NCBI GenBank assembly: GCA_041666325.1
Contig: JBAYHC010000003.1
Location: forward strand, 31,102 to 95,101
DNA from: Patescibacteria group bacterium
Lineage (GTDB): Bacteria > Patescibacteriota > UBA1384 > XYA2-FULL-43-10 > 1-14-0-10-43-13
Reading direction: 5' to 3'
Length of the DNA: 64,000 bases
Part shown: piece after piece, positions 1 through 64,000 of the stretch
Numbering within the stretch: position 1 is the stretch's first letter
How the letters are laid out: every line of letters begins with the position of its first letter
Notes under the pieces: model-generated
Told to the model about the DNA's origin: nothing
Databases searched by the model: none
Seen by the model: the letters and a program-made list of their open reading frames with translations, nothing else
Translations under genes and position numbers: made by a program

Positions 1-338
1 TTGTGCTTGCGGATAACTCCTTGCCGAAGTCAGAGCCGGTATCACCCGCACTATTATCTGCCATCGCAACGGGGCTCTCACTGCCATCACTTTCAATCGA
101 CTTAATAGCCGACTCAACCGGTGCTTCTTTATCTAAGCCGGCACCCGAGTCGCTATTCATTCTTGACCTCGTGGCCTCAAGAATGTTTCGTTGCTTTTCC
201 AATGATTCCTTTTCTTGCTTCACATTGGGCGGCAAAAACCTATATCCAGCGATTTGCTTGAGCCTGTCGTCAATGGTCCTCAATTTCTCATCGAGATCTT
301 GAAGCAGCTGCTTATTGTCATCGGACATTTTTCCCTCC
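1..338 (-). CDS. Hypothetical charged/coiled-coil protein, 3'-partial at window edge (MSDDNKQLLQDLDEKLRTIDDRLKQ...)
   Basis: Minus-strand reading frame open from ATG at 336-338 to the window start. GGAGGG Shine-Dalgarno 4 nt upstream of the ATG. Lies directly downstream of the giant gene in the same orientation. Its translation looks more protein-like than the Ser/Leu-rich plus-strand ORF 3..302. Confidence 0.45.
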
Positions 339-401
339 ATTTGAGAACACAAAAATCTTAATTAATTATAACCCGAATTTATTTTGTTAGCAAGGAAACT
401 T

Positions 402-3400
402 TTACACACCCGTACCTTCCTCGCCCTGCTCTTCTTTGGCAATAACAAAGTCCCTTACTTCAATAGTAACGCTAGATAAACCACCCCTACTGTTCGGATT
501 AACGCCAACAACCTTAGCCTGACAAATACGGTTGTGGCCGCGATCTTCAAGATCTTCTGCGAGCTCTTGATTTGACATCTCTACGGCAAATTCACGATCA
601 CTCTCCATGTGCACAATAAACCACTTAGCAGCACCCTTGATTGTGCGCTTCTTGATAATTGCCGGGAAATAATCCTGACCGACTAACTCCGTCGCAAAAA
701 TGATGTCCGGTTTGTCCCTGCTTTCTCCCTCGTCCGCTTCACGCTTGAGATCAACGTTTCCTTGAGCGCCAGGATCGGCCGGCTTGCTCTCCTCGATGAA
801 CCATTCAAAGCTTCCACTTGTTACCAAGTCGCCAATCACAACTTCGTCGCTATAGACCTTTCCTGGGCGCTCAAAGCTATCATCAACCACTATTCTTCGT
901 ATTTTGCTGGAATCAATACCGATCACCTCCCAGTTAAAACCGGTTTTTTCGCTTCTGATAATAACGCGAGGATTCCTTGCGTTTTCAAGCGCAATTCTGA
1001 CTGCCTCGACAAAGTCCTTCTTGCTGCCCCGTGTCAAGGTCCCCTTACTCATGAAGCCTTCCGGCGTCTCGAAGGCCAACTCGATCGATAAAGATTCAAC
1101 GGAACCGGGAACATCACCGGCACTAGTATCTGTGATTCTGACATCGATTGTCTCGTCAGCCTGGAACGCCCCCGACAACCGTTCGGCCAAAGTATCATTT
1201 CGGCGTAAATATTCCTCGTTCATGCAGAATTCTCTGCTGCCAATCTGAATGCCCGCGACAATATCAGAACCGCGTTCGATAGCGATCGGCTTGACAGTTA
1301 TCTTTCCACCAGAAAGATGATCAATAAATTCAGCATCAGTGGTGCCCGGATCGCTCGAATCGAGAACAACTCCGACTGACTCTACATTCCATCGCTCCAA
1401 CGATTCTTTCCCGCGATTAACTTTGACTATTCTGATATTGTATTCTTTGCCGATCTCAAAACTCTCAACCAATTCCTTTTGCGGTTCATAATCGGAATCG
1501 AGGTCAAACTCTCTTGTTTGCTCGTCATAGTCAAAAGAGATAGTTTTTCCGCCATCGACAGAACTTGGCATCACGCGTACGCTGATTGTCTCGCCACTCT
1601 GAAGCAGACGCGAAGCAACTTTGAAATCTCTTTCGGAGTATTCCTCTTTTTCATAGTACCAGAAATAGCCTTCTGCCGCATCCTCCAATTTATCAACTGC
1701 AACGAGGACTTCGGCAGCGTTTGGCTGGAGCGCGTCATCAACCGGATAGAGAGAAGCTTCACGACGATCAGCGGCCACAAAACTAACCAGATAAATCTGA
1801 CCTTCGTGCTCAACATAGATACCATGAGGTGTCCCGCCCAGATTTTCGTTTGAGTTTTCAATAAAAATATTGAGGTCATCCGCAACCGCACCCCTAAAGT
1901 CGAGGCCCTTGCTCTCAAGCTCGACTCTCTTTTCGGGCCCTGTCGGCGTCGGGTCACCCGACTCCTTGCGGTGTCCTAGATACCAGGTGCTCCTGCCATG
2001 AGGGGCAATAAGCAACTTCATGTCATCACTCTCCCGCTCCTCGGTCATAGACAGATCATTATCAACCAGACGATATCTAAATCCATTAGGACGGCCATCT
2101 CGACTCCTGGTAATCACTGTAACAAGCGCCTTAATCCCCTCGCGCTCAGCTAATACCGGCTCATCGGCGCCAACAGTAAATCGATCAACTGCATCAAGGA
2201 AGTCAAATAATCCCCTGCCGGCAATCGGCCCCTTGTCCTCAAAATTATATCCGGACAGATCAATTTTCCTTTCGGCCCCTGTCTCATTAATTTCAACATT
2301 GACCCGATATAATTGACCGGCGTTGTCTCTGTCCTCTAATGCTTCTGTGATTTTGATCTTAAAGGTCTTGTTCTCGTACTTGTCTCTTTTGCCCCTGAAG
2401 CGAATTCTCTCACCACTCTCGTTGGTAGCAGCATTGATAACGAATGTATGGCGCGCACCTTCGTGTTCGACAACAGCAGCCGGATAGCCCCCTAAATCGA
2501 TAATCATTGCCTCGATCGTGTCCCCGGCGCCAGCCATCTCCCTGGCTACCCTGAGATCCTCCGAGATGCCCGGCTCAATTTCATCGCCTACCTCGACATT
2601 TACTCTAAACAATTGTCCGGGATGGTCGCGATCCTCCAGCGCATCCGTTATCCTGATGTTAAAACGTTTGTTTTCAAACTTAGCTCTCTCGCCCTTGACA
2701 TGGATTCCCTCACCCTTGCTATTGGTGGCGGCGTTGACAATGAAGACGTGTGTCTTGCCGCTGGCCAATCTGAATTCGATCGCCGGCTCACCGGCACTGT
2801 CAATTATTTTTGCGTGAATCACCTCGTTAGCAGAGGCTAAGTCCCTGGCGATTCTTAGTTCATCTGAAATAGTCGGTCCGGCCTCAGTTTCGGCCCCGAT
2901 TTCAACATCAACCCTAAACAGCTTACCTGGCTCCTTGTCGCTTTCAATCGCTTCTAAAATCTTCACTTTGAATGTTTTATTCTCAAACTCATTGCGGCGA
3001 GTCTTGAGAGGAATCCCCCTCCCATCTTTGTCTCTGGCACTATTAATGACAAAGACAAAATCTTTGCCATGATGACTAAGTTCAATTGCCGGCTCACCAT
3101 CACTATCTATTACCTTGGCACCAACAACATCGCCACTCTCCTTGAGCTCTGAGGCAGCATCAAGCCCTGTTGAAAACATTACAAATCTTATGTCAACACC
3201 GAGAAGTGTTCCTGGCCTATCGATATTACCCATTGCCCTTGTTATGCGAAAAGGCTTCTTGCCGGGGCTAGACTTATCTTCGTCTAATTCAACATTTTCT
3301 CCAGAGGCAAGAACAAGAGCATTAACAGGCAAACGGAATTCGGCGCCATCGTATTCGACCACAAGCACGGCTTTGTGCTTAGATTCAAATACCATCTCAG

Positions 3401-6041
3401 CCAATATTGTTTTGCCAGCGTCCCTAAGCTGCTGTGCTGCGGCAAGCATCTTCGCATCCGTTTCCGAAACAACTTCGGCTTCTTGGCCCAAATACCAATG
3501 GTAGCCAACTAATTCAGAGTGTACAGCACTTCTTCGATTCACTCCTGGTCCCTCAATCGGAGCAAGATCTTCACCCAACCTCTTGATAGCATAAGAAACT
3601 TCTTCAAAGGCAATATCGTCATCTTCCTCTGCACTGTAGGCCTTAGTTTTTCGTGTGCTTTCTGATATCAGATCGCCTCTTGAGTTGTGCATAGGAATGA
3701 ATTCCCACCAACCCTCAGTCAAACGAATGATTATACGTCGCCCCTGCCTCATTTCTCCAAGCGCTTCCTGAAAACGAGGGTCTTTCTTTGACTTTCTGTC
3801 AGACTCATCATAAGAAATAGGACTAAATGATCCCATATCTGTGAAGCCCTCTGGGGTCTCAACTTCAATCGCCTTCCCCTTCTTCGTCTCTGTCTTTGGC
3901 TCTTCTGGGTGATACTCTGTGATTACGGCTAGCAGTTCATCGCCTCCAATCTCTTGTCCCTCGAGCATCAACTGTTCAATTTTTTCGTTTGACGTCAGAT
4001 CGTCAGCGCCAACGATTTCCTTCCTTCTACCTTCATTAATATTATCAAGAGACTCGTTAACCAAAACAATCCGTTCATTCTGATTTAGAACCCCAAATGA
4101 AGAATTCCAACCTTCCCCTGAATCACTCTTCTCTGCAACCAGAACATCACTTCGATCAGGCAAGTAGAGATAGCTTTTATCATTGTTAAATTTGAAGGCG
4201 AAGAATCGTCCGCCATGGAGGGTGATCACCATTGTCCAACTGACAGAGGCATCTAATCCCTCCGGTTTTAGGATGCTATTTTGAAAATCAAAGCAGAGAG
4301 ATCTCAGTGTCTCCCACATCTTCTTCTCATTGATGGTTGACAAGCTGTCATAGGCACCGGCAAGATCTTGAGCAATCTCCTGCAAACGATCCTGGGTCAA
4401 GCCAAGGTGTTCCGCGTGAGAATTAACGGCAATTAATATTTGCTGGTTCCCTCTCACCTGCTCAAACAAGAATGCGGACTGCCCTTCTTTGCCCCGTTCT
4501 TGTCGTCTCTCCCCTGTCGTGTCATAGGGATCAATCCTCTCTTCTCGTCTCTCTGACTCGTATTCTGCCGCATCTTCTTTGTCTCCTGCAGCTTCAACTG
4601 GAGAGGGTTCGCCCTCTGACTTCGGGGACGGTGTCGGAGCGCCCTCAGGTTCAGGACCTGGTGTCGGCGGTGTAGGTGTTGACTGTCCTTCTAGCGCTGA
4701 AGCCTCCTGTGCTTGCGGCGTTCCCTCCACTCTCTCCCCTCTACCTTCTACCCTCCCCCTTCCACCCTCTACTGTTCCAGTTGGCACATTTCCCGAAACA
4801 CCAAACTCTTTCTTTTTGCCGAAGAAATGGGAGGCACTCTCGCCCAGCAAATAAGCAAAAACTCCGCCAAGTTTTAGTTTCTCGGCAGTGCCAAGCCCAG
4901 CCAATAAGGCTTTTGGCATGCGCGCATCCAGGAGGTGACCCGCCTGTCCGTATAGGCTCTTTAAGCTCTCTCCGTCAAGCGTGTTGAATGTGCCACTCTT
5001 TCCTATTTCATTGACACGTTTGATTACGCCTTGGAGCCATTTGAGTTCATCCTGACCATTGGGCATCTGGTCGTAAGCAAACTGCCCCTTGTCCTTGAGA
5101 TTCCAAAAAACTCGATGAGTGTCAGACATCACAGGATTGTTGGGGTCAATTTTGGCAAAGGCCGTGGCTAGATCAGTGTTATTCTGGTCGTAGTTTGAGG
5201 GACCAAGCGGTACACCGGCAAATATTCCGGTCGCAAAAGTAAGCACCGAGGTTGCAACGGAGCGAATTTTTTTGAATCTCTCCTCCCCTGTCTTACCATA
5301 AACATTTTCCGTAATTTGCTCTACTGCCTGTCTTTCTGCTTGCGAAATTTCTAATTGATAACGAGAAAACTTCTCCTCGGTAAGAGTCCCGTCTAACGCT
5401 TCTTGCCTCATGCGAGTAACAACCTCGCCAACAGCTTGCTGCTTCGCGACCTCAGCCGCCGCTCTGTTCTTGCCCCAACCAAAGTGTTCTGCAGCTTGCA
5501 ATAGACCGTCATAGCCCTCTTTCAGACCAACGCCCCAGACAAGCGGAGTAAACACTCCTACACCGGAAAACACTGCCGTGGCGGCAGCGCCAAATCCGCC
5601 AAAAACTTTGGCGCCGATCTTGAGAGCTTTCTTCCAGTCGCCATTCTCGGTATAGATTCCGGCCTTGCGAAGATCGTCATCAATGTTTTCAGAAGGCTCT
5701 CTGGAGCTCCATTTGCCGGCCTGGTCGAACCAGGCACGAATCCGGCCATAGCTCTTGGAAATAGAATCGTCCGACTTATCAAGTCTCGCACCAAAACCAC
5801 CTAGTCCCACCCTTTTGCATACACGAGAAAGCAAAGAGAAGGGCTTGAGTCCCCCGTAGCGCTCGATCGCCCTATCTTGGTCTGTCCGGGCTAGATTGTT
5901 GATCCGTTCGAGAACACGAACCTTGATGTCGCTTCGCTCAACATTCTCGGTCTCTCGCTCTGGCTGAGCCGGAGTGCTTGCAACTTCGCTGGCAACATCT
6001 TCCCTCGCCATCTCTCCATTTTGTATGCTTGTTAAACTCAA
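402..6041 (-). CDS. Giant (1879 aa) membrane-anchored repeat protein, candidate surface adhesin. It has an N-terminal glycine-zipper TM hairpin, a Pro/Thr/Glu-rich linker and three tandem ~105-aa repeats.
   Basis: Uninterrupted 5.6-kb ORF. TTG start 5 nt after GGAGGG. Segments KVFGGFGAAATAVFSGVGVF and SVLTFATGIFAGVPLG are predicted TM. Low-complexity linker TPTPPTPGPEPEGAPTPSPKSEGEPSP. Repeats of the form VFVINSARDKDG...FENKTFKVKI...LFRVDVEIG occur three times. Confidence 0.8.
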   Translation of the reverse strand: MSLTSIQNGEMAREDVASEVASTPAQPERETENVERSDIKVRVLERINNLARTDQDRAIERYGGLKPFSLLSRVCKRVGLGGFGARLDKSDDSISKSYGRIRAWFDQAGKWSSREPSENIDDDLRKAGIYTENGDWKKALKIGAKVFGGFGAAATAVFSGVGVFTPLVWGVGLKEGYDGLLQAAEHFGWGKNRAAAEVAKQQAVGEVVTRMRQEALDGTLTEEKFSRYQLEISQAERQAVEQITENVYGKTGEERFKKIRSVATSVLTFATGIFAGVPLGPSNYDQNNTDLATAFAKIDPNNPVMSDTHRVFWNLKDKGQFAYDQMPNGQDELKWLQGVIKRVNEIGKSGTFNTLDGESLKSLYGQAGHLLDARMPKALLAGLGTAEKLKLGGVFAYLLGESASHFFGKKKEFGVSGNVPTGTVEGGRGRVEGRGERVEGTPQAQEASALEGQSTPTPPTPGPEPEGAPTPSPKSEGEPSPVEAAGDKEDAAEYESERREERIDPYDTTGERRQERGKEGQSAFLFEQVRGNQQILIAVNSHAEHLGLTQDRLQEIAQDLAGAYDSLSTINEKKMWETLRSLCFDFQNSILKPEGLDASVSWTMVITLHGGRFFAFKFNNDKSYLYLPDRSDVLVAEKSDSGEGWNSSFGVLNQNERIVLVNESLDNINEGRRKEIVGADDLTSNEKIEQLMLEGQEIGGDELLAVITEYHPEEPKTETKKGKAIEVETPEGFTDMGSFSPISYDESDRKSKKDPRFQEALGEMRQGRRIIIRLTEGWWEFIPMHNSRGDLISESTRKTKAYSAEEDDDIAFEEVSYAIKRLGEDLAPIEGPGVNRRSAVHSELVGYHWYLGQEAEVVSETDAKMLAAAQQLRDAGKTILAEMVFESKHKAVLVVEYDGAEFRLPVNALVLASGENVELDEDKSSPGKKPFRITRAMGNIDRPGTLLGVDIRFVMFSTGLDAASELKESGDVVGAKVIDSDGEPAIELSHHGKDFVFVINSARDKDGRGIPLKTRRNEFENKTFKVKILEAIESDKEPGKLFRVDVEIGAETEAGPTISDELRIARDLASANEVIHAKIIDSAGEPAIEFRLASGKTHVFIVNAATNSKGEGIHVKGERAKFENKRFNIRITDALEDRDHPGQLFRVNVEVGDEIEPGISEDLRVAREMAGAGDTIEAMIIDLGGYPAAVVEHEGARHTFVINAATNESGERIRFRGKRDKYENKTFKIKITEALEDRDNAGQLYRVNVEINETGAERKIDLSGYNFEDKGPIAGRGLFDFLDAVDRFTVGADEPVLAEREGIKALVTVITRSRDGRPNGFRYRLVDNDLSMTEERESDDMKLLIAPHGRSTWYLGHRKESGDPTPTGPEKRVELESKGLDFRGAVADDLNIFIENSNENLGGTPHGIYVEHEGQIYLVSFVAADRREASLYPVDDALQPNAAEVLVAVDKLEDAAEGYFWYYEKEEYSERDFKVASRLLQSGETISVRVMPSSVDGGKTISFDYDEQTREFDLDSDYEPQKELVESFEIGKEYNIRIVKVNRGKESLERWNVESVGVVLDSSDPGTTDAEFIDHLSGGKITVKPIAIERGSDIVAGIQIGSREFCMNEEYLRRNDTLAERLSGAFQADETIDVRITDTSAGDVPGSVESLSIELAFETPEGFMSKGTLTRGSKKDFVEAVRIALENARNPRVIIRSEKTGFNWEVIGIDSSKIRRIVVDDSFERPGKVYSDEVVIGDLVTSGSFEWFIEESKPADPGAQGNVDLKREADEGESRDKPDIIFATELVGQDYFPAIIKKRTIKGAAKWFIVHMESDREFAVEMSNQELAEDLEDRGHNRICQAKVVGVNPNSRGGLSSVTIEVRDFVIAKEEQGEEGTGV

Positions 6042-6172
6042 CTTGTCCCTCCAAAATAGCTAGTAAGCCCCACCAGGGGGCCCTCTGTGGGGGCGTGTAA
6101 GCGCGTAAGCAGTAAGCTTAAAGCATCGAAATATCCTCGAATTGCTTATTAGCCTACTCGCCTACTTGCTTA

Positions 6173-6508
6173 TTAGCTTTGTTTGTACCCCATCACCTCT
6201 GCCTTGAGACGCAAGGCCTCATCTGCAGCCAATGCGTCCACCTGAATTTCGTGAGAAACAAGAAATTCGACCACTTCTTCATCGGCAGTGTTGACACCGC
6301 CAAGAAGTGATTTAAATTTCTCGAACTCCCCTGTTTCCTCGAGAATGTCAGCAATTCGAAGCATAACCCGACTTCGTAAAGATATAACGAGGTTTTGGAT
6401 CATCGCCTCCTTCTCCTCTGGTGTCAGTGAGTTTAGCTCAAGATAATCAAAAATATCACTTTCTATCAGCTCTTTGATGCTAAGATCTATCGCGCCTGCT
6501 GTCATCAT
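6173..6508 (-). CDS. Small acidic helical protein (~110 aa), paralog of 10605..10922, candidate chaperone or adaptor for the adjacent giant protein.
   Basis: GGAGGG Shine-Dalgarno immediately 5' of ATGATG. The C-terminal half aligns with the other small ORF (SLLGG..N...V.EFL......ALAAD.AL....VMGY versus TLLSEGDGNNVQQFL...AL....MSYLGY). Confidence 0.6.
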   Translation of the reverse strand: MMTAGAIDLSIKELIESDIFDYLELNSLTPEEKEAMIQNLVISLRSRVMLRIADILEETGEFEKFKSLLGGVNTADEEVVEFLVSHEIQVDALAADEALRLKAEVMGYKQS

Positions 6509-6527
6509 CCCTCCATAATTCTTCGAT

Positions 6528-7713
6528 CTAACCCAATATTCTTTCCACCTCTCGCATCACTCTCTCCGGTTCAATATCTGATGCGCCAACACCTTCGTCC
6601 GTATAATAGCTATTCGGAGTGCGCCAAGCCGGATCATAGGTTCCACGGCTTTCCCTATATGCATCGCGAGCCTTCTCGTGCATTACTCGATGAGTGCGTG
6701 CGGTCGACCACTGAACAGGGTTACCTAGAATAATCATGATGTTAGGTGTCCCGAATGCACCAGCGAGATGTCCCAAGCCAGTATCTGGTGTTATCGATAG
6801 GTCAGCCATCTCCATAATCACTGGCATGTTATTTAGCGGCTCTTTTGCCCTAACAATACGATGACCGCCACTACGTAAACGATCAACCATCTCACCATAT
6901 CGTTGTGATTTCTGTGGATCTGGATCATCGATGAACAATATCTGCGCATCGGGATATTTGGCCTTTATCTGCTCCAAAACCTCTGCCCATCTTTCCGGTC
7001 TATACTCTTTTGGCATAACAGATGATCCCGCCGAGATAACTATAAGTTTCCTAGAGCGCTCAAGCCCATACCGATCACGAATCTCGTCGGCACGGGCATC
7101 GAAATCAGCGCCCTTTTCCATGAAATGGTTCTCTGCATTGATATTGTCAACCAGCTTTCGGCCAAGCATAATTTCAAAGTTACGCATAATGCGCGCTGGA
7201 ATAGGATCATATTTGACCGCTCTTTGCTCGTTCTCTGGTGATTCTTCCATCTGCCATGTGTTCCAATCCACAGACATAACACGAGACAAGTCGTTAGCAT
7301 CATTACCGGAAAGCCCAAAGACAGAATAATCTTCAAAATTTTTATGAGCATTAATTATAAACCGTTCTTTGTTGTCCCTGAAGGCACTACCGATTTCCTT
7401 ATAGTCTACTATCTCTACAAGCCCTGGATACTGATCATTGACAGATCGAAACAATCCAGGTTGCGTGGTCACAAGTTTGATAGGTTTGCGATGACCAGTT
7501 TGGTCATAATATCGTTTTATAACCTCGAGAATCGGGACTGTCAGAATTGCATCACCCAACGGATAGTCGAAGATGACAACCACTTCATCTGCTCGCTCCA
7601 AGCCCTTTATTAGTGGTGAATGCTCATAAAACTCTGGTTCGTACGGGGCATCACCAACGGCCGATTCCTCAAGCAAAATATTTTCCGCTTGATAATATGC
7701 ACGGTTCATCTCG
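6528..7713 (-). other. GT9 (heptosyltransferase-like, GT-B fold) domain region of the 1355-aa protein.
   Basis: Motif-based, see the parent CDS. Confidence 0.6.
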
Positions 7714-10595
7714 CGATTGACATACTCATCAATGCCAATATACTTCTCGGTATTGTCGCCAAACCGACGCTTGTTGTGGCGCTCAAGCTCCCGCTTATAA
7801 TGCTCTTGCCGAACAGGATCAAGCCTGTTAAAATTCTTGAGTTCATTGAGACGAACGCGCAAAAACTCATACTTCGGCGGCAATTTTGCCACCAGCTTCT
7901 CTGCTTGATCAGCTGAGTTACGATACCTTGAAATTTCAGTAAAATGCTTCTTGAGACGATCACTGCCATGCTCAGCAGAATAATCTGGAACATGCGGCAA
8001 AGGTTCTGGCGACGGTCCGTGTTCAATCGGTTCGAGTGGGGCGCGACCGATAATTGGCGGCATAAATGGAACATCAACCTGTGAATCTGGTGTTGGCAAG
8101 CTCCAAATCTTGTTGTGCTCCTGTGTCACAACCGGAACCTTGTCGACAATCGTGCTATTGCCGACTCCCGGACCTTCATATGTTGCCAGGATGCGGAAAT
8201 TCTCGCAGCCATCTTTACCCTCGCCAAAAGTTTGCGCCGCCTCGCAGAAGCGGAAATTGGGTACCGGATGGCCATCTTGCAGCATCATCTTGCCGCTGGC
8301 GTCAAATTTAAACAGAACCTTTATCAGAGGATTGTCTTTATCAATAATCGCATTGCCGCGACCGTCTACCGGTACATCATAACAAAACTTCTGGGTCTCC
8401 CTCGACATTGAGAAAAGCATCTTCATGCGATTACCAGATATCAAGCGCTGAGCGTTAGTCGAGAGACTGTCATGATAAGATCCACGTGGAGTCATATGAG
8501 AAACATTGAACACGACATTGCCCTTAGGATCAACGCCATTGCTTCCGCCCCACCACAGCTTAAGTTCATTTTTGTCATAAAGCCCCGGGGTGTTGTTGTC
8601 GTACCACAAGCGGCGATGAATACGATCAAAATATTGCTTGTATTTATCTAATATCTCGCCGGCGCCAACCTTTCTGGTCCTGTCAACCATGGTGGTGATG
8701 GGGGTTTTCCGCTCTTCGACATAGACTCCGCTATCTTTGAGTATTCCTCTCGCTTGCGATGTCAGGTCGCCATTCGCATCAAAAGTTAGGCCTTTTACTG
8801 CCGGGACTGGCTCACCATCCTCAATCTTGACGATGTCATATGTGCCATCAGGGTTCTTGGCGCTAAAATCAAAACCCTTGGGCAAAGTGTGCTTGTGGCC
8901 GAGGAGGTTGACTATTGTCTTTTCATCGCCGGGTGCGGCCTGCGCCTCCTTGCCTATTGCCAGCCAACGATTAAGCTGCTGCAACAGTGTGTGCTTTGGC
9001 TGCTCGCCAAAGGGTACATTGTCCTTGCGGCCAACCCAAGATTCGACTCCTCCCTGAAGTTTGTCATCGAAGAAAGCCCTGACCTCCTGTGCCACCATGC
9101 CAACCCCGACACCAATTGCCAGACCTTTGATGCCGGCCTTCCAGGCCCGGGCACGTTTGAACTTCCGAAATTCTTCATTTTTCTGACGGGTGCCGTCAAC
9201 CATTTGCTCCATTTGGGTCTCTCGAAGCGAGCCAAAGAAATCATCGAAGCTGCGGTTATCGGGAATCATTCCTGCCTGCTCCGCGGCGCTGCGCAGAGCG
9301 CTCTTGGCTTGGTAACGAATCTTGGCAAGCTCGCAACGCTCTCGCTCAACCTTCCTCACATCGGAGTATGTCAGCAAGTCAATTTTGTCTCTATCAGATA
9401 TAGTAACACGCGCCTCAATCTCAGCCAGTTGTGCCATCGCCGACTGGAACTGCTCCGGCGTCAGCTCGCGGGGTTCGCCGACTCTGCCTCCTTCGTAGAC
9501 TGCATCACGGATTCCACTCATCAGCTCTTGAGTGCTCTTGGTTTCGTATCTATATCCCTCCATCTCGACGCGGCGTGGCGAACGATCGGGATCCCATTTT
9601 TTGTTCTTAGCCATATCGCGAAAGTGTTTCTTGCGCTCTTCCTCCGTCCGCTTGGCCTCGGCCATCGCGCCAAAGGCAGCCCCGGCGATAGCGCCACCAA
9701 CGAAGGCACCTGTAGCATAGGCGGCCTTCCTGGCAACTGACTGAGAGAGCTTGGTGCCAACACAATAAGCGAGCGCAACAGCAGAAGCAAGCGTAGTCTC
9801 ATTAACCCATTTGCCAACAGGATTGCGATGGATTCGCTCGACGACGCGGTCGACGGCATTGAATTGTGCTTCGGTGCGCACACCTTCTTTGGCCTTACCA
9901 ACATAGACATCAAATTGCAAGTTAAGCCGCTCAAAGGCAGAATCCTTGTTCTCTTCGCGCTCGATCTTAGTCCTGATCTTATTTGCGACCAACCAAAGAT
10001 TGTCGGCGTACATATCACCGCGCTCGATCACGCCCGGCCTGGCACCCTTGAGAGTTGTGAATAACCTGGCCTTTTCTTGGTCGAAGGTTTCCTTGTCTGG
10101 TAATTCTCCGGTGGCATAATCCTTGATCAACTGGCGTATCTGGTCCTTGATACCGCCGACTTGTTCTCTTTCTTCCGGGTTCTGCTCCTGCGTCTCGTCC
10201 AAAAGCTCGCGCACCTCGCCTGCTTCACGATGTATTGCTTCATCAAATTCTTGTGTAAAACGATCAGCCACCGCTTCCATAGCCTGATCATGGGCTGTCT
10301 TGTCGCCAGACTCATTGGCATATAGATTGCCCGACTCCATAATGTTCTGTCGAGCCTTTCGCACCTCTTTGTCTCGGTAGTATTCTCGAAGCCAATTGTG
10401 CTTCCAGACCGCACGCAGCTTGCCTCTAAACCCCCGGGTATCCTCCGGCTTCGCTGTTAGTTTCTCCTCGCCAGTATCAACGGCATGACTTTCGATAGAA
10501 TCAGAGACATCAACGATTGAGATCTTCTCGACTTGGCGACCATTCTCGGCGGCATCAATTTGATCGGGAGTTGGTTGGTTTCCGCTTTCTGGCAT
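6528..10595 (-). CDS. Large (1355 aa) membrane-associated protein with a C-terminal GT9-family (ADP-heptose heptosyltransferase-like) glycosyltransferase domain.
   Basis: AAGGGGG Shine-Dalgarno 6 nt before the ATG. Start is translationally coupled to the stop of the upstream small ORF. Predicted TM segments GAFVGGAIAGAAFGAMA and GLAIGVGVGMVAQ. The C-terminal ~400 aa carry GT9 hallmark motifs: N-terminal VVVIFDYPLGDAILTVPILEVIK and C-terminal SITPDTGLGHLAGAFGTPNIMI, compared with DSGPMHLAAALGTP in WaaC/WaaF. Confidence 0.8.
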   Translation of the reverse strand: MPESGNQPTPDQIDAAENGRQVEKISIVDVSDSIESHAVDTGEEKLTAKPEDTRGFRGKLRAVWKHNWLREYYRDKEVRKARQNIMESGNLYANESGDKTAHDQAMEAVADRFTQEFDEAIHREAGEVRELLDETQEQNPEEREQVGGIKDQIRQLIKDYATGELPDKETFDQEKARLFTTLKGARPGVIERGDMYADNLWLVANKIRTKIEREENKDSAFERLNLQFDVYVGKAKEGVRTEAQFNAVDRVVERIHRNPVGKWVNETTLASAVALAYCVGTKLSQSVARKAAYATGAFVGGAIAGAAFGAMAEAKRTEEERKKHFRDMAKNKKWDPDRSPRRVEMEGYRYETKSTQELMSGIRDAVYEGGRVGEPRELTPEQFQSAMAQLAEIEARVTISDRDKIDLLTYSDVRKVERERCELAKIRYQAKSALRSAAEQAGMIPDNRSFDDFFGSLRETQMEQMVDGTRQKNEEFRKFKRARAWKAGIKGLAIGVGVGMVAQEVRAFFDDKLQGGVESWVGRKDNVPFGEQPKHTLLQQLNRWLAIGKEAQAAPGDEKTIVNLLGHKHTLPKGFDFSAKNPDGTYDIVKIEDGEPVPAVKGLTFDANGDLTSQARGILKDSGVYVEERKTPITTMVDRTRKVGAGEILDKYKQYFDRIHRRLWYDNNTPGLYDKNELKLWWGGSNGVDPKGNVVFNVSHMTPRGSYHDSLSTNAQRLISGNRMKMLFSMSRETQKFCYDVPVDGRGNAIIDKDNPLIKVLFKFDASGKMMLQDGHPVPNFRFCEAAQTFGEGKDGCENFRILATYEGPGVGNSTIVDKVPVVTQEHNKIWSLPTPDSQVDVPFMPPIIGRAPLEPIEHGPSPEPLPHVPDYSAEHGSDRLKKHFTEISRYRNSADQAEKLVAKLPPKYEFLRVRLNELKNFNRLDPVRQEHYKRELERHNKRRFGDNTEKYIGIDEYVNREMNRAYYQAENILLEESAVGDAPYEPEFYEHSPLIKGLERADEVVVIFDYPLGDAILTVPILEVIKRYYDQTGHRKPIKLVTTQPGLFRSVNDQYPGLVEIVDYKEIGSAFRDNKERFIINAHKNFEDYSVFGLSGNDANDLSRVMSVDWNTWQMEESPENEQRAVKYDPIPARIMRNFEIMLGRKLVDNINAENHFMEKGADFDARADEIRDRYGLERSRKLIVISAGSSVMPKEYRPERWAEVLEQIKAKYPDAQILFIDDPDPQKSQRYGEMVDRLRSGGHRIVRAKEPLNNMPVIMEMADLSITPDTGLGHLAGAFGTPNIMIILGNPVQWSTARTHRVMHEKARDAYRESRGTYDPAWRTPNSYYTDEGVGASDIEPERVMREVERILG

Positions 10596-10604
10596 ATTAC
10601 CCCC

Positions 10605-10922
10605 TTAATAACCTAAGTAGCTCATTCTGAAGTTGATCAAGGCCTGTGCCGTCACCTCGGTAATGTCGGGAATGGCGCGCTGAAGAAACTGTTGAACGTT
10701 ATTACCATCACCCTCACTCAACAGAGTACTAAGCTCTTCGATTTTTTCCGGTGGTGTCGCCGCCAAAAGAGCAGCATGAATATGCTCCTCTACCTTCTCC
10801 CGCAAATCTTTTCTGGCCTCGAATTTGGAGTCCTCATCGAGGTCGCTTAGCGGGCTTTCTTCTATGAGTCTGTCAACAAATATCTCGAGTTCGTCTTTGT
10901 TTTCTTCCCCTGCCATAGCCAT
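10605..10922 (-). CDS. Small acidic helical protein, paralog of 6173..6508.
   Basis: ORF with AAAGGA ribosome-binding site before the ATGGCTATG start. The track start at 10949 is a TTG with no RBS, so 10922 is preferred. Its stop is coupled to the start of the 1355-aa gene. Confidence 0.55.
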   Translation of the reverse strand: MAMAGEENKDELEIFVDRLIEESPLSDLDEDSKFEARKDLREKVEEHIHAALLAATPPEKIEELSTLLSEGDGNNVQQFLQRAIPDITEVTAQALINFRMSYLGY

Positions 10923-10959
10923 TCCTTTCGTAAATAGATATTTACTCAAAAAATCAGTC

Positions 10960-11000
10960 TGCTGCGAGATCTTTTTATCATTATACTGATGAATCAGTTA
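10960..11000 (-). promoter_or_regulatory. Candidate sigma70 promoter for the small-giant-small-giant operon (TATAAT -10 with a TTACGA-like -35).
   Basis: Minus-strand reading gives ...attacgataactgattcatcagTATAATgat upstream of the first small ORF. Confidence 0.3.
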
Positions 11001-11097
11001 TCGTAATAGTAGCTGTCTATCCGCCATGACCATAACTATCGATTTATTTGTCTAGAACATTATTTATTGGTACTTTTGCATCCGATGTTTTTGAATA

Positions 11098-11160
11098 AAA
11101 AAGAGGCCCGGTGCGACTCGCTCTACCATGGGGTAGAATGAGTCATTGCACCGGGCCGTG
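11098..11160 (-). terminator. Rho-independent terminator of the GC-island gene.
   Basis: GGCCCGGTGC...GCACCGGGCC stem with a nested TCTACC-ATGG-GGTAGA palindrome, followed on the minus strand by TCTTTTTTATT. Confidence 0.55.
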
Positions 11161-11197
11161 TCATAGGCACAGAACCTTTCTTGGGACCAGCGGGCCC

Positions 11198-12247
11198 CTA
11201 GCCGAAGAAGAAGAATCTGGCGTCCGGCCACCACAGCACGTTCAGCACCGCGAGGGCGAAGATGACGACACCGACGACGATGAGGATCCGAACCCACCTC
11301 GGGATACGTCCGATCCCCATGACCCATTCACTGATGCCGTAGGCGATGCTGGCTGCGAGGAGAAATCCCAGCCCCAGCTTGAAGATGCCCCAGAGCCACT
11401 CCCAGATGGTTCGGCCAGAGCCGGAATCCGGACTAGCCGGTGGGGCTCCTGCCCCGGGCGCGGGTGCGCCGGGCGCCGGTGCTGCTCCGGGTGTTCCGGG
11501 CGTGGGCGTACCAGGTGCCGGGACCACCACGGCAGGCAAATCATACCGCCCAGCGGGCGGAGACGGCCGACCGGTCTCAGCTTCGAGCAACCGCACCCGA
11601 TCATCGAGCGCCTTGTCGTTGAACTGCAACCTCCCTATCTCCCTCTTCCGGTTGCGGTTTGCCTGTTCCAGGCTCGCTACTCTGTCTTTGAGCCGAGAGA
11701 CAGACTGCGACAGCGCATTGAGCCGAAGCTCGAACTTGGCTGCCCAGCGTGCCACCTCGACCCTGACCATCTGCCGGATACTGGCGATCGAAGCGCCGAA
11801 GCGCTGGCCGGCCGACTGGTGTCGGCTGCTGCCGCGCCAGGCATGGCGGCGGCGCTCGGCGTAACGGCGCTTGTCGTAGCGCTTGCCGCCGGCGGTGACG
11901 CCGGTATTGCCACTAGACGGGGCCAGGGCGGCCGAAGGCCGCTTGGCGGGCGAGGTGGTCGTGACCGGCGGTGTACCGGAGCCCGGCCAATCCGGATCGG
12001 GTGCCGTGACCTCCGTGCCCGGGGCAGGTGCCGGCGACGTTGCCGTCGCAGGCGTAGCCTCTGCCGGAGCCGAAGCCTCGGCAGGCGCCTGCGGCGCGGC
12101 TGGCTTCTCGGGCTCGGTCGGCGCCTGGGGCGCGGATCCACCGTCCTCGGTGTAGACCTCGACGGCGCCCGGCGCCGCCATGGCGCCAATGTTGATCGAA
12201 GCGAACACGAGTGCGGCCACGAGGGCCGCCGCGAACAATACCTTCAC
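11198..12247 (-). CDS. Secreted or membrane-anchored Pro/Ala-rich protein encoded in a ~67% GC island. It has a signal peptide and a C-terminal TM segment.
   Basis: GTG start 7 nt after AGAGGGGAG gives MKVLFAAALVAALVFASINIGAMA-AP. Pro-rich tracts APQAPTEPEKPAAPQAPAEASAPAEATPATATSPAPAPG and PAPGTPTPGTPGAAPAPGAPAPGAGAPP. Central coiled-coil-like segment. C-terminal hydrophobic segment ILIVVGVVIFALAVLNVLWW. GC content is far above the flanks. Confidence 0.5.
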   Translation of the reverse strand: MKVLFAAALVAALVFASINIGAMAAPGAVEVYTEDGGSAPQAPTEPEKPAAPQAPAEASAPAEATPATATSPAPAPGTEVTAPDPDWPGSGTPPVTTTSPAKRPSAALAPSSGNTGVTAGGKRYDKRRYAERRRHAWRGSSRHQSAGQRFGASIASIRQMVRVEVARWAAKFELRLNALSQSVSRLKDRVASLEQANRNRKREIGRLQFNDKALDDRVRLLEAETGRPSPPAGRYDLPAVVVPAPGTPTPGTPGAAPAPGAPAPGAGAPPASPDSGSGRTIWEWLWGIFKLGLGFLLAASIAYGISEWVMGIGRIPRWVRILIVVGVVIFALAVLNVLWWPDARFFFFG

Positions 12248-12428
12248 GGTCGTACTCCCCTCTTCTGCCGCCCTTACGGGACGGCGCTTTCGCCGGCCCT
12301 GATGGGCGGCTCGAAGGACCATTTGAATCTGGCCTTCTGGCAATTGAATCCGGCTTTGGCGTTACTTCGCCAGCGCAGATACAATGTGTCAAAAGACAAC
12401 CTTACCCCTTAAAAAAATGCGACAATGT

Positions 12429-12504
12429 GTTGCACGGCTACGTACAGGCGGAGGGGGAACCTGTATTCCATCCCGACAAGTCGGGGGAGGAAGAGCCGTG
12501 CAAC
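12429..12504. ncRNA. Structured RNA-like element, copy 1 of a tandem pair. It is a three-way junction closed by an 11-bp P1 stem.
   Basis: P1 is GTTGCACGGCT/AGCCGTGCAAC. Hairpin 1 is ACAGG-[CGGAGGGGGAA]-CCTGT. Hairpin 2 is built around CCCGAC-AAGT-GTCGGG. On the minus strand it is followed by a short hairpin and a U7 tract (12411-12440). Confidence 0.4.
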
Positions 12505-12603
12505 ACGCTGTCGCACATACACATAATCGACTAACCTTGAAAGTGCCTGCTCCAATTCACCTTCAAGGAGAATAGCATCAGTCCAAAGAAAAAGGGCAAC
12601 ACT

Positions 12604-12685
12604 GCGCTGTATAACCCACCATAGGCGGAGGGGGAACCTACGTCCCTACCCCGATAAATCGGGAAGGGAAGAGATTATACAGCGC
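12604..12685. ncRNA. Structured RNA-like element, copy 2. It has the same architecture as copy 1 with compensatory stem changes.
   Basis: P1 is GCGCTGTATAA/TTATACAGCGC, a completely different sequence from copy 1 but still paired. Hairpin 1 is AGG-[CGGAGGGGGAA]-CCT with an identical 11-nt loop. Hairpin 2 is CCCGAT-AAA-ATCGGG. Confidence 0.4.
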
Positions 12686-12921
12686 GCTGCTGCCCTAAAT
12701 TGTCAAATGCTTTCTGGCGGCATGTGGTATCTCACCGTCAGAACATAGCATTGTATCATATTTTAAAGAGCTTGTCAATAGCTAACGCATTCTTGGCTTT
12801 TGTTTTCGATCTACCCATAGAATAACACATTTTCGGCAAAAACTAAAGACCCCTCGATCGAGAAAATCAGTATTTTATTGTTTACCAGACTAGATAACAA
12901 GCAAATGAATAGTTAACGGTG

Positions 12922-14199
12922 CTAGGTTTGCCGCAACTCTTTCACTAGGGAGAGGTAGACATAAAGGTTATGTATGGTGGTGAGCCTAATGCCTGAGATT
13001 TCATTTGACCGCAAAAGATGGGCAATGTACGCCCGCGAAAAACCACCATTGTCAGCCTCCGCTCGATCTGAGCTGCGGCCGATCTCGCCTCGACTATTGG
13101 ACTCCATCGGTGCTCGACAGACAGGACAACTACAATCTGAATCAATCACATCAGGATCTTCGCGAAACCCAGAGTTCAGCAAATTGACCAATGCATACCG
13201 TTCTTCATCCTTTGTCCAGTTGTTTTTCGTTCTTTTCTGGACGTAAACACTGCCATGTCGCGCCAATCGAGTTGGCAGAACGCAATCGAACATATCCATG
13301 CCAAGTCTGGCCGCTTGGATAATATCATCCGGGGTGCCAACTCCCATGAGATAGCGCTGCTTGTTCTCGGGCAAAATTTCCCCCATCAGCTTAACCGTCT
13401 GCCACATATTGCGGGTTTCGAGGTCAACAGCCAAGCCACCGACTGAATAGCCATCAAAATCCATCTCGATTAATTTTTTGGCACAATCCCGTCTTAGTCC
13501 CTCATCCATTCCGCCCTGAACAATACCATGCAGCATGGGACGAATTGTGAATTTTGAATCATTAATCATGGGCTTGCCATTCTGCGACTCATGCATAATT
13601 CTTGATTCTTGATTCTTGATTCTTGATTCAAAATAGCGTTTTGCCCGTTCGGCCCATCTGATGGTTAATTCTGTTGCATGCTTAATTTCGTTGTAAGATG
13701 CTTTCCCGCTTGGGCAAACATCAAGCGGCATAAGAATATCTACGCCCAAATCAAGCTGGATCTGTATCACCTTCTCCGGAGTGAAAAAATGCTTGGACCC
13801 ATCAAGATGAGACTTGAACTCAACACCATCCTCAGTAATCTTTACTAGCGACTTGTCGCCATTGATTTTGTTCTTGCCCCGAGAATTGTGTCCCGAACCG
13901 AGACTGAAGACCTGGTATCCGCCAGAATCAGTCAAAATCGGCCCGTTCCAGCGCATGAAATCATGCAGGCCACCCAAACTCTTGATCATCTGCTCGCCAG
14001 GACGAAGGTAGAGATGGTAAGTGTTGGACAAAATAATGTTTGCGCCAACGCTTTTTAATTCGTTTGGCAACATCCCTTTGACACTACCGACCGTTCCCAC
14101 AGGCATAAAAAACGGCGTTGGGATAATACCGTGAGGTGTCTCGAGCTCGCCCACCCGAACGCCGCTCTCTAATTTTTTGATGAGTCTAAATTGAGTCAT
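12922..14199 (-). CDS. tgt: Queuine tRNA-ribosyltransferase.
   Basis: Translation begins MTQFRLIKK...GIIPTPFFMPVGTVGSVKGM...ILSNTYHLYLRPG...LTDSGGYQVFSLG and carries a C-terminal CxCxxC..H zinc site. The track ORF extends 31 codons further 5' through non-conserved sequence. Confidence 0.9.
   Translation of the reverse strand: MTQFRLIKKLESGVRVGELETPHGIIPTPFFMPVGTVGSVKGMLPNELKSVGANIILSNTYHLYLRPGEQMIKSLGGLHDFMRWNGPILTDSGGYQVFSLGSGHNSRGKNKINGDKSLVKITEDGVEFKSHLDGSKHFFTPEKVIQIQLDLGVDILMPLDVCPSGKASYNEIKHATELTIRWAERAKRYFESRIKNQESRIMHESQNGKPMINDSKFTIRPMLHGIVQGGMDEGLRRDCAKKLIEMDFDGYSVGGLAVDLETRNMWQTVKLMGEILPENKQRYLMGVGTPDDIIQAARLGMDMFDCVLPTRLARHGSVYVQKRTKNNWTKDEERYALVNLLNSGFREDPDVIDSDCSCPVCRAPMESNSRGEIGRSSDRAEADNGGFSRAYIAHLLRSNEISGIRLTTIHNLYVYLSLVKELRQT
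13565..13600. repeat. (ATTCTTG)n heptanucleotide microsatellite, about 5 copies, inside the tgt coding sequence.
   Basis: attcttgattcttgattcttgattcttgattc read directly from the sequence. Confidence 0.7.
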
Positions 14200-14339
14200 A
14201 TGAGTATTTGTCACTAAGGAGATCGTTATTGCCCACTTGTTATCATCCCGAGTAATGCATATCGAAATCAAGGAATCCCTCCACTCTCGCAATCACACAG
14301 GTCGGGATGACAGGCAAAGGGTTTATACAGCGCATTATA

Positions 14340-14368
14340 TCAAAAAAGCCCGGTTTAGGCTTTTTTGA
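14340..14368 (-). terminator. Intrinsic terminator after rplL. It is bidirectional, with an A-tract and a T-tract flanking an AGCC/GGCT stem.
   Basis: aaaaaagcccggtttaggctttttt. Confidence 0.5.
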
Positions 14369-14399
14369 CCCCCTTCTACTTTCTACTATCCACCATCTA

Positions 14400-14894
14400 C
14401 TACTTGAGCTCAACAGTAGCACCAGCAGCTTCAAGCTTGGCTTTAGCAGCCTCAGCTTCTTCTTTCTTGACACCCTTCAAAAGTTCCTTTGGTGCACCTT
14501 CAACCAAGTCCTTGGCTTCTTTGAGTCCAAGGTCTGGCTTGATTTCACGAACGGCCTTGATTGCATTGATCTTCTGAGCACCGCCGTTGGCGAGAATTAC
14601 ATCAAAGATGGTTTTCTCTTCAACGGGAGCGGCAGCACCAGCTGTAGCGGCACCAACCATAGCGACAGGGGCAGCAGCTGAAACGCCAAAGCGATCTTCA
14701 AGAGCCTTAACAAGCTCGGAAAGCTCGAGTACTGACAAAGTTTCGATCTGCTTGATAAGATCAGCAAACTTGCCGGATACTTCTGCCCTAGCTTCCTCTT
14801 TTGTTTCCTCTGCTAGTTTGTCTGCCACAACCTCGGTTGAGGTGGGATCTTCTGCAACAGCAGCGGTTTCTTCAGTTTTTTCTTCTTCGGCCAT
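14400..14894 (-). CDS. rplL: 50S ribosomal protein L7/L12 with a ~40-aa acidic N-terminal extension.
   Basis: C-terminal sequence [23 protein letters not shown]...[42 protein letters not shown]-terminal dimerisation helix [26 protein letters not shown]. Confidence 0.9.
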
Positions 14895-14975
14895 ATTTTC
14901 CTTTCTTTTGCATTGCGACACAGATGGCGCAAATTCATACGAATTATGCGAACATCCGCATCGCTCTACTGATAA

Positions 14976-15497
14976 TTAACTAATTGATTCTTTTCTCGCA
15001 TTAATAACGTTGACCAGTCCGCGAATGTTTGCGGCCAAAACGTTAACCATACCTGAAAGAGGTGCAGCAACTGTACCAACAAACCTGGCATAAAGCTCTT
15101 CCTTGGAAGGCAGGCTTGCCAGTTGCGTCACTGAAGCTTTGTCAATGTAGTGATTCTCAAGAACGCCACCCAAGATCTCAAGAGCTTCGTGCTCTTTGGC
15201 AAAGTTGTAAAGCTCTTTAGCTGCAGCAACTTCATCGTTGCGGGAAAAAGCAATAGCAATCGGTTTCTTGAAAACTTCCTCATTGAGAGTAATACCTTGA
15301 TTCTCTAGGGCCCGACGCAACAACGAAATCTTGGCAACCCTAAAATCAACATTCTGGGAACGGAGGATCTTTCTCAATTTTTCCGTTTCGGAAACCTTAA
15401 GCCCCTTATAATCAACAACCACAGCGGCTTTCATGGATGATAGCTCATCATTAAACTCTTGTAGCTGGACTTCCTTCTGCTCTCTTGTTTTGGCCAT
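14976..15497 (-). CDS. rplJ: 50S ribosomal protein L10.
   Basis: MAKTREQKEVQLQEFNDELSSMKAAVVVDYKGLKVSETEKLRK... with an L10 C-terminus. Confidence 0.9.
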   Translation of the reverse strand: MAKTREQKEVQLQEFNDELSSMKAAVVVDYKGLKVSETEKLRKILRSQNVDFRVAKISLLRRALENQGITLNEEVFKKPIAIAFSRNDEVAAAKELYNFAKEHEALEILGGVLENHYIDKASVTQLASLPSKEELYARFVGTVAAPLSGMVNVLAANIRGLVNVINARKESIS

Positions 15498-15900
15498 CCG
15501 ACTCCTTTCAGTCGTCACTCCTACAAAATTACAAATAAATCGAAATTACGAAATTACAAATAAATTCATTAAACATTCGTAATTTTGTATTTTCGTGAAG
15601 ATTCGTACTTTCGCAGGTGATTCGGTTATTTAAAAAATGCGGGCAAACCCGCAGACTTCCGTATTTAGCAAATCGTATTGCGTATTTCGAAAAACGAGAT
15701 ACGAACTGCGAATCACCATCTACGAACACATCCTCGGCAGGTAATTAAGCCGGATCCGTATTTCGTGGACCGTATTGCGTATTTCGAAAAACGAGATACG
15801 AACTACGAGTCACTATTTACGAACCAGCGCCTGCTGTCTGCGGATAAGACAAACAAATATTATCAAATTATGTTCTAAACGTCAATAGGGCTGGTAAGGC
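15498..15900 (-). promoter_or_regulatory. rplA-rplJ intergenic region and candidate L10 leader. It contains two ~56-bp direct repeats and a TACGAA-word palindrome.
   Basis: Direct repeats at about 15672-15735 and 15776-15838 read cgtattgcgtatttcgaaaaacgagatacgaact.cga.tcac.at.tacgaac. The position corresponds to the known L10(L12)4 autoregulatory leader location. Confidence 0.3.
15530..15630. repeat. MITE-like imperfect palindrome built from the ~45-bp TACGAAA/TTTCGTA repeat unit, a cargo-less copy of the repeat family that flanks the GxxExxY gene.
   Basis: Left arm cgaaattacgaaattacaaataaa, right arm attcgtaattttgtattttcgtgaagattcgtactttcgcagg. Confidence 0.45.
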
Positions 15901-16027
15901 AGTGGGGCCAGTCAAGCGGTTAAGCTCATAAAGTCATAAGGCCGTAAGGAGAAAAAGACTATTATTACTCTACTGTTCTACTAGCTTTACTGCCTTACTG
16001 GCCTTACTGCTCTATTGCCTTACCGTC

Positions 16028-16825
16028 CTACTTGCCCTTAACCTTAATGCTTGGCCCCATCGTGGTTGAGACATAAATAGACTCGAGGCGCTTTGGCAGA
16101 TGACTCATGAGGGCATCATAGTTCTCCCTGATCCGATCGATACCAAACGAAATCTTGCCAATGGGCATGTGAACAATATTGAATTTATCAGCACGAAACT
16201 CAACTCGGCCACGCTTCAACTCTTCGATCGCCTCTTCAACATTTTCTACGGCTGTCCCAGCCTTAGGTGATGGCATCAAGCCCTTGGGACCAAGGGTCTT
16301 TGCTAGTTGGGCCAACTTTGGCATCACTTTGAGGTCTGCGATCATGACATCAAAGTCAATGTCACCCTTTTTCACCTTAGCGATAATCTCTTCAACATTC
16401 TTGTCATTTGCGGCCAAGATACGCTTCTCCTTGACAACGCCACCGGTAAGGATGAGCGTGCCACGGATATTCTTCTCCTTGGAGTTGATTTTGACGTGAG
16501 CCTCAACAGTCGCATCAAACTTTGTCGGCGAGGTCTTGGTTGCCAATTCAAGCGCTTCTGAAATTGGATACTCTTTCCCCTTCTCAACCTGCTCAGCCAA
16601 GCTTCTGTACTTCTTGCCATGACGAGGCTTCTTTCGAACTTGAACGACTTTCTCCTCTTTGGATTTTCGCTCTTCTTTTTCTGCCTCTTTCTCAGCGGCT
16701 TTGCGTTCTTCCTTCTCAATCTCCTCTTGAGCCTTGCGCTCCTTCTCGCGCTCCTCAGCAGCCTTTAGGTCCTCTTTTTCGTCAGCAATCTCTTCGCCGA
16801 CATCCTTAACGTTTCTCTGTGCCAT
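16028..16825 (-). CDS. rplA: 50S ribosomal protein L1 with a ~60-aa Lys/Glu-rich N-terminal extension.
   Basis: ...KPRHGKKYRSLAEQVEKGKEYPISEALELA...VHMPIGKISF.... The N-terminal extension EEREKERKAQEEIEKEERKAAEKEAEKEERKSKEEK is absent from canonical L1. Confidence 0.9.
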   Translation of the reverse strand: MAQRNVKDVGEEIADEKEDLKAAEEREKERKAQEEIEKEERKAAEKEAEKEERKSKEEKVVQVRKKPRHGKKYRSLAEQVEKGKEYPISEALELATKTSPTKFDATVEAHVKINSKEKNIRGTLILTGGVVKEKRILAANDKNVEEIIAKVKKGDIDFDVMIADLKVMPKLAQLAKTLGPKGLMPSPKAGTAVENVEEAIEELKRGRVEFRADKFNIVHMPIGKISFGIDRIRENYDALMSHLPKRLESIYVSTTMGPSIKVKGK

Positions 16826-16888
16826 TTTTCTCCTATGTGGTACGAGCGCCCCGATACATCAGGGCTCCCACAAATTAATAATACCCGG

Positions 16889-16925
16889 CCAGTATAACAC
16901 ATTTACGATCGGATTTCAACGTAGG
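16889..16925 (-). promoter_or_regulatory. sigma70-type promoter for rplA (TTGAAA-17-TATACT).
   Basis: Minus-strand reading: cgTTGAAAtccgatcgtaaatgtgtTATACTggc. Confidence 0.45.
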
Positions 16926-16937
16926 TGCCTGGACAAA

Positions 16938-16972
16938 ATACTGATTCTGGTGTATGGTAATCAAGGGTCAGT
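16938..16972 (+). promoter_or_regulatory. Divergent promoter for the plus-strand prenyltransferase-like gene (TGGACA-17-TATGGTAAT).
   Basis: gcctGGACAaaatactgattctggtgTATGGTAATcaagg. Confidence 0.35.
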
Positions 16973-16993
16973 AAAAGACCGGAAGGGGGATTT

Positions 16994-18310
16994 GTGCCTA
17001 ACTACAGACACCACATCCGCGTACTAGATGACATATTCCGCGAACAATTCCGACCGCTCCCAATAGATTGGAACATGGGATTGAGATCAGAATACTTTGC
17101 CAGGCCAGGAAAAGCGCTTCGGCCAGCATTTTTCTACGCTTCATACTTGACATTTAGTGACCCGGACCGAAGATGGCTCGGATACAGCCAGCAAGCACTT
17201 TCGCCCTTACAGGACACGGATATCAGGAGAGAGCTTAAATTCCCGCTACTTTGGGAAATTGCCAATGCGCTCGAATGGCTCCATCTGGGGATCATGGCGG
17301 TAGACGATGCGATCGATCACGGTGAGCACCGCAGGGGTGGTACGTCTCTGTATCGGTTATTTGAAGAACATTTCCGGGAAAGGATCTACCACTTACCAAA
17401 GGAACGCGGCGAGTACACCATATCACCGGTGGCTGCCGTAGTTAATACGTTGACCTGGAACATGGTTGATCTGTGGGAGAGAGTTGTTTGGGTCAATGGT
17501 CAACCACTTGAGAGCTTCAATATCGCTGGTCAAGCGCTTCTGATGCCTAACGGCCGAGAGGGCCACTATGATTTTGACCACCAGCCAGCAACACACGACA
17601 TTTTCGGCCATCTCCAGAGAGTGATCAGTTCGGTTGCAGGCTGGAAAACGCACGAAAAGTCGACCCTGCAGTTGATGCAGGAGATTTACTTAACTGCCCT
17701 GCAAGAAACGCTCGATGGTGAGAAAAAGGATATTGAGTGGTCTAGTCGACCTGATTTTCCAACCATCGACGAATTGTTCCAAATCCAAGACGGCAAAACC
17801 TCCTGGTATTCGGTTATTCTGCCACTCTCACTTGGAGCAATACTAGGGCAAGGTGAGAACAAGGCAGAAATACTGAGAGCGTTGTATGATCTGGGGATCT
17901 GGTTTGGGAGAGCATTTCAGATTATTGACGACATGCTCATTATTGAAGCCCCAGACAAAGCCGGCAAGGATACCCGGTCCGACTTGGCTAATGGCTCAAA
18001 AACAACCGTCATCATCCTCCAGGGAGAGATGATGGCAGAGCCAGAGCGCCAAGAGTGGGCAGATCTGTTGGATTTGTGCAAGACCTCTGCGGAGGCCCAA
18101 GGCAAGGCCATCCGGATCATAGAGAACAGTGGCGTAATTAACCGCTGCCAACAAGTTGCTGCCGAGTGTGTAGCACATTGTGACTCTGCGCTAGCAACTA
18201 TCGAGAGCCTTGGCTATGACTCCAACCTTCTGAGACAATTAGTCAGAGATGGGCTTCATTGGATGGATGATGCAAAGATTGACACGATTGACAAACCAAA
18301 ACCGGGCTAG
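16994..18310 (+). CDS. Divergent trans-isoprenyl diphosphate synthase / terpene-synthase-fold protein (polyprenyl synthetase family).
   Basis: GTG start after GGAAGGGGGA. First Asp-rich motif MAVDDAIDHGEHRRG (DDxxD...RRG) and second motif FQIIDDMLII (DDxxD). It is the only substantial plus-strand gene in the window. Confidence 0.75.
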   Translation: MPNYRHHIRVLDDIFREQFRPLPIDWNMGLRSEYFARPGKALRPAFFYASYLTFSDPDRRWLGYSQQALSPLQDTDIRRELKFPLLWEIANALEWLHLGIMAVDDAIDHGEHRRGGTSLYRLFEEHFRERIYHLPKERGEYTISPVAAVVNTLTWNMVDLWERVVWVNGQPLESFNIAGQALLMPNGREGHYDFDHQPATHDIFGHLQRVISSVAGWKTHEKSTLQLMQEIYLTALQETLDGEKKDIEWSSRPDFPTIDELFQIQDGKTSWYSVILPLSLGAILGQGENKAEILRALYDLGIWFGRAFQIIDDMLIIEAPDKAGKDTRSDLANGSKTTVIILQGEMMAEPERQEWADLLDLCKTSAEAQGKAIRIIENSGVINRCQQVAAECVAHCDSALATIESLGYDSNLLRQLVRDGLHWMDDAKIDTIDKPKPG

Positions 18311-18328
18311 CGCCCGGCCTTTTTTTGT
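18303..18328 (+). terminator. Intrinsic terminator after the prenyltransferase-like gene.
   Basis: CCGGGC-tagc-GCCCGG followed by CCTTTTTTTG. Confidence 0.5.
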
Positions 18329-18347
18329 GTGAAAAACAATAGGCAAT

Positions 18348-18968
18348 TCAAACCACGTGTAACGTATGATCTGGCAACTGCTCTTCTCGACCCAGGATGA
18401 AAGGCAGGGCATAAGTGACTGTTTCTGCAATTATCTTTTGAATGATTGGCTCTTCACGGTCTGAAAAATTTGATAAAACAAGCTCCTTGGTCTCGAGTGG
18501 ACGCTCGGGGGGATCAGATTCCGTCGGATCGCCGCTGAATTCGGAGATACCGATGCGGATTCGCACGAACTTATCCGTACCCAGAATGTCAATAATATTT
18601 TGCAAGCCCTTTTGCCCCGCGCTACTTCCCTCCCGCCTGATTCTGGCCTGTCCAACAGGCAAATCCTTGTCATCCAGCACAACAACCAGATCATCGATGT
18701 CAACCTTGTAATATGACAAAATCGCGGCAACTGCTTTGCCCGACAGATTCATGAATGTTTGCGGCTTAGCAATAATGACTTTATCTCCAGCAACAGTCGT
18801 TTCAGCTATCTCTGATTCGAATTTGTTGTTAAGGGAAAAGGAAAGTCCGCCGCCAACCGGAGATAGTTCTGGTCGAATGATTAGCTCATCAACAAAACGG
18901 AAGCCGCAGTTGTGGCGCGTCTTTGTATACTCTTTGCCCGGATTACCTAAACCAACAATTATTTTCAT
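18348..18968 (-). CDS. pth: Peptidyl-tRNA hydrolase.
   Basis: MKIIVGLGNPGKEYTKTRHNCGF.... Confidence 0.9.
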   Translation of the reverse strand: MKIIVGLGNPGKEYTKTRHNCGFRFVDELIIRPELSPVGGGLSFSLNNKFESEIAETTVAGDKVIIAKPQTFMNLSGKAVAAILSYYKVDIDDLVVVLDDKDLPVGQARIRREGSSAGQKGLQNIIDILGTDKFVRIRIGISEFSGDPTESDPPERPLETKELVLSNFSDREEPIIQKIIAETVTYALPFILGREEQLPDHTLHVV

Positions 18969-19002
18969 CTCGCTCCTATAAAACTACTCCCTCACCGAAA
19001 CC

Positions 19003-19472
19003 CTACCAAATTACGAATCGCACGAAAATACGAAAGTACGAATAATCATCTAATATTTAGTACCCGCTTGGATTCAACACCAGAGGAAGTTACATTGATA
19101 AGTATTCCAAGAGAAATATTTGTTGATTTAAGATATGAAAGCAATTGTGCGATATCACGTTTATGAAAATGATTACCAACCTTGAGCTCAAGAGCGATCC
19201 TGTCTTCAACTAGAAAGTCAAGGTAGTACCTGCCGATAACAGTATCTCCAACCATGATTGGCACGTGCAACTGGCACTTAAAGTTAATTTTGTTTTTAGA
19301 AAATACTTCTTCGAGAGCTTTCTGGTACGCCTTTTCTCTCAAACCATATCCCAACACGTTAAAAACCTCGAAGCAACAACCCATGATTCTGTAGCTCTCA
19401 TCTTTGTAAACTATATCCGTCATCGAATTCGTACTTTCGTATTTTCGCTAAATTCGTACTTTCGTCGGGGGC
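19003..19472. mobile_element. Candidate miniature mobile cassette: a GxxExxY-family gene exactly bracketed by ~40-bp imperfect terminal inverted repeats.
   Basis: Left inverted repeat aaattacgaatcgcacgaaaatacgaaagtacgaataatca abuts the stop codon. Right inverted repeat attcgtactttcgtattttcgctaaattcgtactttcg abuts the start codon. The two share an identical 21-bp core, cgaaaatacgaaagtacgaat and its reverse complement. Confidence 0.45.
19046..19423 (-). CDS. GxxExxY-family protein (PD-(D/E)xK-like small protein).
   Basis: MGCCFEVFNVLGYGLREKAY contains the G..E..Y signature. Size (~125 aa) is typical of the family. Confidence 0.8.
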   Translation of the reverse strand: MTDIVYKDESYRIMGCCFEVFNVLGYGLREKAYQKALEEVFSKNKINFKCQLHVPIMVGDTVIGRYYLDFLVEDRIALELKVGNHFHKRDIAQLLSYLKSTNISLGILINVTSSGVESKRVLNIR

Positions 19473-19475
19473 AAG

Positions 19476-19781
19476 TCAAAGTCCCGGTATATTGAGATTC
19501 CCTGCGATGTCCTTCATCTTCTCAGCAGCATGAGCTTGCGCCCTAGCAATCGCCTGAGAAACCGTGTTTTTGATGTCTTTCTCGAGCTCGTGTTTGTTCG
19601 ATGGATCAAGCGCCTCGTCGGCAATCTCGATATCGATCATGTGCTGTTCACCATTAAACACTACCGTCACCCACTCATCACTGCTCTTGGCCTCGATCTC
19701 TGTTTCTTTCAGCTCTTTTTGAATTTGCCGAGCTTTCTTCTGAAGATCGTAAAGATCCTTCATTTTGCCAAAATCTACCAT
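19476..19781 (-). CDS. ybaB: YbaB/EbfC nucleoid-associated protein.
   Basis: MKDLYDLQKKARQIQKELKETEIEAKSSDEWVTVVFNGEQHMIDIEIADEALDPSNKHELEKDIKNTVSQAIARAQAHAAEKMKDIAGNLNIPGL matches the YbaB family pattern. Confidence 0.85.
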   Translation of the reverse strand: MVDFGKMKDLYDLQKKARQIQKELKETEIEAKSSDEWVTVVFNGEQHMIDIEIADEALDPSNKHELEKDIKNTVSQAIARAQAHAAEKMKDIAGNLNIPGL

Positions 19782-19794
19782 AAATCTCCTAACC

Positions 19795-19898
19795 CCCTAC
19801 TAAATTACGAATTAATCGAAACTACGAAATTACAAACATATTCTTCATTTAATATTCGTAATTTTGTATTTTCGCTAGATTTGTACTTTTGTAGGGGC
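19795..19898. repeat. MITE-like imperfect palindrome of the same ~45-bp repeat family, bounded by CCCCTAC...GTAGGGG.
   Basis: The right arm attcgtaattttgtattttcgctagatttgtacttttgtagggg is ~85% identical to the right inverted repeat of the GxxExxY cassette. The left arm is its approximate reverse complement. Confidence 0.45.
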
Positions 19899-20578
19899 TA
19901 CACTGGTTTGATCATCCTGCTAAGCGCAAACACAAACACACTCAATATTAAGCTCAAAACAAGCAAAACGTCAACAGTGGACACAACTACAATCAATTTA
20001 TCCGGGATGAACACAGCAAGATCCGGTCTAAAATCAGTGTACCTGAATAACGCGAAAACGGCTGCAGCGGATAAAACAAAAGTTCCCGCAACGTTTTTTA
20101 GATCTTGAAGGCTAGGATTCATCGTTACGGCCACAGAGAGAGCGGCATACATCAACAACCAATCCAAGCGGCTCGAGAAGCTGACTCCCTGCAGTAGGCT
20201 AAGCGCGATCTCTCGAATTGATGGGTATGAAAAAGTAACACCGGTCAGGTTCACGCTACTGACGCCGACATTTGTTGAGATAAGGTAAATCGCAACAACG
20301 CCGCCAACCAAAGGTGCCAAAGAAATGACTACCTGACCAATCAGCGGCAAAAATGGCCGTTGATGCTCTACACTGCCTCCGGTTTTATCGAAAAAGGATA
20401 TGTGTGTAATCTTGGCGCCTGTCGCCACGCACCCGATAGCATGAGACAATTCATGCAAGATTACGCCGGGAGCAACAAAAAACCTGTATCTCTTGCCCAA
20501 GAGTGAGTGAGAGAGGAAAAAATCTATCAGTACTGCCAAAACCGGAATAGCAGCAACAAGTATCAATATTTCGCGCAT
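19898..20578 (-). CDS. Polytopic membrane protein with an HExxH motif (ILHELSHAIG), a putative membrane zinc metalloprotease.
   Basis: Multiple hydrophobic segments and an HELSH motif. The start at MREILIL is preferred because the upstream part of the track ORF is translated from the GGGCCGTAG repeat. Confidence 0.6.
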   Translation of the reverse strand: MREILILVAAIPVLAVLIDFFLSHSLLGKRYRFFVAPGVILHELSHAIGCVATGAKITHISFFDKTGGSVEHQRPFLPLIGQVVISLAPLVGGVVAIYLISTNVGVSSVNLTGVTFSYPSIREIALSLLQGVSFSSRLDWLLMYAALSVAVTMNPSLQDLKNVAGTFVLSAAAVFALFRYTDFRPDLAVFIPDKLIVVVSTVDVLLVLSLILSVFVFALSRMIKPV

Positions 20579-20593
20579 ACACCTCCTCCAAGG

Positions 20594-20640
20594 GCAATAA
20601 GGCCGTAGGGCCGTAGGGCCGTAGGGCCGTAGGGCCATAA
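20594..20640. repeat. (GGGCCGTAG)4 tandem nonamer followed by CTTAC/GTAAG-word low-complexity DNA.
   Basis: ggccgtagggccgtagggccgtagggccgtagggcc. Related TAAGG/CCTTACTG word-rich tracts occur at 15900-16020 and 41940-42040. Confidence 0.6.
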
Positions 20641-20708
20641 TGCGATAATGCTGTAAGACTGTAGTGCCAATAGCTTTGCTGCTTTGCCAGCCCTACTGTT
20701 CTGTTGCC

Positions 20709-21752
20709 TTACTTGCCAGGTTTATTTATTGCCAACCACTTAATATCGGCCTCGATAAAATCGTTGATATTGCCTGAGAGAACCTCGTCAGGATTACTTG
20801 ATTCATGGCCAGTTCGATGGTCCTTGACTAGTTTGTATGGATGCAGGACATACGACCTGATCTGATTTCCCCACTCCGGCGAAGATGACTCCCCCTTAAG
20901 TTCCTCGACTCTCTCTTTGTGCTGATCAAGCATCAATTTAGCAATACGGGAACGGACAATCTTCAGCGCAGTCTCCTTGTTCTGAAGCTGGCTTCTCTCG
21001 TTCTGGCAAGTTGCGACAATACCAGTCGGCAGGTGTGTAATGCGAACAGCGGAATCTGTGGTGTTGACTGATTGTCCACCGTGACCACTCGCGCGGTAAG
21101 TGTCAACTTTAAGATCTTTGGGATCAATTTCGATTTCGGCACTCGCCTCGATCTCCGGCATTACCTCTACTAGAGCGAATGAGGTTTGGCGCAAGGACTT
21201 GGCGTTGAATGGAGATTGCCGGACCAGACGATGAACACCGGACTCTCCCTTGAGTTTGCCGTAAACATGGGCGCCTCTAATCTCAATGGTAGCATTCTTC
21301 ACACCTGCTTCTGCTCCCTTGGTCTCGGACAAGATAACGGCACCGTCCGAATTATTCTCAGCCCAACGCAAATACATTGCAAGCAACATCCCTGTCCAAT
21401 CCTGAGCATCGTCACCACCAGCGCCTGCATAAAAGTTAATAATCGCATCCTTGCCATCATGCGGTTCGTCAAAATAAGCGAGAAGTTCTAGCTCGGCTAT
21501 CTGATCACTCAGGACTTCAATTTCGTCATCAGAAGCAATCCCAGCAATATCATTGAGATCATCAAACTTTTTGATCTCGTCATTGAGATTCTTCAGCTCT
21601 CGAGATCTTGCCTGAGCCAAACTCTCATTTGACCAAAAAGATGGCGTTGCCATCTCCCCCTCCACCTCGGCAGCCCGTTGTCGCTTTTCTTCAATTTTCA
21701 GAATTGATCTGAGTTCCTCAATCCTCTGTTTTGCATCCATAACAACCACCAA
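20709..21752 (-). CDS. prfB: Peptide chain release factor 2, encoded in a single frame with no programmed +1 frameshift.
   Basis: SPF tripeptide (VRQSPFN) and GGQ motif (RASGHGGQSVNTTDSAVRITHLPTGIV). Confidence 0.9.
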   Translation of the reverse strand: MVVVMDAKQRIEELRSILKIEEKRQRAAEVEGEMATPSFWSNESLAQARSRELKNLNDEIKKFDDLNDIAGIASDDEIEVLSDQIAELELLAYFDEPHDGKDAIINFYAGAGGDDAQDWTGMLLAMYLRWAENNSDGAVILSETKGAEAGVKNATIEIRGAHVYGKLKGESGVHRLVRQSPFNAKSLRQTSFALVEVMPEIEASAEIEIDPKDLKVDTYRASGHGGQSVNTTDSAVRITHLPTGIVATCQNERSQLQNKETALKIVRSRIAKLMLDQHKERVEELKGESSSPEWGNQIRSYVLHPYKLVKDHRTGHESSNPDEVLSGNINDFIEADIKWLAINKPGK

Positions 21753-21842
21753 AATTACTCTTTAATTCTAGCAAGAATTGTACTCGATTAACAGTAAAAG
21801 CCGCCCCTGTGAATGGGACGGCTTTTACTTTTTTGAAATTGA

Positions 21843-23999
21843 CTAGACTCGGAAGATGTCGCTCGCAATCTCAGCAACTTCTAACTGATCGAGAATAACT
21901 TTTCTATATCGCACATATGTTATTGCAACTCCTGCAACAAGTGTGAGCATGAAGCTCGCAGATGCGGCAGCACCACTCTTTGGTAAGTTTGGAATGATCG
22001 GCGTCTCTGTTTCCGTGACCGTTGTCGTGACACTCGATGCTGTGACAATGGTCGTTTTAATCTTTGTCTTGGCAGTATCGGTCAAGATGGTATCGTCGTC
22101 TTTAAGTGATGCAGTATTGGTTAGAGTCTCTCCGGCAGCAATATTCCCAGACAAAACAACTCTAATCTTAATATAGCCGCTATCCCCTGGCGCAATGGTA
22201 TCAAGAACAATACCGGTGTTAATCAAGCCCTCAGGCAATGTTTTTTCCATACTACCGTTGAGTGATATGATCGTGGTGCCAGGAACATACTGGGTATTGG
22301 CTGGCAGGGTATCAAGGAAGCGTACCACATCTGCTGGCGCATTGCCCTTGTTAGAAAACTCAATCTTGTATTCTAGGGTATCGGTTGAAAAAGCTTCATT
22401 ATTATCAACAAAGTTTGACTCGTTGGCAGTGAAGTTTCTAACTAATTTTTCAATCTTAAGATCGGCTTTCTTCACCTCAACTGCCGGCCTTGGCAAGCGG
22501 ACCATAACTTCGTCTCCGTATTTGTTATACATAACGAAGTCAAAGCTGGTGCCGTTCTGAGGCTGATTTGGAATTGGGTTTTTGACCCGAACCGTAAAGG
22601 TAAAATTGAGCGGCTGGTTTTCTGTCAAATCTACTGCCGGCCAACGGATCAATTTGGCATCATTGCCTGTTGTTCCATCAGTGATCACACCGCTGTCTGA
22701 AATATTAGTCACTTCGGCATACTCAAGTATGTCTGCAATACCGTCCTCGACTACGAAGCCTGGCTTTCGTCCGCCCTCGCTCGTAGCAGTAAGACTGTAA
22801 ACAATTATGTCTCCTGGATTAGCGTCTAACTCCAGAGCACTACCGCTGCGTTTCGCTGCCTGTTTGCCGGAAGTCGTATTGGTAGCACCTTTGCGCTTCA
22901 CAACGTTGCCTTCATCTGGTCTGAGAGTAATCGAAACCTCATCTTCTTTTGAGATGCTCCCGGCAGTGGCGATAGCTTTATTCTTAACAATGGATTGTGC
23001 TGTAATTACGCTTGGAGATTTGACCTTAAACCTGAAGGCGTGTGTCTCGTCTTGTCCGACTGGATGAGACATAGGCAGTCCATCTCCTACCAACTTATCA
23101 AAGTCAGAGTCAGGCAAAGACATAGACGCTCCGCTCACGACATGCTCAAGCGTGCCGGGAACAAATGTAAGCTCAGATGGCTTAATATCTTTGACTATCA
23201 GATTATCAATGCTAGCTGTGCCAGTATTGGTTACATCAATGTTAAAGGCAAGCTCCTGGTTTGATGTAGCGCTTGTTTGATCAAGAAAATCATTCTCGCC
23301 ACGGCTAATGTTTCTTACTTTTTTATCAACGCTGAAATTAACAGCATTGGTTATTGCAGTTGTTCTAACCCTGAAGGTGATAAATCCAGCAAAAGGCCAA
23401 CATGCATTCACGGTCCCAATGTTTGCACCATTGGCCGAAAAAAGATCGTCATTGAGCGTTACTGGAACCAAACCGCTTCCAGGCAAGATGTCGTCACGCC
23501 TCTGCACCTCTTTGTACCACTTAACAGAGCCTGCAACAGGCTCGACTTGAGCATTCTTGTCTAGCTGTATTGTAAGACCAGGGGTACCGATAACTCTTCC
23601 GTCGACACTTGTTTCAGTGGCCACTGTCGAGGCATTGCTCGCCGCAATACTTGCCGTGAGATTGGCGACAAGATTATCGGTTCTATCAGGAATATTTAGT
23701 TTAATTACAACATTCTCAGCGGGAGCACTAGCATCCTCAGTTGCAGAACCGTTGTGATAGTAAATCACTCCCTCAAATTCGTCTCCTGCGCTTCCAGATA
23801 TAGGATCATCCCACGTCCTCTGGTTTTGCGTTGCGTTTCGTCCAAATAGCAACTCATAGTCGCCATCAAGAAAATTAAATCTTGGCTCGAGCGCTTGAGC
23901 AGAAACTGCAGGGAAAACGATAAAAGAGAGCAAAGAAACGAGCAATGAAAGCCCGGTGATGGACTTGATCTTTGTTTTCAAGTATTCATTAAATCTCAT
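21843..23999 (-). CDS. Secreted surface protein with DUF11 (conserved repeat domain) repeats and a C-terminal LPxxG-like sorting signal.
   Basis: Signal peptide LSLLVSLLSFIVFPAVSAQA. DUF11-like units LEYKIEFSNKGNAPADVVRFLDTLPANTQYVPGT and AFNIDVTNTGTASIDNLIVKDIKPSELTFVPGT. C-terminal NLPKSG, then a hydrophobic stretch, then RYRK. Confidence 0.75.
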   Translation of the reverse strand: MRFNEYLKTKIKSITGLSLLVSLLSFIVFPAVSAQALEPRFNFLDGDYELLFGRNATQNQRTWDDPISGSAGDEFEGVIYYHNGSATEDASAPAENVVIKLNIPDRTDNLVANLTASIAASNASTVATETSVDGRVIGTPGLTIQLDKNAQVEPVAGSVKWYKEVQRRDDILPGSGLVPVTLNDDLFSANGANIGTVNACWPFAGFITFRVRTTAITNAVNFSVDKKVRNISRGENDFLDQTSATSNQELAFNIDVTNTGTASIDNLIVKDIKPSELTFVPGTLEHVVSGASMSLPDSDFDKLVGDGLPMSHPVGQDETHAFRFKVKSPSVITAQSIVKNKAIATAGSISKEDEVSITLRPDEGNVVKRKGATNTTSGKQAAKRSGSALELDANPGDIIVYSLTATSEGGRKPGFVVEDGIADILEYAEVTNISDSGVITDGTTGNDAKLIRWPAVDLTENQPLNFTFTVRVKNPIPNQPQNGTSFDFVMYNKYGDEVMVRLPRPAVEVKKADLKIEKLVRNFTANESNFVDNNEAFSTDTLEYKIEFSNKGNAPADVVRFLDTLPANTQYVPGTTIISLNGSMEKTLPEGLINTGIVLDTIAPGDSGYIKIRVVLSGNIAAGETLTNTASLKDDDTILTDTAKTKIKTTIVTASSVTTTVTETETPIIPNLPKSGAAASASFMLTLVAGVAITYVRYRKVILDQLEVAEIASDIFRV

Positions 24000-24059
24000 T
24001 TTCCTTCTCCGTGAAACACACAGGGAGCACTTTGACGTGCTCCCGCATGCTATTAATTA

Positions 24060-25601
24060 CTAATTCGTTGGTGGAAGATTTGGAGCGGCAGCAACTACTA
24101 CTGCGTTTGCCGTTGCAGTCTTCTCGGCAATACCGTCAGCCTTGGCGTAAGCGGTGTTCACCAATGGGTACGTACCCGCTGGCGGACAACCATAAACGTT
24201 ACCTTTGAGAATAATCGTTTTGGTTGCACCTGGTGCAATTGTGCCGATGTTTATGCCACCAGTTGTAATAATCTGATCGTTGACAGTGTTCCCGTCAACC
24301 CTGGTTGATCCGGAAACATAGTTAACAAACTGAGGCAGAGCGTCACGAACAATGACGTTGGTCATGTTCACGCCACCGCTGTTTGTGACCTTGATACGAT
24401 ATGTAATATCCTCAAGAAACTTAACGGTTGGGTTCACGACTGGATTACCATTGACGAGAACTTCTTTGGTAAGAGTCAACCCTGCCGGTGCGAGAGAGAC
24501 AACAAAGACAGTTGCCTGATCCCGGTCCTGCTCAACATTGTTCATGAAGACCTTGGCCAGGTTGTTGAGTGTCCACTCTCCGACCGGCAAGTTGCCGATC
24601 CTGGTTCGGTAAGTTATATATCTTATTCCCCCAGTGCCAGGAGCAATGTCAGGCATCGATATGCCGGTAGTGGCGATAGTATCAGGAAGTGTCGTAAATG
24701 CAGTCGGACTTGTCCATAATCTGGTCGAGCCGGCAACCAGCGACAATGCTGGTGGAAGAGTGTCCTTGATTGTAACTTGAGTAGCTGCAGCGGTGCCCAG
24801 ATTGTTTACTGTCAGGCGGAACGCAACTTCATCGCCAGGATGCACATTACCGGTTGCACCAACTGACTTCTGCCAATCATCGCTACCGGCCAGCGAAACA
24901 TGTTTGTCAATACCGATATTTGGTCTGCCCTTAATGTCAGCCAAGAAGGTAACATAGCCCGAATATGGCCAGCACCCCTGAATATCACCGATATTTACGC
25001 CAGTGTTGGCGATACCATCAGGCAGATTGGCAATCACTGGAGCTGTGTCAGGCCCATTTGGAAACGTAAATTTCTTAGTTGAACCGTTAACGTATTCGAT
25101 ACGACCAGCTACCGGCAGATTGAGGGTAACACCACTATTGCCTTTGACTTGTCCATTGATGACTGTGTCTCTAATTGGATCTGTCTCGTCGGACCAGAGC
25201 CAACTTGTACCAACCAGCTGCGTGTGTTCGCCGGCCGGGAAATCAACACGGATGGTTGTTCGATGTGCAACTGTATCGGGTACACCATTATGGAAATAAA
25301 CCATGAAGGCAATCCGATCTCCGATATTAACATTGTTGAGCGGATCACTCCACGTGTTAGAGGTCGTCTTACCCGCCATGAACATCTCAATATCACCCTC
25401 ATTTGAACCATCTTCTGCCGGGCCCAAGAAGTTGAAGCGCGGCGTTCTGGCTTGCTGCGCCTCTGCATTCTTTACATCAGTACCAGGCAGTGCGACAGCC
25501 GACACGATTGATGCCAAAGCCACGACTCCGATCAAGAGTTTTTTTGTTTTTGTCCAGAAACCCCCCTTTGAGCTTGAGGTAACATTCTGAATGCTCTTCA
25601 T
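24060..25601 (-). CDS. Secreted DUF11-repeat surface protein, paralog of 21843..23999.
   Basis: Signal peptide. Shares the post-signal PRFNFL motif with its neighbour. DUF11-like units VAFRLTVNNLGTAAATQVTIKDTLPPALSLVAGS and ITYRIKVTNSGGVNMTNVIVRDALPQFVNYVSGS. Ends in NLPPTN. Confidence 0.75.
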   Translation of the reverse strand: MKSIQNVTSSSKGGFWTKTKKLLIGVVALASIVSAVALPGTDVKNAEAQQARTPRFNFLGPAEDGSNEGDIEMFMAGKTTSNTWSDPLNNVNIGDRIAFMVYFHNGVPDTVAHRTTIRVDFPAGEHTQLVGTSWLWSDETDPIRDTVINGQVKGNSGVTLNLPVAGRIEYVNGSTKKFTFPNGPDTAPVIANLPDGIANTGVNIGDIQGCWPYSGYVTFLADIKGRPNIGIDKHVSLAGSDDWQKSVGATGNVHPGDEVAFRLTVNNLGTAAATQVTIKDTLPPALSLVAGSTRLWTSPTAFTTLPDTIATTGISMPDIAPGTGGIRYITYRTRIGNLPVGEWTLNNLAKVFMNNVEQDRDQATVFVVSLAPAGLTLTKEVLVNGNPVVNPTVKFLEDITYRIKVTNSGGVNMTNVIVRDALPQFVNYVSGSTRVDGNTVNDQIITTGGINIGTIAPGATKTIILKGNVYGCPPAGTYPLVNTAYAKADGIAEKTATANAVVVAAAPNLPPTN

Positions 25602-25895
25602 GGGCATCCTTTCTTTCTATTTCTTAACTTTAATTTAATTAGTCTTATTCTATCTTTTCGTCTATCAACAAGCGCTTAAACATAACACGGCCAATACCTG
25701 TTGTCAATAGGCCACATCTCATCCGTGCGTTTCATAATATTTATGATGTCTAGAAAACAATTTTTCCCACCACTGCTTGTCGCTACTTCAAAGCAACAAT
25801 CGTTCTTCTGATGGTTGCTTTGGGTAACGGGCGACTCAAAGAGTCGCCCTGGGATCGGATGGGGACGCTTCTCCTGGAGAATTGTCCCCGGTTTG

Positions 25896-26846
25896 TCAGA
25901 ATGCCGCTCCAGGCGGAGGCGTTGTCGGCGCCCCGGGCTGGTTGGCGTAGTCGTTGTTGGTCCACGACGTCGGTGGCAGAGGGGGTGGGCCTGAGCCACC
26001 GCCTGACCCCGGCAGACCGCCCGCGCCACCCGGCAGGGTGGGCGTGCCGCCCTGGCCCCCGTTGTCGTGGGGGGTGGTGACGAGCGGATCGTTGGGCGGG
26101 GGCGGCGGGTTGCCGTTGCCCGGTCCATTGCCAGGCTTGCCGCCCTGGCCGGGCTGACCACCCGGCGGGTTGATGATGTTCGTGTTGGTATTGCTATTGT
26201 TAACACGAATATTGTTCTGCTGCCTGGGGGTATAGCCCAGGCTACTGGAATGCCCCCAGCGCTCGGTGCGCGGAGCGCGCGCCGACCGGTACGACATCCC
26301 AAGGTCGACTTCGCCTCGGAAACGCCGCACGATCTTCGTGCGCCTCACGATCGGAGCCGGCGAAGCCGGGACCTCCGGGAGATCGACGTGCACCTGCGTC
26401 GCAGGTGCCTCGATCTCGACCTCAGTCTCAAACCTCTGGTCCCTGGGGGCGGGCGGGGGCGGGCAGACGTGCTTGGAAACAGACCAGCAGGCCGTGGAGA
26501 TGTTGCCGCAGCCTGCCTTCGAGATCGAATCCTTGTTCAGCGCCACGAAGACACGGGCGTTGAACTGGGTTCCCACCTGCCGGCCGTAGAAAACGCTACC
26601 TTCCGGCCAGCGAATGCGCCGCTGAACCCAGCCGCTCTTACGGTGCAGCGTGGTCGTGCCCCATACCGCGTACGGAGCGACGCCGACGACCTCGCCGGGC
26701 TGCATCTGCAGCACCTGGGCCCGGTCGGGGTTGGGATTCTGGAGCAGGTAGGAGACCTCGACGGTCTCCGTCGCCTGAGTTGCCGAAAGCGGAGCTGCCG
26801 CTGCGAAGGCCGCCAGGAGGACGACCAGCCACATGCGTATCCTCAT
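25896..26846 (-). CDS. Secreted protein with a Gly/Pro-rich C-terminal tail, encoded in a GC-rich island.
   Basis: Signal peptide MRIRMWLVVLLAAFAAAAPLSA. C-terminal low-complexity tail PPGGQPGQGGKPGNGPGNGNPPPPPNDP...GGAGGLPGSGGGSGPPPLPP. Start overlaps the stop of the upstream gene. Confidence 0.6.
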   Translation of the reverse strand: MRIRMWLVVLLAAFAAAAPLSATQATETVEVSYLLQNPNPDRAQVLQMQPGEVVGVAPYAVWGTTTLHRKSGWVQRRIRWPEGSVFYGRQVGTQFNARVFVALNKDSISKAGCGNISTACWSVSKHVCPPPPAPRDQRFETEVEIEAPATQVHVDLPEVPASPAPIVRRTKIVRRFRGEVDLGMSYRSARAPRTERWGHSSSLGYTPRQQNNIRVNNSNTNTNIINPPGGQPGQGGKPGNGPGNGNPPPPPNDPLVTTPHDNGGQGGTPTLPGGAGGLPGSGGGSGPPPLPPTSWTNNDYANQPGAPTTPPPGAAF

Positions 26847-27914
26847 CTACTTGCCCTCCTCCAAGGTCATGCGGTACTTCGCGTCGCCGCTGACCTTGAT
26901 GGTCGTCTTGTACAAGGTGCGGGTCTGCCGAGCAAACATTCGCACCACCACCACCGTTCCGGGCGGTGCCTTCACAACCAAAGGCTTGCCATCCGTCTGA
27001 GCCTTTTCGTGCCCGTCCGGCATAGCATATCGCTTGTAGACCTCCTTCCCGTCCGCTTCGACAACGGCGTCATACGGACCGCCGCCATAGCCGCGAGGCG
27101 GGAAGACCTTGATGGTCACCCGGCTTTCGCCGGAGTTAGTCTGCGAGGCGGCGTCTTGGATACGCTTGACGGCCTCATCGGTCGTCTGCCGCACATCATG
27201 ACGCCACTTCTCCAGCTCGGGGGTGTTCTCGACAGTCCCATTGCTGGTGCCCTCGTCGACTACCTCCTCGCTATCCTCGCCAGCGGCCGCGTCTGGGTTG
27301 GTCGGCATGCCACCGAAGTGATAGCCAGCCATCCAGCCCGCCAGCTGGTCGCCGGTGCAGTTCCCGCCCGGTCCCTCGACCAGGAAGTATTGCACGAAGT
27401 TGTTGTGCTTGGTCTTGCCGCGGAGCGAGAGAACGGGAATCCAGAGCGCGTAGTAACGGCTCAGCTTCCCGCCATCCAGCTCGACGATGGGATACATCGC
27501 ATGCGACCCCAAGCGCTGACCTGACGTGCTGACGAAGTCGACGAACCCCTCGCCCGGAGTCAAGGCTACCGGTGTTAGTCCCTTGATGATCCCGCTGGCC
27601 TCCTTGGAGGATGCTATCGGGATCGGGGACCACCTGATGCTCTTGATCTCCCCGCGCGAGGTTGAGATGTCCAGTCGCCGTCGGAGCGACGTGCCTCTGA
27701 CTGCCGTCAGGGCCTTGTCGGAGCGATCCGACCAGGTCCAGAACGGGTCACCCGAGGTAGCGCCCGACGCATAGTGATCGACGGCCACCGAGACGGTGAC
27801 CTCGGCCTTCTCGTACTGATTGTTGAGGCCGATGAGCCAACCGTCCGCCGCATTCGCGTTGCCAGTGATCACAGCAGACAGCAGGATCACCAGCAGCCAT
27901 GCTGCTTTTTGCAT
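26847..27914 (-). CDS. Secreted hypothetical protein in the same GC-rich island.
   Basis: Signal peptide MQKAAWLLVILLSAVITGNANA after an internal Met. Translationally coupled to the downstream gene. About 65% GC. Confidence 0.6.
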   Translation of the reverse strand: MQKAAWLLVILLSAVITGNANAADGWLIGLNNQYEKAEVTVSVAVDHYASGATSGDPFWTWSDRSDKALTAVRGTSLRRRLDISTSRGEIKSIRWSPIPIASSKEASGIIKGLTPVALTPGEGFVDFVSTSGQRLGSHAMYPIVELDGGKLSRYYALWIPVLSLRGKTKHNNFVQYFLVEGPGGNCTGDQLAGWMAGYHFGGMPTNPDAAAGEDSEEVVDEGTSNGTVENTPELEKWRHDVRQTTDEAVKRIQDAASQTNSGESRVTIKVFPPRGYGGGPYDAVVEADGKEVYKRYAMPDGHEKAQTDGKPLVVKAPPGTVVVVRMFARQTRTLYKTTIKVSGDAKYRMTLEEGK

Positions 27915-28079
27915 CTTCCCTCCCCTTTCTGCGTGATCACCTGCTGTGCAGGCGGTGATCGTCTGTGTGTGTACTATCTTCCTGGCAGCCTGCCCTGCCA
28001 GAAGATCATTCGGACTTAGCCTTCGCTTAGTCCGAGACATATGAAATGATTAATTAATTATTCACGCTAGCTCTCGCTC

Positions 28080-28160
28080 GTCATCCTGAGAGAATCGAAA
28101 GATCTCTTCGTATGCCGCGGGATTCTTCCCCCAACATGTCGGGATCAGAATGACAACTGG
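28080..28160. repeat. Boundary palindromic element A (GTCATCCTGAG ... TCAGAATGACAACTGG) at the right edge of the high-GC block of island 2.
   Basis: Terminal inverted repeat GTCATCCTGAG / CAGAATGAC. The interior has nested palindromes. The same terminal motif is found in element B at 36950-37091. Confidence 0.5.
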
Positions 28161-28321
28161 AAGCGTATCGCAATCATTTTCACTTCGTCTCAAACTAATT
28201 CCCTCTCTATAAACAAAATTGGGCACAAACTACTGTAGCCCAATACTATTATTGAATTCTCTGCCCCTCGTCAATACCTCGATGGTCAATGTTATCACCG
28301 CTTTCTTGGGCATAAGTCCTC

Positions 28322-28412
28322 AATCCCCTGCTAAATTACAAAGAAAACGAATTACCAAAACACGAATCTCAATTTATTTGTACTTTCGTGCGGTTATTCG
28401 TAATTTCGTAGG
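28322..28412. repeat. MITE-like palindrome of the TACGAA-word family (cctgctaaattac ... gtaatttcgtaggag).
   Basis: Arms are related to the inverted repeats of the GxxExxY cassette. Confidence 0.4.
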
Positions 28413-28671
28413 AGTTTGGTTATTTCCTTCAATCAAGCCAGGAGAGCGGCGAGAAACGATAGCAGCCGGCAAGGCCAAGTCCACTATTTTTTTGGGACTT
28501 GTGAATGCCAACCAGCCTTAAGACCTACCGTCCTAATTTCCCACTATCCCAGCCAGGTTGAAGAAAGTAACATTTTTTAGCTCTATGACACTGATATTTC
28601 TTCCCCCTCTGCTTCGAATTACTCAACGGAAGGAATGTTATCACTTTTAGAGATATTTGTCAATAGTTAGA

Positions 28672-28702
28672 CACAAAAGTGGTGGACATCAGTCCACCAC
28701 CC
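28672..28702 (-). terminator. Intrinsic terminator (GTGGTGGAC-tgat-GTCCACCAC followed by TTTTGTG) overlapping the stop codon of 28689..29108.
   Basis: Perfect 9-bp stem followed by a U-tract on the minus strand. Confidence 0.5.
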
Positions 28703-29108
28703 TAATCTTCGAAACACTCTCGGCGTACTTGGCGTGCGCCGTCTGCAAAAGCAGGATAAACAATGCCTTCTCCGTAACCTCATAGCTGCGGCGCAAATCG
28801 CCATCGAGAGGCAAGATTTCCCCCACGCTCTCCAAGGCGGCAATCACAACTGCTATTGCAGTGGAGTACTCTTGATCACTCTTCAGACGCTCCAGGGCCG
28901 CCAGGATATACTGGCGAAGAATGACATCTAGCACACGGAGATCCGAAATACCAGTCGTTCCCTCTGGTAGTGCCATAGACACAAGAAACAAAAGAGTGTC
29001 ATCATCCTGGCCTGGCAAACAGAGATTAGCCGGGCTAGCTAGTGCGGCCTTGTATCCCTCAACGAGAGGATGCTTCAGTAGCGCACGCAACCCATCTACG
29101 AAGTACAT
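28689..29108 (-). CDS. Hypothetical protein.
   Basis: 139-aa ORF followed by a terminator. Moderately GC-elevated accessory block. Confidence 0.5.
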   Translation of the reverse strand: MYFVDGLRALLKHPLVEGYKAALASPANLCLPGQDDDTLLFLVSMALPEGTTGISDLRVLDVILRQYILAALERLKSDQEYSTAIAVVIAALESVGEILPLDGDLRRSYEVTEKALFILLLQTAHAKYAESVSKIRVVD

Positions 29109-29124
29109 CCCTGCACCTCACTTC

Positions 29125-29499
29125 CTATCCTTGGTGCGGAGGCAGCCAATTGGCATTTGGCACCCCTTCCTCGCCTTGAAGTCCAGACTTACCTCTGAGT
29201 CCTTCCATGTACTCGATGGCTCGGTTGCTAACAGCAGAGTAGACACGAAGACCATCAACACCAACTTGATTGCCCATATCGACACAAGCAGCATAGACAT
29301 CCTTGTGCTTTCTTATGGTTTCCTTGACCAAGCCGGCAGCGGCCGCGATGTTCTCGGGCGTTGGCTCCTCGTCCAGAGCCTTGAGCAGAGCGCCAGCCAT
29401 CTCATCAACCTTGGCCTGGGCCAATTCAACGAGATCTCCGGTCTCTACTCCAGCGCCTGGAATCTGCTGTCCTACCTCGCCTACTGATGATGTTTCCAT
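29125..29499 (-). CDS. Hypothetical protein.
   Basis: 124-aa ORF in an operon-like arrangement with 28689..29108. Confidence 0.5.
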   Translation of the reverse strand: METSSVGEVGQQIPGAGVETGDLVELAQAKVDEMAGALLKALDEEPTPENIAAAAGLVKETIRKHKDVYAACVDMGNQVGVDGLRVYSAVSNRAIEYMEGLRGKSGLQGEEGVPNANWLPPHQG

Positions 29500-29609
29500 C
29501 TTGCTCCTTTTTTGAGCTAGTTAATAGTAAACTAAGAATGTAACCATGTCAATGGTATATACCTCATCGTAGATTAACACTGTCTGTAGTGTCAATGTGG
29601 AAAACAAAA

Positions 29610-29645
29610 AACCGCCCGCCAAGAATGGCGAGACGGATTGAAATC
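29610..29645 (-). terminator. Candidate intrinsic terminator after 29656..30706.
   Basis: aaaaaaccgcccgccaagaatggcgagacgg, a GC stem flanked on the minus strand by a U6 tract. Confidence 0.35.
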
Positions 29646-29655
29646 CCCCACAAAA

Positions 29656-30706
29656 CTAAATCAAACCCTCACGGCGAAGCTCTTTATCAATTTCTGCCAA
29701 CTCTTCGTCGGTTGGCTCATCATCATCAACATCGACAGGAGACTGCTCGCCCGCAAGAGCATAGAGCGACACGCCGCAGCGCTCTCGAAGCAACCGATCG
29801 GTATACTCAACCTGATAGCCGCCAGACAGGATCCCGCTTGCGGCTCCAATAACCGCATCAGTGTAGAGATAGTCATGGGCAAAACAATTAAAGAGCCAAA
29901 TCATCCACACAAAGTGGTCCGCACTTCCGCTAGTGATCTCTCCGAGCAACATGTGGACGTCGAAATAATAAATGGCACGCGCAGTTAGTGGCAAAAGACC
30001 AACCAAATCACTATTCACAAGCGCCTTCTCATTCAACTCGGCCATGATGCCGCCTTCGCCAAGGCCACGTTTGAAAGCATCACGCAAATACATCTCGGCG
30101 ATGTCATCAGCCAAAGGTTTGGCCCGATCCAAATCGGCAGGCCGCAATTTAATGTACGCTGCTTGCACCAAATCCAAGACCGACCAATCAGTATCCTTAA
30201 TGAATGCCGCCAACTGCTCAGCTCGGCGATCACTATTCTCGTGCTCGTAGCAAACAAGCAACAAAGCAAGAATGCGCTGATCATCACGCCCAACAACGGG
30301 CAAGCCAACCAATTGGCAAATGGTATTGAGCTTGCTCAGAGCATCGGAACCGGTCTCACCGATTCGCTCCGGCTGACCATAGCCCTCGCCTATGATCTTC
30401 TCGATTGCCCTCGCCCAAGCAATAATACCGGTGTTCATCCGGGATCCCAGATAAACCAAAGTGTCGGGATCGAGAGTGAAATAATTATACTCAAGCACCT
30501 CGACCCGGTGATCGTCGGTGAACCTGTAATCAAGACTGGTCAAAAAAGGAAACGCAACATTCTCGACGTGATCCCTAATCGCTTCGGACGAATAGCTTGT
30601 GAACCAATCAACCGTTTCGCAAAAGACAAAGTAAGCCGGAGATTCGGATGCCTTGCCGGCAAAGTAATCAGTCCGGAACTCCTCGTATTCCTCAGGCCAT
30701 GCCATG
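29656..30706 (-). CDS. Hypothetical protein (~350 aa).
   Basis: Long ORF. Start at MAWPEEYEEF is preferred over the upstream Met. Confidence 0.55.
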
Positions 30707-30862
30707 GCCGCTCCCCTTCTCAAGCAGAAACTCTCTACTTGAGATGACCCCAATCCGCCAGCCATGCACCAGAGCGGTACATGGGCAGTTGGCAGACGGG
30801 GCCATTCTCAAAAAGAGATAGTCGTAGTTAAGCACAAAATATTACGACAAGCAACAATCAGA

Positions 30863-31918
30863 CTACTCTAGCTCAGCTTGCGTCGGAGCCAATTGGTTGT
30901 ACTCACCTACCTCAACACCATATTCCGAAACAAACTCCTCGTATGGCAAATCATCAACCGCACCAGCCACCTTCGCGCCTCGCAATTGGTATTTAGAAAC
31001 AACTTTCCACTTCAGACCCTTTTGGCGGATTTTCGTGCGCAAGGCCTTAACATCGCTACCAGTCCAAATTGTAATCGGCTGCTCGCCAGATCGCTCTTCG
31101 ATTAAGGCAACAACATCTGGATTCAACTCGCCATTCTCGTCGAGCAGTGTGCCTTCGATATCGATGCACAGATCAGGAAACTCCTCGCCAGCGAGTGGCG
31201 TAATTCTTTTGTTCGCTTCCGCCCTCTCCATCTGTGTCAGCCGGATCAACTCTTCTTGCGGCAAATCGCCGAAAACAAGCCGAGCTAACCTCTCCCACGC
31301 TACCATTTTGTCTCCGCCTTGAGCCAAGGCATATCGCAAATCATGCTGGAGTGCGCCAACTGCAGTTTCAGCATTTGGCACTTCCATTAATCGCAAAGCC
31401 AAGGGATCGCTGGGTCTTGTCTCATTCTCAACTTCGCCAAGTAAAATCGCCTTCATGTCAACCAATGACAGCGGAAGTCTGGCAAAGTGAACATTGGAAT
31501 AAGAGCGCAAGGCGTGATATCGTTTATCGTTGGCCAGCTGAATCTCGGGCGACCAAGACAAAACAATAACCGGTTTTCCATCCGGAGCAAATTTTAGTGC
31601 TTCATCAAGCCCAATCATGTCTGTCCGCTTGCCACCGTCAACCAACATCTCAGAAAAGACCAGTGTTCCCTCTGTGCCCTCGGGCAACAACATTGTCGCC
31701 CGCTCCAGTGCTTCTCGAATCGGCGCACTATCCGTGATAATTCTAATCTCGGGTCTGCCCCGCAGTACATCTTTGTCTTCTCTGCTGCGTTCTTGGGCCG
31801 ATTCGAGTTCTCCGGCTCGAGCCGAGGCAACCTCGCGATCCTGAGATAATTCTTTATCCAAGCCACCATCGCCCTCGGTCCCCTCGCCATTCAACGCACA
31901 ATACTTTCTTTCGTCCAT
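30863..31918 (-). CDS. Hypothetical protein with a C-terminal HAD-like hydrolase module.
   Basis: DLCIDIEGTLLD carries a DxDGT motif I, followed by a Rossmann-like C-terminal region. Confidence 0.55.
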   Translation of the reverse strand: MDERKYCALNGEGTEGDGGLDKELSQDREVASARAGELESAQERSREDKDVLRGRPEIRIITDSAPIREALERATMLLPEGTEGTLVFSEMLVDGGKRTDMIGLDEALKFAPDGKPVIVLSWSPEIQLANDKRYHALRSYSNVHFARLPLSLVDMKAILLGEVENETRPSDPLALRLMEVPNAETAVGALQHDLRYALAQGGDKMVAWERLARLVFGDLPQEELIRLTQMERAEANKRITPLAGEEFPDLCIDIEGTLLDENGELNPDVVALIEERSGEQPITIWTGSDVKALRTKIRQKGLKWKVVSKYQLRGAKVAGAVDDLPYEEFVSEYGVEVGEYNQLAPTQAELE

Positions 31919-31925
31919 TTTTCTC

Positions 31926-32231
31926 CTATCTGTTATCTAAAAATTTAAAAAATTCATCGGCGCGTTCCGGAAAAGTATTTCTAAGACTGCCATTGATTGT
32001 ACCCCTGGTCGACGCAATCTCATTCTGAACATTCCCCTGCTCCGGCTGTACAGGAGCACCAATATCCTCGATCAGATCGATTTCGCCTCTCTGAATCATG
32101 ACAGCGATTTCCCTATCAGGTTTCATTGATCGAAGCACACCCTCGACGTCTGCTTGGACTAAAAATGACGGTTTCTCAGCGTGAGCGCGATAGCTCGCCA
32201 CCTCATCGATATTTAAAAATTCTCTTTCCAT
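31926..32231 (-). CDS. Hypothetical small protein.
   Basis: 101-aa ORF positioned between neighbouring genes. Confidence 0.4.
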   Translation of the reverse strand: MEREFLNIDEVASYRAHAEKPSFLVQADVEGVLRSMKPDREIAVMIQRGEIDLIEDIGAPVQPEQGNVQNEIASTRGTINGSLRNTFPERADEFFKFLDNR

Positions 32232-32287
32232 CTATTACTCCTGAATTAAGCCACCATACACCGGCATTAAGTCGAATCTTCCTTCTC

Positions 32288-32902
32288 TCATACTTGACTT
32301 TCTTTAATTTCTTTCTTTTCATCTTCTTTTTTAATTGTTGGTATTTCACCTGGGTCGACACCAAAACGGCGGCGGGCAACATCTCGCAAGGCTTCAGACG
32401 AATAGCTGGCCAAAGGGTTGCCGCTCTGATGATAGGCGTTCAGGTCAACTTCATAAGTCGTTTTTCCGTTGCCAAACCAGTTAGTTTCCTCTGTATTATA
32501 TTGCTTGCCATAACGATAAATCTCTTGATAACCAGCGAATGGTATAGTCGAGCGAACATGGATCATCTCGCCGCTATCAATTTTCAAGACCGTCCCGACA
32601 AATTCCTCGCCATCATAAATTCTGACCGCCCGAACTTCTCCACGATCATTTAGAAAATATTCACCGCGAAGACCCCTCTCCTCGGCCTCTTTTTGCAACT
32701 GTTGACAGCGCTCCTCTTCTCTTGACGCTAGCTGCTTCTTGTTTTTTTCTCGCTCAAGAGCTTCCAAAAAATATTGTCTGATCGGCTCCCAGTCTGGATC
32801 AACCTTCCCGTTTTCGTCTGCACCCAAGCAGTCAACCACACCATTAACAACATTTTCATTAATTACACCGTCAATTTCCTGGCCTTCGTTTTCTCTTCGC
32901 AT
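32288..32902 (-). CDS. Hypothetical protein.
   Basis: ORF with an internal start at MRRENEG. Confidence 0.5.
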   Translation of the reverse strand: MRRENEGQEIDGVINENVVNGVVDCLGADENGKVDPDWEPIRQYFLEALEREKNKKQLASREEERCQQLQKEAEERGLRGEYFLNDRGEVRAVRIYDGEEFVGTVLKIDSGEMIHVRSTIPFAGYQEIYRYGKQYNTEETNWFGNGKTTYEVDLNAYHQSGNPLASYSSEALRDVARRRFGVDPGEIPTIKKEDEKKEIKESQV

Positions 32903-33118
32903 AGTCTCCTTTGTTAACAAAAAATGGAGTTTCCTCCAGGTTAAAAAACTCATTAGTCTAACATTGTCTCCAACTCTCGAGCCGCCCACCTCCGTGGTCA
33001 GCTCGAGGTTAGGCTCGGACCCGTGTCCGAGCAGGATTGGAAACTTGCCGCCTTTTCTCGCCCCCTATGTGTTCAGGGGGAATCACGGCTTATCGACCCG
33101 TTTCCAGGGCCGTGGCAC

Positions 33119-33616
33119 TCACTTGGCCAGCGCTTGCCGGCGCCGCTCGAGACCGAGGGCTCTTGACATTCTCTGAATCTCCCGATCTACCGCGCGCATA
33201 TTGAATTGCACGGCGTTGACAGTAGAGTAGGAACTTTCAGAGAGACAATTACCCTGCTTGTCCCGAACGATCACCCAGACGTAGTTGCCATAGTGGCCAG
33301 GCGTTACCTTGGACTCGACGATAAAGTCGGCCCCGGTAATACTGGTCCGCTTGGCACCCGCCTCGATGATCGCCTGCATTGCCCTGGAGACAAGCGGTCC
33401 GCCGTTCTTGGAAGCGACCGTCATGCCCGCGATGTCCGCCTCTTTGAGAGCACTCTTCACACTCTCAGGCAGCGCATCGTAGCGCTTGACGATCTTCGCC
33501 TCCTCGGTAGTCAGCAGACGCGGCTCGTCGTCCTTAACAGCACAACCGGCACAAGCCAGCGCAACGAACAGTAAGACAACGACTTTTTGTATTTGTTTCA
33601 CCCCCTCTCTGAGCAT
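33119..33616 (-). CDS. Lipoprotein (lipobox LACAGC) in a GC-elevated region.
   Basis: MLREGVKQIQKVVVLLFVALACAGCAV.... Confidence 0.5.
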   Translation of the reverse strand: MLREGVKQIQKVVVLLFVALACAGCAVKDDEPRLLTTEEAKIVKRYDALPESVKSALKEADIAGMTVASKNGGPLVSRAMQAIIEAGAKRTSITGADFIVESKVTPGHYGNYVWVIVRDKQGNCLSESSYSTVNAVQFNMRAVDREIQRMSRALGLERRRQALAK

Positions 33617-33698
33617 TCTCTGCTCAAGGTGAGCTCGGTTGCGGGTCGGACCCACACCCGAGCAGAGATACGAGGAGCTGCGCTTGCCGTTTTGCTGC

Positions 33699-34073
33699 TC
33701 ACTTGGCGCGAGCAAACCGGCGCTTGTAATAATCAACCTCCCTCCCTTCGTCATTGACCAGATGGTAGACGGCGATGTCCAGCCACTGGCCCGCCTCGAC
33801 CGGTCCGTTGGGATCGACGGTGCCGTCGTACTCGATCCGACCAGGCAGAGCGATCCTGCCCTCGTCGTACTCGAGACAGACGACATCCTGCTCGGTGTCC
33901 CCTCTGAGCTTGCAGGCAGCGGAGCCCGCCGGAGCCTTGACCCAGACCTCGACGAGGATGTCGCCGTTGGCCTGAGGCACGTACTCCTCTCGGGTGATCT
34001 CGCCGCCCTTGGTCTGGGCACAGCCGGCGAAAGCGAGAATGCCGAAGATAGCGATCAGTGCCAGTGCCTTCAT
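33699..34073 (-). CDS. Lipoprotein (lipobox LAFAGC).
   Basis: MKALALIAIFGILAFAGCAQ.... Confidence 0.55.
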   Translation of the reverse strand: MKALALIAIFGILAFAGCAQTKGGEITREEYVPQANGDILVEVWVKAPAGSAACKLRGDTEQDVVCLEYDEGRIALPGRIEYDGTVDPNGPVEAGQWLDIAVYHLVNDEGREVDYYKRRFARAK

Positions 34074-34711
34074 GAAACCCTTCCTTTCTGTGAACACACT
34101 ACAGTCTCCTCGCAAAGAGCTCCTTGAGCCCTTGTGCCAATAGACTGAAATGGCAACCCATTACAACAAAATCATTTACCAAAAACACACACCCTTTTGT
34201 CGCGTACGCTACAAAAGTGATGATGTTTTCAACCCTCAGAGGATAGCCCGATCACAAGATCGGGCAGGATCTATCTGAGAGCAGAAACCGGGGGCGGTGG
34301 AGATAATAGTATGGATGCTCGACTTGATAGCCAAAAACCCACACCCTCGTTCTCTCCACCAAGGCAACGAGTAGCCGTTTATAGCAACGGCGGTTGATGC
34401 CTGCCGGACACACTGGTGTGCCCAGCCCCTACGACGACATGCGGTCATCGCACAACACGACGTTATCTCGTGTTGCCGGTCTTTTCGGGCAGCGGAGTAG
34501 TTACCCACTTTTCCTCCACCGTCTTGCCGCAATCAGCCAAGCTGACACTGGCGGCAAAATAGGCTGAGCGGGTCCATGCCACCTGCGCCGAGCTCCTCGA
34601 TTAGGATCGACGACGCAAGTTAAGGCTCCTCTTTCTGCTTAACCTACCCTTACTGCTCAACCACTGGCAACAATGCTACCTAAGGTGGGTACCAGATAGT
34701 TGAGTTTTCCC

Positions 34712-34790
34712 GATGAGCATTCCGCTCTGAGTCAACCCTGAACCCGACGTGGTTCAGGGGGATATCAGAAAGGATCTGAGGTGGTGAAGA
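34712..34790. repeat. Repeat R1, containing the hairpin CCCTGAACC-n6-GGTTCAGGG.
   Basis: gagcattccgctctgagtcaaccctgaacccgacgtggttcagggggatatcagaaagg. Confidence 0.5.
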
Positions 34791-35819
34791 TAAGAACCGT
34801 CTTATCCAGACGTTCCCCGCTCTCTTCACGCAGGGCAGCCTCCCCGGCCAGGCCCTAGATGGCCCCGGCCTATTGAGTGAGCTCTAGCGGTACCACTATC
34901 TGCTGTGGTTGGCTATGTTCCCTCCCAAACAGATTTCGGGAAGCCGAGTAATCGCCCAGTTTTCCTCGGCCGTTTCACCGCACCGGTCTGATCCTTCCCC
35001 AGGGAAGAATAAGTTCCGGGGCGATAAATTCATCGAGACCAGTAAACAGCACCGTGTGCCGCCACTAATCTCACCCTTTGCGCCGGCTAGTTGAGTTGTA
35101 ACATGAGTCTATCAACCTCATGCCACCGGGTGTTCAACAATCATAGCCTGGCAATTTCAGGAAGCGTGGCCTTAATCCTGTAATTCATCCACGCTTTTCA
35201 CCGCACCAGTGGGTCTCGTGACCGTTCAAGGCGGTCGCGCCTTTCGGCTCCCGAGGTAGACCAACTGGAGGCGGCAAACAACTCGAAGGTGCTAGCACTA
35301 GGCCATCATTTGACCACCAGCACATTCTCGTCGCCTTTTTCATGACTGGGCGAATGACGGGATCGCGATTTCAGGTCGCGGCAGGTATCCCGATGCCCAG
35401 TCGCCGATTCCTTCCTCGGAGGATGGCCCGATCTCTAGTGGATCAAGGCCGGATCTTTCCGAAGAAAGAGTGGGGGTGTGGAGAATATAGTCGCCGTGGC
35501 GACCCTCGTCACCTCCACCACACCAGTTACGAGTGGGCTGAGTTACACCTCAGGTGCACCTGAGACTTGGCTCTTATGGCGGGCCTTTATCCGCCCCTGT
35601 GCCCATCTGGGACCCCCAATTTCGGGACGGCAGATAACTATCCGTCTTTCTCTGCCGGCTCGCCGCACCACACTGGGGGCGGCAAGTATCATCAAAATGT
35701 TGCGATGTCCGGTACATATCCCGGCTTGCTTTTTTTGACGACCCCTTCTTGTTGTCGATCCAGTAGGTGATTCACCCCGGCCTGTGCCGTTCGGATACTG
35801 CCTCGACAACCATTTTTAT

Positions 35820-35895
35820 TGAGCTTCCGCTCTGAGGCAACCCTGAACCCAATACGGTTCAGGGGGGATATCAGAGGGGAAATTGTGTCACCTCG
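35820..35895. repeat. Repeat R2, about 85% identical to R1.
   Basis: gagcttccgctctgaggcaaccctgaacccaatacggttcaggggggatatcagagggg. Confidence 0.5.
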
Positions 35896-36079
35896 ATTTG
35901 GATGAGTGTGGTTCGCCCTGGGTCCTCCAGGAAACAGGCGCCACGAAGGTGACAGCGGGGATCATATCTGCGCTTTCCTTTACCGCGCTTTTCTTATAAG
36001 TTTTGCAGCCCTTGGGCTATAACTTCTTATAAGACGGCCTGATACTAGCCGGATCGTTCTCGATCATCGAAGCTTCAAG

Positions 36080-36376
36080 CTACGCTGGGCTGACGGAGAG
36101 CCCCAGCTTGCCGCTCAAGAAAGCAGCGGCCACAGCCGGAGTCTTCGCCAGACTCTCGGGATACGGCAGTGATACGATCACGCCTCCCCCGACGTAGCTC
36201 CGCTCGCCCTCCCCGCGCAGTGCGTTTTCCACGTAGTGGATTCGCCCCGAGCAGGTGGTGCAATGCGAGCAGCTAATGCGGGCGACTTCTATCGCCACCT
36301 TGTCTCTGTCAAAAGAGACTTGGCGCGAATTCCGCCATCCGCCTACCCACACACGAAACCCGTGTTCAGGCATCAT
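36080..36376 (-). CDS. Possible small Cys-containing protein (CSHCTTC), weakly supported.
   Basis: GGGGGGTG ribosome-binding-like motif before ATGATG. 98-aa ORF inside the otherwise non-coding stretch. Confidence 0.3.
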   Translation of the reverse strand: MMPEHGFRVWVGGWRNSRQVSFDRDKVAIEVARISCSHCTTCSGRIHYVENALRGEGERSYVGGGVIVSLPYPESLAKTPAVAAAFLSGKLGLSVSPA

Positions 36377-36949
36377 TGTTCACCCCCTTCCCTTTTTGGT
36401 GCCTAATGCCGGCCTTTGCCTTGCGGCCGTACCGGTTTGACAAACCGCCTCAACCAGAAGTCTCATCTTTCTTCCAATTGATTTGGCTAGCCAATCAGCA
36501 GTTTCAACTTTCCAGCCATCAACTATTTGATAGCTCGAGGTTGATCCCGATCCGCCAAAGGCGAGATCGGGACAGGTAGGGATATAGGTGTTGGGCGCAG
36601 GGATTATGTCATCATCAGGGTTCGGGCCCGACGAGACCTCATTCTCCTGCCAGGCGCACTTAGGCCTTTTAATGAGTAGGGATTCCCCTATACGCCCCCT
36701 CAAGGGGAGCGAAGCGGGGGCCACCCTGGGCACACTCCTGCCACTGCCCGACCAGCGGGCCCAACACCTCTTCGGTCAACCGGCCACAGCCGTGCTTGAC
36801 TGAAGTCTTCATTGCGGTGAAGTGGAAGGGAGTTGTAGCAGACCGTACCCCGATATGCGGCTAAGGTGGTAATTATATTTCCTGCCGTCGGGGGGAGTGC
36901 CACAACTCTGCTTCCAGCTCACTGCAAATATTGTTTATTTCTCTTTCCC

Positions 36950-37091
36950 ATCATCCTGAGCGAAGCGACCGTGTCCCTCGTAGCTTTAGCGGAGTGAGAT
37001 GGATCTAGAGCCGATGCATCGGTTCACATGCGGTCGCCGCGGCGACCTAGATTCTTCGCTTCAAAGCTACATCGCTCAGAATGACAATTGG
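36950..37091. repeat. Boundary palindromic element B (TCATCCTGAGCGA ... TCGCTCAGAATGACAATTGG) at the right edge of island 3.
   Basis: About 140-bp imperfect palindrome with nested inverted repeats (GTAGCTTTAGCG/CGCTTCAAAGCTAC, GGATCTAGAG/CCTAGATTC, CCGATGCATCGG). It shares its terminal motifs with element A. Confidence 0.5.
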
Positions 37092-37423
37092 TTCTTTGTC
37101 AAACTGACTTGACTTATACTGTGGTTAATGAAAAATCTTATGTTTGCAACCTATTGGCTTAAATTAAGCCTCACATGGCTGATTTATTTATAAGTTTCTC
37201 ATTCACCAGGACACAATGCTACCATATTGTTTTTATTTTGTCAATGCTAGTTGACATATTTATATAACAGTTATTACATTTGTCAAGTCAGGGACTACAA
37301 AATTACCACCAATTTATTTAGTGAATGCTATGAAAGTGTTATATATAGCGGACAGATTGTCATCACCTGTTTAGCTTTATTCAAGACTAATTTCTTACTA
37401 TTTTGTTCGGTGATGGCAGTAAG

Positions 37424-37452
37424 TATTGACAATATTATTATTCTGTGCTAAC
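37424..37452 (+). promoter_or_regulatory. Strong sigma70-like promoter (TTGACA-17-TAACAT) in an AT-rich region that also carries TTGTCAA/TTGACA operator-like palindromes.
   Basis: agtaTTGACAatattattattctgtgcTAACATtgtgagc. tgtcaatgctagttgaca at about 37240. Confidence 0.45.
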
Positions 37453-37454
37453 AT

Positions 37455-37905
37455 TGTGAGCGTAATCCTGCAGAAGGGAGGACTCAAACCGGGAAGTGCC
37501 CCAACACTGGGGGCGAGACGACTGTCTAGCTTCCCGGGGCAAACCTCCGGGAATCGTCTGGTGGTATCACCGTTCGGTCTCCGGAGGGAGGTGGAGCTAT
37601 GGATACATGAGTATCCTGCGCTTGCCGGGCGCCTTATGGGCGCCCGTGGAAGCAATAGCTTCGCCATCCTGCCTGAGGAAGAAAGAAATGGATGTCTGAA
37701 AAAGAGAGGCGGCCAATTGCCGCCGGATGGAAGACGATCGTGTCATTTTCGCTCGTTGGCTTGGCCGTCGGCAAATCAGCCAGCGGCTAGGCACACAGCG
37801 ATAGCCTGAGTGCGCCCGAGGACGGGTCACTCTCGAAAGGATCTGCTACATCATATGGGCAGATAGCGACCACAAAGGCGCCCCGACTAGCGGGGCGCCC
37901 ATTTT
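37455..37905 (+). ncRNA. Candidate ~450-nt non-coding RNA of unknown class, GC-rich, lying between the promoter and the intrinsic terminator.
   Basis: No credible ORF; the only track ORF starts inside the promoter and is low-complexity. Internal GC hairpins such as CGGGCGCC-ttat-GGGCGCCCG. Terminator hairpin at the 3' end. No plus-strand gene lies downstream. Confidence 0.35.
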
Positions 37906-37910
37906 ATTAC
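37873..37910 (+). terminator. Intrinsic terminator GGCGCCCCG-actag-CGGGGCGCC followed by CATTTTATT.
   Basis: Perfect 9-bp GC stem followed by a U-rich tract. Confidence 0.55.
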
Positions 37911-38075
37911 TATAGACATCACATTGCGCGATATCACCAAACCGTCTGTCATCCCAGCGAAAGCTGGAACCCAGAACGCTAAAAGCCAGATTTCCGATGC
38001 CTGCGGATGCTGGCAGGCAGTGCTGGAATGATAAACCATCAGGTACGATCAACACAAGTTCAAAAATTACCAGTA

Positions 38076-38834
38076 CTACTTGTGAGCACCTTGCCAAGCA
38101 AGCTCAAATATTAACTTCATATTCTGTGCAAACTCCTTGCTCTCGATGACCACCCCATGAGGCTTCTCAGGATGAAAATAGTACAGCTTTATTCCCCAAT
38201 CAGGATAAACTGTCATCGTCATATTAAGCGGAAACTTGTCTCGCGAGATGAAGACGCCATCTCGCAGTTCTGCCTCGTTTTTGAAGGAAGGGATCTCGCC
38301 ATCCTCATGGGTGTAGATTGCCCTGGATCGAATACCCAGCTTGATACGCTCACCAAGCGACTGCTGTCTTCTGTCCTTAAAATACTTCTCCATGACATCA
38401 ATCGGGGCGATACTCAAGATCTCTGAGTTTTTCTTAAGTAAATTTCGACCATATCGATCCATGGCCATTAATCCATCAGCACCCTCGAAATAACGCACGA
38501 CTGGCTTGCCGCTCTGGGCATTATTCAGAGCCATTAGTTGGTTCATGATCTCTTTGAGTTCATTCTTCCTCTCATCGATCTCTGACTGCTGCTTCTTTAG
38601 AAGATTTTCTAGCTCTTTTGGGTCTTCCGCGATAAATAATGTTTTTTTGCCCTGCTCAACCGTGCTGACTAGGCCAAGCTTCATCAGTTTGTCTAAAATT
38701 ACATAGGCCGTGGGACGGTTGACGTCGGCTTTTTTGGCGATGTTTTGAACAGTATCTTGGGCAAGCTCGAGCGCCGCCAAATATACCTTGGCCTCTTTCT
38801 CTGATAGGCCAAGCTTTATAAGAGTTGTAAGCAT
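38076..38834 (-). CDS. TrmB-family transcriptional regulator.
   Basis: N-terminal winged helix-turn-helix LGLSEKEAKVYLAALELAQDTVQNIAKKADVNRPTAYVILDKLMKLGLV. Start is taken at MLTTLIK. Confidence 0.7.
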   Translation of the reverse strand: MLTTLIKLGLSEKEAKVYLAALELAQDTVQNIAKKADVNRPTAYVILDKLMKLGLVSTVEQGKKTLFIAEDPKELENLLKKQQSEIDERKNELKEIMNQLMALNNAQSGKPVVRYFEGADGLMAMDRYGRNLLKKNSEILSIAPIDVMEKYFKDRRQQSLGERIKLGIRSRAIYTHEDGEIPSFKNEAELRDGVFISRDKFPLNMTMTVYPDWGIKLYYFHPEKPHGVVIESKEFAQNMKLIFELAWQGAHK

Positions 38835-39090
38835 GGTAGCTCCTTGTGTAAATTGATCCTCATAATAGTACAAGACAAACACATTTTGGTCAAAAGCCCT
38901 TGCTAAAAGAAATTAAAGGGGTTACAATATTCGCCGGGGATGAGAATGCATCTTTTGTCCATCCTCCTTCCTCCTCCCGAGCCGGGAATCCCGTCGGGTA
39001 AACGGGATGGGCCCGGATAACATATCTGCCCATTGTGTGGGCATTGGGCAGCCACCCTCCCTGGCGCAACAGTCGCGCCAGGGCTTTTTT

Positions 39091-40479
39091 TTAAATTTTT
39101 ACAATTTTGTAACCCTCTTGCTTGTCTTCGACTCGCCAACCCTTGTTCTCGATCTCGTCTCTCAGCTTGTCCGAAAGCTCATAATTTTTATTACGGCGGG
39201 CCTCTTCACGTTTTTCCACTAAATCGCTGATTTCAGCCGGCACCTGCTGTGCCTTAATCTCGCCAAGACCCAGCCCAAAAACCCTATCCATCTCCAACGC
39301 TGTAGCAAGCTTGTCGGCAAGAGGCAGGTTCTCATCACGCAGAAGCTCCCAAAATATTGCCAGAGCCTTAGGGGTATCAAGATCATCTGAAATCGCAATC
39401 CCAAAACTATCCAAGTACCTCTGAGCGACAGCTCCCCCACCCTCACTGCTCTCAAGAATCCTTTTGGCACGGGAAAAACTATTTTTTGCACTCTCTAGTG
39501 CCTCCCAGGTGAAGTTCAGCCTCGAACGATAGTGCGCACCTAGCACAAGATAACGAAAATCGAGCGGAGAATATCCTCGTTTTTTTAGGTCCTCTAATGC
39601 ATAGACGTTGCCCAGACTCTTCGACATTTTCTGGCCATCGACTAGAAGATGCTCACCGTGAACCCAATACCTTGCCAATGGCTCGCCAAAAGCGGCCTCA
39701 GATTGGGCAATCTCGTTCGTGTGATGTGTGCCGATATGATCGACTCCACCGGTGTGGATATCAAAAGGCTGGCCCAGAATTGATCTTGAAATCGCTGAAC
39801 ATTCGATATGCCAACCTGGGAAACCCTCACCCCACGGTGATGGCCAATGCAAGACATGGTTTTTATAGCGACCCGTTAAGAAAAACCATAGGACAAAGTC
39901 TTGCGGATTTCTCTTGCGCTGGTCAACTACCACCTCTTCTCTAGCGCCGGTCATCTTGTCTTCTAGTTTCTGACCCGAGAGTTTACCATAATCAGGCAAT
40001 TTGGAAGTATCAAAGTATATTGCTGACTCGTCTTTGTAGGTAAAGCCCTTCTCTTCCAGAATATTGATTATGCTGATCTGCTCAGAGATGGATTCGGTGG
40101 CGCGTACAACTTTATCGGGAAGTTCGACCCTTAGGTCCTTTAGGTCGTCGAAAAATTTTGTCTCATACTCTCGAGCAATTTCCAGCGGATGTCTCCCTTC
40201 GCGCTGCGCGCCAACTTCCATCTTATCTTCACCTTCATCAGCATCAGAGACCAAATGACCAACATCTGTCACATTCATACCATGTATGACCTTGTAACCA
40301 TGGAACTCAAGGACTCGGCGTAAAACATCCTCAAAGAGGTATGCCCTAAGGTTACCGATATGTGCAAAATTGTACACTGTCAATCCACATGCGTACATCC
40401 GCACCTCTTTATCCTTGAGTGGGATAAATTCTTCTTTGTTTCGAGTTAGGGTATTATACAATTTCATAGCTGTAGTCAC
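39091..40479 (-). CDS. cysS: Cysteinyl-tRNA synthetase.
   Basis: HIGN (HIGH-type) motif in [19 protein letters not shown] and a KMSKS motif. Class I CysRS architecture. Confidence 0.9.
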
Positions 40480-40648
40480 TTCACTCCTCTAACGACCCGA
40501 AGGGTCCCAATGGGAGCTGAAAACTCCCTGTGGGCACTGTATCAAGCCACATTACCTTATATCTTGTTATACCTTAGCAGATAGGAAACTCTATTTGAAG
40601 TCTTGGAAACAAAAAAATCTGGCTGAGGCCAGATTTTTTTGTAGTACA

Positions 40649-40951
40649 TCATACCGCCTGAGCTAAACTTTCCTCATCTTCCCAGCCATCACCACTAATC
40701 GCATCAACGAGATCGATATCATCAGCGTCTAGGTCATCATCAATACGCTGTTTTTTAAGCGCGCGCTTTATTGAGTTCTTGTCATATTTGCCCTTCTCGG
40801 TTTGGGTGTCCTCTTCTTCGTTCTCACTGAAAGATTCCTCAAACTCACTCACATCGCTCCAATCGATGGTTCGACTACCGCACATCGGACAAGGGTCGGA
40901 GGGTACATAAAAACCACAGTTATCACACCAGTATTGCGCTTCGTCCGCCAT
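40649..40951 (-). CDS. Small acidic zinc-ribbon protein (CDNC...CPMC).
   Basis: MADEAQYWCDNCGFYVPSDPCPMCGS. Confidence 0.5.
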   Translation of the reverse strand: MADEAQYWCDNCGFYVPSDPCPMCGSRTIDWSDVSEFEESFSENEEEDTQTEKGKYDKNSIKRALKKQRIDDDLDADDIDLVDAISGDGWEDEESLAQAV

Positions 40952-41326
40952 GAAACTCCTTTTTTACGAATTGCTTTTTGTTTTTGGCATCACGCCACAA
41001 GATAGATTCTGAATGCCCAGTAGCCCATTTCCTACTGTACGACTGTTTGGATTTTAGCGATGTAGCAATGGTCTGTCAAGATACTTTTCCACAATTAGCT
41101 GAATTTTCTTTCACAAATTCGACTACTGCAATAGCTTAGATCAATTAGAATTTACTGGACAATGAATACTGGAAAATTTGACTAACACCAGAGGACCGGA
41201 CCAGAATTCAAATTTGCTACCGAAGCCAAAGAAAATCTGCTCCCTTTGCACAGAATGCTTTTACGAAAAACTAAACCCCGATACCTTTCGCTTTATCGTT
41301 AATGCACAGCAGCAGGAACCTCGAGA

Positions 41327-41926
41327 CTAATATTCTCTGCGACCCTCAAGAGATCTTTTGATTGTCACCTCGTCGGCGTATTCAATATTGCTTCCGACTG
41401 GCAATCCCCTCGCAATACGGGTCACGCTTATGGGAAGATTTAATTCCTTGATCCTGTCTTTGACGTAAGCGGCCGTCGCCTCTCCCTCGAAATCTGGGTC
41501 AGTAGCTAGAATTACCTCATCAGTGCCATCTTTGGCCAATCGATCAATAAGCTGCTGCACCCGCAGATTTTCAGGGCCGATACCTTCTATCGGGGAGATT
41601 GCTCCACCGAGAACATGATATAGTCCGCCGAATCCACCTGTTTTTTCCAAAGCTATGACGTCAAGAGGCTCCTCAACTACAGCAACACACCTACTGTTTC
41701 TGCTGCTATCGCGACAGACAAGACACAAATCATCTTCTGCGATATTATAACACTGCACACAAAAGTGGAGATTATTCTTTAGATCCAAAACAGCTTTACC
41801 CAAACTCTCAATATCGCTGCTTGATTTAGAGAGCAAATAGAAAACAAGTCGAGCAGCTGTCTTAGGCCCAACTCCTGGCAATTTTGAAAATTCATCGATT
41901 AAGTTTTGAACTGATTTTGGAAGCAT
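41327..41926 (-). CDS. recR: Recombination protein RecR.
   Basis: Helix-hairpin-helix region LIDEFSKLPGVGPKTAARLVFYLL, C4 zinc finger CVQC...CLVC, Toprim domain. Confidence 0.85.
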   Translation of the reverse strand: MLPKSVQNLIDEFSKLPGVGPKTAARLVFYLLSKSSSDIESLGKAVLDLKNNLHFCVQCYNIAEDDLCLVCRDSSRNSRCVAVVEEPLDVIALEKTGGFGGLYHVLGGAISPIEGIGPENLRVQQLIDRLAKDGTDEVILATDPDFEGEATAAYVKDRIKELNLPISVTRIARGLPVGSNIEYADEVTIKRSLEGRREY

Positions 41927-42124
41927 ATGATTATTATTAAGAAGGCGTAAGGCGAAAGTGGCAAGTGATAAGGCCTGCCCGCAGTCGCTTCGCTCCAAGC
42001 GATGCAGGCGGGCGTAAGACTTAAGGCAAACCCCATCTCTAACGAAATGGCAAAGACACAAAAAAGTTTTGAGGTACTATTGAGAATTAACTGCAGACAT
42101 TAACTTGCGATTCCTTTCGCCTGC

Positions 42125-44293
42125 CTAACTCTCATCTTTCGCCTTGGCATTTGGATTTGTCCAGCTCGCATACTTGCACTCAGGATATCGAGAACAGCCC
42201 CAAAACATTTTCCCGCGCTTAGTTCTTCTTTCGATGACCTCACCCTCCTCGCAATCCGGACACTTCATACCGGAAGTTTTGGCAATGGTCTTAGTATTTT
42301 TGCACGTAGGATAATTTTCGCAAGCCAAGAACTTACCGAAGCGACCTTCCTTAAGAGTCATTTTTCCGCCGCATTTGTCGCACTTCTCGTTTTCGGCATC
42401 TGCAAGCCTCTGTGTCTCTCCCCCGCTAATCACTAAGTCGTTCTTCTCGTCAGTCTTTGATTCAATTGGACGAGAATATTTACATTTAGGATAACCGGGA
42501 CATGCCAAGAATTTTCCGTAACGCCCTAAACGTATAACCAAGTTATGGTTGCCGCACTCAGGACACTTCTCATCAGTGGCCTCCTCCTTTATGATGTCTT
42601 TTTTATCAATTTCTTTATTTTTCTCGGTCAATCGTTTCGCAAACGGTTCATAAAATTCACGAATTACCGGAACCCACTGACGCTCGCCCTCAGCAATCTC
42701 ATCAAACTCCTCCTCCATCTTGGCCGTAAATCGATAATCAACGATGTTTTCAAAGTGAGCGACCAATAGATCATTAACAATCCCTGCAATCTCTGTCGGT
42801 TTAAACCGCTTCTCCTCGAGTTCAACATATCCTCGATCCTGAATGGTCGACAATGTTGGAGCATACGTTGATGGTCGACCAATACCAAGGCCCTCTAGCT
42901 TCTTCACCAGCATTGCCTCGGAATACCTCTTTGGTGGTTCGGTGAATTTCTGCTGGGAGATAAGATCGATAAACCTGAGCATCTCGCCCTTATCCAAACC
43001 GGGCAAAGTTTTATTTTCATCGGAAGCAACATCATCATCCCTGCCCTCAGTATAGAGTCTGACGAATCCATCAAAGGTAAATCGCTCACCTTTAGCCACA
43101 AACACAAATCTTTCTTTGCCGTCTGCCACGATTCTGGCCTCAATCACCTCAACTACAGCTTCTTTCATCTGGGTAGCCACGGTGCGCTTCCAGATCAAGT
43201 CATAGAGCCGCTGCTCTCTGGCCTCCGCCGACACCTTTATCTGGGTGAAATGAGTCGGTCTGATGGCTTCATGGGCCTCCTGAGCATGCTTTGCCTTGGT
43301 CGTATATTTTTGCGCCTGACTGGGCAGATAGGCATCGCCATAGCTTTCCTTGATTGTTTTTCTAATTTCCGCAACTGCGTCCGTAGAAAGGTTAAATGAA
43401 TCCGTTCTCATATACGTAATATGACCGGCTTCATATAACTTTTGAGCTAGCATCATAGTTTGCTTGGCAGAAAAGCCAAGCTTGCGGGAAGCTTCCATTT
43501 GTAGTGTTGAAGTAATGAACGGAGCAGGTGGGCGGCGCAAAGACTCTTTCTTGTTAACAGACAACACAGAGTACTTCGCTCCTTGAAGATTTTCTTTGAT
43601 CTCGGCAGCAATCTTCTGGTCCTTAACGTCCATCTTCTTAACATCCTTACCATCACGTTCGACGAGAAAGGCACGGAACGGTTGCTCCTTGTCAAGCTTA
43701 GAAAGATCAACTGCAATCACCCAGTACTCTTCTGGATTGAAATTTTTGATCTCTCGCTCTCTCTCGACAACTAAACGAACCGCAACAGATTGGACGCGAC
43801 CAGCCGAGAGACCGGTTTTAACCTTTTTCCAGAGAAGTGGAGATAATTTATATCCGACTAACCGGTCAAGAACACGCCGTGCTTGTTGAGCATCAACTAA
43901 ATTCCTATCAATGCTACGTGGCTTTGCAACTGCATTTTTGATAGCCGACTCAGTAATTTCATTAAAAACTATCCTCTTTACCTTGGGGTCAGTTTCCTTT
44001 ATTTTTAGCGCATAAAGCAAGTGCCAAGAAATCGCCTCCCCTTCGCGATCCAAGTCTGTTGCCAGATATATTATATTAGCATCGCCTGAATATTTTTTAA
44101 GTTCGGAAATAGCTTTTTTTGCTTTATTTGGTATAACGTATTTTGGGTCAAAATCTTTGTCAACGTCAACGCCAAGTTCCTTTTCTGGCAAATCACGGAC
44201 ATGACCAAAAGAGGCCAGCACACGAAAGTCCTTGCCTAAATACTTCTCAATAGTTTTTGCTTTTGCCGGAGACTCGACAATGACTAAGTTCAT
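42125..44293 (-). CDS. topA: DNA topoisomerase I with C-terminal zinc-ribbon repeats.
   Basis: MNLVIVESPAKAKTIEKYLG... Toprim domain, catalytic core, and three CxxC zinc-ribbon pairs at the C-terminus. Confidence 0.9.
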   Translation of the reverse strand: MNLVIVESPAKAKTIEKYLGKDFRVLASFGHVRDLPEKELGVDVDKDFDPKYVIPNKAKKAISELKKYSGDANIIYLATDLDREGEAISWHLLYALKIKETDPKVKRIVFNEITESAIKNAVAKPRSIDRNLVDAQQARRVLDRLVGYKLSPLLWKKVKTGLSAGRVQSVAVRLVVEREREIKNFNPEEYWVIAVDLSKLDKEQPFRAFLVERDGKDVKKMDVKDQKIAAEIKENLQGAKYSVLSVNKKESLRRPPAPFITSTLQMEASRKLGFSAKQTMMLAQKLYEAGHITYMRTDSFNLSTDAVAEIRKTIKESYGDAYLPSQAQKYTTKAKHAQEAHEAIRPTHFTQIKVSAEAREQRLYDLIWKRTVATQMKEAVVEVIEARIVADGKERFVFVAKGERFTFDGFVRLYTEGRDDDVASDENKTLPGLDKGEMLRFIDLISQQKFTEPPKRYSEAMLVKKLEGLGIGRPSTYAPTLSTIQDRGYVELEEKRFKPTEIAGIVNDLLVAHFENIVDYRFTAKMEEEFDEIAEGERQWVPVIREFYEPFAKRLTEKNKEIDKKDIIKEEATDEKCPECGNHNLVIRLGRYGKFLACPGYPKCKYSRPIESKTDEKNDLVISGGETQRLADAENEKCDKCGGKMTLKEGRFGKFLACENYPTCKNTKTIAKTSGMKCPDCEEGEVIERRTKRGKMFWGCSRYPECKYASWTNPNAKAKDES

Positions 44294-44437
44294 GCGAAAA
44301 ATCCTAAATTCTAATATCTAAATCTGAAACAAAGTCAAATTGCCAAAACCGCGGCGACCCAAATTTAAAATTTCTAATTTGAGTTTAGAATTTGTTTAGG
44401 AGCTAGAAATTAGATATTTGTATTTTTGCAAAATCGT

Positions 44438-45523
44438 CTAGGCAATTTTGCGATATCTTCCGCCGCCAATATTTTGTATCATACCCTTCATCTCCATCAT
44501 TGTCAAAGCACAATTGACTGAAATAACGTTTAGCTGAGACTCTTTAATGATCGTGTCAACCAGCATTTCGCCGCCTTCCAGAACACTCATTATTTTCTGC
44601 TCGTCTTCGCTTTGCGGTATTGTTTCCCTCGCCTTTTCTTCTGTTCGTTTCAACTTAATAGGCAGTTCGTCTAGAATATCATAAATTGTCATAACAAGTT
44701 TCGCACCCTTCTGAATCAATACGTTTGTGCCGACCGAAGAATGAGAATCTATGCCCCCAGGAACAGCAAAGACCTCTCTGTTATAATCCAGAGCACACCC
44801 AGCAGTAATCAATGATCCCGATCCTTCTCCTGCTTCGACAACGAGTGTACCCAAAGTCAAGCCAGCAATTATTCTATTGCGGGCCGGAAAATTTTGCTTG
44901 AACGCCTCCGTTCCCGGAGAGTACTCCGACACGATGGCCCCACCACGCTCGATTATCTCTCTAGCTAATTCGATATGGGACGAAGGGTAAATCCTGTCCA
45001 GGCCGCACGCAAGTACTCCTATGGTTACTCCACCCGCGTCCAAAACAGCTCGGTGAGCTTCTCCGTCAATCCCCAGTGCCAATCCGGACACAACTACAAT
45101 CCCATTGTCAGCGCATTCAGTTGAGAACTTTTTGGCGACCCATTTGCCATAGCTCGTAAATTTTCTACTGCCAACAATAGCGATCCCCGGTTTCTTAATG
45201 GCGCTGGCATCCCCCTTTATATAAAGAATAGCGGGAGCGTCAGGAATCTCAGCGAGCAAGGACGGGTATTGCTTGTCGTCAATGGTAACACAACCCAAGT
45301 CGAGTCGCTTAATCTTCTCTTGCTCCCCTTCTGGACTATATGTCTTCCGGGCACTCAAAACCAGTTCAGCAACTCTTGGCTCTAGGCTGCTCCTAATCTC
45401 ACCTTCGATGGCACTCCATAGGTGTTTTGGATCGGAAAATACTGCCAAGACCTTCTTGATGGTTTGACCTCCAATTTTTGGGTGAGCATTGAGCGCAAGG
45501 ATATAGGGCAACTTGTCAGTCAT
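44438..45523 (-). CDS. dprA: DNA processing protein DprA (Smf).
   Basis: GIAIVGSRKFTSYGKWVAKKFSTECADNGIVVVSGLALGIDGEAHRAVL. Confidence 0.85.
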   Translation of the reverse strand: MTDKLPYILALNAHPKIGGQTIKKVLAVFSDPKHLWSAIEGEIRSSLEPRVAELVLSARKTYSPEGEQEKIKRLDLGCVTIDDKQYPSLLAEIPDAPAILYIKGDASAIKKPGIAIVGSRKFTSYGKWVAKKFSTECADNGIVVVSGLALGIDGEAHRAVLDAGGVTIGVLACGLDRIYPSSHIELAREIIERGGAIVSEYSPGTEAFKQNFPARNRIIAGLTLGTLVVEAGEGSGSLITAGCALDYNREVFAVPGGIDSHSSVGTNVLIQKGAKLVMTIYDILDELPIKLKRTEEKARETIPQSEDEQKIMSVLEGGEMLVDTIIKESQLNVISVNCALTMMEMKGMIQNIGGGRYRKIA

Positions 45524-45549
45524 TTACACAAATTATATACTTGAGAACT

Positions 45550-47436
45550 CTATTGGGCAATTATATCAGTGCCGGTCAACATTGCACCACCTCGCAATCT
45601 ATCAACTGCAGACTTTAGCAGCTTTGAATAGAGTATTAATCCAACCGCCTCCATATTACCATGCTGTTCCTTGCCCAATATGTTTCCTCCGCCGCGTATC
45701 TCAAGATCCGATATAGCAATATTAAAACCTGACCCAAGCTCTGCGTTGTCAGCCAGCGCCTTCAGCCGCTTGTAGGCATTCGAGGAAAGTTTCTTTCCGG
45801 AGTATGTGAAAAGAGCATATGACTGCCGTGGGCTCCGACCGATCCTGCCACGAATCTGATAGAGCTGTGACAGGCCAAAATGGTCAGCGTCTTCAACGAT
45901 TAAAGTGTTGACGTTCGGTAGATCCAAGCCGTTCTCGACTATAGTTGAGCACACTAAGACGTCGGTTTTGCCATCCGCGAAATTCCTCATTGTCGAAGCC
46001 AATCTATTCTCATCCATCTGACCGTGTGCCACTGCAAATCTAATTTCCGGCATGAGGCGCTCGAGCTTCGACTTTGCCCCTTCAATGGTTGAAACCTCAT
46101 TGTGTAAATAATATGCCTGGCCGCCTCTTTCGACCTCTCGAACAACATATTCTTTGACCAGGTCGATCTTGTCTGCCTCTATCCTGGTATCAACCGATTT
46201 CCTGCCACTGGGTGGAGTAGAAATCTGAGAAATGTCTCTTATGCCCGACAGAGACATGAAAAGGGTACGTGGAATCGGCGTAGCAGAGAGGCTAAGCACG
46301 TTGACTTCGGCCTTTATTTTCTTTAGCTTTTCCTTGTGCCTAACGCCGAACTTTTGTTCCTCGTCTATGATCAAGAGGCCAAGATTTTTATATTCAATAT
46401 CATTCCCAAGCAAACGATGGGTGCCGATTAGAATATCCACACTTCCTCGCTTTGTACCATCCGCAACATCCTTCTGGCCGCTGCTCTCAATAAACCTGCT
46501 CAGGCGCTCAATAGTAACAGGCAGATTCTGAAACCTATTTTTAAAATTTATAAAATGTTGTTCAACTAAAATTGTAGTCGGAACAAGCATCGCAACCTGA
46601 TAACCGTTTGCCACTGCCTGTGCAGCGGCTCTGATTGCAACCTCAGTCTTGCCAAACCCGACATCACCGCAGATCAGGCGCTCCATCGGAATATTTTTTG
46701 TCAGGTCATCAAAAACATTCCGTATAGCAACTGCCTGATCGACCGTGTCTTCGTACGGAAAAGTTTCAGTCACGAGCTTATCCCAACGCTCATCAATTTG
46801 CCAAGGACTGCGCGCACTTATCTCCCTCTTTGCGTAGACTTGGAGCAACTCCCGAGCTAAGAGTAATACATTCTCATACGTCTTTTTATACGTTTTTTCC
46901 CAAGTTTTACTGCCAAGCTTACTAAGCCTTGGCTTTCTCCGACCAACCCCTATGTATGGCGACAAGCGACCAATAAGATTTTCTGGAACATAGAGTATGT
47001 CGCCATTGAGATATTCCAAGTAAATATACGATCGCTCTTCTCCGTCAACCTTCTTAATGCCCAGGTTATGGAAAAGGCCAATACCATAATCTTCGTGAAC
47101 TACATAATCCCCCGGTCTGAGTCGGCTGCCATCAGATAAATTTATCTGATTTGATCCAATGATAAGTGTCGTTAGCTCGTCACTTTTCCGACCATCAACC
47201 AGATTATATGAATAAATTTTTTCAATTTCTGAGCCAAAAAAATCAACTCTGTGCGGAGACAACAGATTAATCGAAAAAAGAGATAGAATCCCGCCACTTA
47301 TCGCAAACTGGCCAGGAACTTCGACTTCATTAACTCTCTCATAGCCAAAATCGAGCAATTTGGGGATCAAATCACTGAATTCATACTTCTCTCCAACTTT
47401 AAGCTGAATTTGGGTCATCATATTACTATACAACAA
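45550..47436 (-). CDS. mfd: Transcription-repair coupling factor (Mfd)-like helicase, short form (628 aa). It apparently lacks the N-terminal UvrB-homology module.
   Basis: RNAP-interaction/CarD-like segment YVVHEDYGIGLFHNLGIKKV, Walker A GDVGFGKTEV, DEEQ box, C-terminal helicase motifs. Confidence 0.7.
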   Translation of the reverse strand: MLYSNMMTQIQLKVGEKYEFSDLIPKLLDFGYERVNEVEVPGQFAISGGILSLFSINLLSPHRVDFFGSEIEKIYSYNLVDGRKSDELTTLIIGSNQINLSDGSRLRPGDYVVHEDYGIGLFHNLGIKKVDGEERSYIYLEYLNGDILYVPENLIGRLSPYIGVGRRKPRLSKLGSKTWEKTYKKTYENVLLLARELLQVYAKREISARSPWQIDERWDKLVTETFPYEDTVDQAVAIRNVFDDLTKNIPMERLICGDVGFGKTEVAIRAAAQAVANGYQVAMLVPTTILVEQHFINFKNRFQNLPVTIERLSRFIESSGQKDVADGTKRGSVDILIGTHRLLGNDIEYKNLGLLIIDEEQKFGVRHKEKLKKIKAEVNVLSLSATPIPRTLFMSLSGIRDISQISTPPSGRKSVDTRIEADKIDLVKEYVVREVERGGQAYYLHNEVSTIEGAKSKLERLMPEIRFAVAHGQMDENRLASTMRNFADGKTDVLVCSTIVENGLDLPNVNTLIVEDADHFGLSQLYQIRGRIGRSPRQSYALFTYSGKKLSSNAYKRLKALADNAELGSGFNIAISDLEIRGGGNILGKEQHGNMEAVGLILYSKLLKSAVDRLRGGAMLTGTDIIAQ

Positions 47437-47595
47437 TTAAGCATCTCTGCCAATAGAGCTACCATATCCAGGAAACAAAAAATCCCTTTTTAGGGATTTT
47501 TTGTTCGAACTAAGTATCATGCTTTGTAATGATTTTCTTGCGTTGTCACATCACTAGAGTGTATCTGACAAGCCGAAATGAAGTGATCAGCCTAC

Positions 47596-48024
47596 CTACT
47601 TACCTTCAACCTCAACACCCATGCTTCTAGCAGTACCAGCGATAACTCTTTTTGCTGCTTCGAGATCTGCAGCGTTTAGGTCAGGCATTTTCGCCGTGGC
47701 AATTTCTTCAAGTTGCGCGACAGTAAGCTTGCCCACTTTCTTTTTCTTTGAGTTGTCGGATCCCTTGGCTGTCCCGAGCGCTTTCTTAATAAGGATGGCG
47801 GCAGGCGGCGTTTTAAGAATGAAAGTGTATGTTCTGTCCTCATAAACAGTAATTTCTACTGGTATGATTGTGTCGCCCTTCTCCCGAGTTTGCTCGTTGA
47901 AGGATTGACAAAACTCCATAATATTCAGGCCATGCTGACCAAGCGCAGGTCCAACAGGGGGCGCGGGAGTAGCCTTGCCAGCTGAAATTTGAAGTTTAAT
48001 AATTGTTTTGATTGCTTTTGCCAT
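47596..48024 (-). CDS. rplK: 50S ribosomal protein L11.
   Basis: [39 protein letters not shown].... Confidence 0.9.
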
Positions 48025-48045
48025 CGTAATTCCTACCTGTATTGA

Positions 48046-48681
48046 TTATATCTTTTTAGCTTGCAAAAAATCTAATGAAACCGGGGTTTCTCGGCCAAAC
48101 ATGCTGACCAGAACCTTAATTTTGCCCCTGCTTTGATCAATTTCCTCAACCTTACCCTCAAAACCCTTGAGCGCCCCATCAGTAATCTTGATCAAATCAC
48201 CCTCACGGAAGTCAATCTTAAATTTGGGCTCTTCTACCCCCATTCGTTTTTTAAGGCGGTCAATCTCTTCCTTGGACATTGGGGTAGGCCGCACTCCAAA
48301 CCCAATAAAACCAGTAACATTGGGAGTGTTTCTAACCACGTACCAAGAGTCATCAGTTACCACCATGTCAACAAGAACATAGCCGGGGAATATTCTTTTT
48401 TCAACAACGCGACGCTTGCCGTTCTTTATTTCGATCTGCTTTTCCTTGGGAACAATCACATCAAAAATTTTGTCATGCATCGACATGGACTCAATTCTCT
48501 GGCGCAGAGATTGTGCTACCTGGTCTTCGTATCCAGCATACGTATGGATAACATACCAGTTACGTTCACCAGATTGCTTCAGAGTCAAGAACTTTTTACT
48601 AGAAATAACTCTTGGGGAGGCACCTTCTTGCTCTTGGCTCTCAATTTTTTCTTCTTCGGCCTTTTCTTTTCTTGATGGCAT
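48046..48681 (-). CDS. nusG: Transcription termination/antitermination factor NusG.
   Basis: NGN domain WYVIHTYAGYEDQV and KOW domain GDLIKITDGALKGFEGKVEEID. Confidence 0.9.
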   Translation of the reverse strand: MPSRKEKAEEEKIESQEQEGASPRVISSKKFLTLKQSGERNWYVIHTYAGYEDQVAQSLRQRIESMSMHDKIFDVIVPKEKQIEIKNGKRRVVEKRIFPGYVLVDMVVTDDSWYVVRNTPNVTGFIGFGVRPTPMSKEEIDRLKKRMGVEEPKFKIDFREGDLIKITDGALKGFEGKVEEIDQSRGKIKVLVSMFGRETPVSLDFLQAKKI

Positions 48682-48770
48682 TGTCCCACCTTATTACAAG
48701 ATATTAAGTAATATGATCATGATACAGGGCGTAAAAAGCTTTGCTTATTACAAGATATTAAGTAATGTGA

Positions 48771-48977
48771 TTACGATACAGTTTTGCTCTTCTCAACAAT
48801 GTACTGGATCAAGCTAGACAGACCGTAATCGACCAGCGCAGTGATCGCGGTCGCAGCAACAATCGAAGCAACAACGATAATTGTGTGATAAATCACTTCC
48901 TGCCGCGAGGGCCACTTGACCTTCTTGAGCTCAGACCATGAATCAGCAACATAATTTATCAGAAAATTACTTTTCAT
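48771..48977 (-). CDS. secE: Preprotein translocase subunit SecE.
   Basis: 68 aa with a single C-terminal TM segment. ELKKVKWPSRQEV motif. Position is immediately upstream of nusG. Confidence 0.8.
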   Translation of the reverse strand: MKSNFLINYVADSWSELKKVKWPSRQEVIYHTIIVVASIVAATAITALVDYGLSSLIQYIVEKSKTVS

Positions 48978-49290
48978 TTGTTTTAATTTCCAAAACTTTT
49001 ATTTTAGTGTAGTTTTGGCGATGACCTAGGTCACGTTTGTAGCGCTTTTTAGCCGCGAATTTGAAAACACGGACTTTGTCACCATGAACCTCGGAGAGGA
49101 TCTCGGTCTTGACTGAGGCGCCAGGAACTGTTGGGGTACCAATTAAGATATCCTTGTCATCGGAGACAAGCAAAACGTCAGCAAAATCAAGTGTTTTCTT
49201 GCCGTCTTCTCCATCAACCAGGTCGATTAAGTATTCTTTGCCTGGCTCCAACTTGTACTGATTGCCCTTGTGGGAAATTACTGCAAACAT
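48967..49290 (-). CDS. rplU: 50S ribosomal protein L21.
   Basis: MFAVISHKGNQYKLEPGKEYLIDL...KVRVFKFAAKKRYKRDLGHRQNYTKIKVLEI. Confidence 0.8.
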   Translation of the reverse strand: MFAVISHKGNQYKLEPGKEYLIDLVDGEDGKKTLDFADVLLVSDDKDILIGTPTVPGASVKTEILSEVHGDKVRVFKFAAKKRYKRDLGHRQNYTKIKVLEIKTNEK

Positions 49291-49458
49291 ATGTTCTCCA
49301 AACTAAAAAAGACCGGGGGTCTAACTTGATCTAATTCTATCAAAGATAGAGAAATTGTCAAGTGGCTTTACAATATTAAAGATGAAAGCAAGCCTAAATT
49401 AAAGATATTATCACATCAACCGCACGCCAAGGAAGCAGTCAACGACTTGGCCTTTCAG

Positions 49459-50574
49459 TTAAAAAGAGATTTTCTTGTGTCTTATGAAAATGCTCTGAGT
49501 GAGACCAAGTAACGCAAGAGAGACTATCAGAGACGATCCACCGTAGCTCAAGAACGGAAGCGGTATTCCGGTCACCGGAACAAGCCCAGCATTCATACCA
49601 ACGTTAACAAACGCCTGGAACATGAGCATCGCCGCAACTCCAAAACAAACCAACATGCCAAAATTATCTTGTGCAAGAGAGGCAATACTTATTAGTTTCC
49701 AAATCAGATACGTATACAAAAGCAAAAAAACGGCAGAGCCCATGAAACCAAATGATTCTGCGATCCCGGCAAAAATAAAATCTGTGTGGGGCTCGGGCAA
49801 AAATCTGAGCTGGCTCTGTGTTCCATGCCCGAGACCTTTGCCGAATATACCCCCGGAGCCAATAGTAATCTGGGCCTGGCGGACATTATAGCCATGACCG
49901 TATGGGTCGGTCGTTGGAGAAACGAAAGTCATAATTCTATTTCTCTGGTAGTCCTTCAGTATGTTTTGGAAGGGGGGAACAGCAAAAGCCGAGACAAATA
50001 ACACTGCGATACTACCAACGATGAGCGCCAATATAGTAATGTTTTGGGTCCTTGTTGGGCGAGACAAAAAAACAAGAGTAAAATAGATGAAAATTATTAC
50101 CGAAACCGTACCAAGGTCAGGCTCTCTCAATATTAAGGCAAGTGAGGGCAAAATAATCAACAACGACACAAGCAGATCGCGCCAACGAATATTGCCAATT
50201 TTGCCAGAAAAAAAAGATGAAAGAGTCAGTATGATGGCTGCTTTGCTTACTTCTGAGGGCTGAAGCTGCATAGGTCCAATTATCAGCCAGTTTCTAGCCC
50301 CGCCCGCCTCTTTCCCAAACAAATCAACCAAAACCAGTAGAATGATACTAATTATGTAGAAAATCCAACTTGTGCCTCGAAATAAGCGGTAATCCGAGAA
50401 TGCCGCAACCATCATAGCCAGAAGGCCAATCACCGCCGACAACCCTTGTCTTGATGCGAGCTCTGATTGATTAGTATTGAAAACTAGACTGTAAATAACA
50501 GCTATGCTCGTAAAGACAAACAAGAGCGGCACCAAGAAGAGGACTATATCGAATGTCTTAATCTTCGTTCCCAT
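49459..50574 (-). CDS. SEDS-family peptidoglycan glycosyltransferase (FtsW/RodA).
   Basis: TDFIFAGIAESFGFMGSAVFLLLY...PFLSYGGSSLIV. Confidence 0.8.
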   Translation of the reverse strand: MGTKIKTFDIVLFLVPLLFVFTSIAVIYSLVFNTNQSELASRQGLSAVIGLLAMMVAAFSDYRLFRGTSWIFYIISIILLVLVDLFGKEAGGARNWLIIGPMQLQPSEVSKAAIILTLSSFFSGKIGNIRWRDLLVSLLIILPSLALILREPDLGTVSVIIFIYFTLVFLSRPTRTQNITILALIVGSIAVLFVSAFAVPPFQNILKDYQRNRIMTFVSPTTDPYGHGYNVRQAQITIGSGGIFGKGLGHGTQSQLRFLPEPHTDFIFAGIAESFGFMGSAVFLLLYTYLIWKLISIASLAQDNFGMLVCFGVAAMLMFQAFVNVGMNAGLVPVTGIPLPFLSYGGSSLIVSLALLGLTQSIFIRHKKISF

Positions 50575-53521
50575 GGTCTCTCCTGATCCCGACCCAAATT
50601 TTTCCCTCAGGCAGATCATACTCCTCATCAAGCTCAGCCTCTTCCTTCTGTTTGTGCATTGATTTGGCTAGAACTTCTTTTGAGATTAAATCTTTGGTCT
50701 GCTCGATTGATTGTTCTAATCCTTTTGAGTCGGTTTGATACGAAATATAAATACGATCATTGATCTTAAAGTCAGCCTTCTTGCGCAAGGCCTGAATGCT
50801 TCTGATCAAATCACGAGCAACACCTTCAGCCTTAAGCTCTGGAGTGATTGTGAAATCCAAGGCAACACTAGATGCACCTGCTTCACCGCCTTCCAGGTAG
50901 CTGACTGCCTTAATATTAACTTCATCGGCAATTATTTCCTCAAGCTGAGAGTCCAGTTTGACACCAGAATATTTCAACAGCGCCAATGGCTGACGAACCT
51001 TGACCTTCTCGGCTGACCGAAGCGAGAGACCCGCCTCAACAATCTTTCTGGCCTCAGCCATCTTAAGGTTAAGAGGTTCGTTGATCATACCTTCGTCTGC
51101 ACTAGGATAATCGGCCAAGTGAACAGATTCTTCGCCCGTCAAATTCTTGTAAATCTCTTCGGCAAGAAATGGCGTGAATGGAGCGATCAATTTTGCCAAG
51201 GTAACCAGAATTTCATACAATGTATGATAAGCCTGTTCTTTGTCTTCATCGCTTTCGCTCTTCCAAAACCTCTTGCGTGATCGTCGTATATACCAGTTTG
51301 AAAGATTATCGATGAATGACGGAAACAGCCTCGTTGTTGCGGTCAAATTATACTCCTCCATTCCCTTGTTCACGTTTTTTATGAGGGTATGCAGCTCGGA
51401 CAAAATCCATTGATCCAACACATTATTTGGCTCTTCCGTTCTTTGGCTCTTCCGTTCTTTGGCTGGTTCCCACTTATCAATATTGGCATATAGAACAAAG
51501 AAAGAATACGAGTTCCACATCATGCGAAACATCCCGCGGGAAAATTCAGCCATATCGGATTCGGAAAAATTAAGATTCTCCGCCTGCATCACTGGTGAGC
51601 TCAAAAGATAGAAACGTATGACATCAGCACCGTACTTGTCGAACATCTCGGCTGGATCCGGGTAATTTTGCAAACGCTTGGACATCTTTTTGCCATCCTC
51701 AGCCAGAACGATTCCATTAACAATTACATGCTTGAAAGCGATGCTTTTCTTGAGCGCCGTTGCCAATACATGTAGATAATAGAACCAGGCTCGAGTTTGA
51801 TCTTGACCCTCTGCGATGAAATGTGCCGGAAATCTCTCGTTAAACTTCTCCTCATTTTCGAAGGGGTAGTGCAACTCTGCGTATGGCATGGATCCCGAAT
51901 CGAACCAGGTATCCAAAACATCGGGAATACGTAACGCCTTGCTTTTGCATTTAGGACAAGGGAATGCAATCTTATCAACAACATCCTTGTGAAGATCTAC
52001 CACCTTCTGTCCACTCAGCTGCTCAAGCTCAGCAACAGATCCCAGAACGATTAGCTCGCCACACTCTTCACAGCGCCAGATTGGGATAACAGACGCCCAA
52101 AAGCGCTGCCGCGAAATTGACCAATCCCTGGCGCCCTCCAGCCACTTACCGAAACGACCTTCCTTGATGTGCTTGGGGGACCAATTAATTTCCTTGGCCA
52201 AATTGATTGCGTCATCTTTGAGAGCCAAAATATCAACAAACCATGACGAGGTAGCATAATTTAAGAGAGGCGTATCACAGCGCCAACAATGCGGATAGCT
52301 GTGCTCAAATTTTGCTTTACTAAATAATTGATTTGTACGATCAAGATATTTGATAATCTCAACATCGGTCTTTTGGTAATCATCGATTGCCTTGACGTGC
52401 ATGCCGGCAAACTCGCCCGCCTCAGGCTTAATGACACCATCCATGCCGACATGCTGAACAAACGGTAGGCACTTTTCTTGGCCCAGCTTCATGTCATCTT
52501 CACCAAAAGCAGGAGCTATGTGAACAACACCTGTCCCCTCTTCCGTCGTGACAAAAGAAGCATCAACAACATGCCAACCGTGTTCCTTGTTCTTCAAGTC
52601 TGGTTGCTTGGCATAATAATCAAATAGTGGCTTATAGCTCAAACCAACAAGATCCGAGCCCTTAAATTCCTCAACAATCTTGTATTCATCGTCACCAAAA
52701 ATGTCTTTCACTCGATTCTGCGCCAAGATAAATTTAACCGGCCTCCCGCTGCCCTGGTCCTTCTTCTCGATTTTAACGTATTTAATCTCTTTCCCGACCG
52801 CCAGGGCCACGTTCCCGATCAGGGTCCATGGCGTCGTTGTCCAGGCCAAAACAGATGTTTCTGGATCATCAGCTAATTTAAATTCAGCAATGACTGATAT
52901 GTCCTTCACCATCTTGTAGCCCTCAGCTACTTCTGATTGAGACAATGTGGTCTCGCAGCGAGGGCAGATGTGCATCGAGCGATAGCCCTCATAGATCAGA
53001 CCCTTATCCCAAAGAGTTTTGAAAACCCACCATACCGATTCCATATACGGTAGATCCATTGTCTTGTATGAATTTTTCATATCGGCCCAACGGCCAAGAC
53101 GTCGGATAGCCTTTTCCCACTCGCCGACATACCCCAACACCTTTGATCGACAAACAGCGTTGAACTTATCAACACCCATCTCTTCGATTTCTTTTTTATG
53201 AGTAATACCAAGTTCCTTCTCAGCGATATTTTCGATCGGCAAACCATGGCAATCCCAGCCCCATTTCCGGTCAACTCTGTATCCTCGCATTGTCCAGTAG
53301 CGAGGCACAACATCCTTCATCGTGCTGGCAACAATGTGCCCATAGTGAGGTGTTCCTGTGGCAAATGGAGGGCCATCAAAGAAGCTGTAGGCAGGAGAAT
53401 CCTCTCGCTGCTCAATTGATTTTTGGAATGTTTTGTTTTCATCCCAAAAATCGAGAATTCTCTCTTCTATCTCTGGCAGGTTCATTTTTGAGTCAACTTC
53501 TTTAAACATGGTATTCCCCAT
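50558..53521 (-). CDS. ileS: Isoleucyl-tRNA synthetase.
   Basis: HIGH-class motif HYGH in PFATGTPHYGHIVAST and a KMSKR motif. 987 aa. Confidence 0.9.
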   Translation of the reverse strand: MGNTMFKEVDSKMNLPEIEERILDFWDENKTFQKSIEQREDSPAYSFFDGPPFATGTPHYGHIVASTMKDVVPRYWTMRGYRVDRKWGWDCHGLPIENIAEKELGITHKKEIEEMGVDKFNAVCRSKVLGYVGEWEKAIRRLGRWADMKNSYKTMDLPYMESVWWVFKTLWDKGLIYEGYRSMHICPRCETTLSQSEVAEGYKMVKDISVIAEFKLADDPETSVLAWTTTPWTLIGNVALAVGKEIKYVKIEKKDQGSGRPVKFILAQNRVKDIFGDDEYKIVEEFKGSDLVGLSYKPLFDYYAKQPDLKNKEHGWHVVDASFVTTEEGTGVVHIAPAFGEDDMKLGQEKCLPFVQHVGMDGVIKPEAGEFAGMHVKAIDDYQKTDVEIIKYLDRTNQLFSKAKFEHSYPHCWRCDTPLLNYATSSWFVDILALKDDAINLAKEINWSPKHIKEGRFGKWLEGARDWSISRQRFWASVIPIWRCEECGELIVLGSVAELEQLSGQKVVDLHKDVVDKIAFPCPKCKSKALRIPDVLDTWFDSGSMPYAELHYPFENEEKFNERFPAHFIAEGQDQTRAWFYYLHVLATALKKSIAFKHVIVNGIVLAEDGKKMSKRLQNYPDPAEMFDKYGADVIRFYLLSSPVMQAENLNFSESDMAEFSRGMFRMMWNSYSFFVLYANIDKWEPAKERKSQRTEEPNNVLDQWILSELHTLIKNVNKGMEEYNLTATTRLFPSFIDNLSNWYIRRSRKRFWKSESDEDKEQAYHTLYEILVTLAKLIAPFTPFLAEEIYKNLTGEESVHLADYPSADEGMINEPLNLKMAEARKIVEAGLSLRSAEKVKVRQPLALLKYSGVKLDSQLEEIIADEVNIKAVSYLEGGEAGASSVALDFTITPELKAEGVARDLIRSIQALRKKADFKINDRIYISYQTDSKGLEQSIEQTKDLISKEVLAKSMHKQKEEAELDEEYDLPEGKIWVGIRRDHGNED

Positions 53522-53571
53522 TTATTAGGTAAACAAAAAAAGAGGCCATTTTATGATTAATTATACAAGAA

Positions 53572-53799
53572 TTAGCCCTCTATTTCAATCACTTTTTGTC
53601 TGGACTTCAAGCCTGACACAATCGTGACAGCACACTTGGGAACATTGAAATGCTTGGAGAGCAACGAGACAACCTGTTTGTTCGCTTCGCCCTCGACAGG
53701 CTTTCCCCTGACCCAAACTTTCATATCACCCTCGAGACCTGCCTGAATTTGCTCAATCTTTGCCCCTGGGATAACTTTGATATTTATTCGCAAACTCAT
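53572..53799 (-). CDS. DUF167/YggU-family small protein.
   Basis: 75 aa, beginning MSLRINIKVIPGAKIEQI... with a VTIVSGLKSRQKVIEIEG C-terminus. Confidence 0.65.
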   Translation of the reverse strand: MSLRINIKVIPGAKIEQIQAGLEGDMKVWVRGKPVEGEANKQVVSLLSKHFNVPKCAVTIVSGLKSRQKVIEIEG

Positions 53800-54242
53800 T
53801 TTGTTGACTTTGCCACCTCGTCCAAAGCTTCGTTCACCAACCTATCTGCCAACTTGTTCTGCTCCCTTGGAACATGTACAAACTTAACGTTAAGTTTGAA
53901 ATTCTTCGATAGCTCGGCTATTTGCGCAAATAGCTCCTTCAGATGGTCCTGCTTAACTTTGTAATTACCCGAGACTTGCTCAACAACAAGTTGACTGTCG
54001 AGCCGACATATAACTTCGCCGCCGTTTCCATTGTTAGTTAAAAACCACTTGCTCTTAGTCAGTATTTCAAAAGCACGAATGAGCGCCACGTATTCTGCTT
54101 CATTATTCGTCTTTTCGCCAATATATTCTTTATGGTCATGGATCACGTTCTCATCTGAATCCAAAAAAACTATGCCTATCGCTGCCGGACCTGGATTACC
54201 GCGAGATCCACCATCTGTATTTATATAAATCTTGCTCATCAA
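53796..54242 (-). CDS. rnhA: Ribonuclease HI.
   Basis: IYINTDGGSRGNPGPAAIGIV...NNEAEYVALIRA. Confidence 0.85.
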   Translation of the reverse strand: MMSKIYINTDGGSRGNPGPAAIGIVFLDSDENVIHDHKEYIGEKTNNEAEYVALIRAFEILTKSKWFLTNNGNGGEVICRLDSQLVVEQVSGNYKVKQDHLKELFAQIAELSKNFKLNVKFVHVPREQNKLADRLVNEALDEVAKSTK

Positions 54243-55231
54243 ACACCTATCCCTATCCTGCCCTTAACATCCTCGAGCGTTCGTTGAGCCAATGGAGCAA
54301 CCCGCTCCGACCCCCTGGCGAGTATTTCAGACAAGCCACTATAATCCTCGATATATTTAAAGTACCGAATCTGTATTGGCCTCAAAAATTCAATAACAGA
54401 CTCTGCTAAGGCCTCCTTGAAAACGCCATACCCTTTGCCAGAAAAATCTTGTTCAATGTCTCTAACTGATTTTCCGCTAACCTCACTGAAGATGTTGAGA
54501 AGATTAGCAATGGCCGGCCTGCCTTGGACCGATTCGATTTCGCTACCTGAATCAGTCACGGCCCGCTTGATCTTTTGGCGTATCGTATCTGGCTCGTCAG
54601 TCAGAGCAATATAGTTGTTGGCAGAAGCAGCAGATTTACTCATCTTTTTGGTCGGATCATCAAGACCCATAATACGAGCACTCTCCTTCTTGATGATAGC
54701 CTCCGGCACTGCGAAGGTCTGTCCATATCGATTATTGAATCTAATGGCAAGATCACGAGTTAGCTCAACATGCTGTTTCTGGTCCTCGCCGACTGGAACA
54801 TGGGTTGTCTGGTAGAGCAAAATATCAGCAGCCATAAGAACTGGATAATCGAAAAGGCCAACGCCAATATTCTCATCGGCGCTCCCCCGAGACTTATCCT
54901 TAAATTGTGTCATGCGCGAAAGTTCGCCGATGCGTGTATGACAATTTAGTATCCATGCAAGTTCGGTATGCTCTGGGCGAGTTGACTGAACAAAGATTGA
55001 AGACTTATTTGGGTCTATGCCAGCCGCCAAGTAAATAGCGGCAACGCCCAATATATTCTTCTTAAGCTCAAGGGGCTCCTGCGGCACCGTGATAGCGTGA
55101 AGATCAACAACACAAAATATGGCCTCATCGACTTCATCTTGCAGTTCTACCCACTGCTTAATAGCACCAAGGTAGTTGCCCAAGTGCAAAACTCCGCTTG
55201 GTTGAATACCAGAAAAAATTCGCTTACTCAT
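54239..55231 (-). CDS. trpS: Tryptophanyl-tRNA synthetase.
   Basis: FSGIQPSGVLHLGNYLGA (HIGH-class motif) and KMSKS. Confidence 0.9.
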   Translation of the reverse strand: MSKRIFSGIQPSGVLHLGNYLGAIKQWVELQDEVDEAIFCVVDLHAITVPQEPLELKKNILGVAAIYLAAGIDPNKSSIFVQSTRPEHTELAWILNCHTRIGELSRMTQFKDKSRGSADENIGVGLFDYPVLMAADILLYQTTHVPVGEDQKQHVELTRDLAIRFNNRYGQTFAVPEAIIKKESARIMGLDDPTKKMSKSAASANNYIALTDEPDTIRQKIKRAVTDSGSEIESVQGRPAIANLLNIFSEVSGKSVRDIEQDFSGKGYGVFKEALAESVIEFLRPIQIRYFKYIEDYSGLSEILARGSERVAPLAQRTLEDVKGRIGIGV

Positions 55232-55289
55232 AGATTTGGTTTCCTATTTACTTTCTCACAGGATAGTCAATTGCTGCAAAAATTTCAAT

Positions 55290-55997
55290 CTACAAGGAAG
55301 AATTAACCTTGTCATAGTTCCTGGAGGTTACAGTTGATTGAATCGTCGACCGCGCTCTTTGATTAGCAGAAACGGAATTATAATCTTTGGTTTCCGAAAT
55401 AATGCTAAAATCAATGAACGGCTGCTGTTTGTTTGCCGACTCATCCCTGGGCGTATAACCATTAAAACCACCTGCTACTGAGTGGCTTGCCTTGGAGATA
55501 ATTTTTGATGAATCAGCCAAAATCGCAGTTATCGTCGTATTCAACTGAGTCCCAACAACAGCGTTATTAATATCTCCAGTGTTGCTACCACTGGAATAGT
55601 ACATAGCACCATTACTTATGACAAATATCCTGTAATTATCTTTTGAAAAAGTGACCAGTGTATTTGCCCCGCCTTCGCGCGGACTATCAGAGTTAATACG
55701 AACACAAACCGATGAGGCACAGGAGAACATCATGACACCGCTGCTGTAGGTGGCGATACTTGGATCAATAACAAGTTTGGTGTCGCCCTTTGCTTCCCGG
55801 ACAGCCCGAGTAATCATATCAGCGATCTCTCTTGCCTCTTGGGCAGTCTGCCTGGACTCAACCGCCTTGTATTGAAACGCGGCTACCTGAGAAATCGTGG
55901 CAAACGTCACCATCGAGACACCGGCAAAAATGGCCGAAGCCAAGAGCACCTCGATGAGAGTAAAGCCACCTTTTTTAATTAGATATTTTCTACTCAT
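55290..55997 (-). CDS. Type IV pilus minor pilin/pseudopilin (prepilin-type N-terminus G-FTLIEVLLA).
   Basis: KKGGFTLIEVLLASAIFAGV. Confidence 0.7.
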   Translation of the reverse strand: MSRKYLIKKGGFTLIEVLLASAIFAGVSMVTFATISQVAAFQYKAVESRQTAQEAREIADMITRAVREAKGDTKLVIDPSIATYSSGVMMFSCASSVCVRINSDSPREGGANTLVTFSKDNYRIFVISNGAMYYSSGSNTGDINNAVVGTQLNTTITAILADSSKIISKASHSVAGGFNGYTPRDESANKQQPFIDFSIISETKDYNSVSANQRARSTIQSTVTSRNYDKVNSSL

Positions 55998-56005
55998 GCG
56001 AATAA

Positions 56006-56554
56006 TTAATAATTTGGACGCCAGTTAGTTAGTATTTCGCTCACAGACACTTCTTTTGTTCCGTCTCTAAACTTCACAACTACGACGACGCGCAAGACGC
56101 TGTCTCCCCGAGCATAATGCGTAAGCGAACCATCAGTTGGAACGAGCGTGCCCATCTGGCTTTCATTTTGAACCTGAATTTCCCGCCTAAACGAGTTTCC
56201 CCCTATGTCGATAATCTCGCCAGCGGAAGTTAAATCGGGCTCAAGTAGATATCGCCCAGAATCCCATCTCAGCTTATAATTCGCAACGTCAACAGTGTGG
56301 AGCTTAGTGTTTCCTGTTAAGCTATCCCAGGAAGTTGTACCGCCATCGATCCAGTTAGTGTCACGGATCTGACGTACAACCTCTATTCCCTGTTGCGCCA
56401 AATAAGCAGCTTGGGTCCTCTCTAGGGCATTCTGATTCGAAGCAAGCGCCACTCTGCCAACAGAAATCAGCGCCCCCAACATCATTGCGGTAATGACAGA
56501 AGCCAGCAATACTTCGATTAAGCCAAAGCCTTTTTTGTGTTTTGCAGTTATCAT
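56006..56554 (-). CDS. Type IV pilus minor pilin/pseudopilin.
   Basis: KKGFGLIEVLLASVITAMMLGA. Confidence 0.7.
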   Translation of the reverse strand: MITAKHKKGFGLIEVLLASVITAMMLGALISVGRVALASNQNALERTQAAYLAQQGIEVVRQIRDTNWIDGGTTSWDSLTGNTKLHTVDVANYKLRWDSGRYLLEPDLTSAGEIIDIGGNSFRREIQVQNESQMGTLVPTDGSLTHYARGDSVLRVVVVVKFRDGTKEVSVSEILTNWRPNY

Positions 56555-57078
56555 TCAGATTTTACTATCAAGGGACTAAATAATACTTTAATCGTTTTGC
56601 TGCCTGAGGCTTCGTTATCATAGCGCACAAACTGACTTCCGCCCGCTGTTACAACCGTACCCGACCCATCACGGAACGTACAGCTGGAATCCTTGAACGG
56701 AATATCACAACGAAGATATGCCTTGCCATCAAGTCTGGCCAAGGACTCGTTGCCATCAAGAATAATCCTGCCTTTTGGCTCGGTACTAAGGTTGTTGTAG
56801 AGCACCATGGTCTTAAGATCGTCTTCGATAACGAGTCGATAGTACGAAACACCCTGCTCGGGGTTCTTTAGCAGAGAAATTTCCTGATTAATCAATGACT
56901 CAATCTCCTCTACCCTATTATTGAAAGTAATCCTGTCGCCAAAAGTACTAACTTTTGGAATAACCGTCGCAGCCAAAATCATCATCACGCTCACGGTGAT
57001 GAGAAGCTCTATCAAGGTAAAGCCGCGAAACCTGAAATAGGAATGATTGTTGTTCATTGGTATTAAACTTTTTCTCAA
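56551..57078 (-). CDS. Type IV pilus minor pilin/pseudopilin.
   Basis: FRGFTLIELLITVSVMMILAA. Confidence 0.65.
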   Translation of the reverse strand: MRKSLIPMNNNHSYFRFRGFTLIELLITVSVMMILAATVIPKVSTFGDRITFNNRVEEIESLINQEISLLKNPEQGVSYYRLVIEDDLKTMVLYNNLSTEPKGRIILDGNESLARLDGKAYLRCDIPFKDSSCTFRDGSGTVVTAGGSQFVRYDNEASGSKTIKVLFSPLIVKSE

Positions 57079-57839
57079 AAGGGAAGATAAAGCCTTTGAT
57101 ACCAGAGTAATATGCTTTGCCCAAAAAGAAGGGTGACATAAAGGCCGATAATTAAAAACGGAGCAAATGGTAGTGCATCTTTCATCGTCTTAGTCTGGAG
57201 AGATATGAAAGTCAGCCCAACCACGGAACCAATCAAGAATGATAGAAAAATCCCAATGACGGCGAGTGGATAGCCAAGAGCAACTCCCAATATGAGTCCG
57301 ATCTTAACGTCCCCCGACCCCATCCATTGCTCCCTTGAGACAACAACAAGAAGTGCAAGCAATCCACCGCCAACCAGGCCGCCTAGCAGCATCCGGCTCA
57401 GGCCGAATCCGCCAAAATACCATGACCCTAATACGGCAACCACAAGAGCAGCCCAAACAAATTCCTCCGGTACTGTCAGAGTCTTAATATCACTAACGAA
57501 AACAACGATCAGTAGCAACAAAATAACCGAGTAGAAAACAAAACCGGCAGAAAAACCATAGATCAGAAAGAAGAGTGTGAGCATTAACGCTGTACCCATT
57601 TCAACCAAGGGGTATTGCCAAGAAATCGATTTTTGGCAATAGCGGCAACGTCCGCGAAGTAGTACGAACGATAATACAGGCACCAAGTCTCGCCAAGAAA
57701 GTACATGCTGACAGTTAGGACAATGGGAACGATCCAGGGCAACAGATCCCAAATTGTCAATACGCAGGATTAGTACATTTAAGAAGCTCCCCAGAACCAA
57801 ACCCAAAACAAAAATTAAAATAGCAAAGGTTTCATACAT
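57075..57839 (-). CDS. pilD: Prepilin peptidase (A24 family).
   Basis: N-terminal CPNC...CRYC zinc site, polytopic membrane protein, catalytic Asp in the GSGDVK context. Confidence 0.85.
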   Translation of the reverse strand: MYETFAILIFVLGLVLGSFLNVLILRIDNLGSVALDRSHCPNCQHVLSWRDLVPVLSFVLLRGRCRYCQKSISWQYPLVEMGTALMLTLFFLIYGFSAGFVFYSVILLLLIVVFVSDIKTLTVPEEFVWAALVVAVLGSWYFGGFGLSRMLLGGLVGGGLLALLVVVSREQWMGSGDVKIGLILGVALGYPLAVIGIFLSFLIGSVVGLTFISLQTKTMKDALPFAPFLIIGLYVTLLFGQSILLWYQRLYLPF

Positions 57840-57929
57840 ATTTCTGCCCTTCTGCCCTATCAAGCATTCATTCTCCCGCCTATTCTGAGGTTAGAATAAC
57901 GGCGGGATTTGAAAGCTCGCGTCAAGCAA

Positions 57930-58367
57930 TTAGTCGTTCTCAACCCGGTAGTTATAACCAGATGGAGCAGCGATGCCAAAACTTGAATTCGCAGCATCAA
58001 CATCTGGATCGTTGGCATTCTCTAGTGTTGCCCATACGGCAAAGTTTTGACCGGTAGCATCAGTCACATACATGTAGTCTGTATCACTAGGATCAGTTGG
58101 AAACGTCTTGATGTAGGTTGCTGCCAAGCCCGTGCTGGCGGCAGTTGCTGCAACTGGCTCAGGATTGACAACGGTGTAAGCATTCGGATCCTGATCATTG
58201 TAGAAAAGATTCAGACCAGTCTTGATCGTATTGAGATCAGACTTTCGTGTAGCATCCCTGGCCCTAGCTCTGGCACCATTGAGGGATACAAGCACCATTG
58301 ATGCAAGTATGCCGATAATGGCGATTACAACTAGGAGCTCAATGAGGGTAAAGCCTTTCTTTCTCAT
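57930..58367 (-). CDS. Type IV major pilin (PilA-like).
   Basis: MRKKGFTLIELLVVIAIIGILASMVLV. AGGAGGAGGA ribosome-binding site. Confidence 0.85.
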   Translation of the reverse strand: MRKKGFTLIELLVVIAIIGILASMVLVSLNGARARARDATRKSDLNTIKTGLNLFYNDQDPNAYTVVNPEPVAATAASTGLAATYIKTFPTDPSDTDYMYVTDATGQNFAVWATLENANDPDVDAANSSFGIAAPSGYNYRVEND

Positions 58368-58392
58368 TCCTCCTCCTACTAATACAAATTAA

Positions 58393-58887
58393 TTAGAATC
58401 CGGTCTTTGTGCAACCTGTTGACTTGCACTCAACATACCAATCACCGCGAACACCGGCAGCAGCACCAACTGGCCGTCTGTATGCGTTAAAGTAAAAGGT
58501 AGTTGGCTGATATGCAGTACCAGCCTTGAAATCACCTGCAACTGTGTCAATGCCGGTTGGCCTTCTAACGTCATCGGCAGCTGTGCCGTATTGCCAGTCG
58601 GAAATATCCGAGATGTCTGGCCAAGCTCCTGGCGCATCTGTTGGATTTGTGCAAATATTCTGGGCACCAGCTCCACCGCTAGTCGGCTGGATTATTGTTC
58701 CGCCACCATCAAGACATGTTACAGCTATCGGTGTGACAGATCTGGCTGACGAGAGCACATTGGCTGCTCTGGCCCCTGCCCTACCGCTTTGCAGATTGGC
58801 AATAACGACGGTAGCCAAGATACCAATAATGGCTATAACAACGAGTAATTCGATGAGCGTAAAAGCTTTTGAAGACTTTTTGTTCAT
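58393..58887 (-). CDS. Type IV major pilin paralog.
   Basis: MNKKSSKAFTLIELLVVIAIIGILATVVIA. The class III signal and N-terminal helix are identical to the neighbouring pilin. AGGAGGAGGA ribosome-binding site. Confidence 0.85.
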   Translation of the reverse strand: MNKKSSKAFTLIELLVVIAIIGILATVVIANLQSGRAGARAANVLSSARSVTPIAVTCLDGGGTIIQPTSGGAGAQNICTNPTDAPGAWPDISDISDWQYGTAADDVRRPTGIDTVAGDFKAGTAYQPTTFYFNAYRRPVGAAAGVRGDWYVECKSTGCTKTGF

Positions 58888-58918
58888 TCCTCCTCCTAAA
58901 CAACTACAAATATAATTT

Positions 58919-58962
58919 TAGTAAACTTGTTCCGTCTTGATCGACCCAACAAGACAAGTTTA
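58919..58962 (-). promoter_or_regulatory. Near-perfect hairpin between pilC and the first pilin gene, a possible attenuator or processing site that sets pilin stoichiometry.
   Basis: TAAACTTGTtccGTCTTG - atcgacccaa - CAAGACaAGTTTA. Confidence 0.3.
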
Positions 58963-59034
58963 AACAATGTTTCACTCATTATAATCCTTTGAGCGCTTTG
59001 CCTCAAGTGGGTTTTCAACAGCTCAAGGGGTATT

Positions 59035-60231
59035 TTAAACAGCATGGGCCAAATTGAAGATTGGCACAAGAACCGCAAAGACAAGAAAGGCAACGCCCAC
59101 GCCAATCACTATCAAAACAATTGGCTCGACGAGAGAAGATATAACCTTTAACTTGCTGGAAACCTCTTCGTCATAGTAATCAGCAATTTTGCCTAAAACC
59201 TTATCTAATTGACCGGTCTCCTCACCAACAGCAACCATCTGCCCAACAAATTGTGGAAAGATCGGATTTTTAAGCATCTCGGTCGACAGAGGCACGCCCT
59301 TCTCTACCCGACTGATCACAGACATGATCCCATCTTCATAAATCTCATTCTTAAGCACCGCTGCGCTTGTACGCAAAGAATCAAGCAGAGGTACGCCTGC
59401 TCCGATCAGCATCTCCATGACACGAGCAAAGCGACCAATATAGACACCCTCGAACAACTCCTTTGAAACAGGGATGGTAATTTGTAAAAAGTTTATCGCC
59501 CTTACCCCAGAAGGAGAGGAAAGCCATATCTTGCCAATAACAATCGCTATCACCAATATCAACACTGTGATAATAATATTTGCCCGCATAAAGTCAGAAA
59601 TACCGAGCAGTATTCTGGTTGCGATCGGAAGGTCCATATTTGCCTGATCAAAGATTGTCCGAAGCTGAGGAATAATAACCATCACCATATAAGTAGCGAC
59701 CGCTACTAAAGCGAGAACGATGAAGATCGGATAGTACATGACACTCTTAACTTTTCCCAGGAAATTGGAGTCATTTTCAAGCTGGTTGGCCAGCTGGGTA
59801 AGCACGATATCGAGCTTACCAGTTGTCTCACCAGAATTGATGATGCTAACAAAAACACGGTCAAATGCCTCTGGGTGCTTGGCCAGTGCCGATGAGAAAC
59901 TGGAACCCTCTTCCAGATCGTTCAGCACGCTGTGGAAAATATTTTTAATTCTCTCGGTTCTCGCCTGAGAGATAACAATTGTCATAGCCTTGGTCAATGG
60001 TAAGCCAGCAGAGACCATTGTTGCCAGCTGACGCGCAAAGAGAGCCTTGTCCTTAAGCGTTATTCTCGACAAAAACTGAAAGGAAAATTGATTTTTCTTT
60101 TCGGAAACTAACTCAAGGGCGACTAGATTGTGGTTCACTAAAATCTTCTCAGCCTCATACTGATTAACGGCATTTACTGTTCCTGTGACAATCTCACCTT
60201 TGTTGTTTTTTGCTTTGTATAGAAATCTCAT
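59035..60231 (-). CDS. pilC: Type IV pilus assembly platform protein PilC (GspF family).
   Basis: Two GspF repeats and three TM segments, beginning MRFLYKAKNNKGEIVTGTV.... Confidence 0.9.
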   Translation of the reverse strand: MRFLYKAKNNKGEIVTGTVNAVNQYEAEKILVNHNLVALELVSEKKNQFSFQFLSRITLKDKALFARQLATMVSAGLPLTKAMTIVISQARTERIKNIFHSVLNDLEEGSSFSSALAKHPEAFDRVFVSIINSGETTGKLDIVLTQLANQLENDSNFLGKVKSVMYYPIFIVLALVAVATYMVMVIIPQLRTIFDQANMDLPIATRILLGISDFMRANIIITVLILVIAIVIGKIWLSSPSGVRAINFLQITIPVSKELFEGVYIGRFARVMEMLIGAGVPLLDSLRTSAAVLKNEIYEDGIMSVISRVEKGVPLSTEMLKNPIFPQFVGQMVAVGEETGQLDKVLGKIADYYDEEVSSKLKVISSLVEPIVLIVIGVGVAFLVFAVLVPIFNLAHAV

Positions 60232-60346
60232 AAAAGTTCGTAAAGTTTTTAAAGTTCGTAAAGTTTGTAGAGTTTTTAAAGTCCAAACAGTAGGCGAGAC
60301 TGACCGAACCTTATGAACTTTTAACTTTATGAACCTTATGAACTAT

Positions 60347-61414
60347 TTAATACACCATCATTTTGAAGCCCTTGGGGTCAAGCGCCCAGGTTAGAGCGTC
60401 TTCTAGTGTAATATCCCCTCTTGATACATATTCTGCCAAGACTTTATCCAAGCTAATCATGCCCTCCGAAGCAGAGGTTTGGATAATATTTGGAATCTGA
60501 TAATTTTTGCCCTCACGAATAAGGCTTTTGACAGCTGAATTGGCAATCATAATTTCTGCAGCCAAAACTCTTCCACCGCCAATCTTTGGGATCAGGCGCT
60601 GAGAAACAACTCCAAGAAGAACAGAGGCCAGCTGGCTTCTTACCTGCTGTTGCAGGTGTGGTGGAAAAACGCCTACAATTCTGTCGGCCGTTTCTGCAGA
60701 TGAGATCGTGTGCAGTGTTGTAAAAACAAGGTGTCCGGTCTCTGCCATTGTTAGCGCAGCCTCAATTGTCTCTAGATCACGCATCTCCCCAACGAAAGCG
60801 ACATCAGGATCCTCTCTAAGAGCGGATCGAAGAGCTCGCGCGTACGTGTTCGTGTCAGAGCCCAATTCACGTTGAGAAATTATGCTTTTTTTGTGTTCGA
60901 AAATATACTCGATAGGATCTTCGATTGTGATAATATGCTTGCGTTGTTCACTGTTTATCTTGTCGATAATAGCAGCCAACGTCGTCGATTTTCCCGAGCC
61001 GGTGGGGCCGGCGATGATAACAAAACCTTGGCTATGCTCAGTAAATTGCTCCAAAATTGGCGGCAAGCCCAGATCCTGGAAATTCCTGATGTCCTTCGTA
61101 ATCAAACGAAGTGATGCCGCTAAAGAACCCTTTTGGTGGTAGAGGTTGACACGAAAACGGACGTTCTCATAGCCAAACGAAAAATCAATTTCCTTCTTCT
61201 GCCTGAGGGTCAGCATCATTTCTGATGGAGTAAAGGACATCACTAGTCTTTTCACACTCTCGCCATCCAAAACTGGAGCCTCTGGAATTGAGACCAATTT
61301 GCCATCGATGCGGACGACTGCCGGAATTCCAACGCTTAAATGTAGGTCGGACGTACCTTTTTCGATAGCAAAATCCAAGTATTTTGTTATCTCGGAATCG
61401 TTTTTTTGTGTCAC
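60347..61414 (-). CDS. pilT: Twitching-motility retraction ATPase PilT.
   Basis: Walker A GPTGSGKSTT; Asp box; about 355 aa. Confidence 0.9.
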   Translation of the reverse strand: MTQKNDSEITKYLDFAIEKGTSDLHLSVGIPAVVRIDGKLVSIPEAPVLDGESVKRLVMSFTPSEMMLTLRQKKEIDFSFGYENVRFRVNLYHQKGSLAASLRLITKDIRNFQDLGLPPILEQFTEHSQGFVIIAGPTGSGKSTTLAAIIDKINSEQRKHIITIEDPIEYIFEHKKSIISQRELGSDTNTYARALRSALREDPDVAFVGEMRDLETIEAALTMAETGHLVFTTLHTISSAETADRIVGVFPPHLQQQVRSQLASVLLGVVSQRLIPKIGGGRVLAAEIMIANSAVKSLIREGKNYQIPNIIQTSASEGMISLDKVLAEYVSRGDITLEDALTWALDPKGFKMMVY

Positions 61415-61619
61415 GGAAACCCTCCTAGGTCAATGAACGGCGCTCTTACAATATTATAGATGAGTACTAGCGCTAAGTCAAAGTTGCAAAGGTGCAATAA
61501 AGACGCAAGGCTAGCAAAGCGCTAGTGCCAGAAATTTCTCTGCTGCGCTACTTCTTTATCGTCGTATTGCTGACTTGTTGCTTTACGCACTGATCTTCTT
61601 GTCTTCTCAGGTTTCGAAC

Positions 61620-64000
61620 TCATGACTCTTGTGTTGCTTGCAACACCTCATCAAGCGTTGTGATGCCTTGCAGTGCTTTCATAAACCCATCCTGTCGCAT
61701 CGTAATCATCCCATCTCGAACAGCGACAACCTTTATCTCATCTGCTGGTCGCTTACTGGCGGCCATCTCCTCGATCTCCGGATTCATGCTCATAACCTCA
61801 AAGATTCCTGCCCGGCCCTTGTAACCATTGGTGCAATGAGAACAACCCTTACCATAGTAAAACTTGAGCTCCTTCGGAATGCGAGCAAGATCCTGGGTGT
61901 TCTTTGGGGAAATTTTCGCCAGATCGGCCCTAATCTCTTCGAGTAATTTCTGCGGCACCTTAACTTCTTCTTTGCAAAATGAACACACTCGTCGAATTAA
62001 CCTCTGTGCAATAACCAAATTAATCGAAGAAGTGATCAGGAATGATTCCACTCCCATGTTGATAAGCCGGGGTAACGAATTTGCGGTATCGTTTGTGTGG
62101 AGAGTAGACAGAACCAAGTGGCCAGTTAGCGCAGCATGGGTTGCCATGCCAGCAGTTTCAGCATCCCTAATCTCTCCAACCATAATAATATTAGGATCCT
62201 GCCGAAGAACACTTCTAAGCCCAGAGGCAAAGGTAAAACCGATTTCCGGCTTAACCTGGCACTGATTAATCCCCGGGATTTCATACTCTACAGGGTCTTC
62301 TAACGTAACAATATTCACACCAGGAACACTAACTCGATTAAGTATCGCATAGAGTGTGGTTGATTTTCCTGACCCGGTCGGCCCTGTCGACAGGATGATA
62401 CCCCAGGGCTGCTTAATAGCTTTGAGTGTCATTTCAAGAGCACTTCCCTGCATACCCAGATCTTCGAGTGACAACGGTCCCTGGTCTTTGTCTAATACTC
62501 GCATAACCACCTTCTCGCCGTTTACCGTCGGAAGCATAGACACGCGGACGTCAACCTCTCGGCCTTTGAAGACCAAATCGAATCTACCATCCTGTGGAAT
62601 GCGCGACTCATCAATCTTCAGCTTGGAGAGAATTTTAATACGCGCAATAATTGGCGGATGAAAATTTAGCGGCATTTTGATTGCCTCTTGCAGTACTCCG
62701 TCAACCCTGTAGCGCAAGCGCAAATGCTTTGATCCTGGCTCCAGGTGAACATCGGAAGCTTTGCTGTGTAGCCCAAAATCAATTACTGCGGCCACTATCT
62801 TTGGAACATAGCCCTCTTTGACAATTTTATCGAGAATTGAAATCTCGTTCACCTCTGTGCCACCAAGCAGAAGGCCGATATCCTTCGTCTCCAGAGATAC
62901 TCTTGACGGCGCAGAAGTCTCCACTAGACGCTTCTCTTCTGGCTTCTTCTCAACCCCAACTTCCGCGTTCTTTTCTTGGCCGCCAGAAACATTATCCTTC
63001 TTGAACAAATTGTCATCTTCATCGGAAACAACCTTGATGGCTGTTGGCTTACCGGCTTCTGCCTGCACTGAGACTGCTTCTTCTGGGGCAGAAGAGTCTT
63101 CCGGCTCACTCTTCTTGGGCGAAGGAGTTTCATCGACGGGGTTCTCGCCCGGTGCTTTGTCCGTATCATCTCGAGGCATAAACTTGGCGAAATCCGGTCT
63201 CTCATCAAATGTTATTTCCGGTTCACTGGGTTTCCGGTTGGAAAGGATAGAGTCGAGCATACCCTTGAATGAGGCACTTTTACCTGATTGGTCCTTGACA
63301 TCATTGGCAACCGTTTTTTCCTGACCAAGGTCACGCTTCGGCCGCTGATTGACGGGCTTATCGTATGACTCTAGGGCATACCTGATATCGTCTGCTGACG
63401 TCGCAAACGCCTCAAGATTGATACCGTTCTCTTTCTTCAGGAATTCTAATATTTTTCTGGTCACGGAAGAGTCCGGAGTTTCGCAACCAACAAGATACTC
63501 ATCTGCATCGTTCTGACCAAAAATAACCAACCTGTAGCGCTCAACAAAGTCCCGAGGCAATTTTTTGAGGTACCTGTCGTCGATGACCTGATTTCGCAGA
63601 TAAACAACTGGAAGACTACCCTGCTTAACCAGTGGTGCAGAGCTTTTTCTGGGGTCATATTGCTTTATGGCCTCATCGAAATCAACCTCTCCGGTGACAA
63701 ACAATTCAACGCCATAGCTACGATCTTCAAAAAACTTCGCTAAACTGACAGGGTACCGAACAAGCAAATCGGCCGGTCTCGAGACTGCCAGCCTGATTAA
63801 ATTATTGCTTACATTGAATGGAATAACTCCGAATTTCTGAGCAACTTTTTTAGGCAATGCGGCCTTGGCGCTTTCGGGTATTTGAACGTTAGAAAGAGAG
63901 ATATAGGGCATCTTAAGCAATATGCTATACGCCTTGTTGATAGTCTCCTTGGTGACTAAACGATTCTTTACCAAAAAATCTTCTATTTCCCTGCTTGTCT
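61620..64000 (-). CDS. pilB: Type IV pilus assembly ATPase PilB (GspE family) with a ~170-aa disordered insert. The 5' end may extend beyond the window.
   Basis: GSPII_E N-domain, Walker A GPTGSGKSTT, tetracysteine CSFC...CSHC. The reading frame is still open at coordinate 64000, and the track start at 63974 is only a TTG. Confidence 0.85.
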   Translation of the reverse strand, partial: TSREIEDFLVKNRLVTKETINKAYSILLKMPYISLSNVQIPESAKAALPKKVAQKFGVIPFNVSNNLIRLAVSRPADLLVRYPVSLAKFFEDRSYGVELFVTGEVDFDEAIKQYDPRKSSAPLVKQGSLPVVYLRNQVIDDRYLKKLPRDFVERYRLVIFGQNDADEYLVGCETPDSSVTRKILEFLKKENGINLEAFATSADDIRYALESYDKPVNQRPKRDLGQEKTVANDVKDQSGKSASFKGMLDSILSNRKPSEPEITFDERPDFAKFMPRDDTDKAPGENPVDETPSPKKSEPEDSSAPEEAVSVQAEAGKPTAIKVVSDEDDNLFKKDNVSGGQEKNAEVGVEKKPEEKRLVETSAPSRVSLETKDIGLLLGGTEVNEISILDKIVKEGYVPKIVAAVIDFGLHSKASDVHLEPGSKHLRLRYRVDGVLQEAIKMPLNFHPPIIARIKILSKLKIDESRIPQDGRFDLVFKGREVDVRVSMLPTVNGEKVVMRVLDKDQGPLSLEDLGMQGSALEMTLKAIKQPWGIILSTGPTGSGKSTTLYAILNRVSVPGVNIVTLEDPVEYEIPGINQCQVKPEIGFTFASGLRSVLRQDPNIIMVGEIRDAETAGMATHAALTGHLVLSTLHTNDTANSLPRLINMGVESFLITSSINLVIAQRLIRRVCSFCKEEVKVPQKLLEEIRADLAKISPKNTQDLARIPKELKFYYGKGCSHCTNGYKGRAGIFEVMSMNPEIEEMAASKRPADEIKVVAVRDGMITMRQDGFMKALQGITTLDEVLQATQES

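Follow-up and report, generated by a model that had tools for sequence, protein, structure and literature searches.

Tandem DUF5663-giant protein cassettes with apparently exchangeable C-terminal cargo in a Patescibacteria group bacterium

The minus strand of the window, that is the whole 64-kb stretch of DNA analysed, carries four genes in series, encoding proteins of 105 aa (d), 1355 aa (B), 111 aa (c) and 1869 or 1879 aa (A) (Table 1). The length of A depends on its start: a TTG start gives an ORF at 402-6041 and 1879 aa, while the public gene call P0028 starts at the ATG at 6011 and gives 1869 aa. A sequence-only reading of this DNA had described four tightly coupled genes. The four genes are there, but only d-B and B-c are tightly coupled: the B ATG lies 9 nt past the d stop codon, the gap holding a GGGGG ribosome-binding site, and 19 nt separate B from c, whereas c and A lie 131-161 nt apart and the RNA between them is strongly structured (minimum free energy -57.1 kcal/mol, z-score -3.98 against shuffles). 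Position 338, where that reading began the operon, falls outside A, in a fifth minus-strand ORF that is partial and lies downstream of it.

Table 1. Features of the cassette locus, in window positions
Feature	Position (strand)	Description
d	10605..10922 (-)	105-aa acidic DUF5663 protein, d-type; ORF open 10605-10949, likely ATG 10922
B	6528..10595 (-)	1355-aa giant: B-type N-module + GT9 cargo
B-type N-module	8031..10595 (-)	aa 1-855; helical aa 1-510, beta-rich domain aa 560-832
Gly/Ala-rich hydrophobic helical hairpin of B	9657..9800 (-)	aa 266-313; from hydropathy and family-wide conservation
Third Gly-rich hydrophobic helix of B	9081..9137 (-)	aa 487-505; K/R-rich region upstream
Junction motif PFMPPIIGRAPLEP of B	8028..8069 (-)	aa 843-856; cargo exchange point
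GT9 (GT-B) glycosyltransferase cargo of B	6531..7718 (-)	aa ~960-1355
c	6173..6508 (-)	111-aa acidic DUF5663 protein, c-type
c-A intergenic spacer	6012..6172 (-)	two stem-loops, second GC-rich, then short U tract
A	402..6011 (-)	1869-aa giant: A-type N-module + non-enzymatic cargo
A-type N-module	4812..5954 (-)	aa ~30-410; Gly/Ala-rich hydrophobic helices aa 146-168, 259-280, ~385-405 (hydropathy)
Pro/Thr/Ser/Glu-rich linker of A	4542..4724 (-)	aa ~440-500
Conserved middle region of A	3840..4622 (-)	aa ~474-734; N-terminal end overlaps the Pro/Thr/Ser-rich linker
Four tandem repeats of A, predicted OB folds	2268..3461 (-)	aa 861-1258; three clear, first degenerate
Possible further degenerate OB-like unit of A	1365..1640 (-)	aa 1468-1559
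Pro/Ala-rich membrane protein	11198..12343 (-)	381 aa; upstream gene

B is 100% identical to P0001, which NCBI names 'MAG: glycosyltransferase family 9 protein [Patescibacteria group bacterium]', and profile searches indicate that its C-terminal end is a true GT9 domain. PF01075 matches aa 1174-1287 (E 2e-10, 40.8 bits against a Pfam gathering score of 22), as had been anticipated from the two GT9 motifs; both motifs, PLGDAILTVP and PDTGLGHLAGAFGTP, align to the GT9 structure 3TOV, and TIGR02193 matches as well. This region is 42-50% identical to that of five other variants with GT9 cargo, among which the ~100-aa linker region ahead of the domain (aa 856-960) is conserved too. The best PDB sequence matches are Veillonella 3TOV and WaaC. 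B thus resembles enzymes of the WaaC and WaaF kind in its Pfam and NCBIfam matches and in both motifs, but it scores far under the equivalog cut-offs (40 bits versus 185), and its enzyme is the C-terminal cargo of a giant protein from a group in which, to our knowledge, LPS synthesis is not known. Since aa 870-1355 contain no cysteine at all, the domain lacks the iron finger of TibC, and TibC was not among its matches in PDB sequence searches.

The N-terminal ~855 aa of B, its N-module, gave no Pfam match, and a PDB structure search with its AF2 model (pLDDT 73.9) returned no neighbour. What had been called glycine-zipper TM hairpins are indeed Gly/Ala-rich hydrophobic segments, but weakly hydrophobic ones, with mean Kyte-Doolittle values of 0.8-1.2. 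By the positive-inside rule, the loop at 315-486 would be cytoplasmic and both the beta-rich domain and the cargo extracellular, which is awkward for a nucleotide-sugar enzyme working in its own cell.

The shorter N-module of A (~400 aa) is common to ~45 cluster representatives, with E-values down to 1e-67, and in A-type proteins a GKKKE stretch follows its last hydrophobic helix. A and B had been credited with the same N-terminal architecture; they do have Gly/Ala-rich, weakly hydrophobic helices in common, but no homology is detectable between the two regions (BLAST not significant, hhalign probability 0.3%). The expected Pro/Thr/Ser-rich linker follows (S+T+P fraction 0.40) and leads into a middle region whose conserved domain proper spans aa ~520-715. 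This region has no PDB or Pfam match, but it matches P0058, P0062, P0065 and other proteins; P0062, at locus L051, is a DUF5663-preceded giant beside TGT, L12 and L10 genes that has the middle domain, not the N-module, in common with A. The three tandem repeats already recognised (~101 aa each, aa 955-1258, pairwise identity 44-54%) are joined by a degenerate fourth at aa 861-954 (E 9e-9). Structure models place the repeats among OB folds rather than beta-helices. The further unit at aa 1468-1559 is weakly supported because it appears in the iterated profile search alone (E 0.024, then 0.0067, then included). The cargo of A is thus a ~1400-aa region with the conserved middle domain and at least four predicted OB-fold repeats.

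The two small proteins are acidic (pI 4.3 for c, 4.5 for d) and, at the profile level, appear to be genuine DUF5663 paralogues, as had been proposed. A DUF5663 HMM built exclusively from other loci gives d 92 bits and c 25 bits over the full length, and P0081, a public protein identical to d, carries PF18908. BLAST does not reveal the paralogy of c and d (E 0.77), but hhalign aligns the c-type with the d-type family at a probability of 96.6% (E 6.5e-10), the c-type alignment including the small ORF of L051. The small protein d matches those of B-type loci, and c is 45-55% identical to small ORFs directly upstream of four A-type relatives, so c-type proteins pair with the A-type N-module and d-type proteins with the B-type N-module. 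A literature search on DUF5663 found no paper.

This pairing recurs widely. Twenty-seven homologues have only the N-terminal ~62% of B, its N-module, in common with it, and the B-type N-module occurs at 41 genome loci spanning Moraniibacteriota, Saccharibacteria, Nomurabacteria, Paceibacterota, Uhrbacteria, Kaiserbacteria, Doudnabacteria and Shapirobacteria. In 39 of the 42 evaluable B-type loci the gene immediately before the giant encodes DUF5663 (median gap 9 nt), and in the remaining three DUF5663 is found elsewhere within the locus; it is also directly upstream in all five A-side loci, namely four A-type loci and L051, which shares the middle domain of A. As the small protein co-occurs with the N-module in a subtype-matched manner whatever the cargo, we take it to be the cognate partner of the N-module, and the suggestion of a dedicated partner for each giant holds up. 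The neighbourhood is conserved as far as the DUF5663-giant pair goes, but not for B together with A: no A relative accompanies a B-type giant in any of 46 B-type loci, nor does the pairing occur in the five A-side loci.

Beyond the N-module, the B-type giants diverge abruptly. The N-module profile always ends at a PPFIPIxGRxPLE motif at about position 860, in which R851 and E855 never vary and P843, P847, P853 and L854 hardly do. Among 43 B-type C-termini, 32 are GT2-like, 6 are GT9 and 5 are other; one family member of 840 aa (L012) carries no cargo at all. The cargo menu also includes Ser/Thr kinases, metallophosphoesterases and a weak Tox-MPTase3 match. GT9 cargo is polyphyletic on the N-module tree. 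Up to the junction, L007 (GT9) and L030 (GT2-like) share 88% protein and 83.6% DNA identity; past it they are unrelated, and the swapped segment also holds three small unrelated ORFs. These alignments indicate that recombination has exchanged the cargo precisely at the GRxPLE motif. The same menu serves both subtypes, as judged by profile comparison: cargo in either usually comes from one GT2-like (GT-A) family, and the same GT9 family provides an alternative. Indeed, hhalign aligns the GT2-like cargo of the A-type protein P0029 with the B-type cargo profile at a probability of 99.95% (E 3e-38), and A-type P0046 and P0054 match the GT9 profile of B (E 1e-85 and 6e-113). The GT2-like family matches Pfam Glyco_tranf_2_3, Glyco_trans_2_3 and Glycos_transf_2, and is closer to polysaccharide-type GT2 enzymes than to known toxin glycosyltransferases. 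Most relatives of A carry a glycosyltransferase domain of their own, which makes A one cargo variant within a sister family of enzymes and not a dedicated substrate.

The character of the locus is housekeeping-like rather than mobile. Cassettes lie among genes for ribosomal proteins, SecY, RuvABC, IF-2, TGT and aminoacyl-tRNA synthetases and are present once per locus in related loci; a defence-system search found no match, and no conserved immunity-like gene lies downstream of the cassettes. Three loci (L036, L039 and L040) are syntenic with the neighbourhood of SEML1_0162 and SEML1_0163 of S. epibionticum, DUF5663 genes that belong to a Patescibacteria-enriched core family and that Tn-seq scores as essential and growth-defective. 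Synteny is what points to SEML1_0161 as a B-type giant. Structure searches by Wang et al. link SEML1_0163 with the C-domain of trigger factor and with LTXXQ/Spy-like chaperones.

The window therefore holds two tandem cassettes of different subtype, B-type with GT9 and A-type with predicted OB-fold repeats. Each appears to be a Patescibacteria-specific two-gene unit, in which a ~105-aa acidic, helical DUF5663 protein accompanies a giant with an N-module, and we hold this anatomy of cognate small partner, N-module, junction and swappable cargo with considerable confidence. What the cassettes do can be stated more tentatively. We infer that a glycosyltransferase scaffold tethered at the membrane is the most likely function, and give fairly good but less than even credence to its reading as an enzyme working in its own cell. 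DUF5663, as chaperone or subunit, would fold or stabilise the N-module; the N-module would anchor the giant to the cytoplasmic membrane, within it or at its surface, perhaps as an oligomer formed via its glycine-zipper helices, and so keep a nucleotide-sugar-dependent glycosyltransferase at the envelope, where it might decorate a non-LPS acceptor, for example, a surface protein, a pilin or a wall glycopolymer. B would be such a membrane-tethered GT-B enzyme. A cytoplasmic cargo fits the need for nucleotide sugars, and for ATP where the cargo includes a kinase. Because the cargo of A contains no enzyme, 'glycosyltransferase scaffold' does not describe A; the A-type cassette here appears to have lost its enzyme, A would be a non-catalytic, ligand-binding variant on a sister scaffold, and the adjacency of the two cassettes would be a local arrangement without enzyme-substrate pairing.

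Sharp swapping at a conserved junction and such a cargo menu are more often a mark of delivered effectors or toxins than of housekeeping enzymes, and the main rival to the tethered enzyme is an effector model, in which the cassette products are chaperoned, exported or translocated. In that case DUF5663 would serve secretion as a chaperone or adaptor, the N-module, through its weakly hydrophobic glycine-zipper helices, would direct targeting or membrane translocation, and the swappable domain would act on the host cell of a presumably epibiotic bacterium, or inside it. We consider this unlikely, yet several observations favour it: cargo is exchanged exactly, between close relatives, and is diverse; the N-module has no known structural relative; the B-type C-terminus is predicted outside the cell; and the small acidic cognate partner resembles IcmS/IcmW, VirE1 and the Lap partners of LXG toxins. 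Polymorphic toxins (CdiA, Rhs, LXG) are similar in layout: their N-terminal module and junction motif are conserved, the latter sharply, their C-terminus is replaced by recombination, and a small helical partner gene lies directly upstream. Unlike them, the cassettes have no known trafficking domain or secretion signal that we could find, no conserved immunity gene and probably essential counterparts, they sit once per locus in a housekeeping context, and 32 of 43 cargos belong to one GT2-like family, which resembles polysaccharide-type enzymes more than toxin glycosyltransferases, rather than to nucleases, deaminases and the like. The route of export might be a divergent type IV secretion system with a VirD4-like DUF8128 (T4SS-DNA_transf) ATPase as coupling protein. 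Genes for this ATPase occur in 5 of 11 Pfam-annotated neighbourhoods but are missing from the 64-kb window and from 44 of the 46 B-type loci. The essential type IV secretion system of Saccharibacteria has no recognisable coupling protein and may export proteins (PMC10633639), which also favours delivery. The cassettes nevertheless share no homology with type IV effector-adaptor pairs. In IcmS/IcmW-dependent effectors and VirE1/VirE2, as here, a small acidic partner is specific for a large protein, but we know of no translocation signal in the cassette giants. TcdA and TcdB also combine, in a giant protein, a glycosyltransferase domain, weakly hydrophobic helices and repeats, but their domain order is the reverse, their enzyme is GT44 rather than GT2-like or GT9, the repeats here sit in a separate protein, and the TcdA/TcdB Pfam families find no match in the giants.

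It is also conceivable, if decidedly improbable, that the giants are synthase-type envelope machines. Glycine-zipper helices contributed by several subunits would together make a channel through the membrane, by which a product would be exported that the GT2-like or GT9 domain polymerises or to which it transfers sugar, and DUF5663 would be a stoichiometric subunit. The Pfam families matched by the dominant cargo include processive membrane synthases, the Gly-rich helices are conserved and the S. epibionticum counterparts are essential or nearly so. However, each chain offers no more than about three weakly hydrophobic helices, GT9 enzymes are non-processive, and the cargo is sometimes a kinase, a phosphoesterase or OB repeats, or is absent altogether, as in L012.

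BAHTs are defined by a four-Cys iron finger required for dodecamer assembly and activity (PMC4358343). The sequence-only reading had cast B as such a heptosyltransferase, O-glycosylating its neighbour A as a surface adhesin with the small proteins as chaperones, and B and A do recall TibC and Aah with TibA and AIDA-I, in that a GT9 domain is encoded next to a large protein with tandem repeats and a linker rich in Pro, Thr and Ser, the genes lying side by side on one strand and probably forming a single transcription unit. We consider this model very improbable, and nothing we found points to B glycosylating A: iron finger and TibC match are absent, the enzyme is fused to a ~855-aa membrane module where BAHTs are soluble ~400-aa dodecamers, A has predicted OB-fold repeats in place of an autotransporter beta-helix or barrel, A relatives have glycosyltransferase domains themselves, the c-A spacer is structured, the pairing is unique to this locus among those examined, and autotransporters require an outer membrane, which Patescibacteria are not known to have.

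The gene for the 381-aa Pro/Ala-rich protein probably opens the same transcription unit as the four genes. Its belonging to the cassette system is uncertain, and a Pfam search with the protein gave no match. On the minus strand, 12778-12750 holds a promoter-like site that matches at 11 of 12 positions plus a TG.

The C-terminal part of the giant protein B carries a glycosyltransferase family 9 (GT9) domain, as a sequence-only reading of this DNA had proposed from two motifs, suggesting a profile search for confirmation. Pfam PF01075 matches aa 1174-1287 with 40.8 bits (gathering score 22, E 2e-10), and both motifs, G-D-x-I-L-T-x-P and D-[ST]-G-x-x-H, can be aligned with 3TOV, a GT9 structure, with both GT-B lobes represented. 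NCBIfam heptosyltransferase models match B weakly, TIGR02193 with E 2e-10 and far under its equivalog cut-off. Where public annotations call such giants 'GT9 family protein', the name applies to no more than the final third of the chain. Homologues of B share the first ~855 residues only, that is, a conserved N-terminal module (N-module) followed by an exchangeable C-terminal part (cargo), and the shared profile stops at PPFIPIxGRxPLE in all full-length members. A genome scan with a seven-sequence alignment subset located such proteins at 41 loci in many Patescibacteria lineages. When the C-termini were classed, leaving out L012 (840 aa) and L021 (truncated at its 5' end), which are essentially without a C-terminal extension, 32/43 members proved to carry a GT2-like GT-A family with an SNDAD motif, 6/43 the GT9 family (B included) and 5/43 something else (one short type in two loci and three singletons). 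Pfam GT2 families are matched in 6/21 aligned members of the GT2-like class, some of which also have a Ser/Thr kinase. The C-terminal regions of P0024, P0023 and L010 (= P0007) constitute a fourth cargo type, marked by an F-D-H-H-G motif and perhaps a phosphoesterase of the DHH type; P0024 represents a protein seen on >200 contigs.

Recombination exchanges the cargo as a module, at one fixed junction. The six GT9-cargo variants, across which both GT9 motifs are invariant, occupy at least five places among the GT2-like variants in a neighbour-joining tree of the N-modules, and the closest N-module relative of B, P0002 (50% identical), has GT2-like cargo. The exchange is seen most directly in two Moraniibacteriota loci, L007 (GT9) and L030 (GT2-like), whose giants are ~88% identical over 925 residues to GRRP(L/M)E and then unrelated. 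Their DNA is 83.6% identical from the gene of the small upstream protein (a DUF5663 protein) to the junction, unrelated for 3.4 kb (the cargo and three small ORFs) and 75% identical thereafter. The swapped segment corresponds to L007:3872-7280 and L030:12773-16192, the small ORFs encoding 84, 286 and 135 aa in the former and 109, 148 and 153 aa in the latter.

The other giant, A, has a second type of N-module in its first ~400 residues, shared with ~45 cluster representatives of 500-1150 aa; these relatives came from an exhaustive HMMER search, a word-index search having returned A itself only. Glycosyltransferases are the default cargo of both subtypes: most A-type relatives carry the GT2-like family also present in the B-type giants (matched by hhalign with a probability of 99.95% and E 3e-38), two carry the GT9 family of B (E 1e-85 and 6e-113) and two a metallophosphoesterase. 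No glycosyltransferase remnant was found in A itself, a GT2-like one being rejected at an hhalign probability of 0.07%. The cargo of A includes a conserved middle region (aa ~474-734) common to other giants such as P0062, and PDB sequence searches with its middle and C-terminal regions gave no matches. The three tandem repeats that had been noticed in A were recovered as ~101-aa units (aa 955-1258, 44-54% identical) with OB folds, joined by a degenerate fourth at aa 861-954, and the Pro/Thr/Ser-rich linker is likewise present, at aa ~440-500. Of the N-terminal architecture said to be common to the two giants, the Gly/Ala-rich hydrophobic segments occur in both, but they are weakly hydrophobic, and no homology of the N-termini is detectable at the sequence level (BLAST not significant, hhalign probability 0.3%). 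At L047-L050, four loci whose giants have A's N-module, a convergent GT2 gene stands right after the giant in 4/4, fused to TPR repeats in three; no GT2-TPR gene was found downstream of A in window positions 1-420.

The small acidic proteins c (pI 4.3) and d (pI 4.5), encoded directly upstream of A and B, respectively, are paralogous as had been supposed, although BLAST is blind to their likeness and reports no similarity. A DUF5663 HMM built solely from other loci scores 92 bits with d and 25 bits with c, in the latter case over the full length, and alignments of the c-type and d-type proteins match with an hhalign probability of 96.6%. A PF18908 hit is precomputed on P0081, which is identical to d; hmmscan of d against PF18908 gives 16.9 bits, under the cut-off of 23.7, and c orthologues are flagged 'DUF5663 (weak)'. 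A word-index search with d retrieved only d itself and one 75%-identical relative. The suggestion that each small protein partners its giant is borne out by gene order. In 39/42 evaluable B-type loci the ORF immediately before the giant, on the same strand, is a DUF5663 ORF (median gap 9 nt), and in the remaining three one lies nearby; on the A side, 5/5 loci examined have an ORF of 105-128 aa immediately upstream. At four of these five, L047-L050, this ORF shows 45-55% identity to c. At the fifth, L051, the giant is P0062, related to A through the middle domain, and the small ORF bears the flag 'DUF5663 (weak)'. From these upstream ORFs it follows that the c-type goes with the A-type module and the d-type with the B-type, whatever the cargo. 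DUF5663 and the N-module thus form a cognate pair.

No papers mentioning DUF5663 were found in a literature search. DUF5663 is represented in Southlakia epibionticum by SEML1_0162 and SEML1_0163, which belong to a Patescibacteria-enriched core family (PMC10633639) and have Tn-seq scores of GD/ES/ES and NE/GD/GD (PMC10633639 Tables S1, S2). They are preceded by SEML1_0161, a 767-aa hypothetical protein; SEML1_0161 and 0162 score as essential and 0163 as growth-defective (PMC10633639). The order of SEML1_0160-0164 (IF-2, the 767-aa hypothetical protein, two DUF5663 genes, fmt) mirrors that at the B-type loci L036, L039 and L040, and we infer from this synteny that SEML1_0161 is a B-type relative. 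In the structure searches of Wang et al., SEML1_0163 resembled the trigger-factor C-domain and LTXXQ/Spy-like chaperones (PMC10633639). DUF5663, essential or growth-defective in the sole available Tn-seq study, is now linked to a defined partner giant composed of a conserved membrane-associated N-module and recombining cargo, usually a glycosyltransferase.

The scenario that we tentatively favour, giving it somewhat less than even weight, is that the enzyme is held at the cytoplasmic membrane by the N-module, which DUF5663 would serve as a chaperone or subunit, and that it there glycosylates a non-LPS envelope acceptor. This scenario draws on the housekeeping chromosomal context, on the dominance of one GT2-like family among the cargos, on the probable essentiality of the counterparts and on the cargo's need for nucleotide sugars. 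The neighbouring genes encode TGT, L7/L12, L10, L1, Pth, RF-1, topoisomerase I and DprA, and further IleRS, CysRS, FtsW and type IV pilus PilB/PilC; these genes and the 100% identity of B to an NCBI protein of a 'Patescibacteria group bacterium' MAG, on a contig of 687 kb, mark the region as ordinary Patescibacterium chromosome.

The main rival, which we consider unlikely but likelier than the remaining ones, is that the giants are chaperoned exported effectors. Cargo swapped precisely at the junction, the kinase and phosphoesterase cargos and the positive-inside rule, which puts the B-type C-terminus outside the cell, all speak for export, as do the DUF8128/VirD4-like ATPase genes beside the cassettes at L002, L004, L048, L049 and L051, i.e. 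in 5/11 Pfam-annotated neighbourhoods. However, the window contains no such gene, and a coupling-protein (VirD4-like) gene is absent from 44/46 B-type loci. A DUF8128 ATPase was accordingly rejected as a constant neighbour of the B-type cassettes, occurring in only 2/46 of their loci. The ATPases have 830-1075 aa with DUF8128 and T4SS-DNA_transf/TrwB/DUF87 signatures, and a sigma70_r4/HARE-HTH gene accompanies them at L048 and L049; no papers on DUF8128 were found. The cassettes do resemble polymorphic toxin systems in having a conserved N-terminus and a C-terminus that varies and is swapped at a conserved junction, but whereas polymorphic toxins have a cargo-matched immunity gene immediately downstream, the GT9-cargo loci share no ORF family there. 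A clade-specific ~100-aa ORF, in eight loci, is alone shared downstream of the cassettes; the three small ORFs in the swapped segment of L007/L030 are a possible counterpoint. Pfam and NCBIfam gave no matches to trafficking domains (LXG, Rhs, CdiA, PT-TG and others) or toxin domains, and a weak Tox-MPTase3 match (E 0.0024) was confined to a single A-type relative.

A further-reaching version, slightly less probable again, is that the DUF5663-giant cassette is an unrecognised Patescibacteria-wide protein-delivery module for host cells, perhaps acting via a T4SS. The small chaperone or adaptor would keep a glycine-zipper translocation module competent, and this module would carry its swappable cargo (glycosyltransferase, kinase, phosphoesterase or OB-fold binders) out of the epibiont and onto or into the host. 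The route of export might be the unusual type IV secretion system found in Patescibacteria (CPR bacteria), for which the DUF8128 ATPases would supply the coupling proteins that are missing. The two cassettes of the window would in that case be two effectors with different cargo.

Both a synthase-type channel, which we regard as improbable, and the proposal that B glycosylates the adjacent A in the manner of the bacterial autotransporter heptosyltransferases (BAHTs, TibC/Aah), which is more improbable still, are less likely than a tethered enzyme or an exported effector. [quoted passage not shown] Unlike them, B has no cysteine in aa 870-1355, and PDB sequence searches with its GT9 domain, as a single protein and as a six-sequence profile, matched 3TOV, WaaC, WaaF and GT1 enzymes only, without TibC at E up to 1. 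BAHTs are soluble enzymes of ~400 aa; the GT9 domain of B forms the C-terminal portion of a giant of 1355 aa that has hydrophobic helices, and is thereby fused to a membrane module. The partner of a BAHT is an autotransporter with a beta-helical passenger, whereas the repeats of A are OB folds and Pfam finds no autotransporter domains in A. Nor is the arrangement of B and A conserved, since none of the 46 B-type loci holds a relative of A and both cassettes in tandem are seen in this genome only. The enzyme-substrate idea is not supported by these comparisons, which corrects a tempting but wrong analogy with the adhesin glycosylation systems of Proteobacteria. A search of the literature on Patescibacteria with heptosyltransferase found nothing relevant.

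GT9, GT2-like, OB fold and DUF5663 are known folds or families; we found no description in the literature of the cassette, its N-modules, its junction or its partner specificity. We rate the cassette as a modular enzyme or effector that has a small partner of its own. A large share of bacterial diversity belongs to the Patescibacteria, and to our knowledge most of their lineage-specific core genes are without known function. The cassette offers a testable unit (partner, module, junction and cargo) for envelope building or decoration in minimal cells, and it bears on whether and how Patescibacteria deliver enzymes to hosts.

Features of the cassette region and its surroundings (window positions)
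Feature	Position	Strand	Remarks
d	10605-10949	-	likely ATG at 10922, giving 105 aa
B	6528-10595	-	1355 aa
c	6173-6508	-	111 aa
A	402-6041	-	1879 aa from TTG; public call P0028, 1869 aa, ATG at 6011
c-A spacer	6012-6172	-	two stem-loops
381-aa ORF	11198-12343	-	Pro/Ala-rich membrane protein; precedes d
Promoter-like site	12778-12750	-	upstream of 381-aa ORF; 11/12 positions plus TG
Fifth ORF	1-340	-	MEGKMSDDNKQ...; leaves the window
Promoter-like site	393-365		near fifth ORF
DUF11-repeat proteins	21843-25607	-	718 and 515 aa
GC-rich island	25896-28040	-	two signal-peptide proteins, 316 and 397 aa

The four cassette genes had been described as tightly coupled. This holds for d and B, where a gap of 9 nt contains a GGGGG ribosome-binding site, and for B and c, where a gap of 19 nt has a GGAGGG site, but not for c and A, which lie 131-161 nt apart. 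The c-A spacer folds with unusual stability (minimum free energy -57.1 kcal/mol, z-score -3.98) and perhaps acts as an attenuator or terminator, uncoupling A from d-B-c. It reads as a long imperfect hairpin, then a GC-rich stem, then CUAUUUU; in relatives, the genes of the c-type protein and its giant abut or overlap. The operon may begin with the 381-aa ORF. Its product has a signal-anchor, a coiled coil, two TM helices near the C-terminus and no Pfam match, and the ORF lies inside a locally GC-rich stretch (0.56) that also has long antisense ORFs. Position 338, previously given as one end of the operon, falls not in A but at the 5' end of the fifth ORF, which begins ~60 nt past the A stop.

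Rfam and tRNA scans detected no tRNA genes or Rfam families in the 64 kb window, and a PADLOC defence-protein search with A, B, c and d gave no matches. The DUF11-repeat proteins, which adjoin RF-1, are probably surface proteins. The GC-rich island has a GC content of 0.64 against ~0.46 around it; one of its two proteins has a Gly/Pro-rich tail, and the 397-aa one has no Pfam match. GC skew is negative in each 2-kb bin of the window, and the minus strand holds nearly all genes.

Follow-up and report, generated by a model that had tools for sequence, protein, structure and literature searches.

A GC-rich gene next to a structured RNA in a Patescibacteria genome: recent import or long-standing variable slot?

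A compact block of DNA that is much richer in GC than the genome around it is usually taken as a sign of foreign origin, and the question raised by the block beside tgt in a Patescibacteria group bacterium is whether it was imported or belongs where it stands. The original prediction suggested acquisition from a high-GC donor, possibly an actinobacterial host, or else a chimeric assembly join. In the 64,000 nucleotides that we analysed (the window, i.e. the whole stretch of DNA), GC content is 65.3% at 11060-12400 and 47.5% in the remainder. The maximal-scoring GC segment runs from 11105 to 12320 with 68.1% GC, against about 47% elsewhere in the window, and 200-nt windows reach 0.70-0.755 between 11300 and 12300. 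The block ranks first among all 1341-nt windows of the stretch (robust z 5.6) and both its edges are sharp, with 0.33 GC at 10900-11099 and about 0.50 past 12400, so the abruptly bounded high-GC block of about 1.3 kb is there as predicted. It consists of a single minus-strand gene (12247..11198, 349 aa) and its own terminator (Table 1).

Table 1. Features of the locus, with positions in the window
Feature	Position	Strand	Remarks
1355-aa protein, C-terminal GT9 domain, conserved downstream neighbour	6528..10595	-	normal GC
DUF5663-like small protein, conserved downstream neighbour	10605..10949	-	normal GC; 16.9 bits, under Pfam cut-off
Intrinsic terminator	11097..11157	-	GGCCCGGUGC ... GCACCGGGCC stem, arms 11105-11114 / 11148-11157, 33-nt interior, then UCUUUUUU
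Antisense shadow ORF	11111..12412	+	433 aa; not a gene
Island CDS	11198..12247	-	349 aa from GTG 12247; GC1/2/3 = 0.67/0.61/0.77
Leader, E1 to GTG	12248..12413	-	starts TTG 12343, ATG 12322, RBS GAGGGGAG; GC richness from 12320
RNA element E1, second tandem copy	12414..12519	-	inverted repeat I1; z = -5.3; 105.4 bits; seven U after
RNA element E2	12591..12698	-	three-way junction; inverted repeat I2; z = -5.6; 99.6 bits; U-run after
Promoter, sigma-70-type, near-consensus	12750..12778	-	TTGACA, 17-nt spacer, TG-extended TACAAT; 11/12 matches; faces both RNA elements and island gene
tgt (queuine tRNA-ribosyltransferase), conserved upstream neighbour	12922..14292	-	last of L1-L10-L7/L12-tgt block

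The block is a real gene, and its product is predicted to be exported and anchored in the membrane. The GTG start does have a good ribosome-binding site, as had been claimed (GAGGGGAG at 12262..12255, 7 nt 5' of the GTG); the reading frame also offers a TTG and an ATG start further upstream, and other gene callers choose the ATG, which gives 374 aa. Residues 1-24 (12247..12176) form a putative signal peptide, with a cleavage motif, read by eye, between AMA and AP. Single-sequence AlphaFold predicts a hydrophobic N-terminal helix (residues 3-22), a disordered Pro/Ala tract (23-125), an 80-residue helix (146-225, 11812..11573; pLDDT 86-95) with a basic helix beside it, a disordered Pro/Ala/Gly linker and a C-terminal hairpin of two transmembrane helices (281-310 and 317-339; 11407..11231). 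The architecture proposed beforehand, with signal peptide, Pro/Ala tracts, coiled-coil-like core and C-terminal anchor, is thus recovered, except that the anchor has two transmembrane helices and not one. Neither Pfam, NCBIfam, PHROGs, PADLOC nor the PDB sequences contain a family for the protein, in agreement with the claim that it resembles no housekeeping protein, and sub-threshold coiled-coil matches to flagellin, TraB and DruG were discarded as noise. A type IV pilin-like methylation motif (PF07963) is not found in it; among the proteins at this position in related genomes only the one in locus L008 has this motif (27.8 bits, cut-off 21.2 bits). The GC-rich ORF on the opposite strand, also noted earlier, is present and results merely from the high GC content. 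Its GC by codon position (0.73/0.60/0.66) does not look like that of a gene, its codon position 1 is position 3 of the true gene, and the antisense ORFs of the homologous locus L086 are only 44 and 89 aa long.

Upstream of the gene lie two tandem copies of an element of about 100 nt, which folds into a 21-bp outer stem, a CCCGA-YUUR-UCGGG hairpin and a second hairpin with the invariant AGGUUCCCCCUCCGCCU; the invariant loop, YCCCCCUCC, is unpaired and C-rich. In 16 copies from 10 genomes, 30 of the 34 base pairs have changed on both sides, 97.9% of the cells are paired against 28-43% with slid partners, and none of 500 shuffles reaches the observed values. That alignment was fitted to the covariance model itself; an independent MAFFT/RNAalifold analysis of five copies gives 15 compensatory pairs out of 34. 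The conclusion that the element is a structured non-coding RNA is well supported by these compensatory changes in independent sequences. The three-way-junction family is apparently previously undescribed, and it has no entry in Rfam, which gave no match anywhere in the window at gathering thresholds and, at E <= 5, nothing overlapping 12414-12698 on the relevant strand. An rRNA, tRNA, tmRNA or RNase P RNA was dismissed after Rfam and ARAGORN gave no match, and an SRP RNA by eye, the conserved SRP domain IV motif being absent. We also discarded an integron attC site, in view of the element's own promoter, its invariant loop and its G-U pairs, by which one RNA strand is favoured. Five viral contigs contain the invariant 17-mer, but reach only 21 bits against the model and do not carry the element. 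The loop is complementary to G-rich ribosome-binding sites (GAGGGG in the window, AGGGGGAA in L091), which is not discriminating since any strong ribosome-binding site would match. In this respect the RNA resembles RsaE/RoxS of Firmicutes (RF01820), small RNAs that pair with Shine-Dalgarno sequences through C-rich loops: YCCCCCUCC is complementary to GGAGG-type sites, and the RNA is also about 100 nt long with a predicted promoter and intrinsic terminator of its own. It differs in matching no Rfam family, RsaE included, even at E <= 5, and in being a three-way junction within a 21-bp stem that is often tandem and has a fixed place between tgt and a variable gene.

Of 11 related loci, 10 have a TTGACA-17-TAnAAT promoter equivalent to that of the window ahead of their first RNA element. 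A search for a second promoter in the interval from E1 to the gene gave a perfect TTGACA -35 but no acceptable -10 box. At the other end the strong terminator that had been predicted is indeed present, as a long hairpin and U-run directly after the stop codon, and the Rfam suhB model aligns to this terminator only. The small downstream protein, and likewise its L008 counterpart with 19.1 bits, scores below the 23.7-bit gathering cut-off of DUF5663 (PF18908); precomputed "weak" matches exist, and PF18908 is listed (unmarked) for the orthologous neighbours in L085 and L087-L089.

The sole true homologue of the island protein is encoded at the same position in the contig of the closest relative (L086, 3..557) and is 31% identical (BLASTP E = 2e-12, phmmer E = 2.7e-9). 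This gene has 68% GC and a GC3 of 0.76 within a contig of 46% GC. It shares the coiled coil, the Pro-rich linker and the two transmembrane helices, all three spanned by the alignment, as well as a hairpin terminator (a CCGGGCC stem and T-run at the equivalent place). Directly 3' of it are the DUF5663 gene (55% identical) and the large gene (49% identical), with GC3 of 0.41-0.43, so the two cassettes have diverged more than their neighbours and are equally GC-rich. Position and weak homology suggest vertical descent of the cassette. The L086 contig begins inside the cassette gene, and the region of the RNA element lies upstream beyond it. A contig scan for relatives by way of the 1355-aa protein found none. 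Homologues of that protein in L085 and L087-L089 stand with DUF5663 genes in different surroundings, where neither a GC island nor the RNA element occurs; with synteny lost, these loci say nothing about empty sites.

The covariance model matches the tgt-sense strand in ten further loci (L005-L010, L012, L014, L091 and L093), all with the order tgt, strong promoter, one or two RNA copies and GC-elevated gene, and with tgt proteins 51-70% identical to that of the window. Roughly 70-400 nt past each RNA match, the GC content of the locus peaks and an ORF with signal peptide and transmembrane anchor is found. In all 11 loci the slot gene encodes a signal peptide as well as a membrane anchor at the C-terminus, and its GC at four-fold sites exceeds that of the flanking conserved genes (by 0.08 to 0.40, mean 0.25). 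No empty slot was found among these loci, which are metagenome contigs, none of the same genus. The slot of L007 contains several genes in an island of 3.4 kb. In most loci the slot is followed, in variable order, by a DUF5663-like gene and a gene for a protein of about 950-1350 aa, both of normal GC. Residual homology between the occupants is restricted to pairs, namely the window with L086, L008 with L014 (3e-18), L007 with L093 (3e-10) and L009 with L012 (2e-6), and jackhmmer against 6981 decoy ORFs does not unify the subfamilies. Their distribution is incongruent with the relatedness of tgt. Both observations fit replacement by transfer as well as fast divergence. In L093 and L012, whose tgt proteins are 83% identical, the DNA is 75-76% identical from tgt across the RNAs and the leader up to a point some 40 nt 5' of the start codon; the signal-peptide region retains little similarity, and past it there is none. 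The GC phenomenon is not confined to the tgt locus, since two further islands of the window (25.9-28.0 kb; 33.1-34.1 kb) are as GC-rich at four-fold sites (0.71-0.78) and have no RNA element according to the covariance model. The silent-site excess is also seen in island ORFs of ordinary complexity (island 2b, L007 ORFs), and the window has other GC-elevated stretches that are free of ORFs and fold well.

How, then, did a GC-rich gene come to stand here? The abrupt edges would suit an assembly chimera, in which a fragment of a high-GC organism was joined into a Patescibacteria contig, but its probability is practically nil. Four contigs from different samples and pipelines (JGI 3300037810, ENA ERZ27249449 and the two Logan contigs SRR6484324 and SRR18595301; one contig is 687 kb long) show 100% identity with the window over the two junctions at 11060 and 12400, and two NCBI MAG proteins share a cluster of at least 90% identity with the island protein. 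The junction between gene and DUF5663 is moreover kept in L086, and the order of RNA element and GC-rich gene in the ten other loci. Long ORFs in several frames do arise in GC-rich DNA, and with the ORF-free, well-folding stretches of the window in mind one could regard the region as a structured RNA or other non-coding element with ORFs by chance. This is hardly credible for a frame with a ribosome-binding site, a signal peptide, transmembrane helices and a codon-position order of GC3 > GC1 > GC2, with a homologue that aligns at the protein level over coiled coil, linker and transmembrane helices, with no Rfam match, and with a sense-strand folding z of -1.2, close to the values for coding controls (two of seven tiles fall below -2). 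A native low-complexity protein could also be GC-rich solely by its composition, and with Ala, Pro, Gly and Arg making up 160 of 349 residues, the amino-acid sequence would give 0.58 GC already with core codon usage. The observed value is 0.685, however, and GC3 is 0.77 where core codon usage predicts 0.48 and 20 core genes have 0.40-0.55. This excess is present in all three parts of the gene, coiled coil included, and GC at four-fold sites is 0.76, the core genes having 0.45 +/- 0.05. Roughly half of the excess is thus due to the Ala/Pro/Gly/Arg-rich composition, and the other half lies at silent sites, where ORFs that are not of low complexity have it too; as a complete explanation, composition is refuted and scarcely deserves any credence. 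The GC-corrected tetranucleotide correlation with the core is mildly atypical (r = 0.50, core chunks 0.67 +/- 0.06), the island being short for such a test.

Foreign silent sites are what a recent transfer of the single gene from a high-GC host would leave, and Ala/Pro-rich secreted proteins and a GC content of about 65% are typical of Actinobacteria. The codon-usage comparison with core genes does not refute acquisition, because the silent sites of the island differ from theirs. No donor-like homologue was however found among 5.8 billion clustered proteins, where only the protein itself and coiled-coil or low-complexity noise came up, or among 1.84 billion representative proteins, where the best non-self match (E 7.6e-5) covers coiled-coil or low-complexity sequence only. 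A profile built on the island protein and its L086 homologue found only self matches in the 5.8 billion, degenerate-pattern scans of JGI metagenome contigs and viral contigs gave no further family member, and tblastn against phage and plasmid records gave no homologue. The proposed actinobacterial or other host donor has therefore not materialised. With a homologue at the same position in the divergent L086, which contradicts it, and a slot that is GC-elevated across the clade, recent transfer is very unlikely; as for the predicted acquisition from a high-GC donor, the silent sites do look foreign, and a recent event is not supported. The origin may be an older foreign one, or the cassette may circulate within the clade. 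A weightier alternative, which we still find unlikely, is an integration or replacement hot spot beside the small-RNA gene, refilled from unsampled GC-rich sources or from a pool of GC-rich cassettes circulating in the clade, from which the window and L086 received related ones. The sharp GC edges speak for it, and so do the mostly non-homologous cassettes of different lineages, their incongruence with tgt identity, the abrupt loss of similarity in the closest pair and the multi-gene island in L007. GC1 and GC3 also fit an equilibrium of about 65% GC with no sign of amelioration, judged by the regression lines against genome GC that Lawrence and Ochman reportedly gave in 1997; this would be the expected look of a fresh import and would count against a resident slot. 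Genomic islands have furthermore been reported to be frequent in Patescibacteria (PMC12455944). On the other side, no searched collection holds a donor-like homologue, the window has no tRNA or tmRNA, no integrase accompanies the block, no convincing direct repeats flank it, and its sole ORF has no Pfam, NCBIfam or PHROG match. Similarity in the closest pair extends beyond the 3' end of the RNA gene and is lost only once the conserved leader and signal peptide have been passed. All occupants share an architecture of signal peptide plus membrane anchor, which random imports would not, and the cassettes of the window and L086, though further apart in sequence than the genes beside them, are equally GC-rich.

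The explanation that we favour, and consider modestly probable, is that the block is one gene with its terminator in a variable slot of a conserved Patescibacteria locus, encoding a fast-changing surface protein whose GC richness has long been maintained. It is not a fresh high-GC import, because the slot is conserved across the clade and its occupant is always richer in GC than the neighbours. The protein would be exported by the Sec pathway, lose its signal peptide and be held in the membrane by the C-terminal helical hairpin. Outside the cell it would present an extended Pro/Ala stalk and the 80-residue helix, likely a coiled coil, as a fibril or spacer at the cell surface, like those that serve in host-cell contact or are exposed to phages. 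The body of the protein may change so fast, or be swapped so often among members of the clade, that counterparts are recognisable only in pairs, while promoter, small RNA, leader and signal peptide stay conserved. Transcription of the gene probably takes place by read-through of the terminator-like RNA elements. The GC elevation would then persist as a property of the slot, as opposed to being a mark of recent transfer that amelioration has not yet erased, and must therefore be kept up locally. It could result from GC-biased gene conversion at a hot spot of recombination, or from selection on the mRNA or DNA; we know of no mechanism that sustains a silent-site offset of 25 points at one bacterial locus. 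The stronger version, a dedicated surface slot linked to the small RNA, with an occupant that evolves or is exchanged extremely fast and silent-site GC that is kept by an active process about 25 points higher than in the rest of the genome, is tentative and to us somewhat doubtful.

Hypervariable genes for surface proteins, conserved at the 5' end, are well known, for instance those of the streptococcal M protein (emm) and the Mycoplasma variable surface lipoproteins. The island gene is like these in its signal peptide, its extended or coiled-coil ectodomain with Pro-rich segments of the wall-spanning kind and its C-terminal anchor, in the conserved promoter, leader and signal peptide before a variable mature part, and in an allele distribution at odds with the species tree. 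It differs in having no sequence homology to any such family, in the transmembrane helical hairpin that takes the place of an LPXTG motif or lipobox, in the small-RNA gene that precedes it and in being at least 20 points richer in GC than the genome at silent sites, which we do not know as a feature of the emm or Mycoplasma systems. With the classical acquired genomic islet it shares sharp composition edges, an orphan secreted or membrane gene and a variable region beside a stable RNA gene, but it is without mobility genes, direct repeats, tRNA or donor. Its slot is also occupied and GC-elevated in all examined relatives, with a positional homologue in L086, and the gene is GC-richer than its genome, whereas orphan and island genes are usually AT-richer. 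Apa of Mycobacterium tuberculosis, an Ala/Pro-rich secreted antigen of the high-GC Actinobacteria, stands for proteins with a similar Sec signal peptide, long disordered Ala/Pro-rich tracts and about 65-68% GC; there is no detectable homology to them, the island protein has in addition a coiled coil and, at its C-terminus, a transmembrane hairpin, and its gene has a Patescibacteria-specific syntenic context.

Composition alone can thus mislead. A block that normally would be scored as a fresh import appears instead to be an old, conserved feature of its locus, which calls for caution with GC-based calls of horizontal transfer in Patescibacteria and with the inference of hosts from such islands. 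The slot protein is a good candidate for a host-contact or phage-target molecule, as it is fast-changing and predicted to be exposed and membrane-tethered, and since the host-interaction machinery of these organisms is largely unknown it offers a lead on the surfaces of contact and attack. The upstream RNA is a structured family with a strong predicted promoter and is accessible to transcriptomics. If the stronger version is true, the three-way-junction RNA, with its invariant anti-Shine-Dalgarno-like loop, would form a new class of regulatory RNA that gates expression of the slot, and these ultra-small bacteria would have a locus-specific GC-biasing process, which other GC-rich orphan genes for secreted proteins in the genome may share. 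A persistent offset in silent-site GC at a single locus would let GC-biased gene conversion and selection in bacteria be weighed against each other in a clean natural experiment.

The block at 11060-12400 holds 65.3% GC against 47.5% in the remaining window and is the GC maximum among all windows of 1341 nt (robust z 5.6); in windows of 200 nt the fraction is 0.33 at 10900-11099, 0.70-0.755 within the block and about 0.50 past 12400. The top-scoring GC segment of the window, 11105-12320 (68.1% GC), is the body of a single transcription unit, a minus-strand coding sequence with its terminator. The abrupt jump at both edges described in the original prediction is confirmed by the 200-nt profile and the segment scoring, and the GTG-started gene with its ribosome-binding site and terminator is real; its codon-position GC is 0.67/0.61/0.77 in the minus frame. 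The plus-strand shadow ORF (11111..12412) does exist but is not a gene: its first codon position is the third position of the island gene, no gene-like GC pattern was found across its codon positions, and it has no counterpart at the homologous locus on contig L086, where the antisense ORFs are just 44 and 89 aa. The island gene is also correctly assembled. The exact protein is encoded on four contigs (JGI 3300037810, 29.9 kb; ENA ERZ27249449, 687 kb; SRR6484324, 18 kb; SRR18595301, 4.6 kb), all matching the window at 100% identity over both block junctions, which disposes of the suggested chimeric join, and its cluster at >=90% identity includes two NCBI 'Patescibacteria group bacterium' MAG proteins.

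Coordinates of the GC-rich gene, the RNA element and the other islands and candidate RNAs
Feature	Position	Strand	Details
Island coding sequence	12247..11198	-	GTG start; alternative starts ATG 12322, TTG 12343
Ribosome-binding site of island gene	7 nt 5' of GTG	-	GAGGGGAG
Terminator of island gene		-	long GGCCCGGUGC/GCACCGGGCC hairpin, followed by U-run
RNA element, two copies	12698..12591, 12519..12414	-	about 100 nt each, between tgt and island gene
Promoter of RNA element	12778..12750	-	TTGACA-17-TAnAAT
GC island 2	25896-28040	-	61-72% GC; adjacent signal-peptide ORFs 25896..26846, 26847..28040
GC island 3	33119-34115	-	58-63% GC; overlapping ORFs 33119..34021, 33699..34115
ORF-free stretch	34120-37220	probably -	about 3.1 kb, 52-60% GC; longest ORF <=117 aa on either strand
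Promoter-like site	37426..37454	+	TTGACA-17-TGnTAACAT
Hairpin with T-run	37877..37899	+	GGCGCCCCG/CGGGGCGCC; end of a stretch of about 440 nt

The amino acids account for just half of the composition of the island gene. Encoded with the codon preferences of core genes (20 genes), its protein would be expected to give 57.9% GC and a GC3 of 0.48, against an observed 68.5% and 0.77, and this shift is seen in all three portions of the gene, namely N-terminal tract, coiled coil and C-terminal part. Four-fold-site GC is 0.76 compared to 0.45 +/- 0.05 in the core genes (range 0.31-0.54). As GC3 and four-fold-site GC differ from the core genes, the proposed codon-usage test leaves foreignness unrefuted, but a recent, un-ameliorated import is disfavoured by the homolog in L086 (SRR22315506). 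This contig, with 46% GC overall, encodes the closest available relative (P0009, 49% identical) of the 1355-aa GT9 protein that neighbours the island gene, and at its cut 5' end, immediately 5' of a DUF5663 gene with 55% identity to its window counterpart, lies a GC-rich gene fragment (62-70% GC; GC3 0.76 against 0.41-0.43 in its neighbours). Its product aligns to residues 175-333 of the island protein (BLASTP E = 2e-12, 31% identity; phmmer E = 2.7e-9) over the coiled coil (RVSNLESANRARRDEI in the window, RVASLEQANRNRKREI in L086), the Pro-rich linker and both transmembrane helices, and a hairpin with a CCGGGCC stem and a T-run follows the gene, like in the window; we regard it as a positional homolog. 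In a gene diverged beyond its 49-55%-identical neighbours we would expect silent sites to be saturated. Both copies are 68% GC in genomes of 46-48% GC despite this divergence, a state for which a recent import, not yet ameliorated, cannot account.

No donor was found, actinobacterial host or other. Among 5.8 billion clustered proteins, a word-indexed search retrieved the island protein alone, a two-sequence profile of the window and L086 proteins found no further member, and no relatives appeared in the metagenome pattern scan, the viral-contig scan, or tblastn against phages and plasmids. In 1.84 billion representatives, exhaustive phmmer with residues 120-349 reached four non-self matches (E = 7.6e-5 to 8.7e-4), which we reject as homologs since all are limited to segments of unrelated proteins that are coiled-coil or rich in Pro and Ala. 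Neither a tRNA gene nor convincing direct repeats mark the block.

The RNA element upstream of the gene appears to be a new family, with no match in Rfam. The two window copies have an exact 17-mer in common and fold far more stably than shuffled controls (z = -4.6 to -5.6), and a pattern scan of metagenome contigs retrieved further copies. From five copies a three-way-junction consensus was derived, in which 15 of 34 pairs have compensatory changes, and the covariance model built from them matches the tgt-sense strand in ten loci, most of them retrieved via tgt (L005-L010, L012, L014, L091 and L093), and frequently has two matches in one locus. In an alignment fitted to the model (16 copies, 10 genomes) 97.9% of cells are paired, compared to 28-43% with the partners slid, and 30 of the 34 pairs show compensatory changes. 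The G-U pairs favour the strand sense to the slot gene, the P3 loop YCCCCCUCC is invariant, every copy terminates in a U-run, and 10 of 11 loci have a TTGACA-17-TAnAAT promoter (matching at 10-12 of 12 positions) ahead of the first copy. Most loci also have a conserved transcript start, AUGUUCUGAGGGUGAGAG, immediately 3' of the -10 box (window 12414-12778, minus strand), and the first copy of L012 and L093 carries a variant loop, GGCCCCCCCCUCCGGCC. L009, L012 and L093 have another TTGACA in the interval separating the tandem copies, which may therefore be two paralogous RNAs, each with its own promoter. The element is alike in principle to C-rich-loop small RNAs such as RsaE/RoxS, but differs in fold and sequence-model score.

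The position behind the RNA element, the slot, is conserved together with it. In every locus GC peaks roughly 70-400 nt 3' of the element, and the product of the slot ORF starts with a signal peptide or pilin-like helix and carries a transmembrane segment at its C terminus. Next, in most loci, come a DUF5663-like gene and a protein of about 950-1350 aa with normal GC, in variable order. In all 11 loci the slot gene has a higher four-fold-site GC than the conserved genes beside it (difference +0.08 to +0.40, mean +0.25; sign-test p 0.0005). Searches of the literature turned up no account of this RNA and slot module. In L008 the slot gene (10976-12187, plus strand; 69% GC in a 41% GC locus) opens with a type IV pilin N-terminal methylation motif (PF07963, 27.8 bits) and goes on to encode a coiled coil, one transmembrane segment and a long tail rich in Pro and Gln. 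Pairs of a small DUF5663 gene and a protein of 1300-1750 aa, as at 6528-10949 in the window, are also seen in L085, L087, L088 and L089, which are Patescibacteria loci without tgt linkage; the large partner contains either a GT9 or a Ser/Thr kinase domain or lacks any recognised one, and in some loci the DUF5663 gene is duplicated or another such pair is present.

The slot proteins show recognisable relationship only within pairs (window and L086; L008 and L014, 3e-18; L007 and L093, 3e-10; L009 and L012, 2e-6), and the pairs are discordant with tgt, the nearest tgt to that of L093 being that of L012 (83%). The DNA of these two loci is 75-76% identical from tgt across both RNA copies and the leader until about 40 nt before the start codon, followed by weak similarity across the signal peptide (30% in 47 aa), beyond which it is lost. 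A hypervariable surface-protein gene whose promoter, leader and signal peptide are conserved would give this pattern; DNA inserted at an attachment site would not. The large proteins 3' of the slot had no similarity detectable by tblastx, and with tgt 83% identical the entire region 3' of the RNA gene is therefore hypervariable. GC richness is confined to its first gene or genes in both loci.

Two other GC-rich islands lie in the window. The ORFs of island 2 have GC3 of 0.80 and 0.77 and four-fold-site GC of 0.78 and 0.74, the same silent-site GC as in the island gene. They match nothing in Pfam, NCBIfam, PHROG or PADLOC, and the RNA element is absent here; tiles of this island fold somewhat above controls on both strands. 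The ORFs of island 3 (four-fold-site GC 0.71 and 0.74) are candidate lipoproteins from their ...AGC lipobox-like motifs, and gave no match in the family libraries. Island 3 adjoins the ORF-free structured stretch at 34.1-37.2 kb, a candidate for a very large structured non-coding RNA: its 150-nt tiles have a mean folding z of -2.4, with 13 of 20 below -2 (coding controls -0.3 to -0.5), and a promoter-like TTGACA-17-TGnTAGCAT (37244..37216) is directed into it. It gave no Rfam match (E <= 0.1), rRNA signature motif, tRNA or phage DNA similarity. The 440 nt or so after the promoter-like site at 37426..37454 fold at z of about -4.5, and 37426-37900 (plus strand), recognised neither as RNase P or tmRNA nor as a member of any Rfam family, is a putative novel structured RNA gene.

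We lean, a little beyond even confidence, towards a hypervariable gene that is native to a conserved slot and whose GC is held high locally, possibly by GC-biased gene conversion in a hot spot of recombination or by selection on the mRNA or DNA. The main rival, which we find about half as likely, is a hot spot where the gene is repeatedly replaced from an unsampled GC-rich pool. In its favour, GC1 and GC3 of the island gene resemble equilibrium in a genome of about 65% GC, the phylogeny of the slot occupants is incongruent with tgt, and islands 2 and 3 share the four-fold-site GC (0.71-0.78) without an RNA element. Differential loss from multi-gene arrays is also possible, with at least four slot genes in L007 and two in L093. 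Little probability remains, taken together, for host transfer, chimera, pure amino-acid bias and a non-coding element. Genomic islands are reported to be abundant in Patescibacteria (PMC12455944). The GC-rich locus differs from a classical genomic island in three of the four defining tests.

The persistent GC offset of the slot is itself a new element. M protein and the Mycoplasma variable lipoproteins are variable surface proteins with conserved gene 5' ends, and the slot locus is functionally alike, but the island protein belongs by sequence to no family, and comparison with Pfam, NCBIfam, PHROG, PADLOC and PDB gave nothing above sub-threshold coiled-coil noise. The single-sequence AlphaFold model (mean pLDDT 61) has an N-terminal hydrophobic helix at residues 3-22, read by eye as a Sec signal peptide whose cleavage motif is AMA|AP. 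Roughly 100 disordered residues rich in Pro and Ala come next, then a short basic helix, a confident single helix of 80 residues (146-225, pLDDT 86-95), a disordered Pro/Ala/Gly linker, and transmembrane helices at 281-310 and 317-339. The predicted signal peptide, Pro/Ala tracts and coiled-coil-like core thus stand, with two C-terminal transmembrane helices in place of one. As no acceptable promoter was found between the proximal RNA copy (12519..12414) and the gene, transcription may depend on read-through of the terminator-like RNA elements. The protein would be Sec-exported and held by its C-terminal hairpin, displaying a Pro/Ala stalk and coiled coil at the surface, and host or phage pressure may lie behind the variability of the slot proteins.

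What the first reader, a model, noticed from the sequence alone, without database searches (positions are those of the whole stretch)
12405..12700. Tandem pair of ~80-nt structured RNA-like elements with compensatory stem covariation and an invariant 11-nt loop (CGGAGGGGGAA), positioned between tgt and the island-1 gene.
Both copies fold into the same three-way junction:
- The closing P1 stem has 11 perfect base pairs in each copy but completely different sequence: GTTGCACGGCT/AGCCGTGCAAC versus GCGCTGTATAA/TTATACAGCGC.
- Hairpin 1 has a covarying stem (ACAGG/CCTGT versus AGG/CCT) and an identical loop CGGAGGGGGAA.
- Hairpin 2 also covaries, CCCGAC-AAGT-GTCGGG versus CCCGAT-AAA-ATCGGG, and is followed by GGAAG.

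This covariation is the classic signature of a selected RNA structure rather than a DNA palindrome.

On the minus strand, copy 1 is followed by a short hairpin and a U7 tract (12411-12440) about 70 nt upstream of the island-1 gene start. That resembles a tandem riboswitch or aptamer with a terminator expression platform. A small sRNA is the alternative.

I could not match it to a riboswitch class I know. Glycine, ZTP, guanidine, fluoride and c-di-GMP consensus cores are all absent.
Basis: seen in the sequence. Interest (0 to 1): 0.72.

Follow-up and report, generated by a model that had tools for sequence, protein, structure and literature searches.

The report
New paired small RNA in Patescibacteria
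The two look-alike elements are real: they are two modules of a previously undescribed, strongly conserved structured RNA made from the minus strand in a clade of ultra-small (Patescibacteria/CPR) bacteria, and its job is still unknown, although an invariant C-rich loop suggests it pairs with ribosome-binding-site-like sequences.

Summary
Two ~100-nt elements (12419-12514 and 12594-12695) fold as a long closing helix, a three-way junction and a hairpin with an identical loop.

They are RNA read from the minus strand, the strand of tgt. A covariance model built only from the two window copies found the same module in all 8 other Patescibacteria genomes I could fetch (tgt 56-66% identical), usually as a pair. 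It always lies at the same syntenic locus and on the tgt strand.

Across 16 modules:
- 97% of cells pair.
- 25 of 33 pairs show double-sided changes.
- G·U outnumbers A·C 57 to 5.
- The loop CCCCCUCC is invariant.

Near-consensus sigma-70 promoters precede the modules, and a U-tract usually follows the second. The hairpin with UUCG-type loops is variable and sometimes absent, and the junction strands are not conserved. That argues against a riboswitch.

Rfam 15 and the literature searches gave no match. The module is not a dispersed repeat.

The GC-rich "island" gene downstream is a positional counterpart of Pro/Ala-rich surface-protein genes in relatives, so it is not clearly foreign DNA.

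The most likely function is a riboregulator (sibling sRNAs or a leader) acting through an anti-Shine-Dalgarno-like loop. That function is inferred, not shown.

The parts
12750..12778 (-). Promoter-like site TTGACA-17-TACAAT with an extended TG (-35 at 12778-12773, -10 at 12755-12750). The predicted transcription start is near 12743.
   Evidence: scores it 11 of 12. An equivalent 11-12/12 site with the shared context TATTGACA precedes module A in seven other genomes, and the single module in L049. L064 was read by eye.
12712..12743 (-). Small 5' hairpin at the predicted RNA 5' end (UUCUGaCGGUG...GCCGcCAGAA).
   Evidence: Fold (z -1.7, weak). Counterparts GUUCUGAGGGU...CCUCAGGAGG occur in relatives, and 5 of 8 pairs show double changes. 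Support is moderate.
12594..12695 (-). It has an outer helix, a 2x2 internal loop, P1, a three-way junction, P2 (CCCGA-UUUA-UCGGG on a UUCCC/GGGA base) and P3 (CGUAGGU-UCCCCCUCC-GCCUAUG). The P3 loop is at 12626-12636.
   Evidence: 114.6 bits; 90.3 bits forward versus 20.7 reverse.
12585..12593 (-). U-rich tract UUUUUCUUU directly after module A. It looks like a terminator. Most relatives have no U-tract after module A.
   Evidence: Sequence. Comparison of tails.
12529..12583 (-). Spacer hairpin. The core CCUUGAAGGUG / CACUUUCAAGG (12568-12535) has a G·U pair that would be A·C on the plus strand.
   Evidence: -19.5 kcal/mol, z -1.5. L048 and L063 have a hairpin in the corresponding leader of module B. 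Weak on its own.
12419..12514 (-). It has the same architecture, with P2 CCCGA-CUUG-UCGGG and P3 UACAGGU-UCCCCCUCC-GCCUGUA. The P3 loop is at 12449-12459.
   Evidence: 110.8 bits; 102 bits forward versus 36.3 reverse.
12411..12417 (-). U7 tract one base after the closing helix of module B. Together they form an intrinsic-terminator-like 3' end.
   Evidence: Sequence. A U-tract follows module B in about 7 of 9 genomes and is absent in L064.
12381..12389 (-). ACACAUUGU, a repeat of part of the 3' strand of module B's closing helix. It lies downstream of the terminator. Its role is unknown.
   Evidence: Read. Similar strings follow module B in relatives, for example GCACAUUAACAAUAU. Not tested statistically.
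12255..12285 (-). Leader of the downstream gene: hairpin GCCGUCCC-GUAA-GGGCGGC (12285-12267), then the purine-rich Shine-Dalgarno GAGGGGAG (12262-12255), before the GTG at 12247.
   Evidence: Similar CCGCCC-loop-GGGCGG hairpins lie before the Shine-Dalgarno in L045, L049 and L064. The predicted duplex with the P3 loop is -18.8 to -20.3 kcal/mol, in the top 1-1.4% of windows.
11198..12247 (-). Downstream 'island-1' gene (68% GC). It encodes a signal peptide, a Pro/Ala-rich region, a coiled coil and C-terminal transmembrane segments. It is listed as context and as a candidate regulated gene, not as part of the RNA.
   Evidence: no Pfam match; no homologue by word search; JGI call of 349 aa; positional counterparts, several GC-enriched.

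Best explanation
The two elements are paralogous modules (A = 12594-12695, B = 12419-12514) of a previously uncatalogued structured non-coding RNA. It is transcribed from the minus strand from a near-consensus promoter at 12778-12750 and ends at the helix-plus-U7 terminator at 12411.

Each module is a 21-24-bp closing helix with a conserved 2x2 internal loop, an optional variable side hairpin (P2), and a 7-bp hairpin (P3). P3 displays an invariant C-rich loop, (U)CCCCCUCC, which contains the anti-Shine-Dalgarno core CCUCC.

**Shown:**
- The RNA-level structure.
- The strand.
- Conservation in 9 of 9 genomes of one Patescibacteria clade.
- A single syntenic locus.
- The promoter and terminator signals.

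**Inferred:** The RNA acts as a riboregulator. The exposed C-rich loops base-pair with purine-rich, Shine-Dalgarno-like tracts of mRNAs and block translation initiation. The terminated transcripts work as sibling sRNAs.

The first candidate target is the adjacent surface-protein gene and the gene cluster behind it (DUF5663, giant proteins and VirD4-like genes). Read-through transcripts would carry the same loops in cis.
For: **Structure and strand.**
- The minus strand gives the better consensus fold, -46.1 versus -34.1 kcal/mol.
- In 16 modules from 9 genomes, 97.1% of cells pair and 25 of 33 pairs have changes on both sides.
- None of 500 shuffles reach any measure, and slid controls give 29-46% paired.
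- An independent MAFFT/RNAalifold alignment gives 22 of 31 compensatory pairs.
- Pair counts are 406 Watson-Crick, 57 G·U and only 5 A·C.
- Reverse-strand model scores are 3-4 times lower.
- P2 loops are RNA-type tetraloops such as UUCG, GCAA and CUUG.

**Homologues.**
- The model built from the two window copies alone hits L045, L046, L048, L049 and L051 at E 1e-10 to 1e-12.
- The refined model hits L062, L063 and L064 at E 1e-11 to 1e-19.
- All hits lie on the tgt strand, directly upstream of a signal-peptide protein gene.

**Discrete transcription units.**
- Promoters scoring 11-12/12 precede module A (or the single module in L049) in all genomes. A second one precedes module B in L046, L048, L062 and L063.
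- A U-tract follows module B in about 7 of 9 genomes.

**Functional site.**
- CCCCCUCC is invariant in all 16 loops, while the stems around it covary.
- Predicted loop-to-RBS duplexes for the adjacent gene fall in the top 1-5% of windows in WIN, L045, L046 and L051.

**Not coding.** Reading frames through the conserved loop differ between copies, and stop codons interrupt them (read).
Against: - No expression data exist. Promoters and terminators are consensus matches only.
- Complementarity between the loop and the adjacent gene's RBS is unremarkable in 5 of 9 genomes (L048, L049, L062, L063, L064). Any C-rich loop will score well against strong Shine-Dalgarno sequences.
- No other targets could be searched, because whole genomes were not available.
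- The strongly conserved lower helix with its internal loop is not explained by a seed-pairing model and suggests a protein partner.
- No promoter scoring 10/12 or better lies between module B and the downstream gene in any genome. L064 has no U-tract after module B. Both points fit a cis-acting leader at least as well.
- Whether these bacteria have an sRNA chaperone is unknown.
Confidence: 0.42

Rival explanations
1. The RNA is a cis-acting leader of the downstream surface-protein / T4SS-like operon. The modules are transcribed as the 5' part of the operon mRNA. They would control it by regulated termination at the helix-plus-U-tract, by sequestering the Shine-Dalgarno through the C-rich loops, or by modifying RNA polymerase for processive antitermination through a very long operon, as put and EAR RNAs do. 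The sensor would be a protein or RNA factor rather than a metabolite.
For: - The RNA sits directly upstream of, and co-oriented with, the same positional gene in 9 of 9 genomes, at 57-411 nt.
- In L062 it follows the cluster rather than tgt.
- No promoter scoring 10/12 or better lies between module B and the gene in any genome.
- L064 lacks a U-tract after module B, so there the modules should lie within the 5' UTR.
- A conserved hairpin precedes the Shine-Dalgarno, and strong loop-to-RBS complementarity is seen in 4 of 9 genomes.
- The operon encodes giant proteins of 1355 and 1879 aa.
Against: - A second full-consensus promoter sits between modules A and B in 4 genomes, which is odd for a single leader.
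- A strong helix-plus-U6-7 terminator follows module B in most genomes.
- No alternative (antiterminator) pairing was found.
- All nine genomes are syntenic, so co-orientation is not nine independent observations.
- Weak or non-sigma-70 promoters for the gene cannot be excluded.
- There is no similarity to EAR, put or any leader in Rfam.
Confidence: 0.3
2. The RNA is a protein-binding housekeeping or scaffold RNA. It could be a sponge or partner of an RNA-binding protein that recognises the conserved lower helix with its internal loop, or the C-rich loop. Its genomic neighbours would then be incidental.
For: - The conservation pattern is typical of protein-recognised RNAs: the sequence-conserved helix GCGrCAGCGUGYUG / CAGCACAGUGYCGC with a fixed 2x2 internal loop, an invariant apical loop, and a dispensable P2.
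- Full-consensus promoters suggest high expression.
- There is one locus per genome in the DNA examined.
Against: - No candidate partner protein was identified.
- No resemblance to SRP, 6S, Y, RNase P or tmRNA was detected by Rfam models.
- Two tandem copies and strict linkage to one gene cluster are more typical of regulators.
Confidence: 0.15
3. The pair is a tandem riboswitch. Each three-way junction would be an aptamer for a small ligand, and ligand binding would stabilise P1 and so the terminator.
For: - Tandem three-way junctions followed by a U-tract, upstream of a gene, resemble the tandem glycine architecture in outline.
- The structure is strongly conserved.
Against: - Junction strands J1/2, J2/3 and J3/1 vary in length and sequence.
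- P2 is absent in L048-A and L063-A.
- The conserved nucleotides lie in a helix and an apical loop, not in a pocket.
- P1 plus the outer helix is 21-24 bp and would form without a ligand.
- Several modules have their own promoters.
- The downstream genes are divergent surface proteins with no metabolic or transport theme.
- No Rfam riboswitch model matches.
Confidence: 0.05
4. The elements are DNA-level features: REP/MITE-like palindromes, recombination or attachment sites marking the edge of a foreign GC-rich island, or merely elaborate terminators with no further function.
For: - They have long, near-perfect inverted repeats.
- They sit at a sharp GC boundary next to a 68%-GC gene.
- Both window copies are followed by U-tracts.
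Against: - The 57:5 excess of G·U over A·C is strand-specific.
- Covariation with RNA-type tetraloops is seen.
- No further copies occur in the 64-kb window or in about 128 kb from 8 other genomes.
- There are no hits in phage or plasmid collections.
- The locus is syntenic across genomes whose tgt is only 56-66% identical, and the 'island' gene has positional counterparts there.
- The invariant loop is not needed for termination.
Confidence: 0.03

Closest known systems
C-rich-loop ('UCCC motif') sRNAs of Firmicutes, such as RsaE/RoxS (from my own knowledge of the literature, not tested beyond Rfam)
   Same: Short RNAs with their own promoters and intrinsic terminators. They carry conserved unpaired C-rich motifs in hairpin loops that can pair with Shine-Dalgarno sequences, and have more than one such motif per locus.
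   Different: No sequence or structure homology was found; Rfam models do not hit. Here each motif sits on a long conserved closing helix with a three-way junction. The host is Patescibacteria. Targets and pairing have not been demonstrated.
CcsR / 'cuckoo' tandem sRNAs of Alphaproteobacteria (CCUCCUCCC loops); from my own knowledge
   Same: Tandem arrays of homologous stem-loop modules with anti-Shine-Dalgarno-like C-rich loops at one locus, next to a small protein gene.
   Different: The fold differs: simple hairpin pairs there, versus a long helix with a three-way junction here. The loop sequence and the phylum also differ. Those arrays are co-transcribed downstream of a DUF1127 gene, whereas here the modules lie upstream of a secreted-protein gene and have their own promoters.
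Tandem glycine riboswitch
   Same: Two adjacent three-way-junction domains followed by a terminator, upstream of a gene.
   Different: There is no conserved junction core, one arm is dispensable, there is no switching platform and no metabolic gene association. The Rfam glycine model does not match.
Processive-antitermination RNAs (phage HK022 put, Bacillus EAR); from my own knowledge
   Same: Compact conserved structures placed at the start of very long operons for surface or exopolysaccharide-type products. They act in cis.
   Different: No homology was detected by Rfam. Here a strong terminator follows directly, and separate promoters precede each module. No evidence of any interaction with RNA polymerase exists.
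REP/BIME or MITE palindromic repeats
   Same: Imperfect palindromes of about 100 nt in intergenic DNA, sometimes acting as terminators.
   Different: These elements occupy a single syntenic locus and are not dispersed. They show strand-specific G·U pairing and compensatory changes.

Membership tests
Any described RNA family (Rfam 15) | A score at or above the family's gathering threshold in cmscan. | tested here: not met
   There were 0 hits in the whole window. In 12300-12950 only chance-level hits appeared, at E of 1.3 or more and bits far below threshold. Seven related loci gave only an L10 leader elsewhere. The L063 locus at E up to 5 gave nothing relevant.
Riboswitch (generic, including tandem glycine-type) | Highly conserved nucleotides forming a ligand pocket at the junction or internal loops, with all aptamer helices present in all members. 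| tested here: not met
   Junction strands vary in length and sequence. P2 is missing in L048 7447-7512 and L063 11352-11428. Conservation lies in the lower helix and the P3 loop.
Riboswitch (generic) | An expression platform with mutually exclusive pairings (terminator/antiterminator, or Shine-Dalgarno sequestration). | tested here: inconclusive
   The terminator stem is the 21-24-bp closing helix itself. No upstream competitor was seen by eye. A partial repeat of the 3' strand lies downstream of the U-tract (12381-12389), and its role is unknown.
Riboswitch (generic) | Ligand binding. | not testable with these tools
   This needs in-line probing, ITC or termination assays.
Trans-acting base-pairing sRNA with a C-rich seed (functional class; RsaE/RoxS-like) | Own promoter and a Rho-independent terminator delimiting a short transcript. 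| tested here: met
   Sequence signals only. There is an 11/12 promoter at 12778-12750 and a helix plus U7 at 12411-12417. The same holds in relatives, with a second promoter before module B in 4 genomes. No expression data exist.
Trans-acting base-pairing sRNA with a C-rich seed | A conserved, unpaired seed sequence. | tested here: met
   CCCCCUCC is invariant in 16 of 16 P3 loops, while the P3 stem covaries.
Trans-acting base-pairing sRNA with a C-rich seed | Conserved complementary target sites in mRNAs. | tested here: inconclusive
   Only the adjacent gene could be tested. It ranks in the top 1-5% in 4 of 9 genomes and is unremarkable in 5 of 9. Whole genomes were not available.
RsaE/RoxS family proper (homology) | A match to the family covariance model. 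| tested here: not met
   No Rfam hit.
Intrinsic (Rho-independent) terminator | A stable GC-containing helix followed immediately by a U-tract on the transcribed strand. | tested here: met
   Module B has UGUCGC-A-U7 at 12424-12411. Module A has UGCCC-UUUUUCUUU at 12598-12585. The simple scanner misses them because the 'loop' is a whole three-way junction.
REP/MITE-type dispersed palindromic repeat | Many copies at unrelated loci in a genome. | tested here: not met
   With filters off, the model search of the 64-kb window finds only the two copies. In 192 kb from 9 genomes, hits occur only at the one syntenic locus. Complete genomes were not searched.
REP/MITE-type dispersed palindromic repeat | DNA-level symmetry with no strand-specific pairing rules. 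| tested here: not met
   57 G·U versus 5 A·C cells. Forward-strand scores are 3-4 times the reverse-strand scores.

The most novel reading that the evidence does not exclude
The RNA would be a clade-wide, highly expressed mimic of the 16S anti-Shine-Dalgarno. Two displayed CCUCC-containing loops would compete with ribosomes for strong Shine-Dalgarno sites. That would gate expression of the conserved surface-protein / giant-protein / VirD4-like cluster, which these episymbiotic, genome-reduced bacteria may use to contact hosts. It would be the first riboregulator defined in the Candidate Phyla Radiation. A variant of the same reading is that the pair is a new cis-acting sensor, either a riboswitch or an antitermination RNA.
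Probability: 0.12. Interest if true: 0.8.

Novelty: new member of a known kind. Interest (0 to 1): 0.62.

Why it matters
Almost nothing is known about RNA-based regulation in Patescibacteria (CPR). These are uncultured, genome-reduced bacteria, and in my searches of Rfam and the literature I found no family specific to them.

This candidate RNA family is unusually well supported. The evidence is covariation across nine genomes, an invariant loop and textbook promoters.

It sits at the head of a conserved cluster of surface proteins, giant proteins and VirD4-like proteins. That gives a concrete handle on how these organisms control a probably host-facing apparatus, and a ready-made covariance model for annotating their genomes.

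It also corrects a tempting misreading. The GC-rich 'island' next to the RNA is a compositionally odd but positionally conserved gene, not obviously foreign DNA.

Tried and rejected
**1. Pattern scans of the big collections.**
- CGGAGGGGGAA..GGAAGAG in viral contigs gave 25 hits, all chance matches in coding DNA.
- GGCGGAGGGGGAACC..CCCGA..TCGGG in genome contigs gave one chance hit, inside an ArsR-type gene.
- GGCGGAGGGGGAACC..GGAAGAG in metagenome contigs gave 16 chance hits.
- In hindsight these patterns required P2 and junction bases that turned out to be specific to the window.
- Neither collection contains the window itself.
- A later viral scan with family-wide features gave 9 chance hits and no model match.

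**2. Exact look-ups.** Look-ups of the window's tgt failed twice. A cluster mate, P0121, gave the same organism from ENA. The downstream protein gave the JGI contig. Both are 100% identical to the window, so they carry no comparative information.

**3. BLAST.** A search of the locus against phage and plasmid collections found nothing relevant.

**4. Homologues of the downstream protein.** Only the protein itself was found.

**5. A third, diverged copy upstream of the second GC-rich island (28041-28190).** That region is structured on the minus strand (z -3.05 versus 0.0). The model matches only a generic hairpin there, at E about 2.5 on both strands. Rejected as a family member.

**6. Coding potential.** ORFs can be read through single modules, such as 26 aa in module B. 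The conserved loop falls in different frames in different copies, and stop codons intervene. Rejected.

**7. Mimicry of 16S helix 45.** Some P3 stems read CGUAGG/CCUGCG, as in helix 45. This comparison is from memory. The stem covaries freely across the family, so I treat it as coincidence.

**8. Pairing of the loop with the purine-rich stretch after the 5' hairpin.** This stretch is AGGAGG in several genomes but is not conserved in the window or in L063. Dropped.

**9. Literature.** Keyword and sequence-string searches found nothing on this RNA.
Full report
**1. The observation**

There are two elements. Each has an 11-bp perfect stem: GTTGCACGGCT/AGCCGTGCAAC at 12430-12440 with 12494-12504, and GCGCTGTATAA/TTATACAGCGC at 12605-12615 with 12676-12686.

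Each stem encloses two hairpins. The first hairpin carries the identical string CGGAGGGGGAA, at 12449-12459 and 12626-12636. These are the only exact occurrences in the window.

Each element also has an outer helix beyond a small internal loop: GCGACA/TGTCGC and GGGCA/TGCCC. The full modules therefore span 12419-12514 and 12594-12695.

Folded alone, they give -49 to -59 kcal/mol, with z-scores of -5.2 to -7.8 against dinucleotide shuffles.

**2. Strand**

The consensus fold of the two copies is clearly better on the minus strand: -46.1 kcal/mol with 33 pairs, against -34.1 with 26 pairs on the plus strand. Several pairs are G·U on the minus strand and would be A·C on the plus strand.

On the minus strand, module B is followed by A-U7 (12418-12411) and module A by UUUUUCUUU (12593-12585).

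A promoter-like site, TTGACA-17-TACAAT with an extended TG, lies at 12778-12750 on the minus strand (11/12). It sits about 50 nt upstream of module A.

All neighbouring genes are on the minus strand:
- L1 at 16825-16028
- L10
- L7/L12 at 14921-14400
- tgt at 14202-12922
- the RNA locus
- the 68%-GC gene at 12247-11198

**3. Source organism**

The window's tgt protein is 100% identical to a protein annotated from a Patescibacteria-group MAG (MFA5927513.1 / MFA6531961.1).

The same locus is found, base for base, in an ENA assembly (687-kb contig) and in a JGI metagenome contig. The arrangement is therefore not peculiar to one assembly, although the three may share reads.

The next closest tgt is only 66% identical. 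No close relatives are available.

**4. Searches that failed**

Rfam 15 has no match at gathering or permissive thresholds.

My three pattern scans of viral, genome and metagenome collections returned only chance hits. I had included bases from P2 and the junction that later proved specific to the window.

Phage and plasmid BLAST searches found nothing relevant.

**5. The breakthrough: synteny plus a covariance model**

I fetched the DNA around distant tgt homologues. I then searched it with a model built only from the two window copies (R1).

Every genome examined has the module, on the tgt strand:

| Locus | Coordinates | Score / E-value |
|---|---|---|
| L045 | 7278-7366 and 7380-7466 | E 1e-11 and 2e-12 |
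| L046 (= L047, annotated Berkelbacteria) | 11294-11383 and 11503-11591 | E 2e-10 |
| L048 | 7700-7791 | E 3e-12 |
| L048 (P2-less copy) | 7447-7512 | 28.8 bits with R2 |
| L049 | 6451-6550 | E 6.5e-12 |
| L051 | 6365-6455 and 6520-6609 | E 8e-13 and 2e-12 |
| L062 | 14209-14298 and 14372-14466 | 74.7 and 77.7 bits with R2 |
| L063 | 11352-11428 (no P2) and 11610-11705 | 48.9 and 79.1 bits with R2 |
| L064 | 9863-9949 and 9964-10057 | E 2e-14 and 3e-13 |

That is 9 of 9 genomes, with tgt identities of 56-66%.

No other copy appears in the 64-kb window with filters off. None appears elsewhere in the 192 kb searched.

**6. Covariation**

On the 16-module alignment (A7):
- 97.1% of cells form standard pairs.
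- 25 of 33 pairs have changes on both sides, in 108 cells.
- No shuffle out of 500 reaches any of the five measures.
- Sliding the partners by 1-3 columns drops pairing to 29-46%.

That alignment was fitted to the model. An independent MAFFT/RNAalifold run on ten sequences recovers the closing helix and P3, with 22 of 31 compensatory pairs.

Pair counts are 406 Watson-Crick, 57 G·U, 5 A·C and 9 other. This is decisive for an RNA read from this strand. Forward model scores are 3-4 times the reverse-strand scores.

**7. Anatomy of a module**

- **Closing helix.** Its proximal part is conserved in sequence (5' GCGrCAGCGUGYUG, 3' CAGCACAGUGYCGC), with a fixed 2x2 internal loop. Its distal part is freely covarying.
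- **P2.** This hairpin varies in length, has UUCG, GAUUUAUC, GCAA or CUUG loops, and is absent in two members.
- **P3.** This is a 7-bp stem (consensus CGUAGGU/GCCUrYG, usually closed by U·G). Its 9-10-nt loop contains CCCCCUCC in all 16 modules.
- **Junction strands.** These are short and not conserved.

The three-way junction as such is not the conserved feature.

**8. Transcription signals across the family**

- A site scoring 11-12/12, in the shared context TATTGACA-N17-TAtAAT, precedes module A in all nine genomes (L064 was read by eye). In L049 it precedes the single module.
- A second full-consensus promoter lies between A and B in L046, L048, L062 and L063.
- Module B is followed by a U-tract in about seven of nine genomes. 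L064 has none.
- Module A is followed by a U-tract only in the window.
- Between module B and the next gene, no site reaches 10/12 in any genome.
- A small 5' hairpin (GUUCUGAGGGU...CCUCAGGAGG; 12743-12712 in the window) follows the first promoter, with moderate comparative support.

**9. Genomic association**

In every genome the RNA lies 57-411 nt upstream of, and co-oriented with, a gene for a protein with a signal peptide, a coiled-coil or low-complexity region and a transmembrane segment.

That gene is followed by a DUF5663 protein and very large proteins. Where the contig extends far enough, DUF8128 / VirD4-like coupling proteins follow too.

In L062 three genes separate tgt from the RNA. 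The link is therefore to the downstream cluster, not to tgt.

The downstream proteins are barely alignable, with a best pairwise E of 0.001-0.003. Several are markedly more GC-rich than their surroundings:

| Genome | Gene GC | Locus GC |
|---|---|---|
| Window | 0.68 | 0.48 |
| L049 | 0.69 | 0.43 |
| L048 | 0.65 | 0.49 |
| L045 | 0.57 | 0.44 |

The window's 'island-1' is thus a positional counterpart with Pro/Ala-rich composition. It is not evidently an insertion of foreign DNA.

**10. Mechanism: what is shown and what is inferred**

Shown:
- A conserved, strand-specific RNA structure at a single syntenic locus, with promoter and terminator signals and an invariant exposed C-rich loop.

Inferred:
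- The loop contains the anti-Shine-Dalgarno core CCUCC. The obvious function of such a loop is pairing with purine-rich, Shine-Dalgarno-like sequences.
- This is how C-rich-loop sRNAs of Firmicutes (RsaE/RoxS type) and the tandem CcsR RNAs of Alphaproteobacteria are understood to work. That statement rests on my own knowledge.

I tested the nearest candidate target, the RBS region of the adjacent gene. Predicted duplexes are in the top 1-5% of all windows in the window genome, L045, L046 and L051. They are ordinary in L048, L049, L062, L063 and L064. This is a lead, not support.

**11. Rival readings**

The main rival is a cis-acting leader of the operon. It is favoured by the absence of a good promoter after module B, by L064 lacking a terminator, and by a conserved hairpin before the Shine-Dalgarno (12285-12267 in the window). 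It is disfavoured by the internal promoters and the strong terminators.

A protein-binding role is suggested by the sequence-conserved lower helix.

A metabolite riboswitch is unlikely, for the reasons in section 7 and because the downstream genes have no metabolic theme.

DNA-level explanations are effectively excluded (sections 5 and 6).

**12. Novelty**

No Rfam 15 family matches the window or seven related loci. Keyword and sequence-string searches of the paper library found nothing.

This is a new RNA family of a familiar kind, a bacterial structured small RNA or leader, in a phylum where riboregulation is essentially unexplored.

My confidence that it is a genuine, functional, minus-strand structured RNA is about 0.95. 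My confidence in the specific seed-pairing mechanism is about 0.4.

Noticed in passing
window 11198-12322 (minus strand): The 68%-GC 'island-1' gene has a signal peptide, a Pro/Ala-rich stretch, a coiled coil and C-terminal transmembrane segments. It has no Pfam match and no homologue by word search. The genes at the same position in relatives have the same layout, and several are also far more GC-rich than their genomes. So this appears to be a fast-evolving, compositionally extreme surface-protein gene rather than imported DNA.
   Followed up: partly
window 25860-28040 (minus strand), leader 28041-28190: A second GC-rich patch (62-66% GC) holds two ORFs, 316 aa and 397 aa, with signal-peptide-like N-termini and no Pfam match. 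Its upstream leader is structured on the minus strand only (z -3.05 versus 0.0 on the plus strand). The RNA model shows it is not a member of the family.
   Followed up: partly
window 11108-11160 (minus strand): A very stable, long, interrupted hairpin followed by UCUUUUUU lies right after the stop of the GC-rich gene (-41.5 kcal/mol, z -8.0). It is probably that gene's terminator. Long interrupted terminator helices seem typical of this locus.
   Followed up: partly
window 12381-12389, and after module B in L045, L046, L048, L049, L051: A short string resembling the 3' strand of the closing helix recurs just downstream of the terminator: ACACAUUGU in the window and GCACAUUAACAAUAU-like in relatives. 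I have no explanation for it. It could be a remnant of a third module, a binding site or an alternative pairing partner.
   Followed up: no
window 12267-12285; L045 about 7565-7581; L049 about 6885-6905; L064 about 10205-10222: A conserved small hairpin, CCGYCC-tetraloop-GGGYGG, sits immediately before the Shine-Dalgarno of the downstream gene. Its 3' half (GGCGG) is complementary to the 3' side of P3 (CCGCC). In L064 GGUGG pairs with module A's CCACC, but L063 breaks the pattern.
   Followed up: partly
L045, L062, L064 (downstream of the RNA); window 402-10949: A conserved gene cluster follows the RNA: the small secreted protein, giant proteins of 743 to more than 1879 aa, DUF5663, a protein of about 350-460 aa, DUF8128 / T4SS coupling-protein-like (VirD4/TraG) genes, and a sigma-70 region-4/HARE-HTH protein. 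It looks like a clade-specific surface or DNA-transfer apparatus.
   Followed up: no
L049, L051, L063 spacers (for example L051 6323-6350, L063 11733-11760): A short motif, (U/C)ACAGAU(A/U), is repeated two to three times in the spacers around the modules in some relatives. It is not obvious in the window.
   Followed up: no
window 15519-16027; L051 2079-2211: Rfam detects the ribosomal L10 leader between L1 and L10 in L051 (47.9 bits). It detects nothing in the equivalent 510-nt gap of the window. The window may carry a diverged L10 leader.
   Followed up: no
L044, L062, L063: Three different Patescibacteria genomes carrying this RNA come from the same JGI metagenome (3300037810). Two of their contigs are 868-972 kb long. 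That sample would be a good place to look for expression data.
   Followed up: no
window 12922-14202: The window's tgt is 425 aa, longer than many homologues of 366-400 aa because of internal insertions, including a low-complexity stretch around NQESRIMHESQNGKPMINDSK.
   Followed up: no
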